Assembly: GCA_010356995.1 (NCBI GenBank)
Contig: ML996712.1
Location: forward strand, 75,204-139,203
DNA length: 64,000 nucleotides
Direction of reading: 5' to 3'
Source: Trichodelitschia bisporula
Lineage: Eukaryota
Below the pieces are notes generated by a model. It searched no databases, was not told the origin of the DNA, and saw nothing but the letters and a program-made list of their open reading frames with translations. Positions 1-64,000 of this stretch are shown here, piece by piece. How positions within the stretch are numbered: position 1 is the first letter of the stretch; every line of letters starts with the position of its first letter. The position numbers and the translations under genes are program-made.

Positions 1-606
1 CTACACCAGCAAACAGGCTACGGTCAGCAATCATCGCATCTTGTCCATGTCAGGTGGGTCAACTTGCTTCCTACATTGGCAGTCAAGATTAGCGAGTCAA
101 CCTAACCTAAATTGACGGCCGTATATACATGCTAAATCAACATCAGATCCAGAACTTCATCTTGGGTATATGCTTCATACGTACGGTGAAGGTTTCATGG
201 GCCGAGTTCTCCATCGTTTTGGGAATCTTAATACTGGTTTAGAAATTGAACTAGTTTCTGTCACGAAGCTGAGAATTTGAGGGCGGGGTACGGCACGTGG
301 CTTTATTTGACTCAGCCGGAGATGCCAAGGCAGACGCTGCGGCACGTTTCGGTTCTTTTAAGCAAAGTGCAACAGAGTGACAAGGCACCCTAAATGGGAG
401 GAACCAGTAGTATTTTCCCATGTCGGCAGTAGGGAGTGAGAGAAATAGGCAAATATGCTGAGTCCTCAGCCTTGGAAATGATCTCGGTATCAAACTCATG
501 CGCCCAAAAATCCTTTCTCTCTCAAGCTATCTTCTCTTTGTCTTTTTCAACCCCCTCCGCCGGCGGCTTATAGTAACGGCTCTCGGACTCAGTAAGAACA
601 ACCAAG

Positions 607-900
607 TCAAATAGTCAATTTGCTAATAGCCGTCTGTGTGCTAACGCCCATCCCGAGATTCATTTTTAGTGCAACGGTCGGCTCGCCGCCGCCCTCCTCG
701 GGCCCCACATTCTTCTTTACACGGCCCTCGCGAATCACTTCCTGAAGCAGTCCCTTCACGCCTGGGCTTAGCCCCCCAACGACCGTCTTGAACCGCTCCG
801 CATCCGCCGTCGCCATCTCCAGCAGGCGCCCAGCCGTCTCGCGGTACGTGTCGCATCCGTCGCACGCTGCCCGACCCATCAGCGCGGGTACCACAAGGGC
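607..900 (-). pseudogene. 3' fragment of a HEAT-repeat protein gene (Laa1/HEATR5-like C-terminus)
   Basis: Translation RLLEMATADAERFKTVVGGLS...LQEVIREG...GGEPTVALKMNLG resembles, from memory, the C-terminus of fungal Laa1/HEATR5 proteins (...EPTIALKMNF). It is cut off upstream by an LTR at ~901, and no other part of the gene is evident in the window. Confidence 0.55.
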
Positions 901-1086
901 TTTTGGCGGAAGTGCTCAAAGAATTGTGTGAGAAAGATTGATTGCCCAGCTTGTTGTCCTTCTCTAGTATACAGAATGAACAGTATATATGTCCGTGATG
1001 GTTCTCCAGGATTTTCCTGATCGGCATCGGACTCGGCGTCGCCTATCTTCGCCACTTCGGTGTTCGCCGTGCCAAGCCTGCCTTTC
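901..1086. mobile_element. Partial LTR, family A
   Basis: Closely matches 7654-7902 (ttttggcggaagtgctcaaagaattgtgtgag...gccaagcctgcctttc) apart from the internal 21-bp array. Confidence 0.75.
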
Positions 1087-1096
1087 GAGCATGCCG

Positions 1097-1142
1097 TGTT
1101 GAATCTGTGGCGGCAACCTGGGGAGGCTGGAGTGGAGCCAGG
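1097..1142. mobile_element. Truncated LTR, family C, interrupted by the family-B LTR
   Basis: tgttgaatctgtggcggcaacctgggg...ggagccagg matches the start of 5321-5461 and the reverse complement of the end of 2633-2773. Confidence 0.75.
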
Positions 1143-1316
1143 TGTTAAGAGGAGGTGTGAGACTAATAAAAACATCACAGCATCACAAGTTAGACCGAAG
1201 GTCTGTCCATGAACAAGTTGCTTAGTTGTCAAAGAGGTGGGGATGCCGAGTCTACTTATACTCGAGCCCTGTGGCTGAAACTGGGTAAGGCTGAACACAG
1301 CCACCGCTTTCCAACA
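1143..1316 (-). mobile_element. 3' LTR (family B) of the Copia element
   Basis: TGTT...AACA termini. On the minus strand it is immediately preceded by a polypurine tract (TGAGGGGGAG, 1317-1326). Homologous copies lie at 6272-6396 and 18083-18283. Confidence 0.9.
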
Positions 1317-2022
1317 CTCCCCCTCAGACGAAACCCAGTGTAAAGGCGAGGGGTACGCTCACAAAGACACGAAGCTCCCATTTGTGTGGTGCTCTCATAT
1401 AGACGGATGGCCAGGCCTCATTAAAACCCTATGTAAGGGAAAGAGTGCCTGGACTTGCACAAGGAGGGGCGGCAGACAGATCGATCCTCATGGCTCCCTT
1501 CTCCCCCTCACCTGGTGCGAGCCCATTCAAGACCCAATGCCTCCCTGAACTGTTCGAAGCGATCCTTTGGCAAGGCTTTTGTAAGGCCATCAGCAACCTG
1601 CTTCTCCGTCGGGATGTAGTGGAGGTCAATCTCTCCGGATGCCTGCTTCTCCCTGACGTAGTGGTGCTGAATGCCAATGTGCTTCGTTCTCGGGTGAAGC
1701 TGCGGGTTCTTGGCCAGGGCGATTGCTCCTTGGTTGTCGCCGTAGATGACCGTGGTGGTGAGGTCCTCCCTTGCTTGGAGCTCGCGGAGGAGTGCCTGGA
1801 GCCAGATTGCTTCCTTTGTGGCCTGAGTTTGACCCAAGTACTCAGCTTCGCAGGATGAGAGCGCAGCAGTGGCTTGTCACTTCGAAGACCAGCTGATTGC
1901 TCCGCTTCCGGTGTTGAAGACGTAGCCTCCCGTTGAACGCCGAGTCCCCAAGTCCCCGGCCCAGTCGCTGTCCGTGTAGCCGACAAGGGGTTTGAGGCTT
2001 CCCTTGTACACGAGAGTCAAGT

Positions 2023-2287
2023 TGTCAGACTGAGCAATGACGGTATGCACCCAGCCACTGCGGGATGAAGATCTAGAATCTTCTATGATGAAAAATTGAG
2101 TATCTGGAGTATTTTTCCTGACAAATTGGTCAGATCAATGGAAGATACTGGAAGTCAGACGTTGTGTATATAGTCACTCATTCCCAACCTCATTCAGAGG
2201 TGGAGCTAGTCAGTCAGAGATCAATTGATACATTGGTTTTGGCTCGAGCAGCAGCCACTGCTAGTTTCCACGACAAACCCTCAGACA
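2023..2287. mobile_element. Solo LTR (265 bp) nested in Copia pol
   Basis: TGTCAG...AGACA termini with a perfect 5-bp TSD CAAGT (2018-2022, 2288-2292). It interrupts the Copia coding sequence. Confidence 0.9.
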
Positions 2288-2632
2288 CAAGTCGATGGTG
2301 CCTCTGAGGTATCGCATGATCCGCTTCATAACCTTGATGTGACCCTCGGTCGGGTTCGACGCGTAAGGGCTGCACGCGGACATGGCAAAGGCAATGTCGG
2401 GTCTGGTACCGAGCATGGCGTACATCAGCTTGCCGATGGCTTTGGCGTACCAGGTTTTCGCAACCTCCGTAGACCGAAAGGCTTCCGGGGCTGGTTCCAT
2501 CTTCTCTTGTATCGGCGTCAGGACTGGCTTTGATTCCCACATCCCAACATCCTTCAGGACCTTTTCCAGATAGCCGTGCTGGGAAACATAGATGTCACGC
2601 TTGCTCCTGTCCCGCCTAACAGACATGCCCAG

Positions 2633-2773
2633 TGTTAAAATGAAGTGTGAACATGACTGAGTTGCTTAACTGACTAGCAGTAGGAAGTGAGCTGACTATA
2701 TACATCGCCGGGAGACGACCCCTGTCTCCTGGCTCCACTCCAGGCACCCCAGGCTGCCGCCACAAATTCAACA
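2633..2773. mobile_element. Solo LTR family C (141 bp) nested in Copia RT
   Basis: TGTTAA...TCAACA termini with a perfect TSD CCCAG (2628-2632, 2774-2778). An inverted copy lies at 5321-5461. Confidence 0.92.
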
Positions 2774-3401
2774 CCCAGGTAGTATGGGCAGGGTCCAAGG
2801 TCCGACATCTCAAAGCGGCTGCTCACGGCCTCCTTCAGCTTTCCGATATCTTCGGGACTGGCACCGGCGATTAACAGGTCGTCGACGTATACGGCAATGT
2901 ATACGTTCTCCTTCACGAAATGCCCAGGTCGGAGAAGAGGGGAGTGAACCCGTGGTCTTTGAGAAACAGGGCCAAAGTGTGATACCAAATCCTCGGGGAC
3001 TGCTTGAGTCCGTAGAGGGCTTTCCGGAGCTTACAGACATGGTTCGACCCATCATGGAACTCTGGCGGCTGTTCGACGTAGATCTCATCTTCTGCGGTGA
3101 CGTAGAGGAATACCGTTTTGACATCCATCTGTTCCAGTTCCAGGTCGAGCGCAGCAGCGATGGCAAAGAGGGCCTTGTAGTTCATAGGCTTAACCACGCT
3201 AGCAAACGTCTCGTTGTAGTCGATACCTTCTTGCTGTTCAAATCCCCGGACCACCCATCGAGCCTTGTACCGCAGCACCTCCCCGTCCGGGCCACGCTTG
3301 AGCTTGTAGACCCATTTGCCGCGCAGGGCCCTGCGGCCGATTGGCGGTGGGACCAGCGTCCATGTCCGGTTGTCCATCAGTGAACGGTGCTCGCCGTCCA
3401 T

Positions 3402-3668
3402 TGTTGGACTGGAAAAGCTGAGCACAGATGAAACAAAGGTTTCTGTTGATTGACGTAGACTGAACTACCAAGTGTACCATGTGGGCAACTCGTACTATAG
3501 AGGAAATATGAAACAGGAGTGGCGTCGAGCCAAAGATACGATGAAACAAGACAACGGAGGTAAGCAATCCCGAGCGCTAACAGATACCGGCAACAAAGAT
3601 ACCGAGCGCGAAGTGATACAGGAACTTACAATATCAGAAGGCTGTAACAAATGGGAATCCGTCTAACA
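3402..3668. mobile_element. Solo LTR (267 bp) nested between Copia integrase and RT
   Basis: TGTTGG...CTAACA termini with a perfect TSD TCCAT (3397-3401, 3669-3673). Confidence 0.92.
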
Positions 3669-5320
3669 TCCATTGTCTCCTTCCATTTGGGCCAGGAGTA
3701 GTCCTGTCCGGCTTGTGCGAGGCTTTTCATCTCGAACGGTTCAAGGTTGTTCAGAGCACGCATTGCGGTGCCGAGGAAACCGCACATCAGAGAAAAACGA
3801 GCTTTCGGCTCAGCGTGGGAGAGGGATGGCAGGTTCCGAACCCGTCTAGAACGTCGAAACTCGGCTGCTTCCCTCGGACCGCAATCCAGCCGTTGAGGCA
3901 TGTGAACTCTGATAACATCGTCCTCGGCCGAGCAATCTGGGGGTACGCCGTCCGGGGGCTGATTGTGTGAGCGGGCGCTGTTTGGGCTGGCCGAATGGGA
4001 TGGAATTCCGCTTGGCAAAGGATATGCCGGCGGATCAGTGTCGGCTTCCCAGTCTCCCCCATCGTTTGCAAGTGGAACTCCACGCTGAGGCAATGGAGCT
4101 CCCCCATGCTGAGGCAACGAAGCTCCCCCATGCTGAGGCAGCGGTGCGGATGGAGGCTCTGACGCTTCTTCGGGTGACGTGGTGGGCTGTTCCAGTCCTT
4201 CGTGATGATAGCGGTTCTCCGTGAAGACGGTGTTCGGAGTGCGCATGATGGTTCCGTCTTTAGTAACCACGATGTAGTTGCGTAAGCCTTCAAATCCCAA
4301 GAGCTTACACAGGACACCTTTCGCATCGAAGATCTTGCGGGCCCGTCTACCGTTTCGATTGTCCCGGAGTCTGGCGATGCCGTCGCTCCCAAGCACACGG
4401 ACGAATGACAGGTCGGGCTTGTCGCCGAACCAAGCCTCGTAGGATGTGGTGTCGATGACGGAGCTGGGGCTCAGATTCCGAAGGATCACGACAGCACGGA
4501 GGATTTCGGGCCACCATTTTATGTGCAGACGAGAGCGGATAAGGGTCGGTCTGACCTTATCGAGGAGAATGCGGTTGTAAACTTCGGCGACACCGTTTTG
4601 CTGGTGTTGCTCAGTGCCGGACTCTTCGCACTTAATGCCTCTGTCGGCGCAAAAGGCGCGGAAACCTTCGTCCCTGCTCTCTCCTGCTCTGTCCAGCCGG
4701 ATTCGGTGGCAGCGCCGTTTGGGCTGCTCCAGTCGCTCAAGGAAGTTCGTCAGGCATCCGAAGAAGTCGAATTTCAGCTCAATGGGTTCGGCAAATGCGT
4801 ACTAGGTGTAGTCATCAATAAAAGCGACCCAATACTTCGATCTATTGTGTCCAGGCTCAGAGAAGGGTCCACCAATGTCAGTGTGGATGAACTCCAGGGG
4901 GTACTTCCCTCGCTCCATAGGCGTCTTGTGAGGTACTTCCCTCATCCGGCCAAGTGCACATGGCTCGCAGAGGCAACCTTCCTTGACTGGAAGCATGCCG
5001 TGGGACATTTGCGCGAGCTTCCGAAGGTTCTGGTCGCCCAGGTAGCCCATCCGGTCATGCCAAAGGAGCGTGTTCGGATCAGACAGTTTGTAGGTCCGGT
5101 CCGTTTGGGGCCGTGGTGTGGGCGGCTGGGCCGGGACGGTCTTTCCTTCGGCTCCGTGAAGGCCGTCCTTGCGAGAGAGCAGTCCATGCTGAACCGGCTC
5201 TTCCCACAGTCGAGGAGGAAGAGTCCGCATTCTTGTCGTGCGGTGAGCGGTTGAAACCCTAGGAACTCGGCCTTTATCCAGGTCATGGTGAGCCTGAAAC
5301 CGCGGCGCAGGGTGGGTGAC

Positions 5321-5461
5321 TGTCGAATTTGTGGCGGCAACCTGGGGTGGCTGGAGTGGAGCCAGGAGACAGGGGTCGTCTCCCGGCGATGTATATAGTC
5401 AGCTCACTTCCTACTGCTAGTCAGTTAAGCAAGTCAGTCATGTTCACACTTCATTTTAACA
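5321..5461. mobile_element. LTR family C copy, inverted relative to 2633-2773; marks the truncation point of the Copia element
   Basis: Near-identical reverse complement of 2633-2773 with TG...CA termini. The flanks (GTGAC/AGAGG) do not form a TSD. Confidence 0.88.
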
Positions 5462-5659
5462 AGAGGATAGAGTCAGAACTGTTGCAGGACCAAAATTGGA
5501 GGTTGAAGATGATGGTTGTGTGCCTTGAACAGATGATCAACGTCGCCTTATATGTTGAGGCAGTGGAGCATCAAACAACGACAGGTCTCCCGCATACTGC
5601 TGGCTGCAAGTCTTGAGCAGATGATCGTTGCTCGCCCCGGGCTTTCCGAGGAAGTAGAG

Positions 5660-6011
5660 TACCTGAGGTCTCTGACAGCAGATGCCTGCTCTTCTCGGTT
5701 GTTCCCGAGCAATTGGAGCACCTGACGGTCGCAGCTCTTGGACAGCTGGACAGCTGCACGCCTCGAGCTGACCGGAGGTCTCACACAGCAGATGTCTGCT
5801 CTTGTCGGCCTTTCCCGAGAAAGTGGAGCACCCTCACAATTGCAGCTCTTGGACAGCTGAGCGCTGCACGCCTCAAGCTCACCGGAAGTCTCACACAGAA
5901 GTTGTCTGCTCTTCTCGGCCTTTCCCAAGGAAGTCAAGCACCTCACGATTGCAGCCCTTGGACAGCTGGATAGCTGCACGCCTTGAGCTGACCGGATGCC
6001 TCACGCAGCAG
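5660..6011. repeat. Tandem repeat, ~110-bp unit x ~3
   Basis: The motif gcagc(t/c)cttggacagctg recurs at 5731, 5842 and 5951 with similar flanking sequence. Confidence 0.85.
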
Positions 6012-6271
6012 TCAGCTGCAATGTTGAACGGTGGCCGGCTGTTGATGGTGCCCCCAATCACCCGGATTTTGAGAAATCCGGCGATTCCATTAAGACTGAT
6101 TCATTGGTGAATGACGGAGCTCAAGTGCGGGGTACTTTGTTTTCTTTTGCTTAGCTTTTATCCGTTCACACCCTTGGCAGACCATGCCTGAGTTGGCCAG
6201 GAGTTTGAGTTGAGATTTTTGAGTTCATGCGATTTTGTGCGCAGTGGAAGCAGCGGTTAAGCTGCTGTGCA

Positions 6272-6396
6272 TGTTATCTCAACGGTCCATGAACAAGTTG
6301 CTATATTGTCAAAGAGGTGGGGATCCCGAGTCTACTTATACTCGAGCCCTGTGGCTGAACCTGGGTGAGGCTGAACACAGCCACCGCATTCCAACA
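6272..6396 (-). mobile_element. LTR family B copy (shorter variant)
   Basis: gtccatgaacaagttgc...cacagccaccgcattccaaca matches 1205-1316, with TGTT...AACA termini. Confidence 0.85.
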
Positions 6397-6806
6397 ATTG
6401 CTCCTCAACAATCACAAGTGGGTGCCTCGTGCCGAGGAGCATCTGTGTTGCTATGGTACATAGGTAAACAATAGAATCTTTAAGAAGCAAGAGAAGTATG
6501 CAAGTAAACAGAATGCTCCACGCGTTATTGAATCATAACAACTGTTCTCGTGGTCTCGGGTACGGCTTTGCGTTCGGCTGCTGATGAAATATATACCAGT
6601 CGAAGCATGGGCGTGATGGATGCAATGGGTCATCAACAAGGCTGTATGGAGCGAACATTGAAAGCATTTTGTGGCTATCTAGCATACAAATTGAAAAGGG
6701 TACACGCCTTTCCATCACTGCCCGCTCAAACTAGTCAGCCTAAATTACCTCGCAGTGTCCTCTTCCTGCCCGCATTCCACTGCCACCCTCGCTCGATCAG
6801 GTTGGC

Positions 6807-7544
6807 CTAAGCCAGCGATGCACGGCGCTTCCTCTCACGCGCTTCAATTTCCCGGATGCGGCTGAGTACTGCCCCAGGCGCAGCCGCCGCAATGGATGCC
6901 CGCGCCTTCTTCCGACGAGTGTCAAAGCGCTGGGCTGTCTTTGCAAGCGCATCCGGCCAAGCTGCCAGGACGTCGCCGGGGTGAATCGGGGTGCGGAGGG
7001 TGTCATGGTTAGGCTGCTTGGTGTCGCATGTCTGGGGGGAGGCGTCGGGCTTTGACTGCTTGGTGCCGCGCGTACGGCCCGTGTTGGCGGCAACCCCGGG
7101 GTTGAATGATTTGGTGCCATTTGGAATCCGCTGCACATGCATGGGAGGACGACGCTTCAGCCAAGGCTGCTCCTTTATTGTACCCGACGGCGTAGGTGCA
7201 GACGGCAAGCAAAGTGACTCGACTTTCTTCGCTGACATCCCGGATGTGGTCACACCCCGAGTCCCACTGACGAAAGAAATTCCGCCAAGCTCTAGACGTG
7301 GGGCAGGCCGCTTGGAGATATACTGGACAGTGGGAGGCACAAGAGCGGCTGTAAGCAGGGCAAGTCCACTGGTTGATGCCGTCGTAGAGGCAGGAGGTGA
7401 TGTCTTCCGGGACTGGAGCCCGTACTTCTTCTTCCAGTGTTCGTTTTTGGCCTTGACCCAATCCAGCTCCCGCTTCCGTAACTTCTTCAGTTGCTCATCC
7501 AGAGCGTCGAGTTTCAGACTGATATTTTCAGTAGCATCCTCCAT
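6807..7544 (-). CDS. Hypothetical basic protein (N-terminal coiled coil), abutting an LTR; possibly truncated
   Basis: 245-aa ORF whose ATG is 4 bp from the LTR at 7549. No recognisable domain. Confidence 0.35.
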   Translation of the reverse strand: MEDATENISLKLDALDEQLKKLRKRELDWVKAKNEHWKKKYGLQSRKTSPPASTTASTSGLALLTAALVPPTVQYISKRPAPRLELGGISFVSGTRGVTTSGMSAKKVESLCLPSAPTPSGTIKEQPWLKRRPPMHVQRIPNGTKSFNPGVAANTGRTRGTKQSKPDASPQTCDTKQPNHDTLRTPIHPGDVLAAWPDALAKTAQRFDTRRKKARASIAAAAPGAVLSRIREIEARERKRRASLA

Positions 7545-7548
7545 CTTC

Positions 7549-7911
7549 TGTTGACGGAAGTGCTCAAAGAATTGTGTGAGAAAAGATTGATTGCCCAGCT
7601 TGTTGCCTTCTCTAGTTTACAGAATGAACAGTATATATCCGTGATGGTTCTCCTTTTGGCGGAAGTGCTCAAAGAATTGTGTGAGAAAAGATTGATTGCC
7701 TAGCTTGTTGCCTTCTCTAGTTTACAGAATGAACAGTATATATCCGTGATGGGTCTCCAGGATGTTCCTGAACTTCATCGGACTTCCGGCGTCGTCCATC
7801 GGACTTCCGGCGTCGTCCATCGGACTTCCGGCGTCGTCCATCGGACTTCCGGCGTCGTCCATCTTCGCCACTTCGGTGTTCGCCGTGCCAAGCCTGCCTT
7901 TCTGGGTAACA
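7549..7911. mobile_element. LTR family A with an internal ~105-bp duplication and a 4 x 21-bp tandem repeat
   Basis: TGTTGA...GTAACA termini. 7549-7653 is repeated from 7654, and (catcggacttccggcgtcgtc)x4 lies at 7776-7859. A homolog lies at 901-1086. Confidence 0.8.
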
Positions 7912-9316
7912 CGACATCGGGTATGCCGACATCTTCTTCCACTTGCGGTTCCCTGCGTTGGGGCCATTACTGATGACCACCTCACGCATTGGAGCAAAGT
8001 CTCTTGTTGTCATATTGCTAGAACTGTGATAATATCAGCTGTTTGTACTAGTAAAGGACTCTCGTCAGAGGGGCTTATTGAGGCTCTTACCTTGCCAGCG
8101 ACGGCCGATGAGACCGAGGTTGATACGTACTGCCAGTATGGGAAGCCATTTGCGCACAAGCTTCGGTAGGAGTGGGTTGTAAGGGACTTAGTCCAACAAA
8201 GAGCTCTATGTTACTTTTAAAGCAATCCCAAACTGGTGCCTAGTCCAGCGGCGCGACCGTGTTGTTGTTGTTGTATACGGGGTTAGACAAACAATGGAAT
8301 CGTTGAGAAGCACCTGAAGTCCCAAAGCAAACGGAATGGTCGGCGAGCCATTGGCCCTCAATATTTTTCTGGTGAGTGCGAGTGGGGCTGCGGCCCGGGT
8401 TGATCGTATACTTTATATCAAAGCGCTTTGGATGGGGCGGAGTCTGTGGGCGAGATATCTGTGGTATGCGGCATTTTCTGGCCAGGCGATGGCTAACAAA
8501 ATGCCTGTGATGGAGTTGTGTGAATGCCCAAAAAGGCCAGAGGTCAGCTTTGTCTGGCCATAATAATGCGGTCTTGGGGCTTAAATACGGGCTCGGTGCC
8601 TGTCACAGAAAGCAAGAATTATCCTCTCTCAAAGGACAAATCCGTCATAAAAGGCAGCCAAGCACCAACCCATCATGGTCTTGTATTCAATATTATGGAC
8701 CCTGCTGGCCTCTTCGGTGGGAGTGGAAGTCATTGTGGTGGTGATCAAAGTTATGGTTGACGGTAATATTCGGAGGCATCAAGAGAAGTCTCAGGTGCCA
8801 GGAAGTGGCTGTTCGATGGATATGGCATTCAGTGAGAATGTGAGACACCGAGGCGGTAAAAAACCCGGATTGTCGGCATCTCGGAGCAATTGCCATAGCT
8901 CAACGGCTTCTCTGGCGGCGGTTAGCCCGTCCTTTGCACCCTAATTGTCTAGTTCTGGTTACCCGGCATTCAGGCTTTTGATGTTGAGAAGCACTGCCCT
9001 CTGATTGGCCCGACGAAAAGTGGGAGCCCAACGAAGGCCGCAGCAGGAGAAGGGAGAGCTCGCGTGGCTCAAAGTTCTTATGCAGATGGCGTGTTGAAAT
9101 ATTTGAACAGCCGATGATATGCGGAATTGGGTGGGAAATAGTCCAGAAATGAACGGGTTGGTCAAAGGGAGGGTTGTGTTCTTGATGAGGGGTGAAGCGG
9201 TGAAGTGAATGGTGAATGTCATGGGAGTAGCCCAAAGCCCCCATTCCTTCTTTCAAGCAACGGCCAGGTTGGAGCCTCAGGCTCCAACCAGGCTGTCAGC
9301 CAATGCCGGGAGCCCA

Positions 9317-9342
9317 GTGCCGGGTAAACGTTTACCCGGCAC
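9317..9342. repeat. Perfect 26-bp palindrome
   Basis: gtgccgggtaaac|gtttacccggcac is its own reverse complement. Confidence 0.95.
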
Positions 9343-10082
9343 CGGCGCCCCAACAAACCTAAGGGGCTCGGCCTCCCCAGTTTCTTCCCTCTTTATAGCA
9401 ATCAACTTGGTTATGTCTCGCCCCATTGCCGTGAGTTCTTCATACCGTGCGGTCCCCTGACAGTAAACTCTAGTGTATATATTCTGACTCATGCTCAGTA
9501 TATATACAGTGTGTGGATCACGTGGAGCACGTGCTCGCCTAATACGCCTGTAAGCTAACGCACGTGCGCACTCTCTATCTAGCCCCAACACCATCTCTCA
9601 ACAGTTCTAAGCTTGTGGGTGCGGAGCAAAGACGCTCCTAGGCCCCAAGACGGTGACCATTTCGACATGCCCAATTTCGATGGGCTTGTCATCCTATTTT
9701 TGCAAGCCAAATGGCCACGTTCATTTAAGCGTAAAAGCTGGTCTACATCCGTTGTCCACTTCTCGCAGCATAAGGTCCCACAACATCCAATGAACTCCCC
9801 ATGGGTAGGTGCGTAAGGCTGCCAAGAGCTAAGAATGCCAGCCAGGCTACTTCAAATCATGACTTCAAGCACATCAAGCATTTCAAAACTGAGGTCAAAT
9901 TATCAGGATGAAGGCTACGTGGTGTCCTAATCGTACAAGAACCTGTCATCTCAACATTTCGAAATCATCAAATTTCAAAGTTCCAAAAAGTCCGGGTCCC
10001 CTCGCCGGTCCAAGCTGCCTGTAGAGAGCGCAGCCGAGTCCGTGGGTTGAACACCCCTTCAAGGCCGAAAACTCTTCATTAC

Positions 10083-12170
10083 TCAAATGTCCCACTCCTC
10101 CGCGGGGATAAGGCACACAGGGTGGGGGTCTTTAAGATGAGCCGTGATGTCGAAGCCATGGGACCCAGGCACGTTCTTGAGTAAATGCTCTTCATAGACA
10201 AGTTTCTCCATGAACCGCGAAGCAGTCTGGAAAAGTGGGACTTCCCCGGGCTTGAGTCCAGCAGGGGGGGCCATGGCGTTGACCTCCGCGCCCCCGCTGG
10301 CTGGGATCGTCGCCCCAAGGTAGTTCATCCATTTTCGCACTGCAAGGAGTTCGCGAAAGACCTCTTCGGCAGTCCTGCCCTCCTTTTCCATCACCGCTTG
10401 AACCAGCCCTGGAAGAGGCTCGGACTCCTGCGGCATTGTGTCATCTTCGATTTGCTGCGGATGGGGTTGAAGTGTATCAATATTCTCGTCGTTCTCGGTG
10501 TTCTCGGTGTTCTCCGTGCCGTCATTAAGCTTCTCCAATGCTTTTATGCCCAAAAGCTCGTCGACGTCCTCATCCATGTCTTCCAGGACCCTAAGGCCCA
10601 GGAACTCTTCGGGCTCCTCGGTCATCTCCTCTATGGCTTTGAGGCCCAGGAACTCCTCGGTATCCTCATCGCGCAGCAGAGAAGTGGGGAGCAGCGGCTC
10701 GGCACTGGAAGGCTTTGACGGCTCTTCGAACAGCCCGGCCAAATTCTCGTACACGGAGTCAGATGAGTTCTTGCTCTCAGCACCATCACTGGAGATTGGG
10801 GCGCTAGAGACAGGCAGGCCACGCGCTTCCGCCAATCCGCCAGTGTATGTCTTCCACAGGTGGTTACAACGCTTCTTCGTCATCTTATCGAGGTAAGAAG
10901 ACCATTCAACGTCAAGCTCACTGGCCACATATGTCGGAGGATCAAGACTGGTGGATGTCAGGATGGCGAAGTACAAGCGGCCTCCAAATATTGCTCCCGC
11001 ATCATCGTGGAAGCGTGCGGCGAGGAAATGCTCCACGTCCCAGTGGTAGGCTCTCATTAGATGCTTGTCCATCAAAGACCAGCGGGGCTCGAGTTTCTCA
11101 AGATCCGAGACACTGCTACAGATCTCTGCTTGAAAGAAATCGATATTGGAGAGTGCAATTAGGTCGATGTCGCCTTCCGGGGTCCGCGGAATGACATTTC
11201 CATTGATTTTTCCGAGCTTCTTGAGGTATGCTTCACCACGCGAGTAGAGGTCTGGATACATGTGCTGGAGGTAGGAGTCCATCTCATCCTCATTCTCATC
11301 TGGGATGAAGGGCGGCGGTGCCGGAGTCCAGTCCATGCGGTGGTGAGGCGGCGTGTTGCACGGCGAGCCTAGCTCATAGTCATTCGCATCCTCTGGAATT
11401 GGCATGCTGCTCGTCTGCTTCCCGTCTACAGCGCCTGGATTTTGGGTCTCCTCAATGTCTACGGCGGGGATCATTGTCGGCCCATTTGGATCCGGATTCC
11501 ACACCCATCCGGACCGCTCCCTGTAGCCATATCCGGGGGCGTCAGGGAACTCTGTCTCCTCGGATTTAGGAGATGCCTTCTCCTCGGATTTGGACGACAC
11601 CGTCTGCTCGGACTCAAGCGATGCCGTCTCCTCAGACTCAGACGACGCCCTCTCTTCAGAGTCAGGCAATGCCGTATCCTCAGATGCAGGCATCACCGTC
11701 TCCTCAGATGCTGGCATCACCGTCTCCCCATATGCTGGCATCACCGTCTCATTGGGATGATCAACGGATTCTTGTTCGGTGTCGACGAGCTTCAGCTTCT
11801 CCATAGCCTCAGTGAGCGGCTTCATTTTGGCAAACGTCGCTGGGGATTCGGGTGGCGCCGGAACAGGGGAGAGTAAAATGGGAGGGTTGTGAGGGGAGGT
11901 GAGCTGATGATCATCCGATTCTCGCTGAGCATCGACAAGCTGCAGCTTCTCCATGGCGGCTGTATGCGGCATCATGGCAGCAGTTGTCTTCGGGGATTCG
12001 GGAGGAGCAGGAGCAAGAGATGGCGTGGAGCGTGTGCCTTGGACGGGAGTGAGCCACTCCATCGTCGCGATGACCGATGGGAAACTCTGATTGACGCGTT
12101 CCGTAGCCCCTGCCAATGTGGCGAGACCGAGGAAAGGCATCTGAAAGTATTTAGAGAGTGATTCCAGCAC
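10083..12170 (-). CDS. Hypothetical acidic, repeat-containing protein (695 aa)
   Basis: Long uninterrupted ORF with 8-aa ETVMPASE-type tandem repeats and other internal duplications. No recognisable family. Confidence 0.7.
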   Translation of the reverse strand: MLESLSKYFQMPFLGLATLAGATERVNQSFPSVIATMEWLTPVQGTRSTPSLAPAPPESPKTTAAMMPHTAAMEKLQLVDAQRESDDHQLTSPHNPPILLSPVPAPPESPATFAKMKPLTEAMEKLKLVDTEQESVDHPNETVMPAYGETVMPASEETVMPASEDTALPDSEERASSESEETASLESEQTVSSKSEEKASPKSEETEFPDAPGYGYRERSGWVWNPDPNGPTMIPAVDIEETQNPGAVDGKQTSSMPIPEDANDYELGSPCNTPPHHRMDWTPAPPPFIPDENEDEMDSYLQHMYPDLYSRGEAYLKKLGKINGNVIPRTPEGDIDLIALSNIDFFQAEICSSVSDLEKLEPRWSLMDKHLMRAYHWDVEHFLAARFHDDAGAIFGGRLYFAILTSTSLDPPTYVASELDVEWSSYLDKMTKKRCNHLWKTYTGGLAEARGLPVSSAPISSDGAESKNSSDSVYENLAGLFEEPSKPSSAEPLLPTSLLRDEDTEEFLGLKAIEEMTEEPEEFLGLRVLEDMDEDVDELLGIKALEKLNDGTENTENTENDENIDTLQPHPQQIEDDTMPQESEPLPGLVQAVMEKEGRTAEEVFRELLAVRKWMNYLGATIPASGGAEVNAMAPPAGLKPGEVPLFQTASRFMEKLVYEEHLLKNVPGSHGFDITAHLKDPHPVCLIPAEEWDI

Positions 12171-14704
12171 TGTGAAGCTGCAGACCGACCTTCAGATTTT
12201 TTCTGGTTTCGCAGTGCGATGAGAAAATGAAGCTGGGAAAGCTTTGGGTGGTGAGGAAATTTGAAGACTTGAAATGGAGAAATTGGTTTGTGGTGCACTG
12301 TTGTTATTGGAGAAGAAGAAGAGGAAGAGGAAGAGGAAGAGGAGTGAGAACTGGGAGTTAAAGGGGGCCTGGGAACTGGTTGCCAAGCACACAACTTCCA
12401 TGACCGGCGTCAAAAACTCGCCAGTGAATATTCCGGTAGTGGGGAAAATTAGTGGAAGAAGTGATGTAGCAGGAAAGAGCGCTCGTGGGGCTTCGACTCT
12501 ACATATGGTTGGGAGGATGTGGTTTCGTCTCATATAAGCCATGGCTCAGCAGCCGCGGCACCCACCACAACCACCACAACCTCCGCAACAGCCCTCACCA
12601 CCTATGAACTTAGATCTTCCGCTGGACAAGTGGGTTTTCATAACCAGTTATAGGCAAGGCAAGCTGCAGAATACGTAAAGGAACGTTTGAGGCTCCGACA
12701 CCTCACTGGCAGCGGCGTTCATGAGGGACGCGTATTTGCGCTCCTTGAGTTATACAACCTCATGTTTGTTTCCGCTTGATATCAGAGACAAAGCAGCACC
12801 TTCTACTTTATTAGTCAGACTTTCATTGAGTATCCTCACTCATGTCAGTTCCGAAGCGTCAAGAGTCGATTTACTTCGAGTTCTCAGCAAGGCTGCCAAG
12901 GGGCTAGCACTGAGGTAGCGTGTCTGAGGCACTTCGTATGGAAAGGGAGAATGCTTAAAGAATGCTGCGATTGTATCTTTACCTTCATTGCTTCATGTAC
13001 ATAGTCATTCAGACAGGTTAGTGATATCCGACATAGCCACTCCATTTTGGACGTATCTCCGAAGATTTCTAGCGTGGAAATCATGCGTCGAAGCTCCGCC
13101 CGCTCTATCTCATTGAACACTGTGCACATATCACGGGCATCGGTGTTAAGGGCAGTAGACTTTGGCGGCTGGTTCGGAAAGCAGCACTATGGCCTAATGT
13201 ATGAAAGAGGCAAAAGACCTACAGAACTGCCTGCGTGCATATTTAATAAAGCCCGGGCGCTTAAGCCATGCTTAGAACAGGAGGAAGTCAAGAACGCCAG
13301 ATAACTCTGAAACAGTTGTTCCCGAATTGGAACGGCAAGAACATAGCAAAACCAACTTAACAGACTGTAGGAACACAGTTGAAACGGTGCATAAGCACAA
13401 TGTCATGTAGCATTAGATACACTAACTTTGGCATTCCCCTAGAACTCCCAGCGCCGGCAAGTCCCACTTGGCCGCATTACAAAGCACTTATGATTTCTCG
13501 CCGCTTTATTCGTCCACTTCACCCCACTTCCGCTTCTTCCCCCTCGATGCTCGAAACTAAGGCACGAGGCACTTGACCTCAGTCTCCAGCTCATTACAGA
13601 AATGGTCTAGAAAACCCCACTCCGCCGCGATCTCCGGCCACGCACGAAGGCACATTTGCCCTGTAATGCAGCCAGGCGTCGACAGGCCGCGCTCAAGAGC
13701 TGCACGCAGTACAAGCATCTACCATCAAGGCTGCAATCCTTATCGAACCAAGTAAAGGAATACTCCATTATGACCGACTTTGCGGCCGACTGGTCCACCA
13801 GTATTAGTTGCTGACATACGAGGAAGTACGAAAATTTGCCTTGCCCATGCGGAAGTGCCGCCATGAGACTGTCGAAGTCTCCATGCACGTCCAACTCAGG
13901 AAGATCTACTGAGTTAGCGAGCCGGGCTACGAGCGGTGAAAATGAACGAAACCTTACCAATTGGTACTGGTGCAGGACGAAATTTGCAACACCCGCCTTT
14001 GCCGCCTTATTCTCCTTGTTTTTTCTGGTGGAGGGATACGCTGGTGCCCTGGCCAGCACGGTACAGAAAGGTTTAGCGGACGTTCTTGATGGTTCTGGTG
14101 TTTTGTTTAGGGTAGTGAAAAATCACGCGTTGAGGTGAGGCGGAGGAACAGAATGGCTACCGTACTGAGGTCTCCCATTTCGAAAGGCGGCCTGTGCTCC
14201 GCGCCGATTGGGCGCAATGCCCGCGAGGCTGCCAAGAAATAGCGTAGAGGTTACGCGCAGAATACCCGGCACTGGGCTTCATTACCCGGCAACGATCCCG
14301 CCCCGCTTCGACCAAGAGCAGATAACGATGAAAATAAGTAACAATCAAGTACAGAACGTGGAAGACATCTGTGATTTGCCTTTTGCGGCTGTCCTAAGCC
14401 ATGAGTCGCCTGAGGGCGCGAATTTCGAACAAAGATACAACGGTCACTGAGCGTTCAAGAAATCAATGAAGCTGAACCTTCCTCAGTTGATCCACTCGAG
14501 TTGTTATAAATTTACAGCACAATTTTCAGAATTGGACTTATTCTCTTAAGCAGTACAAAAAAGATCCTTAGAACGGGGCACGGAAGCAGGCGAGCAAGAG
14601 ACACCGTAGTTAAGTTGTCTAACTGAGAGGAAGTACAAGCCCAGCGTATGAACCACTCTCCATCCCCGTTAAACCCGGCATAGCGAGGACATTCAAGCTG
14701 AAGG

Positions 14705-16303
14705 TCACTTCTCCAGAGGCAGATTGTTTACTCCAGCGCTCCATAGCAGCTTCACAAGATCGCGGTCCCTCTCAAACTCTGCAATCTCCCTCTGACCGCG
14801 AATCAGGTCCATGAGCATCCGTGATCTCCTTTCCTCCAGTGCTTTCTCCTCGTCCTCGTCCATCTGTTTGCGCGAAAACACTGCTTTCCCATCAATTTTG
14901 TAAACCTCATCCAGTAGGAACGAGACTTGCTTCTGCTTAGCCGCGACTGCGGCGCGACCGAGTATGTGCGGGTCAACCATGCGGCGGGGCGAAGCGTCCA
15001 TTGTGAAGCGGCCCGGCGTCGTCTTAAGCGATGTGATGAAGCCAAAGTTTGGAGGGTACTGCGCCGTCCGCGGAGTAGAGGACTCGGCTGCGACAATCGA
15101 GGACTCCGCTGAGGCGGTGGATTCTTCGTACTTGGGAGGATGGTCCTTCTCCAGGGCGCCACGCTTGTTGATGCGAAGAGGGGCGGGAAGGAGAAGCTCG
15201 CTATCCCCAGCACCGGACTTAATAGCGGCAAACCGCTTTGCTTGATCCAGAGCCCGGTACCTCTTTTCGGTCTCCTTCCAGTCCGGCGCAATCTCATCCA
15301 GCGTGCTGTCAATCTCCTTCAGGAGCGAGCTCATCATGACGTTTGTACCGTGCCCGAGGCCTTCAGCTTTCGTGGCTTTGGCGCGTTGGTTGCCCTGAGC
15401 CTTGGGGGTTTCGTTGCGGTTGCTAGCTTCGGCTTTCGCGGGTTCGTCGACTTCGCTACCCATAGCGTTTGAGGTCTTCTCGCGTGCACCCTCTTTAGCA
15501 CCGGAATTGGCACTGAAGGGGAAGGAGGCCAAGTTGTCCTCCATGTTGGCTTCAAGACGCTGGTCCGCAGTGTAGGGGGAGACTTGATGCGGGCGTTCGC
15601 TAATGATGAGTTGACCTTTCTTGCGGTCAACTTTGTTGACGGAGGAGATGGTGCTGCAGGTGACAGCACGCGGGCGCTCATAGTTGATCTTTGGTGTACC
15701 CTCGTGGCTCGGCGGTAGTTCCTTTGGCAGCGCCAAGGGCACATCGCTGTTCTGAGCATGCCGAGTGCTCATCTTGTGGGCGTTGAGTAACGCGGCAATT
15801 CTGTGGTCTGTAGAATGCGGCGGAATCACCGGCTTCCGAGTGATTCGAGGCTTTTGGTTCGTGTGCGCCTTTGGGGTTTGAGCCCTCCCTGCATTCTGCT
15901 TCACCTTTTGCTGAGTAAAGAAGCGGTGTCCTGCTGGGTCGATTGTCTGAGCCCTCGCAATCTTCTCATCCACCTCCCTCTGTTGCGTCTCGTGCGCCGG
16001 TGTAACCGTAGGCTCCACTGGAGCGGTGCTCTGTTCATTGTTCTTGTGCTTCTTCTCGAAGCCTATAAACTCTTCACGAGGCTTGCGCGGGCGAGTCTCG
16101 CATTTGCGTGGTTCGCGCGGCACAGTTGACGGCGGCTCAATGACAGGTATATGCGGGAGCCATTGAACTAGGCGCGGGATGCCGTCGTACTTGTATGTGC
16201 GTCGCCGGCATAGATCACCCGGAGTCTGCGCAGGGGCTTCAAAGGCTGCGTTCGTTGCCGACTCACGGGAACGGCGGGCGGTTGACTTAGGATGGGGCTC
16301 CAT
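14705..16303 (-). CDS. Hypothetical protein (532 aa), largely low-complexity/disordered
   Basis: Long ORF with a plausible start context (catcATGG). No recognisable domain. Confidence 0.65.
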   Translation of the reverse strand: MEPHPKSTARRSRESATNAAFEAPAQTPGDLCRRRTYKYDGIPRLVQWLPHIPVIEPPSTVPREPRKCETRPRKPREEFIGFEKKHKNNEQSTAPVEPTVTPAHETQQREVDEKIARAQTIDPAGHRFFTQQKVKQNAGRAQTPKAHTNQKPRITRKPVIPPHSTDHRIAALLNAHKMSTRHAQNSDVPLALPKELPPSHEGTPKINYERPRAVTCSTISSVNKVDRKKGQLIISERPHQVSPYTADQRLEANMEDNLASFPFSANSGAKEGAREKTSNAMGSEVDEPAKAEASNRNETPKAQGNQRAKATKAEGLGHGTNVMMSSLLKEIDSTLDEIAPDWKETEKRYRALDQAKRFAAIKSGAGDSELLLPAPLRINKRGALEKDHPPKYEESTASAESSIVAAESSTPRTAQYPPNFGFITSLKTTPGRFTMDASPRRMVDPHILGRAAVAAKQKQVSFLLDEVYKIDGKAVFSRKQMDEDEEKALEERRSRMLMDLIRGQREIAEFERDRDLVKLLWSAGVNNLPLEK

Positions 16304-16900
16304 GATGGATGATGAGGAGGGCTAAAGGGATGTTAAAGGGGCTTCATAATTCAAGCCACGGAGATCAAGAGAGCTGTAGCGTAACGAAAGATGACTGTCA
16401 CTGCGGAATACGGCGCGGCACAGACGTTACAATTCCGGCTGAGAGAAGAGGTCGGGCCGACGACGTTCTGTTGGTTTGATTTACTAAATATTGTGTCTGC
16501 AGCGAGTACTTACTGCACTAGTGATGAGGAGTTGTGGAGTTCGCTTACTCCAGATAGCCCGGAGTAGTTAGATACACGCAAACACACGCATTGTGTGGAT
16601 CCGGCGGGCTGAGAGTGCTGTGGATGTGTGGAAACACAAAAGCTGGTTACGGATGGGGAAGAAAGCTCGCAGTTGTTGATGTCGCGTTGCCGGTTCAACG
16701 CGTCGCGTTTGTCCATGGCTTCAGTTCAACGCAAAAATGATATCGTCTCAATTGCGTCTGGCTTGTAGGCCGAATCAGTTTCAGAGGCATGATAACTAGA
16801 CTGTAGAGACATACCTGAGGCCCTTACCAAACATGAAAATGATCAACGTCCTTTTCATGTCCGGCAACCCGCGCAAATCTCCAACCTTACATGACCGAAG

Positions 16901-17392
16901 TCAGTCATTCTTGTCGTTTTCCCTTTCTAATTCCCTCCACTCCAACGGGCGGTGTTCGTATCTGAGATCGAGACTCGGCCCCCGCAATTTGGGACTCCGG
17001 TGAGCCAACATGGAGCGCAGGTCTTGCCTCAGGGCCAGCAGGTCGTTGAGGGCTGCGGAGATGAAGTCGCACTTCTCGTGTAGATTCTTCAGCATCGTCG
17101 AAGGCTCCCCAGCGCTAGTGGCGCGGTTACGCCTCTCATAGGCCCAGCTAAGCTCAAACTTGAGCTTGTAAACCTCCTCCGAGATATCCTGCAAATGGCG
17201 CTCAATGTCCCCGAAAGGCCCTGAGTGGATAGGATGGCGCGCCATCATTTCTGAAGGCGAAGGAAGAGGTGTCTCATACCAGAGCCCCCCAATGTTGAAG
17301 GTCGCCGCTTGGAGGCCGGAGACTTTCTCGAGGCTCTTATGCAAGGGGACATCCTCGAGCCACTTCAAAATGCGATGGATTCTTGAGGCCAT
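16901..17392 (-). CDS. Hypothetical protein (163 aa), coiled-coil-like
   Basis: ORF with protein-like composition and amphipathic helices; upstream exons are possible. Confidence 0.4.
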   Translation of the reverse strand: MASRIHRILKWLEDVPLHKSLEKVSGLQAATFNIGGLWYETPLPSPSEMMARHPIHSGPFGDIERHLQDISEEVYKLKFELSWAYERRNRATSAGEPSTMLKNLHEKCDFISAALNDLLALRQDLRSMLAHRSPKLRGPSLDLRYEHRPLEWRELERENDKND

Positions 17393-18082
17393 CTGGGTGA
17401 TCTATAATACGTACGTCTCATAAGCATTTTGCAAGCTTCAACCTTAGAGAATATAAAAATAATGGACATACGAGATGATGTATAAAAGCGATGGGGCTGG
17501 CCCCCCTATGACGAGTGAACAAATGTTAGGACTATTACGAAATTCAGCTGTGGATTTCTGGTTGGAGGATTTTCGTAGACTTTTACATACATTAGAGGCT
17601 TTCAATAATTTCGTGAGCTCACGATGGCGTTCGAGATGGAGTTCGTGTACTGAATTTGATTGTAGGGGGGATGTGGTGGTGATTTCGATCGGTCGCTGAG
17701 ATTTAGTTGCGGGCGTCTAAATTTTGGGGCCGTTGACCAGAATCGTTGGACAGAAGTTAGGTGACCGTCAAGTACGGCGGCATGAACTTTATCCGCCTTT
17801 GATGTCTCGACGTTAATGAGTGCACTTTTGCAAGACAGTGATGCTAAATTATGTTCCGATTCGGTTTCATTTCCTAGGTCTAGTGGAGTGTAGACCATTG
17901 GTCGTCGCTCTTTGTTCTACAAGTTCTTGGGAGCTCTTTCCAAAATCAAGCCCCCTTCTGACTCTCCTCTTCCATCTAACATAACAAAAGAGATGGAGAG
18001 CGATGAGTGTAGGCTTGCCAGCCAAGATATGGAGATGCCGCATGCACGGGAGTCATGGCTTACTACATAAGGACTAGGTTAG

Positions 18083-18283
18083 TGTTGGAATGCAGTGGCT
18101 GTGTTCAGCCTCACCCAATTTCAGCCACAGGGCTCGAGTATAAGTAGACTCGGGGTCCCCACCTCTTTGACAATCAAGCAACTTGTTCATGGACAGACCT
18201 TCCGTCTAACTTGTGATGCTGTGATGTTTCCATTAATCTCACACCTCCTTTTAACACCATTAATCTCACGCCTCCTTTTAACA
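18083..18283 (+). mobile_element. Solo LTR family B with a duplicated 27-bp 3' terminus
   Basis: Reverse complement of 1143-1316. The end ccattaatctcac(a/g)cctccttttaaca occurs twice, and the flanks GTTAG/GGTAG form a near-TSD with one mismatch. Confidence 0.88.
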
Positions 18284-21200
18284 GGTAGCGCTTCGCTTAG
18301 CACCACACCGTGGTTGTGTTAGGCTCAACTTCCTTGTCCCCCCCGCTTTCTCCTCTGCATCTCAATACTGACAATTATCCAGCTGCATTCAGAGCCATGT
18401 GCCTACCGCAGTGACCGCGACAACAGGTCGCTATTCACGGGCCACACCCATCACTCAAACTCCACCCATCGACCTAATGCCGCTCTCCTGCTTACACCTT
18501 CTCCTTACTCTACACTGCGGTCAATACTGTTCCACCATGTGGCACAGCACGTTGCTCGCTGCAGCGACTGCAATGCCATCCGCATCCTTCACAATATATC
18601 GCACGGCAACATTCCGTGCGCCCGGCATAGCCGAGCCACACTGTCGGCATGCCGAGTCACCCGCCCGGCACCTTATAGCCCGGTGGCTGCCTTGATATAC
18701 ACTTCTACAAAATAACATCTACTCTAACAACAATCCCACTGCCGCCATCAGTAGTACGGCATTTTACAACACTCCTCCGCCAGCCCCCAGCGCTGGAACC
18801 CGAACCTCTCGCGTTCGGACTCGGGTACTCGGACGTGGCTCTATTTGCCAGACGACGTCCTCATCGACGAGCTGGACTTTTACACCCCCGGCGCTGTACT
18901 ACAAGATCATCAACTGGCTTAACAATCTTCCCTACCGCCCCTCGCACCCAGCGTCGCATCATCAAGCTGGATCTTTCCTGTGTCACGGTCAACCGGTTAT
19001 GAACCCGGTCGGTCATGGCCATTCGATGGAAGGGGAAGCGGTTGATCTAGCGTGGGAGTATGACCACCGCGGCTGGCTCAGGCGGTTTTAAGCACATTGT
19101 TACGGAGGAGTGGGCAGGGCATTCACGGTCGTAAGGGGGAAATCTTGCATCTAGAAACCTCCAAGCTTGCAAATGAAAGTCAGATGTTCTGATCAAATGG
19201 TCGTGTGCACGTAATGCTAATGGCTTATCCCCCAATGGCTTGAGCCCGATACAATATTTGTCTCTCCAACCATCTTCAAGCGTGATAATAACGCCTTCAC
19301 TAGGATGATGAGCATTTATTCCCTTTTTTTTTTCAGAGAAGAGGCGTGCAACGCAATCGATGCCCTTGCGTTGAAATCCAGTTCCTTCTCATAGGTGAAT
19401 CCTGGTTCTCATTTGCTCCTACCTGGCCTTCATTTGCTCCTGTTTGGCCTTCTTGATATCCTGTTCAACAATCGAGTGGCAATCTTAAGTTTGTTTTGGT
19501 ACTTCGCCGGAACAAGATCTTGCCAAATTGGTACTCATAGAAGACGAAGTTTGCAACATTCGCCTTTGCAACACTATTCTCCTTCTTGTTCTTCACGGCA
19601 GAGGGATAAGCCATCGCCCGGGCTCGGACGGTACAGGAATGTTCGCTTGACATTATCGACTGTCGTCAGGGGCACACAAATCACTGGTTGCACAGCATTG
19701 GTTGTGGAATAACATTCATTGAAAGCTTGAAGAACTATGTAAGGGTTTCGCGTGTGAATGTGGAGTGCGGGGGAGCTGGGAGTGCTAGCGCACAGCCAGC
19801 GCCAAGTCCTCTCCCCTGCAAGTCCAGCCGGGCTGGACTTGCAGGGATCAGGCATCAAGCTTACCGAGTCACGTGACCAATACAGGGGATGTGGCGATAT
19901 GACATGGGAGAGATGATATCCTCCCATGACAACTGTCGTAGGCCGTTGTAGAGAGGTCCATCAACTCCTTCCCCATGCTGTATGGTAAGCTGTTGCCGGA
20001 GAGTGAAAAGACAAAATAAAACGCTCAGAGCTCAAGAAATGAAGTCGCTCCCAGGGTAATAGATCCAGCGTTCGGTACCCGTAGGCACACACGATGAAAT
20101 CATGAGAGTTGTCGATGCGGCAGCTACTTAATGGTCAGTTTCACGTCGGCCGGTAACCACCTGTTTTCTACTTCGCAAAACTCGCTCACCTTATATCACA
20201 ATCACAATAAGCACATGCAACTTTCTAGCTGCATCTCCGAGGCCGTATAGTCCGAAGGCGCGAGATTGCGCGGCTGGAGATATAACGTATAGCGGAAGAA
20301 ACACCGCCGTTTGCTGAGTTGACTTTCGGAACAGAGAGCAATATCGAGGGAAAGAACCCCGGTATATAGTGGGATACGCCATTGCCCGGGCCAACACGCT
20401 ATAAAAAGGTGTGGCGTATATAGGATACTTGCTGATTATACTGCTCGGGCTGCTGGGGACCGCCTTGACAGATGACTGCGAAGATGATTTTTTGAAGGCT
20501 CACGGGCCAGACAACGAAGGCCGAGACCCTTCGTCGTCCGAGTCATCGGAATCTTGAGAAAATGCTCCAACGCGGGATTTGGCGGCGGGTTTGACCTTCG
20601 CGATGCCGGCGGGCTGCGTACGGGCTTTTGAGGGCCCGGACGACGACGAGCTCAAGCTCAAAATGAAGCGGTAGCAGCCCTTGATCGTTCGAGCGGAGGC
20701 AACTTGCGCAGGGGAATTTGAAGGCCCAGATGGTGATGCTCCGGGCTTTCCTCCCTGTCAAGTCCGCGCCCGTGCAGGAACTGGAAGAGGCGAGCCAGCC
20801 CAGCCTCCCGCGACGGGGCACGGCACAATCTCGCCGTGGGCAAGAAACCCAAGTCGCCAATCAGGCATACCGCAGGGGCAAACTCTCCAAAGCAGCAGGA
20901 AAGCTGAACCCAGTAGGCTTGTTCTCCGAAGCAGCAGGCTTGCTGGGTTGACCGAAGGCGCCGGTGGGGTGTGAAGGCGCCGGTGGGGTGTGAAGGGGCC
21001 GGGGCGGGGCTCAGTCGATGCAGCAGCGGTGAAATTCTTCGGGAGACCAAGAGCTAGCTTCTTAAGCTGGGCGGCCACGGCGAGCCATGGGTTCGAACTT
21101 TTTGTGAGTCGAGAAGGACGTCTGAAACCTGTTACCGTCGCTCACATAACACAGGAGAATCTTCAACATACGACAGACTAATTCCGCTTGAAAAGGCGCT

Positions 21201-23522
21201 TGGCCGGTCGTGGTTTAGCACGATAAGATCCAGAGCCACACCGCCATAATGGTGCGAATGATCAGCGCGCGCAGGTGGAAGCTGACCCGCCGGCGAGTCC
21301 ATAGAGCTCAGGGATGCACGGCGCGCTTCGAGTAGACTACGGATATATGCCTCCGTGTGGACATGGTCGTCATAGATCACTGCGGCCGCGGCTTTGGTCA
21401 CATATGTGAAGTTGGCAGCCGGCCGATGGGCGAAGCTGGAGCGAGGACGGCCCGGACCCTAGGCGTCTTCGGTGGCGTTAGAAGCATTTCTGGTGACTCG
21501 AAACACCATTCCATGGCATTGGGGTCTGCCTTGTGCTCTTCGTAGTCCATTTCATCCGAGTCGGTGCCGGTTTTGTAGGCAGTTGTGAAGAGTGACGTAC
21601 TGATCTATATGATAGCGAGCATAGCCGCATCGATTATAGCAGTAAGCGAGGCCTCAGGTGCGTGCGCGATCTAGGCACTCCCGTTAGCGCGCTTAACATG
21701 GTAGGTCACTGATGTACTTGCATATTGATCCAATATAAAAGGAACAACTGGTTAGTCCTGGTATCAGGTACCGAAGTGCCGTACGCCATCGGCTCCAAGC
21801 ACGACTTCCAGTTTCCAAGCCTAGCGGCTGTCAGCATACCTGCTACGTCATCGTCCGTTAGGGTAACTTACGGGCATGGTCTCGAAGTTGTCGTAACCGC
21901 CGTGCTCGTGGTCCTGCTGCGCCGCCGTACGAACCCCCACGACCGCTTCCTCTGCATCAACCTCTTCCTCAGCCATGATGGCGAGGGCTTGCTCGAGGAT
22001 GCGGCTCGCAGCCTGCCGAGTGGCGCAGCGATGAGCGCGGCGCAAAAGGCGATTATAAAATAGATTATTTAAAAGGGTGGTGGTGCTGTGTTGATGTGGT
22101 GTTGTATTGATGTGTTGATGTGGTGCTGTGGTGCTGTGTTGATGTGGTGGTGAAGTAATGTGAAGGAAATGGTTGTGGAGAAAAGGCCACAGACCTTTGT
22201 GGGCACCACCTGGTGAACGGGCCGTGCGGCAATAATGATATTCCGGTGGTAAGTGACTGCCAGCCAGTAACGGCAGGTGCAAGTGGTACTGCAGTGTCGA
22301 GTGACGGGCAGTATGCTGCTTGCCTTTTCGGGAAGGAATCCACTGGATCACATGCCAGGATGTTTGCGAACCGTTACTGAAGTTTTGGCAAACTCTTGGA
22401 CCGGGGGGTGAGCGGGAATGGAATTCCAGCGACTCAAGGCCAAACCTCGACTTTAAGATATGAGCAAGGCGGTTTGGCTTGAGGGCTTGATAAGGGCCAA
22501 AAGGGAATGGGATTAAAGATATGATGGTGGATAGGATATCGGCGGAGCCGGCTGCATGCTTGAGATTGCCGGTACACATACTGTAGAACAAGAGCAGTGG
22601 CGGGATGGATCTGGTAAAGCGGCTGCCAGGAGGTGAAGTGCGTCAGGCAGAGAATATCTTGTGGAAGGGATCGTGCTTTGAGAACTAGGTAGCATTTGAG
22701 AAGGCGTTGCTGCTGTGTAACTGCCTTTTCATGCAACGGCTAAGTATCTTCACTTCCGGGGTATGCGCGTCAAACGTAGAACACTTGACAAGGGAACGAA
22801 GTCAGCAGCAGACGCCGCCTCGCCATCGCTTATTCCTCAGTGTGAGCCGTACCACACTGGCTTGCCGAACATCGACGAGAAGAGAATGGTGGAGGAGAGG
22901 GACGCCTGAGAGCGGCTTGAAGCGATGCTGAATCTGCTTTGCAAGGGACCCGAACCTTTGCAAAATGCGGTGGTTTTCCAACGACATTGTTGCTTCTTAG
23001 CGGGCTGGGGTCCAGTGGTCTATGCCGGAGTTGCATAATCGACTTCCAGTTGCAATTGGAAATGGCTGACCGTCTGGCCAGGCCTATAGGTGGTCGGAGG
23101 ATTGCGGGCTGCGATCGGCTAGACTGTACAGAAGCGGTGGTGAGCTTTAAGGTAGACACAACAATGGAAGTGCACACACCTTTCGCCGTCAGGTCATCCC
23201 GTCCAAGCACTATCTGGTAACAGCCTGCCGTCCTATATATCGAATACAACGCAAAACTGACACAATACACATCACACCACACATCAATTTCATTTCAATC
23301 AAACGTTCATTACCGTAAGCTAACAACCCAGAGATTCAGCACATCACCGTCCGAGCCTAGAGAACCAGGCATCTCCAACTCAGCCCAGTCAAAAACCAAG
23401 GCGGATGGAGATGGAGATGAACGGAAAGGTGTAAGGAATCAGGTAAAGGATTGTTGGCCAGGATGGACTGCCGCGGCTCCGGCGAACCGGAAAAATCCGA
23501 TCCCCAAACAGCAGGAACGCAA

Positions 23523-25109
23523 TTAGTCCCGCAAATCCTCACTCGATTTCTTCTCCCAGCGCGCAACCACACGCTCACCCCGTTTACTAGTCGAAGTAGG
23601 GACATACGCAGTATCACCCGGCGCAAGAAGCTTCTGCTTCTGAGGCGTCCCGTTCTCCGACTTCCCGTAGTCCGTCTGGATATCGTCCCAAGATCCCTCG
23701 TCCTCCGGCCGGAGAGGCACACCGATCTCCGGCAGAAGAGCTTTCTCCTCAGCCGCCTTCGCCGGGGTCGCAGCCGGCTTGCTGGAGAACACCACCAAGG
23801 GAGTCGAGGGGCGCTTCGTCGGAGCAGGCTTGGGCTTGGGCCCGTGCGGCTGCGGTGGCAAGTCGACGATAATCTCCACTTCAACGCTGGATTCGTACTC
23901 CGTGGTCTCGTACTCCGGCGTCTGGGCACGCGAGACAGCGGGAGAAGTAAGGTCGACCGGGTTATCGGCGGTGCCGAGTTTGAGCTCCGATGGGGACTGG
24001 AGGGGGGCGTTTTCGTTGCTAGTCTGAGATTGAGATGCGTTGGTGCCGAGCTTCAGCGTCGGTTTCAGCGCCGGCGAGGGCGAGGGCGAGTGCCCGCCCT
24101 TAGGACGGAAGGCGGCGGGATCGTGGACTGCGACTACGCGCCCGCCTTTCTTGGTGATGGAGATGGGCTCGTAGGGAGGTGAGGCTTCTTGGACGGAGAT
24201 GGTGGGAGCCGGCGTGCCTTCCTTGGCTGAAATGGAGGGCGACGGGGATTCGTACTTGTTGACAGGCGACGGCGATTGGTACTCGATCGACACGGCAGAC
24301 GAAGCTTGCGCTGACATGACGGGTACCGGCTCCTGCTCCGAAACGGCTGGCGACGCCTCCTCGACGGAGACCATGGACGACGCAGCGGAGGCTTGATTGC
24401 TCGGGGTGGGATTCTGCAACGCGGAGAAGTGTGGAGCAAGTATCGCCTTCAAAGGATCGGGGTTGACGGGCTCCTCTGCGGCAGATGCGACAGACGACGA
24501 GGACTTGCCTGAGTGGTTAGGCGCATCCTTCCCCTTGCCGTGAGCATCAACGCCGATGAGACTCTTAACCCAGCGAGCCTGGGCCTCATCCATCATCAAA
24601 CACTGCTGGAGAACACTGACCAGGTTCCAGGCCTTCGCCATCGTCATCCTACCGTCCGTAGCGCCGGTCTCGCCGCCACCAGCCTCTATCGCAAGACGCA
24701 TAAGATCGACCGCGCCATTAAGTTTGATCATAATGATCATCAGCGGCATCGCGAAAATATCGCCAGCAGTCTCCTTCGTCTTCAAGTGCGCCTCACGAAT
24801 GAGAGCCTGCTGCTCGCAAGCCTCCGCAAGGACATCCGAGCAGCGCGCGGGCAGGTCATGAGCCGCGTGGACGTCACTACCGGCCTGGTCGTCATCGGCC
24901 ACCAGCGCTGTGATCGCTTTGAGAACTTGATGTTCGACCTTCGGATCGACAAGGGGACCGAACGTCTAGGAGGTGTTAGCAAATAACCCGGTTTTCGTGG
25001 GCGTTTTACTTGCCTGGAACATGGGAGACTCGAATTCGTTGACGAGAGCACCCCAGGTCGCGGCGATCGATGCACCCAGCTTGCTCTCGTGCGTATGCAT
25101 AATGGCCAT
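23523..25109 (-). CDS. Hypothetical Ser/Pro-rich protein (~512 aa); exons 25109-25014 and 24965-23523, joined by a GC-AG intron
   Basis: ATG at 25109 in good context (ACGATGG). The 48-nt intron GCAAGT...GCTAAC...CTAG joins it in frame to the 459-aa ORF. Confidence 0.7.
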
Positions 25110-25595
25110 CGTAATCAGGGTATGCCGGAGGAGCAGGGGCAGGACGATGCGATGTGGTGGTGCAGAGAAGACAGAGGTTGGAGGGAGGAGCTTCGTAGTG
25201 AGGTTGTAGGAAGAAGGTTAGAGTATTGGTGCAGGAGAAGGATATTTATAGGACGGCGGAGGCTGCAGTCACAGGTTTTGGCGATGGTCAGTGCACGACG
25301 GCAACATACATAACGGCATATGGTGTTTGCCGCTTCCGGCCTAGTCGAAGAGGTTCTCGTAGAGGAGGAAAGATGGTCTAGGTGGGGAGCCCCTTTGTTC
25401 CCTTGTACATCCCGTTCGGGGCGGTTTGAACCGGAAGGTTCATATGGATGTCGTCCCGTCGGGGTCAAAAAAGCACCCGGAGGTTCTCCGCACGGGCTAG
25501 TTCATTAGGCTACCAGGTGTCCGGGAATTCCAAGGCGTATCGACTCCGTAGTCATATGAGATGGAAACCCTCCCACCCATTCCGTCCCCAACCCT

Positions 25596-27782
25596 TTACT
25601 GGAATCCCCAACCCTCGCCTTCCAGGTTGACAAACTCCTCCAGTCCGCCGCCTTCTCCGGCAAAGTACTGGCCCTCGCCGCTGCCTTGAGCCGCAGAGAT
25701 AGGCACCGAGACCTGAGGCGGCGCAGATGGTGGCACGATTCCATCGACTAGCCTCGAACCCTGCGGGACAGCCTTCCCAAACGCCTCAAGACGGGTCGCG
25801 AACCTTCTCCCAGCGGAAGGGCCGCAATCGACGCGAGCATTCAACAGCGGTCCCACAGGTTCGATCTCGCCCCGCCGAGCAGCTTCTTCAAACGCCGCTT
25901 GGCCTTTGATGATGGGCAATAAGCAGCTCGTTTCATACCACCGACCCTTGATGTTGCTAAAGTCCACCTGGAGCTTGGCTTTTACTAGCTTCCAGTACAC
26001 TCGCGCGCCAGTGGGAGACATCGTCGACACCCTGTTCCGGTAACGGGCGTCTTCACGCATACGCGGCGGCAACGAAGCTTGGTCAGGCGGTTCGACAGCT
26101 CCGTCGGGAACAGTTGCGAGAGTGTAGACATCGCCCATGAGGAAAATCGGACTTTGCCCTGATAAGCCGTAAGGTTGATTCTTCTCGACCCTTTCGATGA
26201 TAGCGGCAATGACGATCACGTCTTCAGCGCCACCCATGCGCAGACGGGCTGCCTCACCGACCCACAGACGCTCACCGCCGAGATAGACGCCGTTCCAGTA
26301 CAGGAAGGGGGAGTTCTGCTGATCGTGAACCAACTCAAAAGGCGTCCAGGACTTGTCGATGGCTTTCGCGGCAAGTATGCTCGCGTCAATGACAGGGTCG
26401 CCCGGCCCCAGCTCCCCTTTCAGCAGAAGGTCCCATTTCAGCGCATCGTAGGAGATATCGGCCACCTGATTGAGCCTGTCCGTCGTGAAGCTGGGGGCAC
26501 TCCACGCAAGCCACGGCCGAAGGTAAGAGTCAAGGTTTATGACGACGGCAGGCTGCGACTGATCGAACGGGTGCGAGAGCGGCTGCACCAGGTATCCCCG
26601 GCTTTCAGCGTGATAGAACCAGCGGCGCATGATGACACCGAGGCCCCAGGCATCGCCACGGTTGAACCATACCAATTCTCCCACGCGGTAAATGAAGCGA
26701 CCGTACTCAAGGTCAAGTTGCTGCTCCTGAGAACGGGGTTGGGCCAATGGGCTCGGGGTAGGCGGCGCGGGGCGCTGCTGGGGTTGCGCCGGACGCGGCT
26801 GGGGTTGCGCAGGACGCTGCTGGGGTTGCGCGGGATGCTGCTGGCTAACCATAGGCGAGGGCATGGTGCCCATCTGACCACGCAGGGTATCGGCGAGCGT
26901 CGCTGGCTGGCCTTGGGCATAGGTGGCGTGGATAGGCGTTGATGTCTGGGAGCGGGAGCCTTGGACCTGGGTATAGGGTGATGGCGAGTGTGAGGCATGC
27001 TGCGGGACCTGGGGGGAAGCCTGTGAGAAGCGCTGCTGGGGGGCTAGAGATGGAACTTGGACCGGAGGGTGTGCTTGAGGCTGCGCTTGGGGCGGGGCCT
27101 CGGGAGTGGGGATTTGCCTGTTCGGAAGCGCGACCATGGCCTTCTTTTTGGGCGCTTTGGATTCGTCTTTTTTGGCGACCATGGCTTTCGCCCCCTCAGC
27201 TTCCTTCACTTCCGGCTGGATATCATCAGGCGCACACAATTTGCAGGAGCAGTTGTTGCGATCTCCGGTCTCATCGGTGGAGAGCCACAGCAAGTGCGGG
27301 AAGAATTCCGCCGGGCTACGGTAACGCTTCTTGCGACCCAAGGGATGACCGTAGAGATATGCGTCCTGACGATCGTGTCCGCCTCCGGCGTGTGTCTTCG
27401 GGTTCTTCTGCACCTTGCCGTCGACCTCGGTAGAACGGGACTTGACATGCTCGAACAGGCGATAGTTCTCGGGGAGATCGTGGAGGATGAAATTTTTGTC
27501 TGACGATTAGCCTAGCTTTCCAACTGGATACGAAAACAAACCGCGAGCAATCTGTTCGGCGTCGCCCAACTGGCGAATCAGCATGCCGGCCAGCTTGCGG
27601 CGCCAGTCCTGGTGCTTCGCCTCATCATGTGTGATCTCCCGGTAGTAGCTGATAACGCCCTTCGCGTCAGGCTTCTGGCTGAGCTGAGGGGCAGTGGGTT
27701 GATTGCGTTCCCGTTTTCCGTGCGTGCCGGTCTCTAGCTTGCCATCGGAGCGACGACAATACAGGATGGTGAAGCGTGTCAT
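25596..27782 (-). CDS. clr2: Cryptic loci regulator 2 (Clr2, SHREC heterochromatin complex); exons 27782-27542 and 27499-25596, ~714 aa
   Basis: Clr2 N-terminal signature LPENYRLFEH...DAYLYGHP.G....YRSP.EFFPHLLWL...CSCKLC and C-terminal WNGVYLGGERLWVGE...IKGRWY. One 42-nt GT-AG intron. Confidence 0.88.
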
Positions 27783-28505
27783 GTCTGCGACGCAGCAGCC
27801 TTCTTCTCCTCTTCTTCCTCCTGGGCCGTTTTGTGTTGCGCCCACGATGACACGCTGGGGGAGACTCCTTTCAAAGTCTGTCGCAGGCGAAGGCCTCTGG
27901 GTACTGTTGGAAGCGTCGCGACCAGCAACACGCTCGAACGAGAGCGGGTTTTATTCGTCTTGGGGCCAGAGGTGTTCTCGGTGTTTTCCAGTCGCTATAT
28001 CGCGTGCACAGTGAGGAAACCACAGTAAGAAGTGTAGACACGAGAATAAACGTGAGAAAGGAAACGGGTTAAGTGGTTGAGGGGAGCAGGGGCGAAGGTG
28101 AAGGTCAATATGAACTTCCGGACCGGCGCGTCTCCGAAGTCCGTTCTGACTGCGTGGAACGAGGCTTCGCGCTAAAACCTTAATCCAACGTCACGCGAGT
28201 CTCTCGAGATAGCGCCTATTGGCTCCCTGTTTCGAGTTCGCCCAGTCACTCGATCTGGTCATCGCTGTCAATCCATCACATCACTTGGAGGCTTTGAGCC
28301 GGCATAGCTATCCTGCTACCATTTTCATATCATTACTGCCATTATGGAGGCAAGTCGATCATTAGGCTAGTGGCTAAATACGCATTGCAAGAATCGTAAG
28401 GCTCTTTCCAGACAGCAACCCATTCTCTACGGCAGTCGCACTCTCGGCAGTCAGCTACTTTGGTCTACAAAAGTATTAGTAAAATCTTACATCGTCCATC
28501 AACCA

Positions 28506-28608
28506 GGCAACGTGGCGGAGTGGTTAACGCGCTGCCCTGCTATACACCAGCACATGGGTTAGTAAGGCAGTTCCTTCGGGAGCGTAGGTTCGAATCCTGC
28601 CGTTGTCG
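28506..28608 (+). tRNA. tRNA-Ser(GCT) with a 22-nt intron (28543-28564)
   Basis: Acceptor stem GGCAACG/CGTTGTC, A box TGGCGGAGTGG, anticodon stem CTGCC/GGCAG around CT-GCT-A, long variable arm, B box GGTTCGAATCC and a downstream T5 terminator. Confidence 0.95.
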
Positions 28609-28898
28609 ATTCTCTTTTTGCGTTTTTGCCTTGTCGTCTCATTTGCCCTGTGTCAGCTGTAAGAATTCAGCTTCCACTTCACTTTTTGCAGTGGCGAAGA
28701 GCTTCGTCGTCCGATTTCCCCCCAGACATTCACGTCGCCGAACATTCCGCCAATCGCTGACTCATCCACTCAATCACGTCACGTGGAGCGCGCGTCACCC
28801 GCGCCCCTAACGCGAACCTCGACAAATTCCGCCGCAACCGCCCTCCGCGCAGTCCCTTCCCTCCCACGCCCAAGCCACCGCCCTCCAATTCTCCACTC

Positions 28899-30485
28899 AT
28901 GTCTACCATAAACGTCGAAGACAGCACCGACTGGCTGTCGACCACAGTGCCAGGCCTCTCGCGCCTCGAAACATCCCTCCGCTGTCAGGTGTGCCGCGAC
29001 TTCCTTACCTCGCCCATGATCACGAGCTGTGCGCACACATTTTGCTCGCTGTGTATTCGCAAGAGCTTGTCTGCGGAGGGGAAGTGTCCGGCGTGTCGCG
29101 AGCCGGAGTCTGTGAGCAAGTTGCGCCGGAATTGGGCGGTTGAGGAGTCGGTTGCGGCGTGGCGGGCTGTGAGGGAGAAGGTGCTTGCCGTTGCGCGACA
29201 GGAGGGGAAGTCGGAGAAGGGGAAGAAGCGCGATGCAACTGAGGCGGAAATGGAGGCTGAGTTGCCGAGGCGGACGCAGAGGCGGAAAGTAGTGAGTCTT
29301 CTTGGCTGCGACGGTTCATGGGGGCTGACTCTTCAGGTGGCCATCGACAGCGACGACGAGGAATACCGCCCGGAGGAGGAACGCAACGACGGTCTGGTCC
29401 CATGCCCGATCTGCTCGAAGCGCATGAAGGAGGCAGATGTCTTCGGGCATCTTGACAAATGCCAAGCAGAACGACAGCAGCGCCCACCCCCCAAGACAGC
29501 ATTCAACCCCCCACCCTCCAGCCAATCCACCCCCACAAAACGACCCCAGAATCTCGCCCACGCCAACTTCGGCCTCATGAAAAGCGAAGTGCACGTCCGG
29601 AACCAGCTCAAAAACGCCGGGATCCCAGCGTGGGGCTCGCGCGACGTGATGATGCGCCGGCACGTCGAGTGGGTGAACATGTTCAACGCGAACAACGACG
29701 CTGAGCACCCGAAACCGCGGGGACAGTTACTGCGCGAACTGGACGAGTGGGATAAGTTTCAGGGGGGCTGGGCGGCGCGGGTGAAGAAGCCGAAGGAGAC
29801 GGATGGGCAGGAGTATATCCGGCAGCATAAGGAGCATTATGAGGAGTTGAAGGCGGCAGCGTTGGCGAGTATGCGTAAAGCGGTGGCTAAGCCGGTGGAG
29901 GAGCCGAAGGAGGGGGAGCCGGGCCAGCAGCAGCAGAATGCACCGAACCAGCAACAGCAGAATGAGCCGAAGCCAGAAGCTTCTGGACCGACAGGGGCGT
30001 TGCCTGAGAGTACGCCGGCTGCTGGGCCGGTCGGTGCGTTGCCTGAGCTTACGGGGGCTGCAACGCCTGTCCAGCGAGAGCAGACGGACACTCCCCTTCA
30101 CGATCTTCATGGAAGGCGCCTGAATGGTAGAGGTCCTTCGCAGGCGACTGGCACTCCCAATTACGATTTCACTGGAACTCACCAGAATGGAGGAGGGCAT
30201 TTCCAGCCGACTTACACTTCCTACCACGATCTTACCGGGATATCCCAGAATGAAGGAGGTCCTGCGCAGCCGACTGGCACTCTCAGTCTTAACCTTACTG
30301 CAATGTCCCAGAATGGAGGAAGTCCTTCACAGGCAGAGCACATCTCGAACCCACAAAGCGCTGATCAAATCGCAGATCCGCCCTTATCTGCGCGGACACT
30401 GGGCGACGCAATTGCAATGTTCCACGCATTCAAGCCGGATCCAACGGTAGGCACCGCCCCACGGCTCCCATGGCGTGGCTTATGA
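28899..30485 (+). CDS. rad18: E3 ubiquitin ligase Rad18 (RING, UBZ, SAP); probable in-frame 45-nt intron at 29292-29336
   Basis: LRCQVCRDF...CAHTFCSLCIR...CPACR (RING), VPCPIC...HLDKC (UBZ) and a SAP-like LKNAGIPAWG..RRHVEWV..FNAN. Intron GTGAGT...CTGAC...CAG. Confidence 0.93.
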   Translation: MSTINVEDSTDWLSTTVPGLSRLETSLRCQVCRDFLTSPMITSCAHTFCSLCIRKSLSAEGKCPACREPESVSKLRRNWAVEESVAAWRAVREKVLAVARQEGKSEKGKKRDATEAEMEAELPRRTQRRKVVSLLGCDGSWGLTLQVAIDSDDEEYRPEEERNDGLVPCPICSKRMKEADVFGHLDKCQAERQQRPPPKTAFNPPPSSQSTPTKRPQNLAHANFGLMKSEVHVRNQLKNAGIPAWGSRDVMMRRHVEWVNMFNANNDAEHPKPRGQLLRELDEWDKFQGGWAARVKKPKETDGQEYIRQHKEHYEELKAAALASMRKAVAKPVEEPKEGEPGQQQQNAPNQQQQNEPKPEASGPTGALPESTPAAGPVGALPELTGAATPVQREQTDTPLHDLHGRRLNGRGPSQATGTPNYDFTGTHQNGGGHFQPTYTSYHDLTGISQNEGGPAQPTGTLSLNLTAMSQNGGSPSQAEHISNPQSADQIADPPLSARTLGDAIAMFHAFKPDPTVGTAPRLPWRGL

Positions 30486-32417
30486 CGCACACAGGACGGC
30501 GTATAGCGAGTTCGGCGTTACGTGTGTGGTATGTGCGTGTGGTTTGTGGGAAATTGTGTCGTGTGCAGCGGGTGGCTTTCTTTGGTTGCGTGTCGGCGTT
30601 GGACGTGTACTCTGTCGCATAAATTACTTGTCTGTGCGGGCATTGTGTTTCTGCATCAGCGATTTACGGCGCATGGCACGGAGTTGCAGCCGGATGGGCG
30701 GGCGGTTCTTGCATTGGCTAGTTTACCTGGTCATTCAGCGTTCCGTTTTTTTTTATGGTGCGCGCGTCCTATTGCCTATCGACCTTTTTTGCTGTGTCGT
30801 TGTTGACACCAGACTCTTTTCAGGGGGAATTCTGATTCCTAACTAACTCAAAAATCACCAGAGATCCCGCCGGTCACAGACGAAGAGAAGTCGCTACCCC
30901 AATGACGCGCCCGCAAATTGAGGAAGTTAGTCCCACCACGATTCCCCGCAATGCTAACTCCGCGATCACAGACTAAGGTCTAGAACCCCCAACGTACGCG
31001 ATGGGTCCCGCACGCTACCCCGATCCCGCGCGATCGCCCGTGTCTGGCAACCCTGAAATGTGGCTCGGCCCTTGGACCCTTACAGCACCATGGCCCTGCG
31101 TCATATATCGTGCGCGTTTCCACGCAAGCCATTACGCCTGCCCTTGATAAGGTGCATCTCGCCTGCTGCGTTGAGGGCCGGGATCGGCGCTCGAAGTTTA
31201 CGAAGATCGCGGGATGACGTCCTCCTGTGTTGAGGCTTTTTACTTTGCGCTCTGGTTGACGCGAACGCCGCCAAAAGAAGCTTCGGTTCGCGGCAAACCC
31301 CGATCTACGTCACCAATGCACCTGCCTGGCACGAAGAAGACACAAGTAGGCCTCCGATACCACAACCCCGAATCGAGGAATTTGGTCCCACATATCCCTG
31401 CCTAGAACCCCCAACCCACGCGTCGGGCCGCGTAGATCCCCCGACCCGCCCCACATCCCCACCCTGGCGATCCTAAAGTGTGGCTCGACCCTTAGACCCT
31501 ACCAAACCAACCACCACAGCCCCAAGATCGTGAGCTCACTTTGCGCGATTTACTGCATTTCGCCGATTTGGACTGCTCTTGCCCGCGGTGGTGATCCGTG
31601 TCGGCGCTCAGATCCTGCGAAGGGCGCAGTTGCTGACGATGTTGACTGCGGCTCTACGTTGGCGGATTACGGTACGAAGTGTTCGAACCAAAGAATCGTG
31701 AGCGCATTTCCGCGCAAGCACTTACGCGTGTGACGATGGGGCTGAGCTGGGTCGGTAGACTGAGAGCCGGTGTCGGCGCTTGGGTTCTGCGGAAATTGCG
31801 AATGCCGTCCGACTTTGGCGGTGGAGGATCGCAACTGAAGGCAGTTCGATCGTACTTGGAGCAGCGCTACTGAATGCGGCTAAGCGGCAGGCACATCAGT
31901 GTGCACAAGAGACGTCGGGTGGGCGGATCGGTGAGAACGTCGAGCAAGACTCTGCGGTGCTAGGAGCGCACTGTAGATTTAGATTACGCAGCTGCAGCCA
32001 AATGGAACCCGCAAGCTTTGCGCTTAGCGGTTTTAAGCACACGATTCGCATTGCAGAGTTCAGATATTGGTACAACACTCTCCCTTATCTCTGTTGAGTC
32101 CTAAGCCAGACCCTTTGTCTCACCACCGACTGCTCTGGACTATGGCGCGGACGTCATCGTAGACGACAACACCACAAACTAAACATCGTGAACCAAACTT
32201 TCGCACACCGATCGGTGACGCAAAACCTCTGTCCCTAGTTGATGCCCGCACCCGCCAGACCTACAAATACCGCCCCCCTCCCTCTGCAATCTCCCTTCTT
32301 CTTTCTCCCCCCCCCCCCCGGGCGTCTTTGAATCTTACCCCATACCAGGATCAGATTCAAGCATACGCCCAACTAGGAGTCGAGTCCATCTCGTTGTAGC
32401 TCTGGCCCGCTCCGACC

Positions 32418-32783
32418 ATGTTTTCAAAAAACTTTGCGCTGACCCTCAAGGGATTCAAAACCAAAACCACCTACCACGTAAGCTTTGCGGCTTCCACCGC
32501 TCCTGACCCATGGTACCCTGACTACTTGCCTGCGCCTGTTGATCACCCCACGCTTAGCTGGGAAGACTTTGGTCCTGTGGCCAAGTACTTCCTCGTGAGG
32601 CGATACGCGGGCCAGGTCAAGAAGGGTCGCCGTTCTCTGATGAGGTATGATCAGTTATGCTCGATCAGTCCGATTTGGGGGCGGTGGCACAAGAACTGGG
32701 TCGATGTGGAGTGGGATCGTGTTCTACTCATGAGGAGGAGGTTGTTCAAGGAGGGTAACCCAGGCGGGGGGGGCGAGAGTTAA
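32418..32783 (+). CDS. Small hypothetical protein (121 aa)
   Basis: Strong Kozak-like context (ccgaccATG) downstream of a pyrimidine-rich promoter-like tract. No family recognised. Confidence 0.45.
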   Translation: MFSKNFALTLKGFKTKTTYHVSFAASTAPDPWYPDYLPAPVDHPTLSWEDFGPVAKYFLVRRYAGQVKKGRRSLMRYDQLCSISPIWGRWHKNWVDVEWDRVLLMRRRLFKEGNPGGGGES

Positions 32784-32920
32784 GTTCCTTTTGGCGTTCG
32801 GAGTTTTGGCGTTTTGGTGTTGTGGCGTTTTGGAGTTTGGAGCTTGTACTTGCTTGGGCTTTGAGTTTCCCCATCGTGAGGTTCGCTTGATGCGGGCTCA
32901 TGAAGGGGTTTGGTGATCTC

Positions 32921-33530
32921 CTTCTTCATCTTCATCTTCATCTTCATCTTCATCTTCATCTTCATCTTCNNNNNNNNNNTCTTCATCTTCATCTTCATCT
33001 TCATCTTCATCTTCATCTTCATCTTCCTCTTCCCTTTTTTTTTCCTCTTCCCCTTCTCTTGCCTTCCCCTTCCTCTTACCTTCCTCTTGCCTCGTCCCTT
33101 TCCTTCCCTTCTTCCTCTCCGCTCTTCCTATCTTCTCTTCTCTGCCTCTCTTCTCTTCCTCTCTTCCTCTCTTCCTCTCTTCCTCTCTTCCTCTCTTCCT
33201 CTCTTCCTCTCTTCCTCTCTTCCTCTTCTCTTCTTCTTCTCTTCTTCTTCCCTCATCCAACCCCACCACCACCTCCATCCCCATCCCCATTCCCATCTTT
33301 GCCCTTCCCCATCCCGACTCCCACCCCATCCCCATCCCTACTCTCATTCCTATCCCCATCCCCATCCCCATCCACATTCACATCCACATCCACATCCACA
33401 CCCGCATGCATATGCACATCCACATCCGCATGTACACCCGCATGCATATGCACATCCACATCCGCATGTACACCGGCATGCACACTCGCATGCATGTTCA
33501 TATCCACATCCCCCATCGCCATCCCCACAA
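32921..33530. repeat. Compound microsatellite/polypyrimidine tract: (CTTCAT)n spanning an assembly gap, a CT-rich tract, then (CCCCAT/CCACAT)n
   Basis: Directly visible, with 10 Ns at 32970-32979. Confidence 0.97.
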
Positions 33531-34454
33531 AGCTCTCTGCTTTCCACCCCATTGTCCACCACCCTCAGCCATTCTTCATCGGCTCACATGTCGTCCACTC
33601 AGCAAATGTGCTTTAGACCTGCATCCAGCCACCGGAAGGCAGTAAGTTTCTTGGCCGGATCGAAAGGTCATCGCATCGCGTCGCTTGTTCTGCTTCACTG
33701 TCAAGAACTCGGCTTGTGAGCAAGAGAGCAAAGAAATGAAAATGCTGGGGAGCGGTGGGGAAGTTCACGACCGGCATCGGAACAGTCTCCTCTCCGATCG
33801 TGCTTGTCGTCGTAGCCGTGTTCGTCATCCCGGTGGTGCGCATTTCTCATCCCAGTTCGTCTACTAGGTAGTCACATTCATATGCCACAGCTTAATCATG
33901 CTTTCCGTCGAACATTTTACTCGTTCCTGCTCCGTGGCCTGTCCGCTTGAGCTTGAGCTTGACAGCTGCCAGACTGGACGACTGGCAGCCATTGTAGGTA
34001 CCTCCTCCTATACTTCGTCAACTCCGTACAGCAATGCTATCTTCCGTATCCTGACCTCCAAATCAGCCCGTCATCCAGTGATCAAAGATGACATGCACCT
34101 CGTCCTGAACAAATCGTACACTCACGTCGCGCGCGTCCCGGCCCAGTCCAAGCAACATGCCGCAGTGCGAACCTCTTCTCATGCATTCAACATCACAATA
34201 TCTGCATCTCAAGAAATTCAACAACAAAGCCCCTAGTGTGCCGCCACCATGTAAATCAGACGCGCAACCGTCGTCTGCGCTAAATTACCCTAACCCGCGC
34301 CCGACGCTCAGACCCATGACGTACGCCACCAAGCTTGGCGAAACACCTGCAACACCACACGCGCCCCATCACCAGCTCTTTGTTTACACCCCGTGCCGCC
34401 TCCCCCCCAAAAACACACCACCCTCCGGCCTCATCCACCCCCAGAGGCAACAAG

Positions 34455-35923
34455 ATGTCCTCCCTCCTCGACTTCCTCCGCGCCCACGAGCCCGCCTTCC
34501 AAAGGTCCGCCACCCCTCCCCCTCCCCCCACAAGCTCTCATTCTCGTCCCTAGCTAACACAAGCAGCAAATCCCGCCTCGCATCCCTCTACTCCGACTTC
34601 CGCCACCAAAGCGCCACAAACCCCGACGGCTACGCCGCCAACATCGCAACCTGGCACCGCGCCCTCAGCGCTGCAACCCGCGCCGGCCTGCTCCCGGACG
34701 ACAACGGCGCGAGTTCCCCCTTCGTCCTCAGCACAGGCCCGGGTCTCGCGCGCGCGCTCGAGACGCGCGAGTGCGGTCGGCCGCTAGCGCTAGATGCCGT
34801 CATCGCGGACGCACTGGCGAAGAAAACCCTCCTCCCGGTCCCGGAATTTTTGAGTAGTAAAACAAGCATCTACGCCCGCGGCTGGGTGCCCTCGCCCTGG
34901 GACGTTCTCTCCTGGGCCGTGCGCGCCGCGGGTCTAGGCAGCGGGCCCAGCGTCACGGGCCGCTTTGTGGTACTTGAGAATCTGGAGGCCGCGCTTGCGG
35001 GGCTGCAAGCTCAGCTGAAGAATGCGGGGGAGGAGGTGCATTCGCTCGCGACGTTTGCGCGGGAGCATGGGGGGTTGCTTGGGGAGGGGGTGCTGCTGTC
35101 AAATGCGGATTTGCATATTCTGCTTACGTATTTGAGCCGCGATAAGCCGGTGCTTAGCTATGATGCTACCGCGGGGGTGGTCAAGCTCGCGCCGGCGCAT
35201 ACGACGCCTGTGCCGATTACGGAGGCGGATGTTAGTGTTGCGAATTTGCGGACGTTGCAGGCCGATTTGTCCGCGCAGATTTCGCCGCTGGAGGACCGGC
35301 TCACGGCGCTGGACGCGCGGGCTCGCGAACTAGTGGCGCAGAAAGCCAATACAGCGGCCTTGGCGGCATTGCGGAGTAAGAAGATGGTGGATAGCGCGCT
35401 GGCGAAACGGCGGGCGGCGCTGCACCAGGTTGAAGATGTGCTGGGGCAGATTGAGGCGGCGAGGGATAATGTGGCACTCGTGAAGGCGATGCGGGAGAGT
35501 GCAGCGGTGATCAAGGGGCTTAATGCGGAGGTTGGTGGGGTGGAGGGGGTGGAACGAGTGGTGGATGCGCTGAGGGAGCAAACTGAGGTCGTGGAGGATG
35601 TTACGCGTCTGGTTGGAGAGGTAGGGGCGGAGGGTGTGGATGCGGGGGATGTGGAGGAGGAATTTGAGGCGTTGGAGAGGGAGGAGAGGGAGAAGGTTGA
35701 GGCGGAGGAGAGGAGGGTGCGGAACGAGAAGGAGCAGAAGGAGGCGGCTGAGCGGGCGAGGCGTTTGGCTAATTTGGAGAACTATGAGGAGGAGCAGCGG
35801 GCGAAGGCAGAGGCTGAGAAGCAGACGGCTGAGGTAGAGAAGCCGCAGGGAAAGGAGAATGCCAGCCCAGCGGAGAAGGAGTTGGAGGAGATGGCGTCGT
35901 CGTTGGGCGCGCTGAATCTGTAA
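34455..35923 (+). CDS. CHMP7/Chm7-type ESCRT-II/III hybrid protein (Snf7 family); exons 34455-34504 and 34567-35923, ~468 aa
   Basis: N-terminal RLASLYSDF....NPDGY.ANI..W typical of CHMP7, and a C-terminal Snf7 coiled coil (ALAALRSKK...LGQIE.A..N...V). Intron GTCCGC...GCTAAC...CAG. Confidence 0.87.
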
Positions 35924-38900
35924 GCATTGATGGTCCTTGTGACGATTCTTGCGAGGCGTTGGGATAGATCGGTGGGCGGTTGGCACATATGGACTCGGTT
36001 ATTACTCTCGGTGCGTCTTTCAGGACGGCGTTGGTCATGATGTCTCGGACGGTACTAACACAGCCTTTATGTATCAATCTTGATGTTTGCTCTGCCCCGT
36101 TGCCGTTCGGTCCTACATATAGTAGTTCATCTCCCAGTGATGCCTGCTGTAGCGCTCAGCCTAGTGCGGGAGTGACTCCGTACCTCTCCCTTTAGATTCC
36201 CCGCAGCGCTGCGATGCTTTGTCGAAGGCACCGGACTTGCGGCAGTGCAGTCGAGTGGGACAGAGCATCACGCACTAGCCTTAGGCCATTCCACATCACG
36301 CACTGGACAGCCCCCCAAGTTCGACCCTCTATAGTAAGACTCCTTTCTTGAGCTGGCCACTGAAGACTGGGGTTTTTCGTAGTCTGAAAGGACGATCTTT
36401 TTGCTTCCTATGGCTCTTTTTGATCGTTGTGGTCTTGTGTGTTCGTTTATCGCTCTCTTTACACTTTCCTTGTCCTTTCCCAGACTGTCTGCAAATCCTC
36501 TTGCGTCAGGCACGCTGCCACTGTGCCGGCCTTTCCATTCGCTATCGGATTTCAATTGCTTCCTGAATGATCAGAAGTCTTTCAGACAGTGGGGAGCCAT
36601 GGTTGAGTCTTTCTTTGAAGTCCCTCCAGACGGCGTCGGGATGGGCTTCGAAGCCTAGCCTGGAGCGGCATGATACGTATGTGGCACACACTGCTTGAAG
36701 TTTATTGGATAGACATCCTTCATGTTTGGCTTCTTCTAAAACTCGGCTGGCTTATCACCCTGGACTCTTCCGTGCCGGCGAATTTGGCGTCACTATTGTC
36801 AAGCCACAGCACGTTGCCCGCAATGGAAGCAAAGGTTCGACACATGCAATGGGTACGGTGTGAAGCGAAAGCTTGATAGAAGGCGACGAAGAAAAGAGAG
36901 TCGAGAGACGCTCATGACTGTATACACGATGTGGCCAATATTCTCCCATGGTCCTTCCATCATGAGCTCGTCTTCATTTTCCTTTCCCAGCAATTCTCCT
37001 TCCTCCCCAGCGTGATAAATCCATCTGCCGCCCGCACCTTCGCTGCGTACAATGTCAAGTTAGTAAGGAAGAAGAGCTTCCTAGGCTTCGTCAAGTCGAC
37101 GAAGTAGAAGCCTCCCGTCCCCTCGCAGTAGGTCCTCTTGGCATTACAAATGGAGGCCAAGTGACGTACTGAAGGAGGCGAGCCGTTTTAAAAAGAGGCC
37201 GGTTTGGAATCATTGTGACTGTGATTCGTTTGCAGAGTTTGACCCAACGTATGCTGGGTGAGGCGACCAGCGCAGTGATGAGCGCGACAACCGCCCTTCG
37301 TTCCAGGATTCGCTGTCGGAAGGCCAAGTCGGGTCAGGGTTCGAGGCGCCTTAGGACTCCATGGCTGTTGCCCTGCTCCAGTCGGCTTTGTTGGGGTCGT
37401 TTTGGTCGGCTTCGCAGCCTCCTGGGAATCCGCATCGAATTCAGACGCCCCGTCACGGGCAACGTCTGGGACATCGAATGCACTGAATGAGTGTATGACT
37501 GAAAATACTGCTATGAAGAGGGAACGTGAAAGGTCTAGAACTGAAATGCAGGTGTGGGGTGGCAGTGGACCTGGGGCTTGGCACCGAGTGGCTGCATCAC
37601 GTGGTATGGTTCAGCAACGCACTGGCAGGGCCTGGCGTGCTGAGGCCATGGCACGCCCCGTCGTCAATGCGGTTGGCCTGGAAGTCTGTTAATAGGTACA
37701 TGGTTTGATCGTTCTTCTTGGGATGCTTACAGGAACGTGAACCATATGACCATTTCCGTGTGACGATTGCAGCCACACCTTGTCCTCAATAATTGAGGAA
37801 TAACAGCAACGGGGCGCAGGAGCCCAGTTCGCATGACTGCTGGGCTGAAAGGCCAAGTCCCTCGCCTTCACTCCAAATGGAGTGGCCGCTCGCCTCGCTT
37901 TCTTGAAATGAGAAACCAGAGATATGGGATGCCATGAAGTAGGTACTACGCCTTGACTCTGCGATAACTCTGAGGCGGCGTATGCAGTCAATGGTGCCCC
38001 TAAGGACGCGGTTATTGGACTCCAGTTCTCGAATTTTGCGATGCTTCCCTCGGGAGAAGGAGATTCGCAGCCGGCGGAAGTCCCACGCCCAAGGGCGCTT
38101 TTCTAGAGTCTCGATCCAATTCGCCTAACAGGCGATGTCAGCTGGCAACCCTCCGCATACATAGAGCGAGGCACTTACTCCGTCTTACGAGGCCCCTCGT
38201 CTGAAGAGATTAATAGCTCCCGCCCTCAGGGCTTCGCTATTACTTCGGCCTAGAGCTTCTCGCACTCGGCCCTCCACTCGTTACGGCGCTTTCGCAGATG
38301 TTTCTTTTTCTTCGCAAGCTAGTCCCTCTCGCCCTCGACCCTCGCAATCGTTTAGAGACGCTCGTCTATAATTTCCTATGGTGCAGCCAGCTCTAAGTTC
38401 CGCATCTCGACGAGCGCTGCGTCTGCCTGAGCATTTTCAACCCTTCTTCTGGAACGTCTGGTTCCCAGGATGAGCAGTAAAGGACGTGTCGTCGGGATGC
38501 TCATAGATGAAGTGTGCAGCTGGAGGGCTGTTGCAGAGACGTGAAAAGCCATCTTATGGCGAGCTTTGGTATGGAAGTTGAATGATGGAGATGATGGATG
38601 TTTGAGTGATGAAGTTGAATGATGGAGACGATGGATGGTTTGAGTGATGAGTCTGCGTTCTGTGATGGAGAAAAAAAGATTTCGATTTCGGAGACGAAGT
38701 GCGGGCCTAAATACCCAACGCCCTGCGTCATCTTCCTTCCAACGGTAGGTACGACGGACACTCCGCAATCGGGCCCTTCTCGTTGGGAAGGGACGAGCAA
38801 GTTTCGTCATTAGGGGGGAGTGGGAGAGGAAGGCGCGAGGGAGAGGCTCCCTGCGGACTTATGAAGGAGGGTACAGCGGAGAAACATGACGATATTGAGC

Positions 38901-39361
38901 TCCTCTGTTACTTCCTCATAAAGGAATGGTGCGGGGTAATACCACCATGGCGTGGGCGGAGTGCGAGGAGCTCTGTCTTCAGAAGAGGGTCTGCCCGCGG
39001 CGCTCTTCAACGGAGGAGGCGCGTCCCACGGCCGTGACGCCGCCTTCAGTGCCTAGTTGAGAGTCGTTGAGAACATTGAGGACATTGTGATGCTATCACG
39101 GACCGTGGACACGCCTGAGAGACGGGAATATCCTGGAGGTATGTGAGCCTAGTGTGAGTGTGGTCTGTACGGCGTGAGCATCGCCACGAAGCAATCCAAG
39201 CAATCCGAAAGTCAAAGAGCAGCCTAAAGCCGTGAAAGACGCCGTAAAATTGCAATAGACATCTTCGCAAAGCGATACAAACTCCACCTTCAACGCCCGT
39301 TCTCCCACGGTCATCTCTGAGGCTGTCCGATAACCACGCCCACAACCCATCGCAGCACTCC

Positions 39362-40861
39362 TCACGCCCCCCTCCCCCTCCCCCTCCCCCTCCCCCTCTC
39401 CCCAACCGCCCACCCCTCCATCTTTTTCGCCAACAAAACACACCTCCTATCCACCAATCTCCAAAACAAATCCGCCGCCCAAATCGTCGCAGCAGTCACA
39501 ATCTCCGTAGCCAGCAACCAGCCCACCTCCTTCCCAAGCATGTCCTCAGGCCGACGACGCGTCCACGTCATCCGCCACATCGCCGGCACAATCCAGAAGC
39601 CGAGCATATGGACCACGGGGCAGTGGACGAGGTACAGGGCGTAGGAAATGCGGCCGAGGTATACGGCGTAGCGGGAGGTGAAGATGCTCCGCAAGGCGTT
39701 CGTGCCGATTGAGGATGTCGCGTACACGGTGAGTAGTGCTCCGAGGCAGTGCGGGAAGCGCCACGATTCACCGTGCCAGAAACTGGGATTGAGGTGGCGT
39801 AAAATGAACTTATAGCCCGGGGCGGTGCTAGCGTGACCATAGTCCGGGACCGATAGCAGATGCAAGCCAGCGACGAAAAGCGCGCCCTTGAAGAAATCGC
39901 TCCTCGTCCGCCGCGGCGGTAAACTGATCCCAAACCTAGCCGGCGATGGCGGGGCCGCCGATTCTTCAAGCATCTTAAGCTGCGCCAGCGACGTCCCCGC
40001 AAAAAGCAACCACGCCTCCCAGCAAAACGAGAAGTAGCAGTACACCACCATGCCCACAAGCCCCACAAGCCTCATCCGCGGCGCCAGCCGCGCAAAGCTC
40101 ACCAGCGTCGCGAACAGGACGATGGAGCTGCGGAACTCGACTGGCAGGGTTCAGAGGTGCACATCGTACGGGTAGTTTTGCGGCGACCAGGCGTTGACCC
40201 AGTTCCAGGTTGCGGACAGCCAGTCGGAGAATTGCGTGCTGAAGGGGTCTTTGCGCCACGTTGGTGGTTGTGGCTCTTTGAAGCCGGGCATGTCTTGGTC
40301 TTTGAATACGGCGTGGCCTCTGTCGTACAGGCCGGCGGAGATTCAGAGCATGACGATGAATGTCGATACCACGCCCGGCAGGAAGAGGCGCTTTGCACGT
40401 CGGAAGATGGCTGAGCTTAGGCGCTGCAGACATGCGTCGTGGGACTGCTGGTGAAAGGCGCAGAGGGGCGCCCAGGATAAGGCACAGCTTGAAATGATGA
40501 AGAACAAGGTCACCATGGCGGGACCAGCTGTCATAAGGTGCAGAATCGGGATCTGTGTGATGGCGAAGTGGCGCTCGTCTGTGCCGAAGCCGACCTAGAG
40601 GCTTGAGTGTGTCGCAGCAGTGAAGTGGCGGATATACACTATGAAGGATGCATACCCTCGCATGCCATCAAGCCATGCCGTGGGCGTAGGAACGATCTCT
40701 TCATACGTGTTTGGCTGCAGGAAGCTGGGAAGGAAGGCGGCGGCGGCGCTTATTGCCGTCAGGAGCAGCCTGGCGAAGGGCGAGGCATATGAGGACGGTA
40801 GATCCTTCTCGAGGTCCAGGAATGGATCTGCCTCCACGGGGGATGGAGGATCGAGTCGCAT
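39362..40861 (-). pseudogene. Acyltransferase-3 (membrane O-acyltransferase) with three in-frame stop codons
   Basis: A single frame contains WLDGMRG, GPAMVTLFFIIS, FRRAKRL, HL*TLPVE and YLGRISYALYLVH. Stops are TAG 40595-40597, TGA 40343-40345 and TGA 40151-40153. Confidence 0.85.
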
Positions 40862-41993
40862 GGTTGACGAGGAGAGATGGCTTTTCGAGGTAAAGAATGG
40901 CTGAGTCTGAGATCGAAACCGCAGATAGACGAGACGTGACCACGGCGGTTAGCCATGCAGTGGGGAATGGGCATTATACAGGGCGCCTTGTTGACTTCAT
41001 TCCGACGCGCCGTTGCGGAATGTAAAGTGGAGAGTGGATAAGCGGATTGGCAACACGCGCGGATTCCACTCGGTGGAAGCCAGCTTCATCCTGAGATCCA
41101 ATGCGGGCTCTCGCTTCCACGACATCAGAGCATGATGAGAGCCTCAGTCATCACCAAGATGCAATATGGTAGCCAAATCGAAATTTTGGTTAACATAGTA
41201 TCTCCATCGGCCTCGATGCCCCAAGACGCGTTGATATTGTACCACCAAGCTCAGAATGTGGCCACTTTTGTACGATATGGCGATCGAGAGGAATCACACT
41301 CTAGAACAGGCGGTGTTGACCCTGGGACATTACTCGGACGCTCAATGAGGACAAGTACGGATGTACCGGGTGAAGCCATGATGGACAATCTGCTAGGAGT
41401 TATTGGCATGGCATTTGTGGATGAAATATGAGCATGCAGCGAGGCTTTTCGATGGAGATGCTGTCACGAATGTCGTTGGCAAGACCCTTGACAGCGGAAC
41501 CGCCCGTACCGCGGTTACCGCCAGCGCACTGTTCATCTGAGCGGCAAGCGCACTCACCAGAGTTCTCCGCAATGACACAACACTTACTGATCATCAGGGA
41601 AAAATTCTGTATACATTGCGCGGGACTCGATACAACTCCGCGGTGAAGGATGAGCTGGTACCGCGATTTCAATGTTCCAGTGCTTAGTTCTAATGAGTTG
41701 AACCTCCCATTCTTACTCCATCTCCCTTGCAAATTCTGGCCTCAATGATGACGGATATGTAGCTGGAAAAAGTGTTCTAAAATGACAGGCTTGAGATTTT
41801 TAATCCATTTCACGCAGAACCTCGACGGCTGGCCGAACCACTAGAGGTGACATGATTGAGGATTCATATCTTGGTCTTTAGAGCAATGAATGTGATTTCC
41901 ACTTGCCGTCACGCCTACCTGCATTGGGAGCTCCGTCATAACTGCTAGCCAGCTCCATCAACCGTCAACTACACTCGGTCAGTCTGCTCGTCC

Positions 41994-43325
41994 CTAAAGC
42001 CCATCAATCCTCCCCTCACTCGCAAACGCCGCAACAACATTAGCGAGCTGTATCCGCGCCTCCTCATCCATGATGTTCCACCGCCCCACAATCTCCACCT
42101 GCACGTTATCCTCAGGGTTCCTCAACCCAAACTCCAACCGCAGCATCGTCTCAACCCTAACATCCACCCTGAGGAGCACCACATCCGCCATCCTCACCGA
42201 GAACAGGAACTGCTTATCCCACTTCTCGGGGCCAAGCTGCAACCCCTCCCTCCCGGCCGCGGCAACCCTCGCCTCCTCCCTCGCAATTGCCAGCAAAGCC
42301 GCCGTCTCCTCCGCATACGTCCCACGCGGGTTCTTCGGCTCAAGCACCCAGACCCGTCGGCCATCCGTCCACGCCGGCCGAAACGAACTATGATAGAACT
42401 TGAACCTCAGCGGCAATCCCCCTTTACGGACCGGGCAGTACCGCGCGCCATGCCGCCGGAAATATAGCTCCAACAGCCTCGTCACGTATGCCGTGGTATG
42501 TATCGCGAGGAAGCTCGCCACGGCGCGTGCGTTGTATGGCTGCCCCGAGTTCACGAGGTCCGTTGCGGCGGTAATGGCGGCGAGTGGGCGGGCGGTTGAT
42601 TGCAAAGCGCGGCGGAAGACGGCGCGGCGCGTGTGTACGCTTACGCTGGACAGGAGTAGCCCGTCGGACTTCGTGGGGGCTCCGGGGGAGATCAGAACGC
42701 GGGCTTCGGCCCAAGGGATTTGCGTAGGCGTGGTGAGGGGGCGAGCGGCGTGAGTAATGCGGGCGCGGATGTGGATGAGGTGTGTTCTGGACCAGCGGTC
42801 GGGGCGCACGGAGAAGGAACTCTGGAGGCGGGGGGGTGGGATGATTTCCGTCTTGGATGATATGTGTGTGCCCCAGAGGCCGAGGACCGGGCCGTTGGGT
42901 GGGTAGAAGGAGGGGTTGATGTCGACGACGTCGTCATCGGTGGTGTCGGCGGGGTAGAAGAGGGAATCGACGTCGTTGACTGCCGTGTTGATGTCGGGCA
43001 TCAGACTGTCGAGGGAGTAGAGTGGCGGGTCGACTTCCTCGCCCGTGCTAATGTCCGTGAAGCAGGTCGCGTCGTGCTCGGTGACGAGGCCCAGGCCGAG
43101 ACCGGTGGTCTCGCCAAGCATGTCGTCGAGCATGTCGGCGTCGACGTTGCCGTTCATGGCTTCGGTGAGCTTATGGAGTAGTGCTGAAGAGCGTGAGTGG
43201 ATGTTCTCGTTTATGATGGCGTTCTGTGCTGCCTCGAGGAGCGAGGCTTCGATTTGGGGGTCTGCGAGCTCGTCTTCGGTTTCCTCCGGCTCGATGGGCG
43301 AGGCCATTCCATCGAGATAAGACAT
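41994..43325 (-). CDS. Hypothetical protein (443 aa): acidic N-terminus and globular C-terminal domain
   Basis: Long ORF with high GC3 codon usage. No family recognised. Confidence 0.7.
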   Translation of the reverse strand: MSYLDGMASPIEPEETEDELADPQIEASLLEAAQNAIINENIHSRSSALLHKLTEAMNGNVDADMLDDMLGETTGLGLGLVTEHDATCFTDISTGEEVDPPLYSLDSLMPDINTAVNDVDSLFYPADTTDDDVVDINPSFYPPNGPVLGLWGTHISSKTEIIPPPRLQSSFSVRPDRWSRTHLIHIRARITHAARPLTTPTQIPWAEARVLISPGAPTKSDGLLLSSVSVHTRRAVFRRALQSTARPLAAITAATDLVNSGQPYNARAVASFLAIHTTAYVTRLLELYFRRHGARYCPVRKGGLPLRFKFYHSSFRPAWTDGRRVWVLEPKNPRGTYAEETAALLAIAREEARVAAAGREGLQLGPEKWDKQFLFSVRMADVVLLRVDVRVETMLRLEFGLRNPEDNVQVEIVGRWNIMDEEARIQLANVVAAFASEGRIDGL

Positions 43326-43931
43326 CCGGCTACGCAGAGCGCAGCAAGGAAGATGCTATATGGAACAGTTTGACGGAAGGGGAGCGCGTGAGGGATTTGG
43401 AAGAGGGCGTGCTCGATATACGGAAAACGAAGAATTGCGACGTCTGCAATGGCAAACGGGCCTATATGCGTGGAGACGGTTAATACGGAAGCAGAACGTT
43501 ATAAGAATTACCTGTTGCTTCCACAAGCTCGAAAAATGAGAGTGAGTAATGGGTGCGATGTAGAGATGATGCAGAGTTGGAGGATGTTGAAGAGATGTAG
43601 TGGGATTCACGATGACTTCGCGCTCCTTCCTCCTCAGTCGCCCCCACACCCCCGGTGGATTCCAAGGCAAACGCTGAGCATCAACAGAACTCACATCACG
43701 ACCCATCTCGGACAAAAGTCATGATCAGAAAAATGTTCGCTATACGCTCAACCTACAACCTGGTATGATGTACAACTACACGCCCCCTGACACCAGAGCG
43801 TTACCAAATCTTCAAACGAGAGACCGACAACCAAAAGCCATATCTATCTCAATAAGTCAAGCCATTCGTATCAAAAGTGCCTACCCACCGTCATAACCCC
43901 AGAAACCCCAAACGCCGCCAAACGCTATCCC

Positions 43932-46634
43932 TCAATGGCGCCCATGCGCTCTCCGATGAGCTGGCGCCTTCGCAGGCGCCTTGACCTTGGCTGGGGGCTT
44001 CGCATGCAGCTTCGGCGCGGGATGATCGCCCGTCTTTGGGATAGCATTAGCACCCGTCTTGGCCTTGTCCTCGATCTTCGCATTCTCAGCCTCCGCCTCC
44101 TCATACGTCATCTCCTCCGCCTCCTCCGCCACCTCCGGCACCATCTCCTCGATCTCCTCCTCCATGGGCCGGCGGCTCCCACCCACGATCCCCACCTCCG
44201 GCAGATCCTTGAATGGCACTGGTTGGCCCAGCAAAGGCGCGTTTGTCTTGAGCAGGTCGTAGTGTAGCCGCGTCGTTTCCCAGTTCAGGTAGTCGAGTTT
44301 GTGGCCGCACCGCTTTTGCGCGAGTTCGCCGGGCTTGACGCCGCTGTCGCAGCATCCCCCCCAGCAGTCGGACCAGCGGTATATGACGGAGCGCGAGGGG
44401 TGGGGGGAGTAGGTCCGGTCGATGATGTTCCAGAGGGTTGGGATGGCGATTTCGTGCATGATGCGCGCGGAGGCGATGATGGTTGATAGGTGCTGGAAGT
44501 CGGCGAAGAAGCGGCGCGGGAGGTAGTACATGTCGCTCCAGCTGGGAGAGGGTTAGCCCTGTACGAAAGCTTTAGGTCAGTAAGGTTAACTCACCCTACA
44601 CAGAACTGCTCTGGGTCGACGTCGTAGTTCGGCAGATAGCTCTTGATCACGGTACTCGCCATCTTCGCGCGCTCGTGCTCCTTCGCGCCGAACCACATCC
44701 AATCCGGCACCCATTCCTTGACGTCGCGCATGCAGAGGTACGGAATGCTTCCTTTGTCCAGTACCCAGAGCTTGTCCATGGGCATGTCGTGGAAGCTGAG
44801 CGGCTCAACCCACGCGTCGAAATGAAAGAACAGCAGGCCCTCAACATCGTCATACGCCGGATCTTCGAGAATCAGCTTCATAGTCGCGCGCACAGGGTCA
44901 TAAATGATAAACGAGTCATCGCAGTAGTCACGCTCAATGGTAGTCTCGTTACCCAGGTGGCCACTTTCCGGCATGCTGATGTGAATCGAGTGGAAGTACG
45001 GCGAATACCCCTCATACAGCGTCTCCACGCGCTTCGGCAGATCGGCATTAAGCCGGATGAAAGCCATGGTGTTCTTAAACGGCGACTCGAAGACCGGCAC
45101 CACCGGCTCCGGCTCAACGTACTCGACAATCGGCATCGTCGCGTTCGTAAAGTCCGTGTCTAGGACTGGTGGCTCCGAGGCGTTCGGGGCGGGGATCATG
45201 TGCGTGCGCCAGTAGGTCAGCATGCCGATGAGCACAAAGGCCATGCCAACCGCGATCGCGAGGCCGACTTTGCGGAAGATGCCATGAGGGGAGAGCGAGG
45301 TCATGAGGCGTGAGAAGAAGCTGCGCTCTGCGGGCACCTCGGCGGGGGTTAGGGTTGCTTGAGCGGGTGGCTTGGGCGTGGCCTCCATGTAGAGCCAGGT
45401 GGCGAGGAAGACGGTGAGCGTGCCGGGGATGACAAGGAAGGAGAAGTTGATGTTGAAGAGGATGGGCGAGATGTAGAGCAGGATGGCGGTGGAGATGGCT
45501 GTGGCGAAGCACTTGATCAGGGCGTCGGCATCTGGATGGTTAGTTTTCCGTTTCGCTTCAGGTTCGAGGCTGAAAACTCACACTTGTAGACCGCAGTCAT
45601 GGCCAGGCCGACGAACACGTTGCTGATGATCACCATCACGGCTCCGAGGTTGGCGTATCCCGTGAAGAAGCCCGGCTCATCCGCATTGATGAAGCGAATC
45701 ACAACGTGGACAACAAGGTTGATAATGCACCCAGCCGCATACAGCGTCATGTTCATAACATGCAGCGACCCATCCACGCTCTTGCACAGCTTCTGGTTGT
45801 ACACGCTCGACACCGCGCTGAGCGTCGTCTGGAACACGAGCAGCAAGTACGTCGACAACGGGTACGTAGCACCGCCATTAGGCCCGTACTGCGTGACCAC
45901 GATACCACACACCTGCAGCACGATGGCAATCCACTGCCCGCCGACGATCTTGGTCCCCAGCGCGAAGATCATGACTACGGCAGTGATGAGCGTGGTGCCG
46001 GACTTGATTAGCTGGATGGTGCCCGGGTCGGCCAGGCGGAAGAGCACGAAGATCTAGTCCCGTTAATTGCGTTCGTCGAAAGGCGGATGCGCGTGCTTAC
46101 GGTGTTGTTGATAATGACGTAGAACAGCGCGAGATGCACGAAGCCATACCGCGTCTCCGCGGGGATTTCTTCCCTCACCGCGGCCATGAAACCCGCGGCG
46201 TCGAATCTGCGCACCGGCGCGGACTGTGTCTGGCTAGGCGTGGCGAGGAAGTCCTCCTCCTCTAGCAGCCGCGAAGAACTGCTCTCGGCGTCGTTTTCAT
46301 CGTCCTTGAACGCGGCGGGCGTCTCCTTGATCTCGATGTCCGGCTCCTGGGCGACTTCGGCGTAGGTCCGCTTTTTCCACTCGCGGAAGAAGAGATACGT
46401 GGAGAGCAGGAACTTGAGGAGTTCGGAGATGGTGACGGAGGACGAGGCTGAGAAGGCATATCTGGGTTCGTTAGTTCGGCGTTTTCTGATCAAGTTCCGT
46501 ATAGCTCACCGTCCGTTGGTCTGCGAGGCTTTGTATAGCAGACCGATGCTGACCTGGATCGCAACGAGTGCAAGAGCAGCCGCGTACGCGGGGCTCAGGC
46601 TCGACACCAGAGCCTTCACGTTAAGAAGCCTCAT
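43932..46634 (-). CDS. Nucleotide-sugar transporter (SLC35A-like) fused to a TM helix and a STELLO/DUF288-like luminal domain; 5 exons, ~834 aa
   Basis: Exons are 46634-46510, 46461-46101, 46053-45582, 45531-44595 and 44541-43932 (2505 nt, all introns GT-AG with branch sites). NST motifs: SVTISELLK, LFYVIINN, DPGTIQL.K, QW.A, VYKYADALIK. The frame continues without a stop into GLLFFHFDAW...DKLWVLDK...WSDMYYLPRRFFADF...HEIAIPT. Confidence 0.85.
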
Positions 46635-47756
46635 CCTTCAAAAAAAACTCAAAGAACGTATATCCACCACAGACACAGATCTCAAGAATAACGTAAAGAG
46701 CGTCAAAGATACCAAAAAATCTACTTGGTCATGTCTCAACTCAACAAGAGAGCGACTGAGGGGCAAGGCAAAGTCACGAAGAGAGTCTCCAGCAAATAAG
46801 GCGCCGCCGGCAAACGAAAAGCTCATATCCAACCCACCGCCATGCTCGCCGCACGGGGCCTCGCAGGCGTTAGGGGGGGAAAGCAGTTGAAAGGGGGGCG
46901 CGGACTGGTACCTTGGCTAGCTTCAGCAGCCCGCTTCACGGTCAGCCCCCATATCGCCAGCCCCTGAAGCCAGAGGCGCCCGCCCGCTTCTCCTGGCATG
47001 CGGTCTGAAAGCGAGCGCTAGGCCGCGCAGGTACAAAGCGGCTGGCGTGGCGGTGGTGTGGAGACGCCTAAGGGACCCAATTCGACGGGCCTATCAGGAG
47101 GGGCGGGTGCTGATAAGGCGTGCTGGAGGGGTGGGTGGAGGAGGATGCCGCTGCGCCATCAGTGAGCAGTTATTTTGAGGAGATCAAGGGATCAACGAGT
47201 AAATGGCATATCAATGACGATAAGGAACGGGCATCAAAGACGATCATGTCAGGGACGGGAGCGGGATGTGCAGTGTGGTGATGTTCCTGCATTTTCACCC
47301 CCTGGCCCAATCAGGCAAGATACGTAAATAGCCAGGAATCGATCCCTGCCTGTTCACGCCGGGACCAGGCCCAAAGCATCCTCACGTGTCAGCGGCCCGT
47401 CGATTCTCCGGCCCAACATCGCCCTACGATGCGCCTTCACCGCCGGCACCAGCCCTGCAGCTTCTCTAGCGATCAAGTTGGCTTCGATGGCTTCACGCGC
47501 TACTGTGCCGCCCGTTCCACACACTTGCACTTCGCCATTAACTAAACCAAAAGTGACATATCTACCAGACACGCTACCCAGGGACTACGCCCTCTACCAC
47601 CAAACGCCAGTGTTCTAGACCCTCCTCCGCCCAAAAGCCCCCCCCCAACAAGCAAAATTAAGCTAGGCATCGCCGACATCAAGCTCCATCGCAATGAACA
47701 ACAGGCACACTAGCCACGCGGCCCCATGACGCGGTACGCTATTCGCGTGGCTAATC

Positions 47757-50128
47757 TCAGAAGCGCACGTTCAGCGAAGCCAACCACGCGGCCTCCGACC
47801 CCCAGTCCCTATACTCGTTCACCTTGAGCCCGAAAAATAGATGCCCTTCGGACGCCAGGTGCCAGAGTACGTCCACGACGCGCAGCTCCGAGGCCCTACA
47901 TCCAGTCTCTAGGCCGGACGTGGATAGCAAGGCGCGGAGCGTGCCCGCAGCATGGACGAACAGCTCGGCGCTCAGGAAGCCCCACCCGCCGCAGCAGAAG
48001 TTGCTGCTCAGAAACGAGCCGTACGCTACATCGGCCACGACATTGTCATACACGAAGCTGACGTAGCTCTTCCGCACCGCGTCCACGAGATCCGGGCGCA
48101 GGAAGCGCTGCGCCGCGTGCATGCCCACGACGTCGTCGCGCACGATCGAGGTGAAGGTCACGTAGTTCCCATCCACGACGCAGTGCGCGAAGTCGTTGTC
48201 TGCGTCTTTGATGAAGAGCGGGCCGAGGATGTTGGCCTCGCGGATTGCGTAAGCGACGGTTTCGACGGCGTCTGGGGACTGCGTGGGGGCGTAGAGGAAG
48301 TCGAGCTTGGAGCGGGTGGTTGCGGGGAGGGCGTCGAAGAGGCGCTCGAAGGCGGTGGTGGAGCCGCATTGGGATTCGATGAGCGGGCGTAGGACGACGA
48401 GGACGATGCGCGATACGTTGCTTACGTCGAGGTTGGCGATGCTGTTGACGATGATGGGGCGGCCGTTGCCCTGGGATTGGTTAGAAGGGATGGATGGGGG
48501 GCTGGGGGCGCTTACGTTCAGCGTGAGCAGCTTGATGGCCCCGGAGCTGTAGACCTCCTCCATGGCACGGCCGAGCGCAGGCACCAGCACCGTAACCTTG
48601 CGATCCTTGGTCGTGAAGGGCGCATCGAGGTTTACGCGCGACACGGGCGTGACGGCCAGGTACTGCTGGGGCGGGAAGATGCCCCCTGAAAACAAGCTGT
48701 CGTAGATGCGCTCCAGCCCGTTCATGATGCAGTTTTTCTCGCTTTCCTCCGTCATGTACGGCAGGATGCGCGCGAGGCAGAAGAACTCGAACAGCGGGAC
48801 TATGTCCCAGAAAGCGTATTCGCAGTACGCGGCCTTGACTTTTTCGCAGTACATGGCGAGGATGGAGACACAGCGCGCGCGCCGGTGCTCGGGGATTGAG
48901 GTTTGGGTTAGGAACCATTGGTGTCGTACGTCTTGGAGCAGCTTTGCGATGTCTTGGAGGGGAGATTCCTGGCTTGTTTAGTCTTTGTGTCGGTTGATCT
49001 GGTGCTTTACTTACGACGAAGCAGTCGAGGAAGTCGAACACGCACAACTCGCGGTTCTCCGGGTCAACGAGCATATTTGCCAGCGTCAAATCGCCATGGC
49101 ACGGCCCGATCGGCACCTCGCGGCGTCCCAGCTGGCGAAACGAGCTCATAACGCGATCAATCTGGTGCTCGAACGTCTCAATCTCCGCCGGCGTGACAAG
49201 ACTGCTCTTCCGCAGCGCAGCCTTGATGCCCGTAGCCTTCTTCTCAAACTCAGGAAAAACATGCCTTAACTCCACCAACTCACTCAAATTCAAATTCGCA
49301 TCCACCATCTCCACCGCCGTCTCCACAAGCCACTCATTCACCGCCCGGTCCCGCTCCATCATAACATGCCTCACATCCTGAAACGGGATATACTCCATAT
49401 CCACCGTAAACGCGCCAACCTCGCCCTTCACCACCTCCGGCACGCGGATCCCATACACTTCCGGCGTACTCACCGCCCTCAGCCCCGCGGCCCTACACCG
49501 CGCGGCAAACGCAATCTGCTTCTCGATCTGCTTCAACAGGCGATTCCCGTCTTGCTTCGCGCCGACGAAGGCTTCTTTCCGCACAGCCCACATCCCGCTC
49601 GTCAGCCGCCGGATCGTCGCGTCGTCAACGTACGTCCGCGCGCTGCTGTAGCTCGGCTTCTTGACATGTCCGCCGGGCGTGGTTGGGGGGCTCGGTTCGC
49701 GCAAAGCGAGGGCGGGCCGGCGGAGGGCCTTCTGGCTTTGTGATAGTCGAGACCTCGACAATTCGAGGGTCATGTGGAGTTGCGGGCGAATGGGTACGGA
49801 GGAGCGCGCGGCGGAGAGGGTGGCTTGGAGGGCGGGGTCGGCCCAGACTGGCGCGGTTAGTATGATGGTATGGAAGGGGGGTGTTGGATGAGTGGGAGAG
49901 GGCGGGCCTACAGGCGTTGTTGACGCTGAGGTCTGCGACTGGGATGCCGGTGTGCGCATCGTGTATACCGATGATTTGCACGGCGCAGTCGCTCTTGCCC
50001 TGATTCTTGAGCGTCGGGACATGGGATTCCGCCTCGCGCTGGCCGATGCTGCCGGCGCGGAGCCGCGCTGTGGGCGGCGAGGGGGGCGGCGCCGGCGTCG
50101 CGGGATCGAGGAGGGGAGCAGGTGCCAT
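47757..50128 (-). CDS. APH/choline-kinase-like phosphotransferase fused to a degenerate sugar-nucleotidyltransferase domain; 4 exons, ~738 aa
   Basis: Exons are 50128-49912, 49847-49015, 48968-48516 and 48470-47757 (2217 nt). Kinase motifs: AVRK, MEYI, CHGDLTLANML, VFDFLD, DIAKL. NTase-like C-terminal half: VLVPALGR, FIKDADN, KSYV, FCCGGW, DWGS. Confidence 0.85.
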
Positions 50129-51903
50129 TGTGACTTCAGCTCACAGCTACTGTTTCGATGTTTGGTGTTGGGGATCGGGATGGGATCGCAATTGGATGGG
50201 AATTGGGATTGAGGACGCGGGAACAGCTTCAGGCATGCACGCACCCGGGGCTAGGGTCGACTATGTAGTAGCACGATCGCGGCGCCGAAGTCGTCGATGG
50301 GGGGTGGGCGGGAGGCGTGCTCTGGGTGCGCCAACCTTATCTTAGCGGGGGAAGCTGGGGCGGCGCCGCGGCTGCGAGTTCAATATTTGCGGTATATACG
50401 GGCGCTTTGGCGAGGGCGAGACGTGATGGTAAATTACGATGGTTACCGCTACAGGTGGGGGAAGCGAGAGGACTAGTTCTGTGATGGACTGGAGGGAATG
50501 GGCCAATGGCAGCGGCTTTTTGGACAACATGGGATGAGCTCCTCCTGATGTCCTTTCGTGATCGATGGAAGGGGTGACGTCTTTTCCTGCGGTGGGGGGG
50601 GGGTGGCGGAGTGAGTTGACGGGAGTGTGTTTCTCCTATTCTTGGGAGAGAGCGTGGGCGTGAGACATGTTCGCGGGAGATGGACAGAGTAAGTAAGCGG
50701 TTTCAGCACACGAGGATGGATGGATTATGTTACGGGAAATACGAGGCTTGAAGGCTAATTGCGCTTACGGTAGCGCCTGTCACTGCGTGAAGGCATGTGG
50801 AGCGCTGTTTGGACATGACTTGGGATGCTCTCAGAATGTGCATTGCATTTCGCAGGATCACTTCCTTCATGGCTTTCCTATCACCATCGCTTACGGAGTA
50901 CACCTCTTCCCTTCCGCTCCAGACTGATCTCAATACAGCCCCGGGAAAGCCTCTCCGCAAAAGCAGGGAATTCATCGCAGCAAATCGGCTCCGCACATGC
51001 AAACCCCATCCGCCAGGTCCAGGCCGACAAGGCTGAACGCACGTCCTCATTTCCCCCAGTAGTAGATCCCACGCCAAGCCCAGGGGTTGCGCCGCTCCAA
51101 AGGGCTGGGCAGGTGTGGGGCGGATTAACTTGAAAAGGGGCTAGCAATCACGCTGGACGCGCCGCCATGTGTTCCGGCGCTGTGTGGAGAGCTGAAAACC
51201 ATCGTGGGCAGCGAAGGGCCGAGACTGGCGGCTAATATTGCACGCTATTATTGCTGAGGGAGGTGGCGACGCTCGACACCCGCAACCGAGGTCGCCAGTG
51301 CATCTGGGGAAGACGCGGTAGGGAAAGACACACACTCAGGCTGGCATTGTGGGATGCAAATCTTCCGCTGATCGGCGAGCGCTCCCGCCCGCACCTCCGC
51401 TTCTTCAATCTCACTTATCAGCGATCTGCTGCGCCGCTTGCGAGCTTGCGTTTCAGATGAGACTGCTCGGAGTGCTCGGGCGAGCGCCATTGCGAACACT
51501 CCCAACGTAGTATAACGGCGGGTCTGCCCGCGCCCGGCGTGCCCGTAGCGCGTACCCGTAGCGTGCGAGTGATGGCGTCGGCTAAGTCAAGCCAAAATTT
51601 CGATAAGCTAGCGGGGGGCCGGGCCCGAAGCTATGCATCCCGGCAAGTGTTAGCGGATGGAATGGAGGGGGGGAGTGAAGAGGGGGTGGCAGAGTGGACT
51701 GGGCCTTAGGCGTCGACTTCGAGAAGCTAAGAAAGGAAATATGGTAAAAGGGGGGCCCCTTGATCTGGAGGGGTGACGACGTCTGATGGAAGGATAGGAG
51801 AACATCTTGGGGCTTTTGAAGCTTTGCATCGCTGCCGTCCGCGCTCACTATCACCAACTCCAAACTCCCATCTTATCCTATACCGACCAACACTGATATC
51901 ACG
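50129..51903. promoter_or_regulatory. Shared divergent intergenic/promoter region of the kinase-NTase and NTase-HAD genes
   Basis: The two genes are head-to-head and there is no credible coding region between them. Confidence 0.5.
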
Positions 51904-53763
51904 ATGGCCGGCTCAACCACCGTCCCCCCCGCCAACCGCCCCGCCCGGCGCAGCATCAAATTCGAGCAGCCCTTCGTCTACCACGCCAAAAAATCCTCAA
52001 TCAGCATCTCCCCCCCCTTCCCCACCCCCATCCGCACCTTTTCCATCGCGGACTTCTTCGCCGTCTGCTCCGCCCTTGAACTCGACTGGCTGCTTAGCCT
52101 CACAACTTCCCACCTGAAGGCACTCCTCGCCTCCCCGGATGACCCCGCCACGCGCACATATTCAGCGTCGTACTTCCCCGCGCACATCCCCCTCGACCGC
52201 GGCCGCCGGAGCATCTCCTGGCCCCTCCCCAGCACCGACAGCTCCGCCGACGTCGCCGCCTTCCTCGCAGGCCTCACGCTGCTCACCCTCGAAATCCCCG
52301 CCGCAGGCCCGGTGAGCAGCAACAAAGCCTCCCGCGTCCGCGCCAAGCTCACAACCCTCACCTTCCTCTCCGCCCTCACGTCCGCGCTGAGCGATGCCTG
52401 CCCGGCCCGGTTCCCCACCGTCCTCGCGCGGGCTAGCAGACTCCTCGTCGCCGCGGCAGAGGGGGATGTCTTGCTCGACGAGGAAGACGGCGTAATCCTG
52501 CGCGGCGCGGCGTCGCAGCTCGTGCTCGGCGCCGCGGATGGGCTCCCGCTACGGCTTAAGGACGGGCCACTGACGCCCCGCGCAACCCTCCCGAGCGCCA
52601 TACTCGTAACTCGGCCTGCGCGGCAGCCGCGCGCTCTTAGCGGGCCGAGTTCGACGCTCGTGATCCCGAGTGCGGGGCGGAGTTCGCGCTTCCCAGGGCA
52701 TAAGCCGAAGTGGCTTCTGACGATGCCGAACGGGCGGCTCATGGTCGTGGATGCTATTGCTGGACTCGACTTGAGTGGGGTGAGCCGTGTGGTGCTGGGC
52801 GTGCTAAAGGAACACGTGGACAAGCACTGCGGGAGTGACATCAGCGCGCTCCTCCGCGCTTTCGAAGACGGGCCTGAAGAACTCGCAGACATCGATCTCA
52901 GCATCGTAGTCATCAATGCCGAAACCGTCGACCAGGTTCAAACCATCGAAGTCATCCTCAACACAGCGCGCGTCTCCGGCGCGATCTTCCTCAAAGACTG
53001 CGATAACCAATTCGCGTGCGCCGTGCCAGCGGTGGACGGCGTCGCAACCCTCGAAATCAGCCGCGAGATGCAGTCTCTCAACGTGCCCGCGGGCAAATCC
53101 TACGTCGACGTCGCGCTCGACGGGAGCATCCACAACATCGTCGAGAAGGTGATCCTGGGGCCTACGTTCTGTGTCGGGGGGTACGCATTCGCGTCGGCCG
53201 CGGACTTCACGGCGCACGTCGCGCAGGCGCGGAAACTGCAAAAGCTCTCCGCGGCCGGGGATGCCGAGCTCGCGGTCAGCGACGTCATCTGGCTGAAGCT
53301 GATCAAAGCGGCAGTCGGTCAGACACCTTGCACATTCCAATCCATCCCGGTAGCCGATTACGAGGACTGGGGCACGCTGGGCGCGTGGAAGGCATACTGC
53401 GCCACCTTCCGCAGCCTATTCCTCGACATCGACGGCACGCTGGTGAAGAACTCTGGGCAGTACTTCGGGAAGACGTGGGGCGAGCAGCCGGGACTGGACA
53501 AGAGCGTGGCACACTTGCAGAACCTGTATGCCCGCGGACGGACGCAGATTATCCTGACGACGAGCCGGACGGAGGCGTTCCGCGAGGCGACGGAGCAGCA
53601 GTTGAGGGGGTTGGGGATCCCGTATGATCGGATTGTGTTTGGCATGTTCCATTGCCAGCGCGTGCTGGTTAATGACTTCGCGAAGACGAATCCGTTCCCC
53701 AGCGCCAGTGCGATTAATCTGCGGCGCGATGGCGATGAGTTGAGCGAGATGTTGGACTATTAG
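51904..53763 (+). CDS. Sugar-phosphate nucleotidyltransferase fused to a HAD phosphatase (capsule-biosynthesis-like), with an N-terminal helical domain; intronless, 619 aa
   Basis: NTase motifs: LVIPSAGRSSRFPGHKPKWLL, FLKDCDN, KSYV...IVEK, FCVGGY, EDWGT. HAD motifs: LFLDIDGTL (I), ILTTSR (II), and YDRIVFG...RVLVND. Confidence 0.9.
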   Translation: MAGSTTVPPANRPARRSIKFEQPFVYHAKKSSISISPPFPTPIRTFSIADFFAVCSALELDWLLSLTTSHLKALLASPDDPATRTYSASYFPAHIPLDRGRRSISWPLPSTDSSADVAAFLAGLTLLTLEIPAAGPVSSNKASRVRAKLTTLTFLSALTSALSDACPARFPTVLARASRLLVAAAEGDVLLDEEDGVILRGAASQLVLGAADGLPLRLKDGPLTPRATLPSAILVTRPARQPRALSGPSSTLVIPSAGRSSRFPGHKPKWLLTMPNGRLMVVDAIAGLDLSGVSRVVLGVLKEHVDKHCGSDISALLRAFEDGPEELADIDLSIVVINAETVDQVQTIEVILNTARVSGAIFLKDCDNQFACAVPAVDGVATLEISREMQSLNVPAGKSYVDVALDGSIHNIVEKVILGPTFCVGGYAFASAADFTAHVAQARKLQKLSAAGDAELAVSDVIWLKLIKAAVGQTPCTFQSIPVADYEDWGTLGAWKAYCATFRSLFLDIDGTLVKNSGQYFGKTWGEQPGLDKSVAHLQNLYARGRTQIILTTSRTEAFREATEQQLRGLGIPYDRIVFGMFHCQRVLVNDFAKTNPFPSASAINLRRDGDELSEMLDY

Positions 53764-54216
53764 GCGTCTTTGGCTTTTTTGGAATGTATGAGTACTCTCC
53801 TAATGGCGGTCTTCGGTCTTGTATAAGTAGTTTTGCATCAGAAGATATGAGCATAATATGGAGGGACGGAAGTCAAGTGGAAATGAAGCATTGCTGCGTT
53901 CCTGTCAACTGCTCGGTTAGCAACACTGTGGAAATATAGCGACCCGAAGACGGAACGAGAGAGCTTAAGGTAGATATTCTACAGGATCTAGTTGTAATGA
54001 ACGTACGGTGAAACTAGTACAGACGCCTCCAACCCTCGGATTCCCAAACTCCGATATCGCCAAACCCAAAGAACCTAAACCGCCGATCGCCAAATCAATC
54101 TCTGACAGTCGACAACCCAACGAGAACACCTATCTTGACTGCATTACCTTAGATATATAGGCCATGACCATCAACTACTCCCCAACTCAGTGCTCAACAC
54201 ATACTCCCATCGTCGC

Positions 54217-54811
54217 CTACTTCGTCTGCACCTTATGATCCCCCTTAATCACATCCGCATAGCTCGGCGGCACGTCATGCTGCGCACTCGACTCGCCATT
54301 AGGCGCCGGCGCAGGTGCCCGGGCCGACGGCTTCGCAGCACCCTTTGACTTCGGAGCCGGGGCAGATGTACTGCCCGTATTGCCCGTAGTGCCGTACGTA
54401 CTCGAGTGAGCAGCGGCGGAGGGATGAACAGGCACCGAAGACGGAGGGGGCGTCGAGCCGGGCTGGACGTAGTAGTACGTTACCACCGTAGCGCCGCCGC
54501 GCTCTGAGTCCGGTATCGCTTCGTACTCGGATGGGTACTTGGAGATGATGTACTGTGAGGAGGGTTAGTTAGATATGGAGGGGCGGGGATGAAGGACGAA
54601 CCCAGGCGTGGATCAAGCCGGGCACGTAGCCGAGACAGAGGAGGGCAAAGTTGATGAGCGAGTCGGCGCTGCAGATGCCGCGCTTGACCCAGACTGCGAT
54701 GCGTTAGAACTAGATGCCAGGCTGCCGTGGGGTAGGACGAGAGCACGTACCTGCTACTGGCGGGAAGAGGATCGCGAGGAGGGCGAGGAAGAAATCGGGC
54801 CCGTCGCACAT
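54217..54811 (-). CDS. Pmp3/RCI2-family proteolipid with a C-terminal PPxY tail; 3 exons, ~162 aa
   Basis: Spliced product MCDGPDFFLALLAILFPPVAVWVKRGICSADSLINFALLCLGYVPGLIHAWYII, with introns 54694-54750 and 54553-54601 and a C-terminal PPSY motif. Confidence 0.88.
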
Positions 54812-55139
54812 TGTGATTGCTGTTGAAGGTGTTTCTTTTGCTTTCGATGAGAGAAAAGGGGCGTGATAGGTGAAGAGTTGGTGGTGAAGCTCTGGTGGAA
54901 TGACGATCTTGTAGCTGTTCAGGCAACAAAGTTGGCGGGGGCGCATGACGATGAGTCCCCGGGGAGGCGGCGCTCCCCGGTCTTGGCTCGTGGCGCAGCA
55001 GCGGAGATCGGCAGGGTGATATCCGTGTTCGGGCAGGAGATCGCGTATCGCGTCTGCGGGCCGAGAGACGCGTCTCTTGAGTGCAGTTCTTCGTCATAGA
55101 CGCGGGGAACACTCAGATATCTTCTTCAGCTCAGCAATT

Positions 55140-55797
55140 ATGGCGCCCAACACTTCTCAGACCATCAAGACATATGCGATCAAGAAGAATGCTGATGCGG
55201 AGACGTACACGCCCAATGTCCTACCTTGCAAGATCGACTATGCGGGCCCGGTGGACGCCAGTCGTTACTGGAAGCCGGAGGAGGGGGAAGGTTCGTTGTG
55301 CTCTGCGCCGTGAAGATGAGCCTCTACTTACGGCACAGATGGCAATATCATGGCGCACTTTCGGGGCCGCAGGCTGAGAGGAAGGGAAGTCAAGGTGCCC
55401 GAGGGCTACACCGGTTCGTCTTTCCATCGCTCTTCGGAATTGCCCACTCAACTGACCCCGCGTAGGAATCGTCGTTGAAGAAACCGACAAGACTCTCCCC
55501 CAAGAGCATCAATCGCATGAAGACGACGAGGAAGACGACGAGGACAGTACGCCGCTCAGCGAGACACACATCCTGGAAGAAGTCGGCAAATTCGACAGCG
55601 TCACGATGTGGGGCCACGAAGGCGCGCCGGACCCCAACTCCGACGGCATAACGAGAGCTATGACAGAATGGGTGCATTTTGCCGCCACCGTGGGTTGTCT
55701 CCGCAAACCGGGGATTTGCTGCTGATATCTGCAGATCCATAGTACCGATGCCCCCGAAACCGTAGCCAAATCAAAGGATGGAGCACAACCTGCTTGA
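55140..55797 (+). CDS. rnh203: Ribonuclease H2 non-catalytic subunit C; 4 exons, ~170 aa
   Basis: LPCKIDYAGP...AHFRGRRLRG..V.VPEGYTG...FDSVTMWGHE...EW. Introns 55291-55338, 55414-55465 and 55690-55734 give a 513-nt frame. Confidence 0.88.
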
Positions 55798-57130
55798 GCA
55801 CAGGCTCCCGAGCTGCGAGATCCTTTACCTTACATATAACTGGCGTTAGACGGCGTTTGGCTCAACGGGAATTCCGGGGTTGTATTGCCGCACGAGTGTT
55901 GCGGCTGACTGGATCTGGGAGCCGCGACCGATCTTCACGGATAACCCTCACGAGCTGGCCATGCGGAGTTGGGAGAGAAGATTACGGCTGCTGAGTGCGA
56001 GAGAAATGGACATGGGCGGCCGTGGTAACCGCATTTTCGTAGGCGTTGAGAATCGATGTCGTCCCGCAACACCGAGACTCCAGTGACATTGACTGCCTTT
56101 ACAAGCTGCTTATGGCACGCTTTTGGCTGAACAGATGCAGAACCTGGAGCAGGAAGAAATGAGAGATACCATGCCCTGCTGCAGCAAGCCGACAACAGAC
56201 AAGGATTCTTCGACACCCAGTGCGGTTACCCGGCGAACGACTCGACGAACTGCATATCTGCTAGATCATACCAGAATAGGGTGCGTCACCAGTTCCTTTC
56301 ACATCGATGCCCTCTCTCACTCCCGACCTTTGCCCTGGTAATGTCGACTTCAACATCGCGCATTCCCCCTTCGAGCCAGCCTCGGCCCGGCCCGTGCACC
56401 ACCTCTCAATCCGACACGCTCACCCCGTACCGCAATTCGGCCATGGCATTCGATTCGCAGCTGGTATGGGCCCTACGACTTTTGCTGTCGACAAATGCAG
56501 GCACCGTTGTGCCGCGGGCCTCGTCAATTATTCCGGGTTGTAACAACTTCGGCCCCGTCTTTCGCTCCCCTCCCACAACGACCCGAATCTCGGTATCGTT
56601 AAGGAACCAGACGGGTTTTCGAGATGGCGCAATTAAGAGCCCTCGTCCTAGGTCAGCTACTGAAAAGCTTAGTTGTTGATCGCTGGCAGGATTGGCACTG
56701 CTGCTAAAATATCACCGCCCCTCCATTCCCCCAAATCTTACCAAACTCGACCCGATATACCCACCTCAGGCACATATACCACCCATCAACACCCAGGGCC
56801 CTCCCTGCACTCCAATTCCCATATACACCCCAATCTCGCGACGCCATGGACCCCGCAGGCCACGGCAGCCGTACCTGTCCACGTCCGGCGCCGTGCACGC
56901 CCCCTCGCGAATGTGCCCACGTACACCCCTTTACGGCCGCGGATGCGTCCGGAGAATCCAGTCGCCGGGTCAGGGCGCCGTTTTCTAACCTCCATTTTGC
57001 GTTCCTCCGCACAACTCCTGTTCCGCTGCATACCTCAACCCACGCTCGCTGCCATCGTCACTCCTTACGGTCCTCAGTACGCCCGTTCACACCGTGCCCG
57101 TCGTCCGCGTCACTCGCTCCCTCCGCCGCC

Positions 57131-57796
57131 ATGCACCGCGCACTACTCCTCCCCCTCCTCCTCGCCCCGCTCACCGCCTCCCTCCCCTCCCACCTCCCCG
57201 CCCACCGCACGCCCTCTCAAACGTCACCCTGCCCCCTCCCCGTCTGGATCGCCTCCGACCTAGAATGGCACAACAGCACGCACAACCTCGACTGCGATCC
57301 TCGAACACTGAGCCGGGGGTACAACGGCACCGACACCCGGCCCTCCTCGAACTGGCTCCTCTGCTCCACCGGCCTCTCGCGCCAACCCCCCGGCTACGGT
57401 CCGCCAGACACCTTCTCCGTGAACATAACCAACGTCGGGCCTTGTCGGCAATCCAACCCAGGCAGCGTCCCACCGCGGAATATCGGGAAGGGGTGGATTC
57501 GGTGCGCATCCTCCGCGCCGGTGCTGTATTTCGAAGGCGATAGCAATAACCGCAACGGGACGGGGCTGTTCAGGGTCAGTCAGCAGTTTACGTGCCCCGA
57601 CAGCGCGGACGAGGATGGGGATGAGCAGGTGAAGCTGTACACTGCGCATGGGGAGGTTATGTTTGGACTTAGGTGTGCTCATGATGCGGAGCGGAATGCG
57701 ACGTGTACGAGTGAGGCGAAGACGTTTCGGATTCCGGTTACGGGGTTTAGGGAGGGGGTTGCGAGGACGGTGGGGGGGGAGCCGGTGTGGTGGTGA
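57131..57796 (+). CDS. Secreted cysteine-rich protein (221 aa), possibly Alt a 1-like fold
   Basis: gccATG start, signal peptide MHRALLLPLLLAPLTASLP, 8 Cys and several N-glycosylation sequons. Confidence 0.75.
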   Translation: MHRALLLPLLLAPLTASLPSHLPAHRTPSQTSPCPLPVWIASDLEWHNSTHNLDCDPRTLSRGYNGTDTRPSSNWLLCSTGLSRQPPGYGPPDTFSVNITNVGPCRQSNPGSVPPRNIGKGWIRCASSAPVLYFEGDSNNRNGTGLFRVSQQFTCPDSADEDGDEQVKLYTAHGEVMFGLRCAHDAERNATCTSEAKTFRIPVTGFREGVARTVGGEPVWW

Positions 57797-58304
57797 TTGG
57801 GGAAGGGGAGGTATGGTGGAAGGTCGGCGCGGCATTTGAGATGGTGCATTTTGGTGAGGGGAACATCGTGATGGGATGGGGACATTGAGTGGTTTGCTGA
57901 GGCTGTATATGGTTAATTCCAACTTTTTGGAAGGCAAGCGGTTGATTGTGTGCTCGAGGGATTTTGCGGGGTTGTTACCTCACGAAGTTCACATCCAGAG
58001 CTCAGCATTGTGCGGAATCCAGAGCGGTCAATTCTGTGCCTCTCTCCTCATCTTCAATAACTTCATTACCAGTCCAGTGGGCAGTGCTACCCCCAATACA
58101 CACCGTTTCCTTCCCCGCCGACCTTACCAGGAAGCGTCGTCGTGCAACCCACCCACCGCAACTGCACACGACCCGGTATCCCAAAGGGGCATCCACACCC
58201 GACAGCCTTCTCAGTACAAAAACGAACCCACGACGTCCCCATCTCATCCAACCTCACACCCATGAAACCAACATTCATACCGAGAAATCTACACAAACGT
58301 TAAA

Positions 58305-59429
58305 ATGACCACCCAAGAGTCCATCCGCCTACCCTACCCCTTTCCCCAAACCGCATTTGACACCCCCCGCCTCAGCCTCCGTGAATACCGCCACTCAGAT
58401 GCCTACGCCCTGCACGCCATATTCTCCGACCCAGGCGTTATGAATTACTGGTAACGCAACCACCCCCTCCTTCCCTCACCAACCTCACCAACCCCCAGGT
58501 CAACTCCGCCTCATACAAGCACCGACCAAACGAAAGTCTGGCTCCGCAGGACCCTCGACTCGAGCAACAACGGCACAACTGACTTCATAATCACCCTCCG
58601 CGGCACGAACATTGCGATCGGCAAAGTTGGTCTCTGGCGGTTGCTTCCCGATCCTAGCACCCTCGGGTCCGACCCCAACACCCTCTGCCCTACCCTTTCC
58701 TCACCCGAAGCGGGCGAGCTCGGCTTCATGCTCGGCCAGGAGTACACCCGGTACGGGTACATGAGCGAGGCCCTGGGCGTGCTGCTGCCGTATTACTTTG
58801 AGCGGTTAGGCTTAGTGCGCGTGATTGCAGATGTTGACCCGAGGAACCTGCCTGCGAGGTCATTGCTGGTTAAAGTGGGGTTTGAGGAGAAGGGGTACAG
58901 AAAGGAAACGTTTGTTGTGGGCGGGAGGTTAGTTGATAGTGTGGATTATGTGCTTGAGCGGCACGTGTGGCAGTTGAGGAGAGAGGAGGCGGCGGTGATG
59001 GAAAGGGAGAGGGAGCTGCTAGAGGAGTTAGAGAAGATGAAGGAGATAAGAGAGAAGGCGGAGATGGAAGAGATGGGGCAGCGGGAAGAGGTGTTAGCAG
59101 AAGAGGAGAGGAAGCGGGAGAAGATGACGAAGCTGAGAGAGGAGATACTAGGGAAGAAGATGAGCTGGGCAGAATATTTCAGGGAGCAGCTAGAGAAGAT
59201 GAAGTTGGAAGAGAATAAGAGGCGGGAGGAGAAGATGAAGCGGGAGGAGAAGATGAAGTGGGAGGAGACGAAGAGGCGGAAGGAGATGAAGAAGCGGAAG
59301 GAGAAGAGGAAGCCGGGAGAGAAGAGCGAGCCGGAAGAGAAGCAGGAACCGGAACAGAAGAGGGAGCCGGAGGAGAAGAGTGAGCTGGAAGAGAAGGGGT
59401 CGCCGGATGACGGCTGGACTTTGATCTAG
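58305..59429 (+). CDS. GNAT (RimJ/RimL-type) acetyltransferase with a charged coiled-coil tail; 2 exons, ~358 aa
   Basis: TPRLSLR...FSDP.VM.YWS.PPH...IGK.G...ELGFML...YGYMSEAL...ADVDPRN...LL.KVGF. Intron 58451-58498. Confidence 0.87.
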
Positions 59430-60342
59430 TTCTACCTCCGTAGAGTCGTCGGCGTCTCGGGGTTATTCTTGGATGCATCCTGTGGACAGGTGCATATATC
59501 CTTTCTGTTCGATAGACACATTCATCGTCATACCGGTTCATCGGCTCAATAGAATCCATCGCTTCATGCACGACGTTGGCAAAACCTGTGATGGGAGCAA
59601 ATGCACATTAACGTGCGAAGGCAATTGTGATCTTGAAGATTGAAGTACGGAGATGAAGAGAGGAAGAGAGTCAGAGACTTCCGAGATGCATATATACGAT
59701 GCCAAGTATCCTCCTTTGCTCCTTCCTCCCATCATGAGCTCATTACATCATATCCCTTAGTGTGCCCCTTCCTGACATTGCAATGCTCCTTCCATGTCCA
59801 TCTCACCGACCAGCATCGACATGACGTCAACTGATGGCGGGTATTCCTTCTTTTGCTATGGGCATGGCACTCCTCGCGCGGCTGAAGCGACAGTAGAAAT
59901 GTACGACATAGTAGAATAGAAGCGAATGTGCGACCTTTGCTGACAGCTGATGGGGTCCGTCTGCCAATCTCCATCATCGGCCAGTCAGTGTATCGCAATC
60001 TCAGCCTTCTCCGGGACCCACTCCGGTGCGACTGGATCGCCGGAGATGCCTCCGTCCCGAAGACATCACCCTCGAAGACATCACCAACCCGACATCGGCA
60101 TCTCCTCAAACCACAGCCGATGCAACCTCGACACGTCACAGTTCCAAGCACACGAAAAAAACCTCATCAAAAAATAAAAGAATGCCGTGATATAAACAAT
60201 CTACAAGAGTACCCTAACACCTAAAAATGCAACCCACGCATCGCCCTCCCTAGAGCAGCGCTACGAAATGCACCCCATGCAGTAATAACACCGGGTATCC
60301 CATGCGCCCCACCTTCCCAAAAGCAACACCCCCAATTCCCAT

Positions 60343-61977
60343 CTACACCAGCACCCACGCACCCGCCACGGCCACAGCCACACCCCCCATCCCCACCCTA
60401 ACCCTCTCCCCCCCACCCTTCTTCGCCCCCGTCCCCGCCCCAGGCGTCGCAGTCGGCATGCCCAGATCAAACGTCGCCGTCCCCCCATTATCCAGCCCTC
60501 CCGTCCCAGTCGCTCCAGGCACCCCCACCCCAACCCCATTAACCATTACCGCGCCCGTGTGCGTCTGCTTCGCCTCCCCCGAGGCCGTCTTCGTAGCCCC
60601 AGGAATCTTGCCGGAGTCCGTGATTTCCTTAACTGACGAGCTAGAGACGTTGAATTTCGTCTGCGCGATCCCCACCGTCCCGCCGTCGATGTTGTACACC
60701 ACGTACGCGCTGCGCAGGAACGTGTCGCCAAATAAGTTAGGCGCGCCCTGGGCGGGGAGAATGCCCCATCTACACGCCGTTTTGCCGGAGCGGAAACGAG
60801 GCGGGGAAATCTTGGAGGGGAAGGGGAGGACGAATTGGCCGATTGTCGCGACAATGGTGGGCCCGTCGGAGTTGCCAAATTGGAAGTTGAAGGTTGCGGG
60901 GGAGGCGGCGAGGTCGCACGGGACGACGACGCCGTAGCGCGAGTTGTTGACTGCGCCGACGCCGGAGATAATATCCATCGCTATGTCGTTAGGGAGGTAG
61001 GTGAGCGTGGTGCCCGAGTCGAGGATGACGGGGATATCGAGGGCTTTGGCGTACTGGGCCTTTTTGGCGCCGCCGATGACGGCGATGTTGTCGAGGACGA
61101 CGGTGAAGGAAGTTATGCTTTTGCTTATGGCGTCGGGTTGGATGGGGAGGATAGTGAGGTCGCCGGTGTATTTGGCGGTGTCGATGCCGCCGAAGAGGAT
61201 GGAGCCGGTAGTTGATTCTGCCGGGGTGTTAGTTCTGGAGAGGGGAGATGGGAGGGAGGAACGCACCGAGATCGTTGAGCCAGAGGCTATACGCCCGTGT
61301 GTTGATGTACTTTTGGCTCTTGAGCTTGCTGATGAGATTGGGATACGTGCGCCCGACTTGGCTGTAGATGGATTCGCCCTGATCGAAGCCCACGCCCACA
61401 ATCCCCTGGAACTCGCCCGACGTCTCCGGCTCGCTGGTCTGCTTCGCGAGGCCCATGGTCATATTTACAACGCTCACGTCGCCAATCGAAAACACGTCGG
61501 CGATGTAGTCGCCTACAATCTGCGTCTGGTCGACATAACTAATCTCGAACAGATCGGGAATTTGCTCGACGAAGGTTGATGACTGGGTGTCGTCGAATGC
61601 CCCGTTACCACACCGGTTGATTCCGTTCCTGCCACGACATGCCTGCGCTTCGACCCATGGTAACTGTACTCCCGTTAGCCCGAGTCCTGTCGCACGAACC
61701 CTGTACGCACCCATATGTCACTCGATCCCGTGTCCAGCTGTAACGAGAACGACTGCGGTGGCGTCCCTACGGTCGCATTCACGAGATATAGCAAATTGCT
61801 CTGAGCATTGTAGAGAGTGGCGGTTACGGAAGCGCCACGGCGGTTCAGTCTAGGATGCGGCGTAAAGGTCTCGCGGCGCGAGAAACTGAGGGATAAGACT
61901 TTTGGTGTTGAGGCGGCGGCGGTGAGGGCGCTGAATGACAGCCCCGCGGTCGCGTATACGAGTCCTCCCAGCAACAT
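60343..61977 (-). CDS. Secreted/GPI-type A1 aspartic protease (yapsin/OpsB-like); 3 exons, ~512 aa
   Basis: Signal peptide, catalytic motifs LDTGSSDIW and ILDSGTT, FGDTFLRSAYVVY, and a Thr/Gly-rich stalk with a hydrophobic C-terminus. Introns 61664-61710 and 61218-61266. Confidence 0.93.
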
Positions 61978-64000
61978 GATAGGGAAGACTAGAGCGCGGG
62001 ATTTGCGCGGGGAGCGAGGATGCGGAATACGGTTGCGGGAGCGGGCTGCGGGCGGTGTTTTAAGTTGATTGGAGGTGGGTAGGTTAAGGGCTGGAGGAGT
62101 GAGAGCGGAGAGAGTGGTGGGGGTGTTGGATGCAGATTAGGGAGAGCTGCGAGGTGAAGAGTAGAAGAAGAAAAGAGAAGACTTATTAGGTACAGAAATT
62201 ATGGGGGCAAGTGAATGGGTTTGGGATGCTGTGATGTCAAGGAGAGGAGCGGAGAGGAGACCGACGCCTTTTTGTCGCCCTCAGCTCCTTCTGCCTGGGG
62301 GTGTTGGACTTCCTTCTCCCACTCGCCTGGCCGTGATGCGGCTGAGGGCCGAGGCGTCACGCCGCAACAGTGCGGCGTTAACGTTCTGTGCCTCAGCCCC
62401 AGTTCGGCAGCAGGCAGAGAGGGAGGGTGTTTCATGCTGGCCTCCTGCATTAGGCCGGTGGGTATTGCTTGGCTGGATTCGGGCCGTTCTTGCTTTGCTC
62501 CTTGAGGCATCGCGCAAATAGCAGGTCAAGCCCTGCGAGTTCCTGTGGGGGCTCAGCAGGTGTTGGCCCCCCTCTCCATGGTGAAGATCTCGAATCCTCT
62601 TACCATAATGTGCTCAATCTCCAGGAATCGTATTTTTGGTGACGGGCATCACCGGACAGGAGTTGCGAGGATGCGAATTGATCATGGTATACCCGTATAC
62701 CGTAGCAGCGTGACATATCGTTGTGTATATCCATCTGACATGTCGTTGTGGCTAGTAACCGCGGCAGCTCCCGTTGACTGTGTTCTCCACCTAACTTAGT
62801 GCAATGTGGTCGCAGCGTTCTAGATCTTCCCCCCCCCTATCCGCAGCCCTGTGCGCCACTTGAACTCGATGCAGGCTCAGTACGCATAAACAAAATTTGA
62901 AGTGATGCTTCCCATGACGATGCCGGGCGTATGATGTGTTTACGGAGGTAGACAACTGTATTTGTCAACTGCACTTTGGCCGTCGAAACGAGCGCGAAGT
63001 CGGAGTGACCGAGCCAAATGAGTTCCGGGTCGATGGATGTAGCCCCAAGACTGATCCATCGAGGTCTGCTGTCAAAATAGAGGTTCCTCCGATACTTTGA
63101 TGAGATCCCGATGACTTCCCGAGGGCAGGAGCCAGATCTGGACCAATTCTGCATTTGACGCGGAGCCGGAGCTCGTTGCATCTGGGGCCGTTGTTGTCCA
63201 CGCCGCAGATGGCCTCGCGGTATCGTCGTGTAAGGACTGGAGGAGATTCGTGCTAGATGAGCGTGCTGAAAGAGGCCTCCTGATGCAGAGAGAACGATTC
63301 TAAGCATATAGAGGGACATATGACGGTTATGTGACCTTGACGATGATATCAATCGGATCTGGTGCACCTACCAGTAGTCTACCGGGCGTCGATCTTATAG
63401 AGCAACGATCAAGCAGTGACCAGTCTGTCACGCAGAGATATGTATCGGACGAGGCGTGGTCATAAAGAAGCAGCTTCTATTGTTCGTGGACGGATGTAGA
63501 ACAGGCCCGCTGATCACTCCGAGAACCATTGCCTTTTGAAACTGGCGTCAGAAATGGCTCCACTTGACTGAAGCTATGTAACAGTGGACTCGGAACGTCC
63601 AAGTTCCGTCACAGCTGATATTGACCACAGGAAGGTCATTTCTCACAGTAAACGCACACATAGAACAGCAATCGGACATGAGATCATCACCACAGCACGC
63701 TCTCTTCCTCAACAGCCCGCCCCAGGCGAACCCATCGATGAAAAGAAAAAAAGCAGACCATCAAAAATTAAGCCAGTGAGGCCCCCGAAGGAGACTCATA
63801 CCAACACCTCTCCACGCTGTGCAATGCAGGAGGTCCTGGCAGGCTTCCGCATTCTTGAGCGCGGATAGCCCCAACAAGGTAAGTATGAAGAAGAAAAGAA
63901 GAGGAAGAGAGGAGGGAAGAGGGTGGTATTTATACTCCCCGCCGCGGAGCGCACGTGCCACCGCGCGCGCCAAGCATCAATGCACGCTATGCGGCCGGCC

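Follow-up and report, generated by a model that had tools for sequence, protein, structure and literature searches.

The bacterial NDP-heptose pathways rely on GmhA, HldE or HddA, GmhB and HddC, with heptose kinases of the PfkB or GHMP type and not of the APH fold. AmgK/MurU/MupP is the precedent for a salvage route, and the galactofuranose system of Aspergillus consists of UDP-galactopyranose mutase, the UDP-Galf transporter GlfB/UgtA and the GT31 GfsA transferases. Triads similar to the one considered here (kinase, phosphatase and nucleotidyltransferase) are found in bacterial capsule loci, i.e. bcbE/F/G of Pasteurella and kfoD/I/E of Escherichia coli K4. In the accessible part of the published work, kfoB/D/G are termed 'unknown'. 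A relay of this type has been described for a phage: according to the accessible part of the source, Araf5P is converted to Araf1,5P by the APH-fold kinase domain of AfhE, then to Araf1P by AfhF, and finally to UDP-Araf (PMC13326640).

The window analysed in this study (64,000 nucleotides of contig ML996712.1 of Trichodelitschia bisporula) contains, at positions 43932–53763, three adjacent genes that encode all five activities of interest, i.e. a kinase, a nucleotidyltransferase, a HAD phosphatase, a transporter and a glycosyltransferase (GT)-like domain. We propose, with a probability of roughly 60%, that genes 1–3 form one pathway, in which a cytosolic nucleotide-activated sugar is produced via a 'bisphosphate relay' and used in the Golgi. 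No published description of this fungal trio was found in the literature.

Gene models and expression

RNA contigs obtained from two runs of one sample span genes 1–3, and every intron is supplied by spliced joints; since the expression data are based on a single RNA sample, co-regulation cannot be read from these contigs. Gene 1 (46634..43932, minus strand; 834 aa) is composed of five exons (46634–46510, 46461–46101, 46053–45582, 45531–44595 and 44541–43932), separated by introns 46462–46509, 46054–46100, 45532–45581 and 44542–44594, with GT..AG joints in the RNA contigs. Its RNA contig extends as far as 47297, and the RNA-built ORF (834 aa) has the same length as P0286, with 100% identity in the queried exon. 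Gene 2 (50128..47757, minus strand; 738 aa) has four exons (50128–49912, 49847–49014, 48967–48515 and 48469–47757) and three introns confirmed by RNA joints (49848–49911, 48968–49013 and 48470–48514). It is covered by an RNA contig at 47538–50616, and P0271 (738 aa) is identical throughout to the RNA-supported protein. Gene 3 (51904..53763, plus strand; 619 aa, protein P0001) is a single exon, overlapped by one joint-free RNA contig at 51715–53763.

The transcripts of genes 2 and 3 diverge from an intergenic region (50617..51714, no strand assigned), whose borders are the ends of the RNA contigs and not mapped transcript starts. This region is a possible shared promoter of both genes.

Domain architecture of the three proteins

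Gene 3 begins with a largely helical domain (52036..52623, plus strand; about aa 45–240; model pLDDT 80–97 over about aa 45–185). This domain is fungal-specific, being present in fungal alignments and absent from the bacterial homologues (approximately 350 aa); the Atlas returned no usable feature match for it. It precedes a sugar-phosphate nucleotidyltransferase domain with intact catalytic motifs (52636..53403, plus strand; aa 245–500) and a small HAD phosphatase domain with a DIDGT motif (53404..53760, plus strand; aa 501–619). The nucleotidyltransferase G-loop/Lys motif and the DxDGT HAD motif are both evident in the sequence. Residues R262, K269, D365, D367, E414 and K415 of the transferase are invariant in 59 sequences, and D508, D510 and G511 of the HAD domain are also invariant.

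Among solved HAD-only structures, the HAD model was most similar to 9iqw_A (VIA Z 11.9, rmsd 2.7, 100 residues), i.e. AfhF of phage HY126, a D-arabinose 1,5-diphosphate phosphatase, and next to 1xpj of Vibrio cholerae (Z 10.9), while the HAD profile matched RB69 gp51 (hhalign 64%, E 6e-5). The matches to the sugar-1,5-bisphosphate phosphatase AfhF and to 1xpj lend support to the kinase/phosphatase/nucleotidyltransferase logic put forward in the original prediction.

The best match of the transferase model was 4evw_B (VIA Z 22.7, rmsd 2.6, 225 residues aligned; Foldseek E 4.8e-10; profile E 1.8e-13), with further matches to UGPase (Z 19.2), RmlA (17.9), HddC (16.1) and MurU (14.3). The model also resembles CTP:inositol-1-phosphate cytidylyltransferase (Foldseek E 3.9e-9, Z 18.4), PntC (Z 17.5), the phosphocholine enzyme LicC (Z 17.2) and IspD/TarI (Z 14–15), and NCBIfam returned weak kdsB and ispD matches. 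Given the likeness to the inositol-1-phosphate and LicC cytidylyltransferases, the group that is activated could be something other than a sugar. The product could instead be a CDP-linked non-sugar alcohol phosphate (of the inositol, alditol or choline type), imported by gene 1 and used for phosphodiester decoration of glycans, as in Lic or CDP-ribitol systems. We consider this unlikely, since the HAD domain is closest, among solved structures, to a sugar-bisphosphate phosphatase and to 1xpj, and since a route composed of a kinase and then a cytidylyltransferase would offer no obvious role for a phosphatase. Moreover, 4evw, the top match of the transferase, bears the annotation of an NDP-sugar pyrophosphorylase; UGPase, RmlA and GlmU score equally high.

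Gene 2 carries an APH-fold small-molecule kinase domain (48699..49752, minus strand; about aa 105–440), which matched PF01636 with 60.1 bits (cut-off 23.2) and whose motifs CHGDLT..N and FDFLD are unchanged in all 10 orthologues. The profile of the bacterial kinase family matched the kinase domain of RB69 gp52 (hhalign 93%, E 3.5e-7). The kinase profile also matched the choline kinase LicA (4r77, E 4.5e-5), which speaks for a non-sugar product. The C-terminal part of gene 2 (47757..48611, minus strand; about aa 470–738) is a degenerate paralogue of the gene 3 transferase, recognized by the transferase-phosphatase profile with E 1.2e-31 (hmmsearch). The family-invariant Arg of 'SSR' is missing in every orthologue row covering that position (in a second alignment, an SRQ/SRF-like string was found in P0275 only), and the 'EK' of the family-invariant 'VEK' is missing in 10/10 orthologues; KDADN, FCCGG and DWG are retained. 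The transferase domains of genes 2 and 3 form one clade, separate from 104 bacterial sequences. By analogy with the GMPPA/GMPPB pair, the degenerate domain probably has no catalytic activity of its own and serves the active transferase in docking or regulation.

In gene 1, an SLC35A-type nucleotide-sugar transporter is followed by one additional membrane helix and a GT-A-fold glycosyltransferase-like domain. The transporter (45389..46634, minus strand; about aa 1–367) contains hydrophobic segments (Kyte-Doolittle scan) and matched PF04142 (Nuc_sug_transp) with 96 bits (cut-off 27) over aa 153–367. Its nearest relatives of solved structure are the CMP-sialic acid transporters (6i1r, E 6.5e-17, and 6oh2), again in line with a CDP-linked product; members of this family also transport CDP-ribitol. 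The extra helix (45212..45268, minus strand; aa 408–426) is the eleventh hydrophobic helix, and its hydropathy score (2.2) is the maximum of the whole protein. Its presence would place the GT-A-like domain (44217..45211, minus strand; about aa 427–740, interrupted by one intron) in the lumen.

The predicted luminal domain contains the motifs HFDAW (aa 556), WSDMYY (633), DCWG (690) and RCGH (709), three N-glycosylation sequons and seven cysteines. Judging from the family model (pLDDT 82.3), the domain family is predicted to adopt a GT-A fold, which resembles that of the Golgi GT31/GT14 enzymes: the VIA Z scores were 13.5 for CHSY3-CHPF, 12.9 for GfsA of Aspergillus fumigatus (8yrl) and 12.6 for C2GnT-L (Foldseek E 1.5e-4). 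The phosphotransferases CpsY and GNPTAB gave lower values (Z 8–9 versus 12–13.5), which argues against phosphodiester decoration. None of 24 family members matched a Pfam glycosyltransferase family, and no sequence relation to bacterial WavE or to the DUF7796-like protein was detected. Fusion of the transporter to the GT-A-like domain recurs in at least 35 long homologues of gene 1.

The domain inventory and coordinates of the original prediction were therefore correct, PF04142 and PF01636 being above their cut-offs and the GT-A, transferase and HAD domains being recognized by model and motif. Three features are additional to that inventory: the degenerate domain of gene 2, the helical N-terminus of gene 3 and the eleventh helix of gene 1.

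Bacterial modules and linkage in other fungi

Bacterial homologues of gene 3 (33–45% identity over its C-terminal 60%) and a bacterial kinase homologous to that of gene 2 were identified, and they are adjacent in loci of the surface-glycan type, in support of the original interpretation. Both genes were present at 99 of 122 loci, on the same strand in every case (99/99), with the kinase upstream in 94 and a gap of at most 100 bp in 80 of these pairs. The neighbours within 4 kb of the module included SDR epimerases/dehydratases (46 of 122 loci), DUF7796-like proteins (28), WavE (26), GT2 (21) and GT4 (21). The modules often reside in LPS-core-type gene clusters, as well as in capsule-type loci, of Vibrio, Marinobacter, Ferrimonas, Helicobacter, SAR11 and Prochlorococcus, and in some loci (e.g. 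in Helicobacter bilis, L042) they are adjoined by GmhA. The literature search revealed no published function for these modules, and a Vibrio module gave no blastn match in E. coli genomes.

In 113/113 bacterial ORFs of the cluster, the transferase is followed immediately by the phosphatase within one fusion protein, and two V. cholerae proteins from structural genomics, 4evw and 1xpj, correspond to one domain each of this fusion. Such an arrangement, with the kinase encoded first, fits a phosphatase product feeding the transferase. It is at odds with a salvage route of the AmgK/MurU/MupP style, in which the phosphatase would first strip the 6-phosphate (unless the free sugar is taken up), the kinase would form a 1-phosphate and the transferase a standard nucleotide sugar, with the mutase bypassed. 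Salvage would involve identical enzyme classes, and MurU is among the structural matches of the transferase (Z 14.3). In addition, no isomerase or synthase that would define the substrate was found within the window, and a scan of 30 window ORFs revealed no SIS domain; this result also counts against the pathway proposed above. However, the HAD domain is similar to bisphosphate phosphatases, and a standard sugar would make a dedicated transporter-transferase partner hard to explain. Of the explanations considered, we regard salvage as the least probable.

Linkage of the trio recurs in other Pezizomycotina. The three genes bear consecutive tags in Dothideomycetidae sp. 11243 (ANO11243_056460, _056470 and _056480), and lie on one contig in Microthyrium (including BT63DRAFT_425652 and _425654) and in Patellaria. 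They are also present on metagenome contig L084, where genes 3 and 2 are convergent and genes 2 and 1 divergent; in the window, by contrast, genes 1 and 2 share one direction and gene 3 diverges from gene 2. Adjacency has thus been kept despite rearrangement, at about 41–52% identity. Linkage of the trio thus extends to three or more fungal genomes or contigs besides the window, contrary to the possibility, raised in the original prediction, that the orthologues are unlinked and not co-distributed.

The gene 1 family, which includes Fusarium, Venturia, Coleophoma, Metarhizium, Ophiocordyceps and Diplocarpon, is wider than those of genes 2 and 3, so the three-gene coupling is not obligate. In Fusarium, Metarhizium, Venturia and Diplocarpon no homologue of gene 2 or 3 was present among the matches listed, a weak point against the coupling. 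Gene 3 also has a homologue on each of two further contigs (L081 and L082), whose flanking sequence (5.6 and 8.8 kb, respectively) includes no partner genes, and in Sphaceloma the homologues of genes 1 and 3 are on different contigs, of unequal length. With a wider gene 1 family and partnerless gene 3 homologues, the coupling is frequent rather than universal. These observations, together with the at least 35 long gene 1 homologues and the unrelated transferases of the bacterial modules, would agree with genes 2 and 3 acting as a cytosolic pair and gene 1 independently using an ordinary UDP-sugar, their adjacency being historical and not functional. This seems improbable in view of the adjacency that survives rearrangement on L084 and the three consecutive tags in Dothideomycetidae sp. 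11243. Furthermore, among the matches listed, the closest gene 1 orthologues (41–52% identity) are the linked ones, whereas the unlinked ones are more distant (32–38%).

An acyltransferase-3-like gene (39362..40948, minus strand) lies about 3 kb from gene 1. This O-acyltransferase, noted earlier, gives only a sub-threshold match to PF01757 (E 2e-4, 20.9 bits; cut-off 31). A counterpart on metagenome contig L088, 31% identical over 260 aa, is located between the homologue of gene 3 and the gene 2-like one. It is possibly an accessory member of the cluster. Overall, the original reading is supported in part: the domains are as predicted, and the activation logic and the linkage gain support.

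Proposed pathway and comparison with known systems

In the single pathway that we favour, the gene 2 kinase would phosphorylate the anomeric hydroxyl of a common sugar phosphate to give a sugar 1,n-bisphosphate, the distal phosphate of which would be removed by the HAD domain of gene 3. The nucleotidyltransferase of gene 3 would then join the resulting sugar-1-phosphate with an NTP, and the NDP-sugar would be imported into the Golgi by the transporter half of gene 1, whose luminal GT-A domain would add the sugar to a glycan of the secretory pathway. We infer the order of these steps, as well as the substrate, the nucleotide, the import of the product and the acceptor (a wall glycan or glycoprotein).

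The bacterial modules are direct homologues of the fungal genes, organized as a tight operon pair. They differ in lacking the N-terminal domain of gene 3 and the pseudo-transferase domain of gene 2 (86 kinase ORFs of typical length, approximately 289 aa), and the fungal luminal domain has no sequence relationship to their partner transferases (WavE, DUF7796-like, GT2 and GT4).

With AfhE/AfhF of E. coli phage HY126 (analogues RB69 gp52:53 and gp51), as far as the accessible part of the source describes them, the fungal trio shares an APH-fold kinase, a small HAD and a nucleotidyltransferase. However, no relation at the sequence level links the gene 3 transferase to RB69 gp53, and the RB69 and HY126 genes were not found by tblastn. 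The fusions also differ (transferase-phosphatase and kinase-pseudo-transferase in the fungus, transferase-kinase and a free phosphatase in the phage), and, in contrast to the phage UDP-D-arabinofuranose pathway, an arabinose-5-phosphate isomerase was not found in the fungal window. The acceptor is DNA in the phage, whereas a Golgi glycan is proposed for the fungus.

The NDP-heptose pathways have in common with the trio a relay of kinase, HAD phosphatase and nucleotidyltransferase acting on a sugar bisphosphate, and HddC is among the structures that match the transferase of gene 3 (Z 16.1). In contrast to these pathways, the fungal cluster has no isomerase, and its phosphatase, which is joined to the transferase, is a small HAD of the AfhF/1xpj type.

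With regard to the luminal domain, the nearest cluster is STELLO (PF03385), with a similarity of 0.97 in language-model features and a TM of 0.60/0.72 in predicted structure (Atlas), although PF03385 matched none of the 24 members of the luminal family in HMMER at E up to 1. To our knowledge, STELLO proteins carry no transporter fusion.

The galactofuranose system of Aspergillus is similar to the proposed pathway in combining a special nucleotide sugar of cytosolic origin, a dedicated Golgi transporter and luminal GT-A enzymes, and, after CHSY3-CHPF, GfsA (8yrl) is the structure that best matches the luminal domain of gene 1 (Z 12.9). The Aspergillus donor is formed by a mutase from UDP-Galp, whereas the trio would employ a relay of kinase, phosphatase and transferase; moreover, the transporter and transferase, which are separate proteins in Aspergillus, are fused in gene 1.

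Gene structures and linkage among fungi

The cluster at positions 43932-53763 of the window consists of three genes, all of which are covered by spliced contigs from two runs of one sample (the runs were taken as RNA by guess, and contig depth provides no basis for ranking the expression of genes 1-3). Gene 1 (43932-46634, minus strand), with introns at 46462-46509, 46054-46100, 45532-45581 and 44542-44594, encodes a product of 834 aa (P0286), and gene 2 (47757-50128, minus strand), with introns at 49848-49911, 48968-49013 and 48470-48514, encodes one of 738 aa (P0271). The splice joints of both genes read CT..AC on the plus strand, i.e. GT..AG on the minus strand, and since these joints were found in contigs crossing genes 1 and 2, all of the introns are observed and not predicted. 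Gene 3 (51904-53763, plus strand) is intronless and encodes 619 aa. The window is fungal: database proteins identical to its gene models are annotated as hypothetical proteins of Trichodelitschia bisporula (EJ06DRAFT_266508 and EJ06DRAFT_484915).

Analysis of other fungal sequences revealed that the linkage recurs. A 7.6-kb metagenome contig (L084, ~49% identity) carries homologues of genes 3, 2 and 1 side by side, in orientations unlike those of the window, and consecutive tags (_056460, _056470, _056480) mark the homologues of all three in Dothideomycetidae sp. 11243. All three were also found on one contig in Microthyrium microscopicum (contig sized 2,415,436; gene 3 is BT63DRAFT_425652 and gene 1 is BT63DRAFT_425654) and in Patellaria atrata (contig sized 1,490,246). 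Partial arrangements were detected in two further loci, one (L083) with convergent homologues of genes 3 and 2, the other (L088) with homologues of gene 3 and of an acyltransferase-3 together with a gene 2-like piece. At two loci (L081 and L082), flanks of 5.6 and 8.8 kb around a gene 3 homologue show no partners, and the Sphaceloma homologues are found on contigs that differ in size. Distant relatives of gene 1 (32-38% identity) are present in Fusarium, Venturia, Metarhizium and others, with no homologue of gene 2 or 3 among the matches listed. The copies of genes 2 and 3 in the chytrid Irineochytrium annulatum (P0050, P0273, P0274) nest within sequences of lichen fungi (Lecanoromycetes) and lie on contigs of only 10-21 kb; they were therefore treated as possible assembly contamination or fungus-to-fungus transfer. 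Taken together, the expression of the genes, the conservation of their domains and the recurrent linkage show that the three-gene cluster proposed in the original prediction is real and beyond chance.

The remaining genes recognized in the window are not related to glycans: they encode a Clr2 silencing protein (25599-27506), a RING-finger protein (28761-30482), a Snf7-domain protein (34109-35920), a GNAT acetyltransferase (58455-59426) and an aspartyl protease (60346-61458). A 453-aa open frame without a Pfam match (41997-43355, minus strand) separates the acyltransferase-like gene from gene 1. ORFs at 3629-5398 (minus strand), containing GAG-pre-integrase (E 3.7e-7) and retroviral-polymerase SH3-like (E 2.7e-4) domains, are the remains of a copia-type retrotransposon, and the segment 32001-34000 displays a strong composition skew (GC skew -0.289, AT skew -0.233), far from the values of the rest of the window.

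Predicted cytosolic enzymes encoded by genes 2 and 3

PDB searches with the three raw single ORFs gave nothing useful, and family profiles were required. The C-terminal 60% of the gene 3 protein (P0001) shares 33-45% identity with bacterial nucleotidyltransferase-HAD fusion proteins of ~350 aa. In 59 aligned sequences the following transferase residues are invariant: R262 and K269 of the G-loop, D365 and D367 of the KDCDN motif, and E414 and K415 of the VEK motif. The full-length model (pLDDT 83.5, pTM 0.81) placed the transferase domain closest to 4evw_B (Z 22.7, rmsd 2.6, 225 residues), a protein from Vibrio cholerae RC9 whose entry names it as an NDP-sugar pyrophosphorylase. Further matches, by VIA and Foldseek, comprised UGPase, inositol-1-phosphate cytidylyltransferase, RmlA, GlmU, PntC, LicC, HddC, KdsB and IspD, and given this mixture the nucleotide and the phosphorylated substrate are not readable from the fold. 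None of the Pfam transferase models reached its cut-off on gene 3 (PF12804, 15.8 vs 27); the G-loop, the acidic site and the modelled fold nonetheless point to a sugar-phosphate nucleotidyltransferase.

The HAD domain that follows contains a DxDG motif (D508, D510, G511) invariant in the same 59 sequences, and T553, N590 and D591 are also conserved. Pfam HAD models remained below their cut-offs (20.7 vs 27.5). Among the best 50 structural matches listed for gene 3, the only HAD-only entries were 9iqw and 1xpj: 9iqw_A, the D-arabinose 1,5-diphosphate phosphatase AfhF of phage HY126, gave Z 11.9, with 100 of 123 residues aligned at rmsd 2.7, and the V. cholerae entry 1xpj gave Z 10.9. By its motifs and predicted fold, the domain belongs to the small AfhF/1xpj-like type of HAD phosphatase. 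The N-terminal 245 residues of gene 3 are fungal-specific and were confidently modelled as mostly helical at ~aa 45-185; a search of the ESM Atlas with this domain yielded no usable feature match, and the structure rows had TM values of at most 0.37.

It is worth mentioning that the closest solved structure for the transferase (4evw) and, after AfhF, that for the HAD domain (1xpj) are both V. cholerae structural-genomics proteins of unknown function. As they match the two domains separately, V. cholerae may possess the module in split form.

The gene 2 product was recognized by the APH model PF01636 (60.1 bits vs a cut-off of 23.2), and its kinase residues H323, G324, D325, N330, D344 and D347 (HGDLT..N and FDFLD) show no variation across the 10 orthologues. 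The domain behind the kinase is a homologue of the transferase of gene 3 (E 1.2e-31). Despite this homology, we rejected it as an active transferase: none of the orthologue rows covering the family-invariant G-loop position has the Arg, and all 10 orthologues lack the Glu-Lys of 'VEK', which is likewise invariant in the family. The blocks KDADN, FCCGGW and DWGS of this pseudo-transferase are strictly conserved. In a FastTree analysis of the transferase part, 17 gene 3 and 10 gene 2 fungal domains grouped into one clade distinct from the 104 bacterial sequences (support 0.955). The joint fungal clade and the conserved blocks argue, at the level of sequence, that the dead domain is a fungal-lineage duplicate maintained under selection, for which we propose a docking or regulatory role. 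Three gene 2 orthologues (P0273-P0275) run past the pseudo-transferase into the alignment of the HAD start (columns 206-250), where 'FVDlDG' is replaced by 'WIDLE' or 'WVELE'; this tail resembles an inactive remnant of a HAD domain.

The transporter-glycosyltransferase fusion of gene 1

The protein P0286 matched PF04142 over aa 153-367 with 96 bits, above the Pfam gathering cut-off of 27, which places its transporter part among the SLC35A-type nucleotide-sugar transporters; the solved structures nearest to this part are those of CMP-sialic acid transporters (6i1r at E 6.5e-17). A crude hydropathy scan detected overlapping hydrophobic segments at aa 6-361 and one more strong hydrophobic helix beyond the transporter, at aa 408-426. 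In the SLC35A-type family the transporter C-terminus is cytosolic; if this holds for gene 1, the additional helix would place the remaining 400 residues in the lumen. Three N-glycosylation sequons and seven cysteines lie in the part beyond the helix.

With the luminal-domain exon as query, exhaustive HMMER searching returned only 151 cluster representatives at E <= 1e-3, some of them fused to a transporter and others stand-alone with an N-terminal hydrophobic stretch. When 24 members were compared with Pfam, no family matched the domain, neither STELLO nor any other glycosyltransferase family. The model of the family (pLDDT 82.3, pTM 0.77) adopts a GT-A fold, and VIA matched it, with 196-235 residues aligned in each case, to (i) CHSY3-CHPF (Z 13.5), (ii) the Aspergillus fumigatus galactofuranosyltransferase GfsA (Z 12.9), (iii) C2GnT-L (Z 12.6), (iv) XylT1 (Z 12.0), and (v) B3GalT5 and Fringe (Z ~11.8). 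Foldseek paired the domain with C2GnT-L at a probability of 1.00 (E 1.5e-4), yet with a TM of only ~0.41, and the nearest ESM Atlas clusters are STELLO-like. Thus, the VIA and Foldseek matches and the Atlas neighbours bear out the expected luminal glycosyltransferase-like domain at the level of fold. When a DxD motif was looked for in the family alignment, the sole nearly invariant Asp was that of the 'HFDAW' motif; the title of PDB entry 3otk describes GT14 enzymes as metal-independent.

Two further candidate kinships of the luminal domain were rejected: with WavE (PF07507), for which hhalign gave 0.3% (family against four WavE sequences) and 0.2% (single exon), and with the DUF7796-like bacterial neighbours described below, for which hhalign found no relation.

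The fusion of a transporter with a glycosyltransferase domain recurs in at least 35 long homologues of gene 1. A gene 1 homologue of Ophiocordyceps camponoti-leonardi, P0133 (1080 aa), carries an extra C-terminal NAD-dependent epimerase/dehydratase domain (aa 739-931), which is reminiscent of the SDR genes beside the bacterial modules but may reflect a merged gene model.

Bacterial and viral relatives and comparison with known relays

Scanning a single genome of each species with a sequence pattern detected at least 160 stretches encoding a relative, of which 80 were kept, and a metagenome scan added more. Clustering of the ORFs within 4 kb across 122 bacterial loci revealed that the most common neighbours are the transferase-phosphatase, the bacterial counterpart of the C-terminal part of gene 3 (113 loci), and an APH-like kinase of ~289 aa (104 loci), followed by an SDR epimerase/dehydratase (46), a DUF7796-like protein (28), WavE (26), and glycosyltransferases GT2 and GT4 (21 each); GmhA was present in only 7 of the 122 neighbourhoods. 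In the 99 loci containing both kinase and transferase-phosphatase, the two genes always share a strand (99/99), and in most cases the kinase lies upstream (94/99) and no more than 100 bp separate the two (80/99). Genes for a heptosyltransferase, a Kdo transferase, a Kdo kinase and an O-antigen ligase surround the pair in Vibrio superstes, Marinobacter vinifirmus and Ferrimonas aestuarii. These LPS-core-type neighbours in three genera bear out the general claim of the original prediction that kinase/phosphatase/nucleotidyltransferase triads occur in bacterial surface-glycan loci.

The bacterial operon pair is unnamed and widespread, occurring in Vibrio, Marinobacter, Helicobacter bilis, Campylobacter, SAR11, Prochlorococcus, Bacteroidota and CPR bacteria (examples among loci L001-L133 are L002:9130-12051, L044:9138-13151 and L075:9131-12099); WavE or an SDR epimerase frequently comes next. 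On NCBIfam the SDR neighbours gave only sub-threshold matches of GalE, LegB and HldD type, which do not name the sugar. The DUF7796-like proteins showed no relation to WavE by hhalign, WavE was absent from 14 control genomes, and a Vibrio stretch spanning kinase, transferase-phosphatase and WavE had no match in E. coli genomes by distant-mode blastn.

Open-access papers and bioRxiv yielded no published function for the bacterial kinase/transferase-phosphatase module. In three reports on surface glycans, the K4 capsule loses its fructose branch when kfoE is deleted (PMC8858990), kfoB, kfoD and kfoG are termed unknown (PMC10609508), and a different gene, HS1.08 of Campylobacter, is assigned as a fructose transferase (PMC7901785); the module is described in none of the three.

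Among phages, tblastn detected the pair only in the viral single-cell record of Marine virus AG-345-E15 (MH319741.1:19991-21842), where a kinase (26.5% identity) and a transferase-phosphatase (37.3%) are adjacent; five records gave HAD-only matches, and none was obtained in RB69 or HY126.

The best explanation of these observations, to which we assign a probability of roughly 60%, is that genes 2 and 3 would run a cytosolic bisphosphate relay (sugar phosphate to 1,n-bisphosphate, to sugar-1-phosphate, to NDP-sugar), and that the gene 1 fusion protein would import the resulting NDP-sugar and then transfer it. Arabinofuranose, fructofuranose and heptose each agree with some of the evidence, and no one of them is favoured.

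A more far-reaching proposal is considerably more tentative, and as a whole is rather unlikely to hold. It supposes that a group of Pezizomycotina (Dothideomycetes, Leotiomycetes and lichen-forming Lecanoromycetes) might make a nucleotide sugar new to fungi by a relay of bacterial/phage type, the donor perhaps being a furanose or ketose (NDP-arabinofuranose, NDP-fructofuranose) or a heptose. The donor might then pass directly through the transporter-glycosyltransferase fusion, unique in its kind, into an undescribed cell-surface glycan, and the pseudo-nucleotidyltransferase on the kinase might unite all three cytosolic activities as a single regulated complex. If true, this would reveal an overlooked fungal cell-surface sugar and its donor in a large group that includes plant pathogens and lichen partners.

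The enzymes of the cluster would also provide a first handle on the kinase/phosphatase/transferase module of bacterial LPS-core and capsule-type loci. The gene 1 fusion is well suited to examining whether substrate is channelled from import to transfer, and the conserved dead domain of gene 2 is a candidate regulatory pseudoenzyme.

Activation, import and transfer together form a known kind of system. The combination of bacterial-type enzymes, a kinase-borne pseudo-transferase and a transporter-glycosyltransferase fusion was found undescribed in open-access papers and bioRxiv, where a search for transporter-glycosyltransferase fusions of filamentous fungi likewise gave none.

In the phage route to UDP-D-arabinofuranose, as given in PMC13326640, an isomerase turns Ribulose-5-P into Araf5P, the APH-fold kinase domain of AfhE converts Araf5P to Araf1,5P, the HAD protein AfhF converts Araf1,5P to Araf1P, and the transferase domain of AfhE converts Araf1P to UDP-Araf. 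The likeness to this relay extends to the kinase, whose profile matched RB69 gp52 (hhalign 93%, E 3.5e-7), and to the HAD part of the module, which matched RB69 gp51 (hhalign 64%) and HY126 AfhF (Z 11.9). In contrast, the module transferase has no sequence match to RB69 gp53, and tblastn did not link the two families. No SIS domain (arabinose-5-phosphate isomerase, GmhA) was found among the 30 window ORFs scanned. Membership in the NDP-heptose pathway was rejected, as the kinase has an APH fold and not a PfkB or GHMP fold, and the window ORFs scanned include no SIS or GmhA ORF. By these profile and fold tests, the fungal module can be likened to both the phage and the NDP-heptose relays, and would work as they do while not belonging to the NDP-heptose pathway and probably not to that of the phages.

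Follow-up and report, generated by a model that had tools for sequence, protein, structure and literature searches.

A single expressed gene in a 64,000-nucleotide stretch of Trichodelitschia bisporula DNA (contig ML996712.1, here called the window) encodes, in one reading frame, a single membrane protein of 834 amino acids. We consider it likely that this one protein from one gene consists of a ten-helix nucleotide-sugar transporter, an eleventh helix (helix 11), a stem and a GT-A-fold domain (the C-domain), the last of which would serve as a luminal transferase tethered to its transporter.

The gene runs from 46634 to 43932 on the minus strand, where a splice model with five exons and four introns gives the 834-residue protein (Table 1). 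The spliced coding sequence has 2505 nt in frame, that is 834 amino acids plus the stop codon, and its product is identical, letter for letter, to the deposited T. bisporula protein EJ06DRAFT_484915 (P0001). The first-pass annotation had called four canonical introns, and all four have GT..AG borders and a CTAAC-like branch site. The same four are missing from transcript-derived contigs: those of runs X1 and X2, assembled from one sample of one study whose type was guessed as RNA, skip exactly 44542-44594, 45532-45581, 46054-46100 and 46462-46509, and contain the exon joint 46461/46510. A single contig of 3599 nt spans 43800-46800 with all four introns out and otherwise no difference from the genomic DNA. 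Assembled contigs carry no transcript starts, ends or levels, and an extra internal start remains compatible with them.

The junction between the transporter and the C-domain lies within exon 4, without a stop codon. It carries the transporter's last two helices, then linker, helix 11 and stem, and two thirds of the GT-A domain counted from its N-terminal side; the earlier claim that the last transporter helices and the C-terminal part share one exon (45531-44595) with no stop is upheld both by the splice model and by the spliced contig that passes through the junction. Every motif quoted in support of that claim and of the domain assignment was found in the translation, namely YKYADALIKCF (aa 318-328), VGLAIAVGMAFVLIGMLTYW (aa 408-427), GLLFFHFD (aa 551-558), DKLWVLDK (aa 572-579), SDMYYLPRRFFADF (aa 634-647) and MHEIAIP (aa 660-666). 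The open reading frame track had been said to split the gene into four pieces; the gene is indeed split, into five stop-to-stop pieces (four large ones and a fifth of 43 aa) rather than four. Among the 10 neighbouring open reading frames scanned in the window, no sugar-metabolism gene was found.

Table 1. Features of the fusion gene, with positions counted in the window.
Feature	Position	Strand	Remarks
Exon 1	46510..46634	-	aa 1-41 plus 2 nt; transporter helix 1; splice model
ATG, exon 1	46634-46632	-	splice model
Intron 1	46462..46509	-	48 nt, GT..AG; absent from contigs of X1 and X2
Exon 2	46101..46461	-	helix 2 with E55 and K58, ~80-residue acidic loop (aa 69-148), start of helix 3
Intron 2	46054..46100	-	47 nt, GT..AG; skipped in contigs
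Exon 3	45582..46053	-	transporter helices 3-8; aligns to solved CMP-sialic acid transporters
Intron 3	45532..45581	-	50 nt, GT..AG; skipped in contigs
Exon 4 (fusion exon)	44595..45531	-	one open frame
Intron 4	44542..44594	-	53 nt, GT..AG; skipped in contigs
Exon 5	43932..44541	-	last third of GT-A domain, low-complexity tail, stop codon (43934-43932)
SLC35A-type nucleotide-sugar transporter domain	45389..46634	-	aa 1-367, with introns 1-3 inside; ten hydrophobic helices
Linker	45269..45388	-	aa 368-407; putatively cytosolic; basic just before helix 11
Eleventh transmembrane helix	45212..45268	-	aa 408-426; hydropathy peak 2.58
Pro-rich stem	45086..45211	-	aa 427-468; 8 Pro in 42 residues; sequons N436, N449
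Predicted GT-A-fold glycosyltransferase-like domain	44202..45085	-	aa 469-745; spans intron 4; no Pfam family, remotely STELLO-like
H556-F557-D558	44816..44824	-	end of predicted central beta strand, where GT-A enzymes have DXD
Low-complexity tail	43935..44201	-	aa 746-834; acidic, then Lys/Pro/Ala-rich; not conserved

As judged by alignment and hydropathy, residues 1-367 are a complete ten-helix transporter of the SLC35A type, in keeping with the first-pass expectation of about ten helices plus an extra one. The PF04142 match of P0001 covers residues 153-367 and scores 96 bits (cut-off 27), and six further fused homologues score 82-99.5 bits; the translation of exon 3 alone matches this family at 2.4e-12. 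Searches with phmmer aligned the protein to the structures of the maize and mouse CMP-sialic acid transporters (6.5e-17 and 5.5e-12, respectively), with helices 1-2 and 3-10 covered; in the alignment to 6i1r this corresponds to chain residues 5-59 and 77-303 of 322. Ten hydropathy peaks lie between residues 17 and 363. The protein thus shares with SLC35A transporters PF04142, the ten-helix core, the E/K pair of helix 2 and the Lys of helix 9. It differs from these transporters, among them structures 6i1r and 6oh2 and human SLC35A1 and SLC35A2, in that ~80 acidic-loop residues are inserted between helices 2 and 3, and in the addition of an eleventh helix and a 400-residue, presumably luminal, extension. 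Nucleotide-sugar transporters of this type are described as 300-400 residues long (PMC10013753).

The residues listed in PMC8411240 (abstract and Table 1) allow a comparison of the substrate pocket. E55, K58, N160, T186, S241, N263, Y267 and K326 of the fusion protein align to mouse E52, K55, N102, T128, S188, N210, Y214 and K272, and E55, K58, N160 and K326 are invariant in all 26 aligned homologues. Three pocket positions are changed relative to the mouse transporter (K124 of helix 4 to T182, Q101 to I159 and T260 to M314); a Lys stands three residues before T182. According to the same parts of that paper, four positions set SLC35A1 (Y214, F106, A105, A253) apart from SLC35A2 (G239, Y130, Q129, Q278). 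The fusion protein has Y267, F164, I163 and S306 there, and in this comparison these positions resemble the CMP-sialic acid transporter's, not those of the UDP-galactose transporter of the database label.

Downstream of the transporter, the linker, extra transmembrane helix and Pro-rich stem that had been read ahead of the C-terminal domain were recovered in that order, with the hydropathy peak at 408-426 and the high Pro content of the stem (Table 1). A hydrophobic peak above 1.3 occurs at helix 11 in all 77 fused homologues analysed. In these 77 proteins the flanks of the helix differ in charge, with a mean of 3.18 K/R before it and 1.56 after it, and of 0.42 D/E before it and 2.26 after it. 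Within the C-domain, six Cys are each kept in at least 93% of 154 sequences, and a sequon column is occupied in 124 of the 154. Both termini of the solved relatives of the transporter are on the cytosolic side, and helix 11 would therefore carry the chain into the lumen of the Golgi or the endoplasmic reticulum. A luminal C-domain, as the first-pass annotation had placed it, fits the charge bias around helix 11, the six conserved Cys and the conserved sequon, all of them features read from the sequences.

By its sequence record, the fusion arrangement is conserved across filamentous ascomycetes. A near-complete transporter is present in 78 of the 154 proteins with a full C-domain, these 78 spanning five classes of Pezizomycotina; PF04142 was matched in 56 of 56 long homologues, 49 of which cover 100% of exon 4. 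Another 57 of the 154 full C-domains have no transporter part, and many of these 57 proteins are probably fragments. There are also stand-alone C-domain proteins, in a rotifer and among some Leotiomycetes, so that the fusion is not obligatory; those with an N-terminal helix include P0098 (Acephala), P0101 (Chlorociboria), and P0124, P0255 and P0256 (Adineta). In a FastTree phylogeny of 111 C-domains, fused and unfused proteins are interleaved: the fused label changes 25 times, and 40 of the 108 branches are drawn open; the order in which fusion and stand-alone forms arose is not readable from this tree because many of the unfused rows are fragments. A full-text literature search, covering neither subscription journals nor spelling variants, found no natural transporter-glycosyltransferase fusion and no mention of this fungal domain.

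Two other explanations concern the gene itself. The fusion could be an annotation or assembly artefact that merges two neighbouring genes, as might be suspected from two homologues, P0065 (1080 aa), which has an extra aldehyde-reductase-like part, and P0051 (1029 aa), which has extra epimerase/dehydratase Pfam families. The sequence itself already contradicts this reading: the junction lies in a single exon with no stop, intergenic DNA or intron between the parts, spliced contigs span it, and the same junction recurs in genomes that were annotated independently and belong to five fungal classes, so that the chance of an artefact is close to negligible. Alternatively, two products may be made, with an internal start in exon 4 (e.g. 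Met396, 12 residues before helix 11) giving a stand-alone type II protein besides or instead of the fusion, in which case transporter and enzyme would be mostly separate. The position of Met396 just upstream of helix 11 would suit such a start, Acephala, Chlorociboria and Adineta have stand-alone forms that carry an N-terminal helix, and transcript starts are invisible in contigs. Against it, the two parts are read from a single exon in a single frame uninterrupted by a stop, the open frame is retained in all 78 fused homologues, and the spliced contig passes through the junction; we regard two products as improbable.

Turning to the C-domain, residues 469-745 adopt a GT-A fold in the predicted structure, and the suggestion that the domain should be compared with GT-A folds proved sound, a GT-A glycosyltransferase fold being found by structural matching at 4-10% sequence identity. 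The structural matches are CHPF/CHSY3, Aspergillus GfsA, Manic Fringe, B3GalT5, C2GnT-L and XylT1, which we take to be members of CAZy families GT31 and GT14. None of the corresponding Pfam families (Galactosyl_T, Fringe and Branch) is among the Pfam matches of family members; no Pfam family at all was matched on the C-domain in 65 distinct proteins, and a C-domain profile (alignment A2) searched against PDB sequences gave only a chance RING match at E 0.16. The C-domain differs from GT31 and GT14 enzymes in having H-F-D in place of DXD, as well as motifs of its own (SPFKNT, Y-x-PFF-x(3)-H-x-S, GWSD-x-YY-x-PR, HE-x-A-x-P, DCWG-x-CC and RCGH). The canonical DXD motif is absent from the C-domain, which has one invariant Asp in H-F-D and not two acidic residues; in the predicted structure the strand preceding H-F-D is formed by model residues 97-102. 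Of the 154 sequences, 153 retain D558, the H of H-F-D is replaced by Q, R or K in some family members, and a second invariant Asp (D635) stands in W-S-D. About 44 columns, many of them polar, are kept in at least 90% of the 154 sequences; D558, D635, H661, E662, R479, R487, R641, R709 and H712 are invariant or nearly so. From this conservation, D558 (H-F-D), D635 (W-S-D), H661/E662, H712 and several Arg are likely to be active-site residues.

A likeness to STELLO/DUF288 proteins had been proposed for this domain, and it is partly supported, by one kind of evidence, the ESM Atlas. There, a comparison by features puts 'STELLO2' first among the named clusters, at a score of 0.97 with 209 of 256 features shared; PF03385 is present in 62% of the members of this cluster, and a divergent family member falls with a cluster that has PF03385 in 49% of its members, again at 0.97. 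TM-scores are 0.72-0.74 to STELLO clusters vs 0.56-0.68 to other glycosyltransferase clusters, in a comparison that yields neither alignment nor E-value. What stands is that, of the named clusters in the ESM Atlas, those of STELLO come nearest; membership of PF03385 did not hold, nor is there a canonical DXD. PF03385 was matched by none of the 65 distinct family members (0 of 7 at E<=10, 0 of 32 at E<=0.1 and 0 of 37 at E<=10) and was also unmatched by the exon translations. Profile searches returned 104 matches for A2 and 7 for A3, none with PF03385, which is weak evidence given that such a search relies on shared words.

Plant STELLO1/STELLO2 are described in PMC4906169 as having one helix and then, in the lumen, a glycosyltransferase-like domain, and the end of the protein described here, with the lumen as its predicted location, would share that layout. 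The same source mentions distant relatives of STELLO in fungi. STELLO has no transporter fusion, and its function requires the aspartate motifs DD205-206 and DVD297-299 (PMC4906169); the fungal family has no DXD, and its single invariant Asp in H-F-D and the other in W-S-D are at most possible counterparts. By the ESM Atlas, the STELLO domain would have its nearest relative among fungi in the C-domain family.

In the mechanism that we favour, the C-domain has type II glycosyltransferase topology and is held next to the transporter of the same protein. That transporter would import an activated sugar against a nucleoside monophosphate, the C-domain would move the sugar onto a luminal acceptor, and the nucleotide product would go back out through the same antiporter. 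Channelling of substrate from the transporter to the C-domain is a reasonable inference. There is a precedent in the mammalian Golgi, where transporters and glycosyltransferases form complexes (PMC9368800); the pairings SLC35A2-UGT8, SLC35A2/A3-MGATs and SLC35A2-B4GalT1/4 are reported as non-covalent (PMC9368800, PMC6453868). Both systems pair a donor transporter with a luminal transferase (a putative one in the fungal protein), whereas the pairing here is covalent, in one reading frame and with a fixed 1:1 stoichiometry.

This mechanism depends on where the C-domain lies and on what it does. If helix 11 did not cross the membrane, or if the transporter had an unusual topology, the GT-A domain would be cytosolic. 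The topology does rest on alignment to solved transporters and on hydropathy; the positive-inside bias around helix 11, the six conserved Cys with the conserved sequon, and the type II layout of the stand-alone relatives all speak against a cytosolic domain, for which we see very little room. It is also conceivable, and in our judgement unlikely, that the C-domain has a GT-A fold and no transferase role, being a luminal binding or scaffolding module, for example one for the recruitment or regulation of other Golgi enzymes, that is tethered for localisation only. The absence of a canonical DXD and of any match to a curated glycosyltransferase family would agree with such a module, as would the link of STELLO, the nearest named relative, to assembly of the cellulose synthase complex; the passages of PMC4906169 on this point derive a transferase role from mutants and contain no enzyme assay. 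Nevertheless, the acidic, His and Arg positions that are invariant or nearly so are those expected to be retained in an active site, and metal-independent GT-A enzymes that lack DXD exist, C2GnT being named as one in the title of PDB entry 3otk.

With a tethered luminal transferase as the preferred reading, the donor can be considered. A speculative and rather unlikely proposal is that the transporter half belongs to the CMP type and not the UDP type, and that the fused GT-A domain would use a CMP-linked donor, e.g. sialic-acid-like or Kdo-like; at the discriminating positions Tyr, Phe, Ile and Ser occur, in no case matching the Gly, Tyr, Gln and Gln found in SLC35A2. A literature search for CMP-sialic acid in filamentous fungi gave no useful result. 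Were the proposal true, the CMP released would be the counter-substrate of the protein's own antiporter and close the cycle within one polypeptide; it would also reveal an unrecognised route of CMP-sugar glycosylation in filamentous ascomycetes and point to the long-sought donor class of STELLO-like domains. The epimerase-like part of P0065, taken up as a separate hint to the sugar, was set aside: it is aldehyde-reductase-like and probably a merged neighbouring gene.

Direct hand-over of the donor from a Golgi transporter to a glycosyltransferase is, in PMC9368800, still argued from FRET and pull-down experiments on loose complexes. A natural and conserved covalent 1:1 fusion makes such coupling cleanly testable, the intact fusion being set against its separately expressed halves. 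Through it, an unannotated glycosyltransferase-like family is also linked to a transporter whose measurable substrate offers a route to the family's donor sugar. Public databases name such proteins 'UDP-galactose transporter' or 'CMP-sialic acid transporter', labels that overlook half of the protein.

The fusion gene of Trichodelitschia bisporula, a Dothideomycete of the order Phaeotrichales, joins a nucleotide-sugar transporter and a C-terminal domain (residues 469-745) in one reading frame. Its introns, of 48, 47, 50 and 53 nt, have CTAAC-like branch sites, and the spliced coding sequence of 2505 nt is in frame and gives an 834-aa product identical to the deposited 'hypothetical protein EJ06DRAFT_484915' (P0001 among the collected homologues), labelled 'UDP-galactose transporter' by one source. 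Public databases already contain the fusion protein, annotated over its transporter half only. Searches of the full-text literature, with subscription journals and some spellings outside their scope, turned up no account of the C-terminal domain or of a transporter fused naturally to a glycosyltransferase; the novelty lies in the covalent joining of a known transporter type to an unannotated GT-A family.

Features of the fusion gene, its junction and the neighbouring long ORFs
Feature	Position	Strand	Description
Fusion gene	43932-46634	minus	five exons, four GT..AG introns
Linker			~40 residues after last transporter helix
Strongly hydrophobic segment	residues 408-426		hydropathy peak 2.58
Stem			after hydrophobic segment; 8 Pro/42 residues, two sequons
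Long ORF nearby	48484-50250	minus	APH phosphotransferase
Long ORF nearby	34109-35920	plus	Snf7
Long ORF nearby	39365-40150	minus	Acyl_transf_3, weak, below cut-off
Long ORF nearby	58455-59426	plus	GNAT acetyltransferase

The transporter half is complete. With 96 bits it clears the cut-off of 27 for Pfam PF04142 (Nuc_sug_transp), and ten hydropathy peaks fall within residues 17-363. A phmmer search retrieves the solved transporters of CMP-sialic acid from maize (6i1r, E 6.5e-17) and from mouse (6oh2, E 5.5e-12); helices 1-2 and 3-10 are covered, the aligned stretches being 5-59 and 77-303 of the 322 chain residues. The solved transporters lack the acidic, poorly conserved loop of ~80 residues that the fungal protein carries between helices 2 and 3 (aa 69-148, 19 D/E; exon 46101-46461). 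An excerpt of PMC8411240 lists the substrate-pocket residues of the mouse transporter, and in the mouse alignment the fungal protein retains E55, K58, N160, T186, S241, N263, Y267 and K326 (mouse E52, K55, N102, T128, S188, N210, Y214 and K272), with changes at mouse K124, Q101 and T260 (T182, I159 and M314). According to the same excerpt, four positions separate SLC35A1, the transporter for CMP-sialic acid (Y214, F106, A105, A253), from the UDP-galactose transporter SLC35A2 (G239, Y130, Q129, Q278); the fungal protein has Y267, F164, I163 and S306, the CMP-type residue at two of the four and the UDP-galactose type at none in a comparison confined to these two transporters, a pattern that may serve as a lead on the substrate rather than a determination.

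No Pfam family was matched by residues 469-745. A 33-sequence alignment was used for an AlphaFold2 model of residues 455-745 (mean pLDDT 93.6, pTM 0.91), which gave 52 Foldseek matches in the PDB at E<=0.001, those listed being GT-A-fold glycosyltransferases or related nucleotide-sugar enzymes with TM-scores of ~0.3-0.5; comparison with a viral library agrees, bringing up Fringe-like enzymes and enzymes of families 14 and 8. Given these GT-A enzymes among the structural matches, the modelled domain has a GT-A fold, remote from every solved family, and the globular glycosyltransferase-like domain of the first-pass annotation is borne out. Its likeness to plant STELLO (DUF288) was upheld in part. 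In the ESM Atlas the top cluster by features is 'Glycosyltransferase STELLO2' (score 0.97, 209 of 256 features in common, PF03385 in 62% of members), and by structure two STELLO clusters reach TM 0.72-0.74 versus 0.56-0.68 for other glycosyltransferase families; P0148, a divergent stand-alone member, adjoins a cluster with PF03385 in 49% of members (0.97). The Pfam profile PF03385, however, matched none of 65 distinct family members at cut-offs up to E<=10, and two profile searches seeded by the family reached no PF03385 protein. By profile comparison the domain lies outside PF03385 as currently defined, and we take it as a family of its own, with STELLO probably the closest relative that has a name. 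Fungal proteins distantly related to STELLO have been mentioned in an excerpt of PMC4906169. The low-complexity tail (aa 746-834; 43935-44201) is Glu-rich, then Lys/Pro/Ala-rich, and varies in length and presence among homologues.

That the fusion is an annotation artefact is contradicted by the sequence itself and can practically be dismissed. Sampled words of the gene region were found to 88% in two public runs, which are contigs from one sample of one study, classed as RNA only by a guess. The contigs skip exactly 44542-44594, 45532-45581, 46054-46100 and 46462-46509 (ends CT..AC on the plus strand), and a single 3599-nt contig spans 43800-46800 with all four introns absent and otherwise no difference; since genomic DNA would retain the introns, the contigs derive from spliced RNA. 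The four canonical introns first proposed, GT..AG throughout and exactly removed in both runs, are confirmed in this one sample, and every motif quoted with them is found in the spliced translation; the ORF track does split the gene, but into five pieces of the stop-to-stop list rather than four. Contig cover runs straight through the junction inside exon 4 (45531-44595), and the production of two proteins from the one locus is unlikely; transcript starts are not visible in contigs, so an additional internal start could exist. On the gene's upstream side the 3599-nt contig continues for ~500 nt (record positions 1-497) past the end of the compared stretch (46635-46800 and beyond), which may represent a long 5' untranslated region or a run-in to the next transcript.

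The eleventh helix and Pro-rich stem claimed after the transporter are both present, and the arrangement is conserved. Of the 78 fused homologues, 77 were analysed and the remaining one was left out for a transporter match that stops early. A hydrophobic peak >1.3 occurs in the junction interval in all 77 and one >1.6 in 73; the 15 residues preceding it average 3.18 K/R and 0.42 D/E, and the 15 following 1.56 and 2.26. Both termini of the solved relatives are, we assume, cytosolic, and together with this charge pattern they fit a cytosolic linker and a probably luminal C-terminal part; a cytosolic C-terminal domain is very improbable. A luminal domain could be catalytically active and functionally coupled to its transporter: the antiporter would import the donor, the tethered domain would use it, and the nucleotide product would exit through the same antiporter. 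For loose transporter-transferase complexes, experimental precedent is described in an excerpt of PMC9368800. A non-catalytic GT-A module is rather unlikely. After the central strand (model residues 97-102) the domain has H-F-D, with a single acidic residue, where GT-A enzymes carry DXD. Across 154 full-length domains, ~44 columns are conserved in at least 90% of sequences, including R479, R487, Y495, F499, H503, S505, H556-F557-D558, W560, D635, P640-R641, D646, H661-E662, R709 and H712, to some of which catalytic roles may be assigned; six cysteines (C586, C630, C691, C695, C696, C710) are also conserved, and a sequon column is filled in 124.

With exon 4 as query, PF04142 was present in 56/56 long homologues (583-1029 aa), with coverage of 100% in 49 and at least 86% in the remainder. 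The named sources fall in five classes: Dothideomycetes (Microthyrium, Tothia, Venturia, Sphaceloma, Patellaria, Elasticomyces), Sordariomycetes (Colletotrichum, Fusarium, Verticillium, Ophiocordyceps, Emericellopsis, Paramyrothecium), Leotiomycetes (Coleophoma, Phlyctema, Cadophora, Diplocarpon, Xylogone, Scytalidium), Lecanoromycetes (Letharia, Psora) and Eurotiomycetes (Cyphellophora, Exophiala). When 1.84 billion representatives were searched exhaustively with a single sequence, 147 matches came back, and a local profile of the domain matched 232 of 268 collected proteins, 154 with the full domain: the transporter is near-complete in 78, partial in 19 and absent in 57 (26 with an N-terminal hydrophobic segment, 31 without). 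Many of the unfused rows, being short metagenome calls, are probably fragments; genuine stand-alone forms are annotated proteins of Acephala, Phialocephala, Chlorociboria and the bdelloid rotifers Adineta vaga and A. ricciae. In a FastTree of 111 non-redundant domains (k-mer filtered from the 154) fused and unfused labels are interleaved, and whether fused or stand-alone came first is not given. The rotifer proteins (P0124, P0255, P0256, P0105; 292-347 aa), the first three with an N-terminal hydrophobic segment, form one clade (support 98) amid fungal sequences, which looks like gene transfer from fungus to rotifer with the transporter part left behind. Colletotrichum fusions come in two size classes, ~895-918 and ~744-767 aa, whose separate clades indicate duplication of the fused gene. 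Two homologues, P0065 (1080 aa) and P0051 (1029 aa, Ophiocordyceps), have a third part beyond the C-terminal domain; that of P0065 is aldehyde-reductase/ketoreductase-like (E 7e-76 to 9phg) and was rejected as a hint to the sugar, being probably an adjacent gene merged by gene prediction.

Among the 10 window ORFs scanned, none is a sugar-nucleotide pathway gene. The window has 56% G+C and contains 10 N characters.
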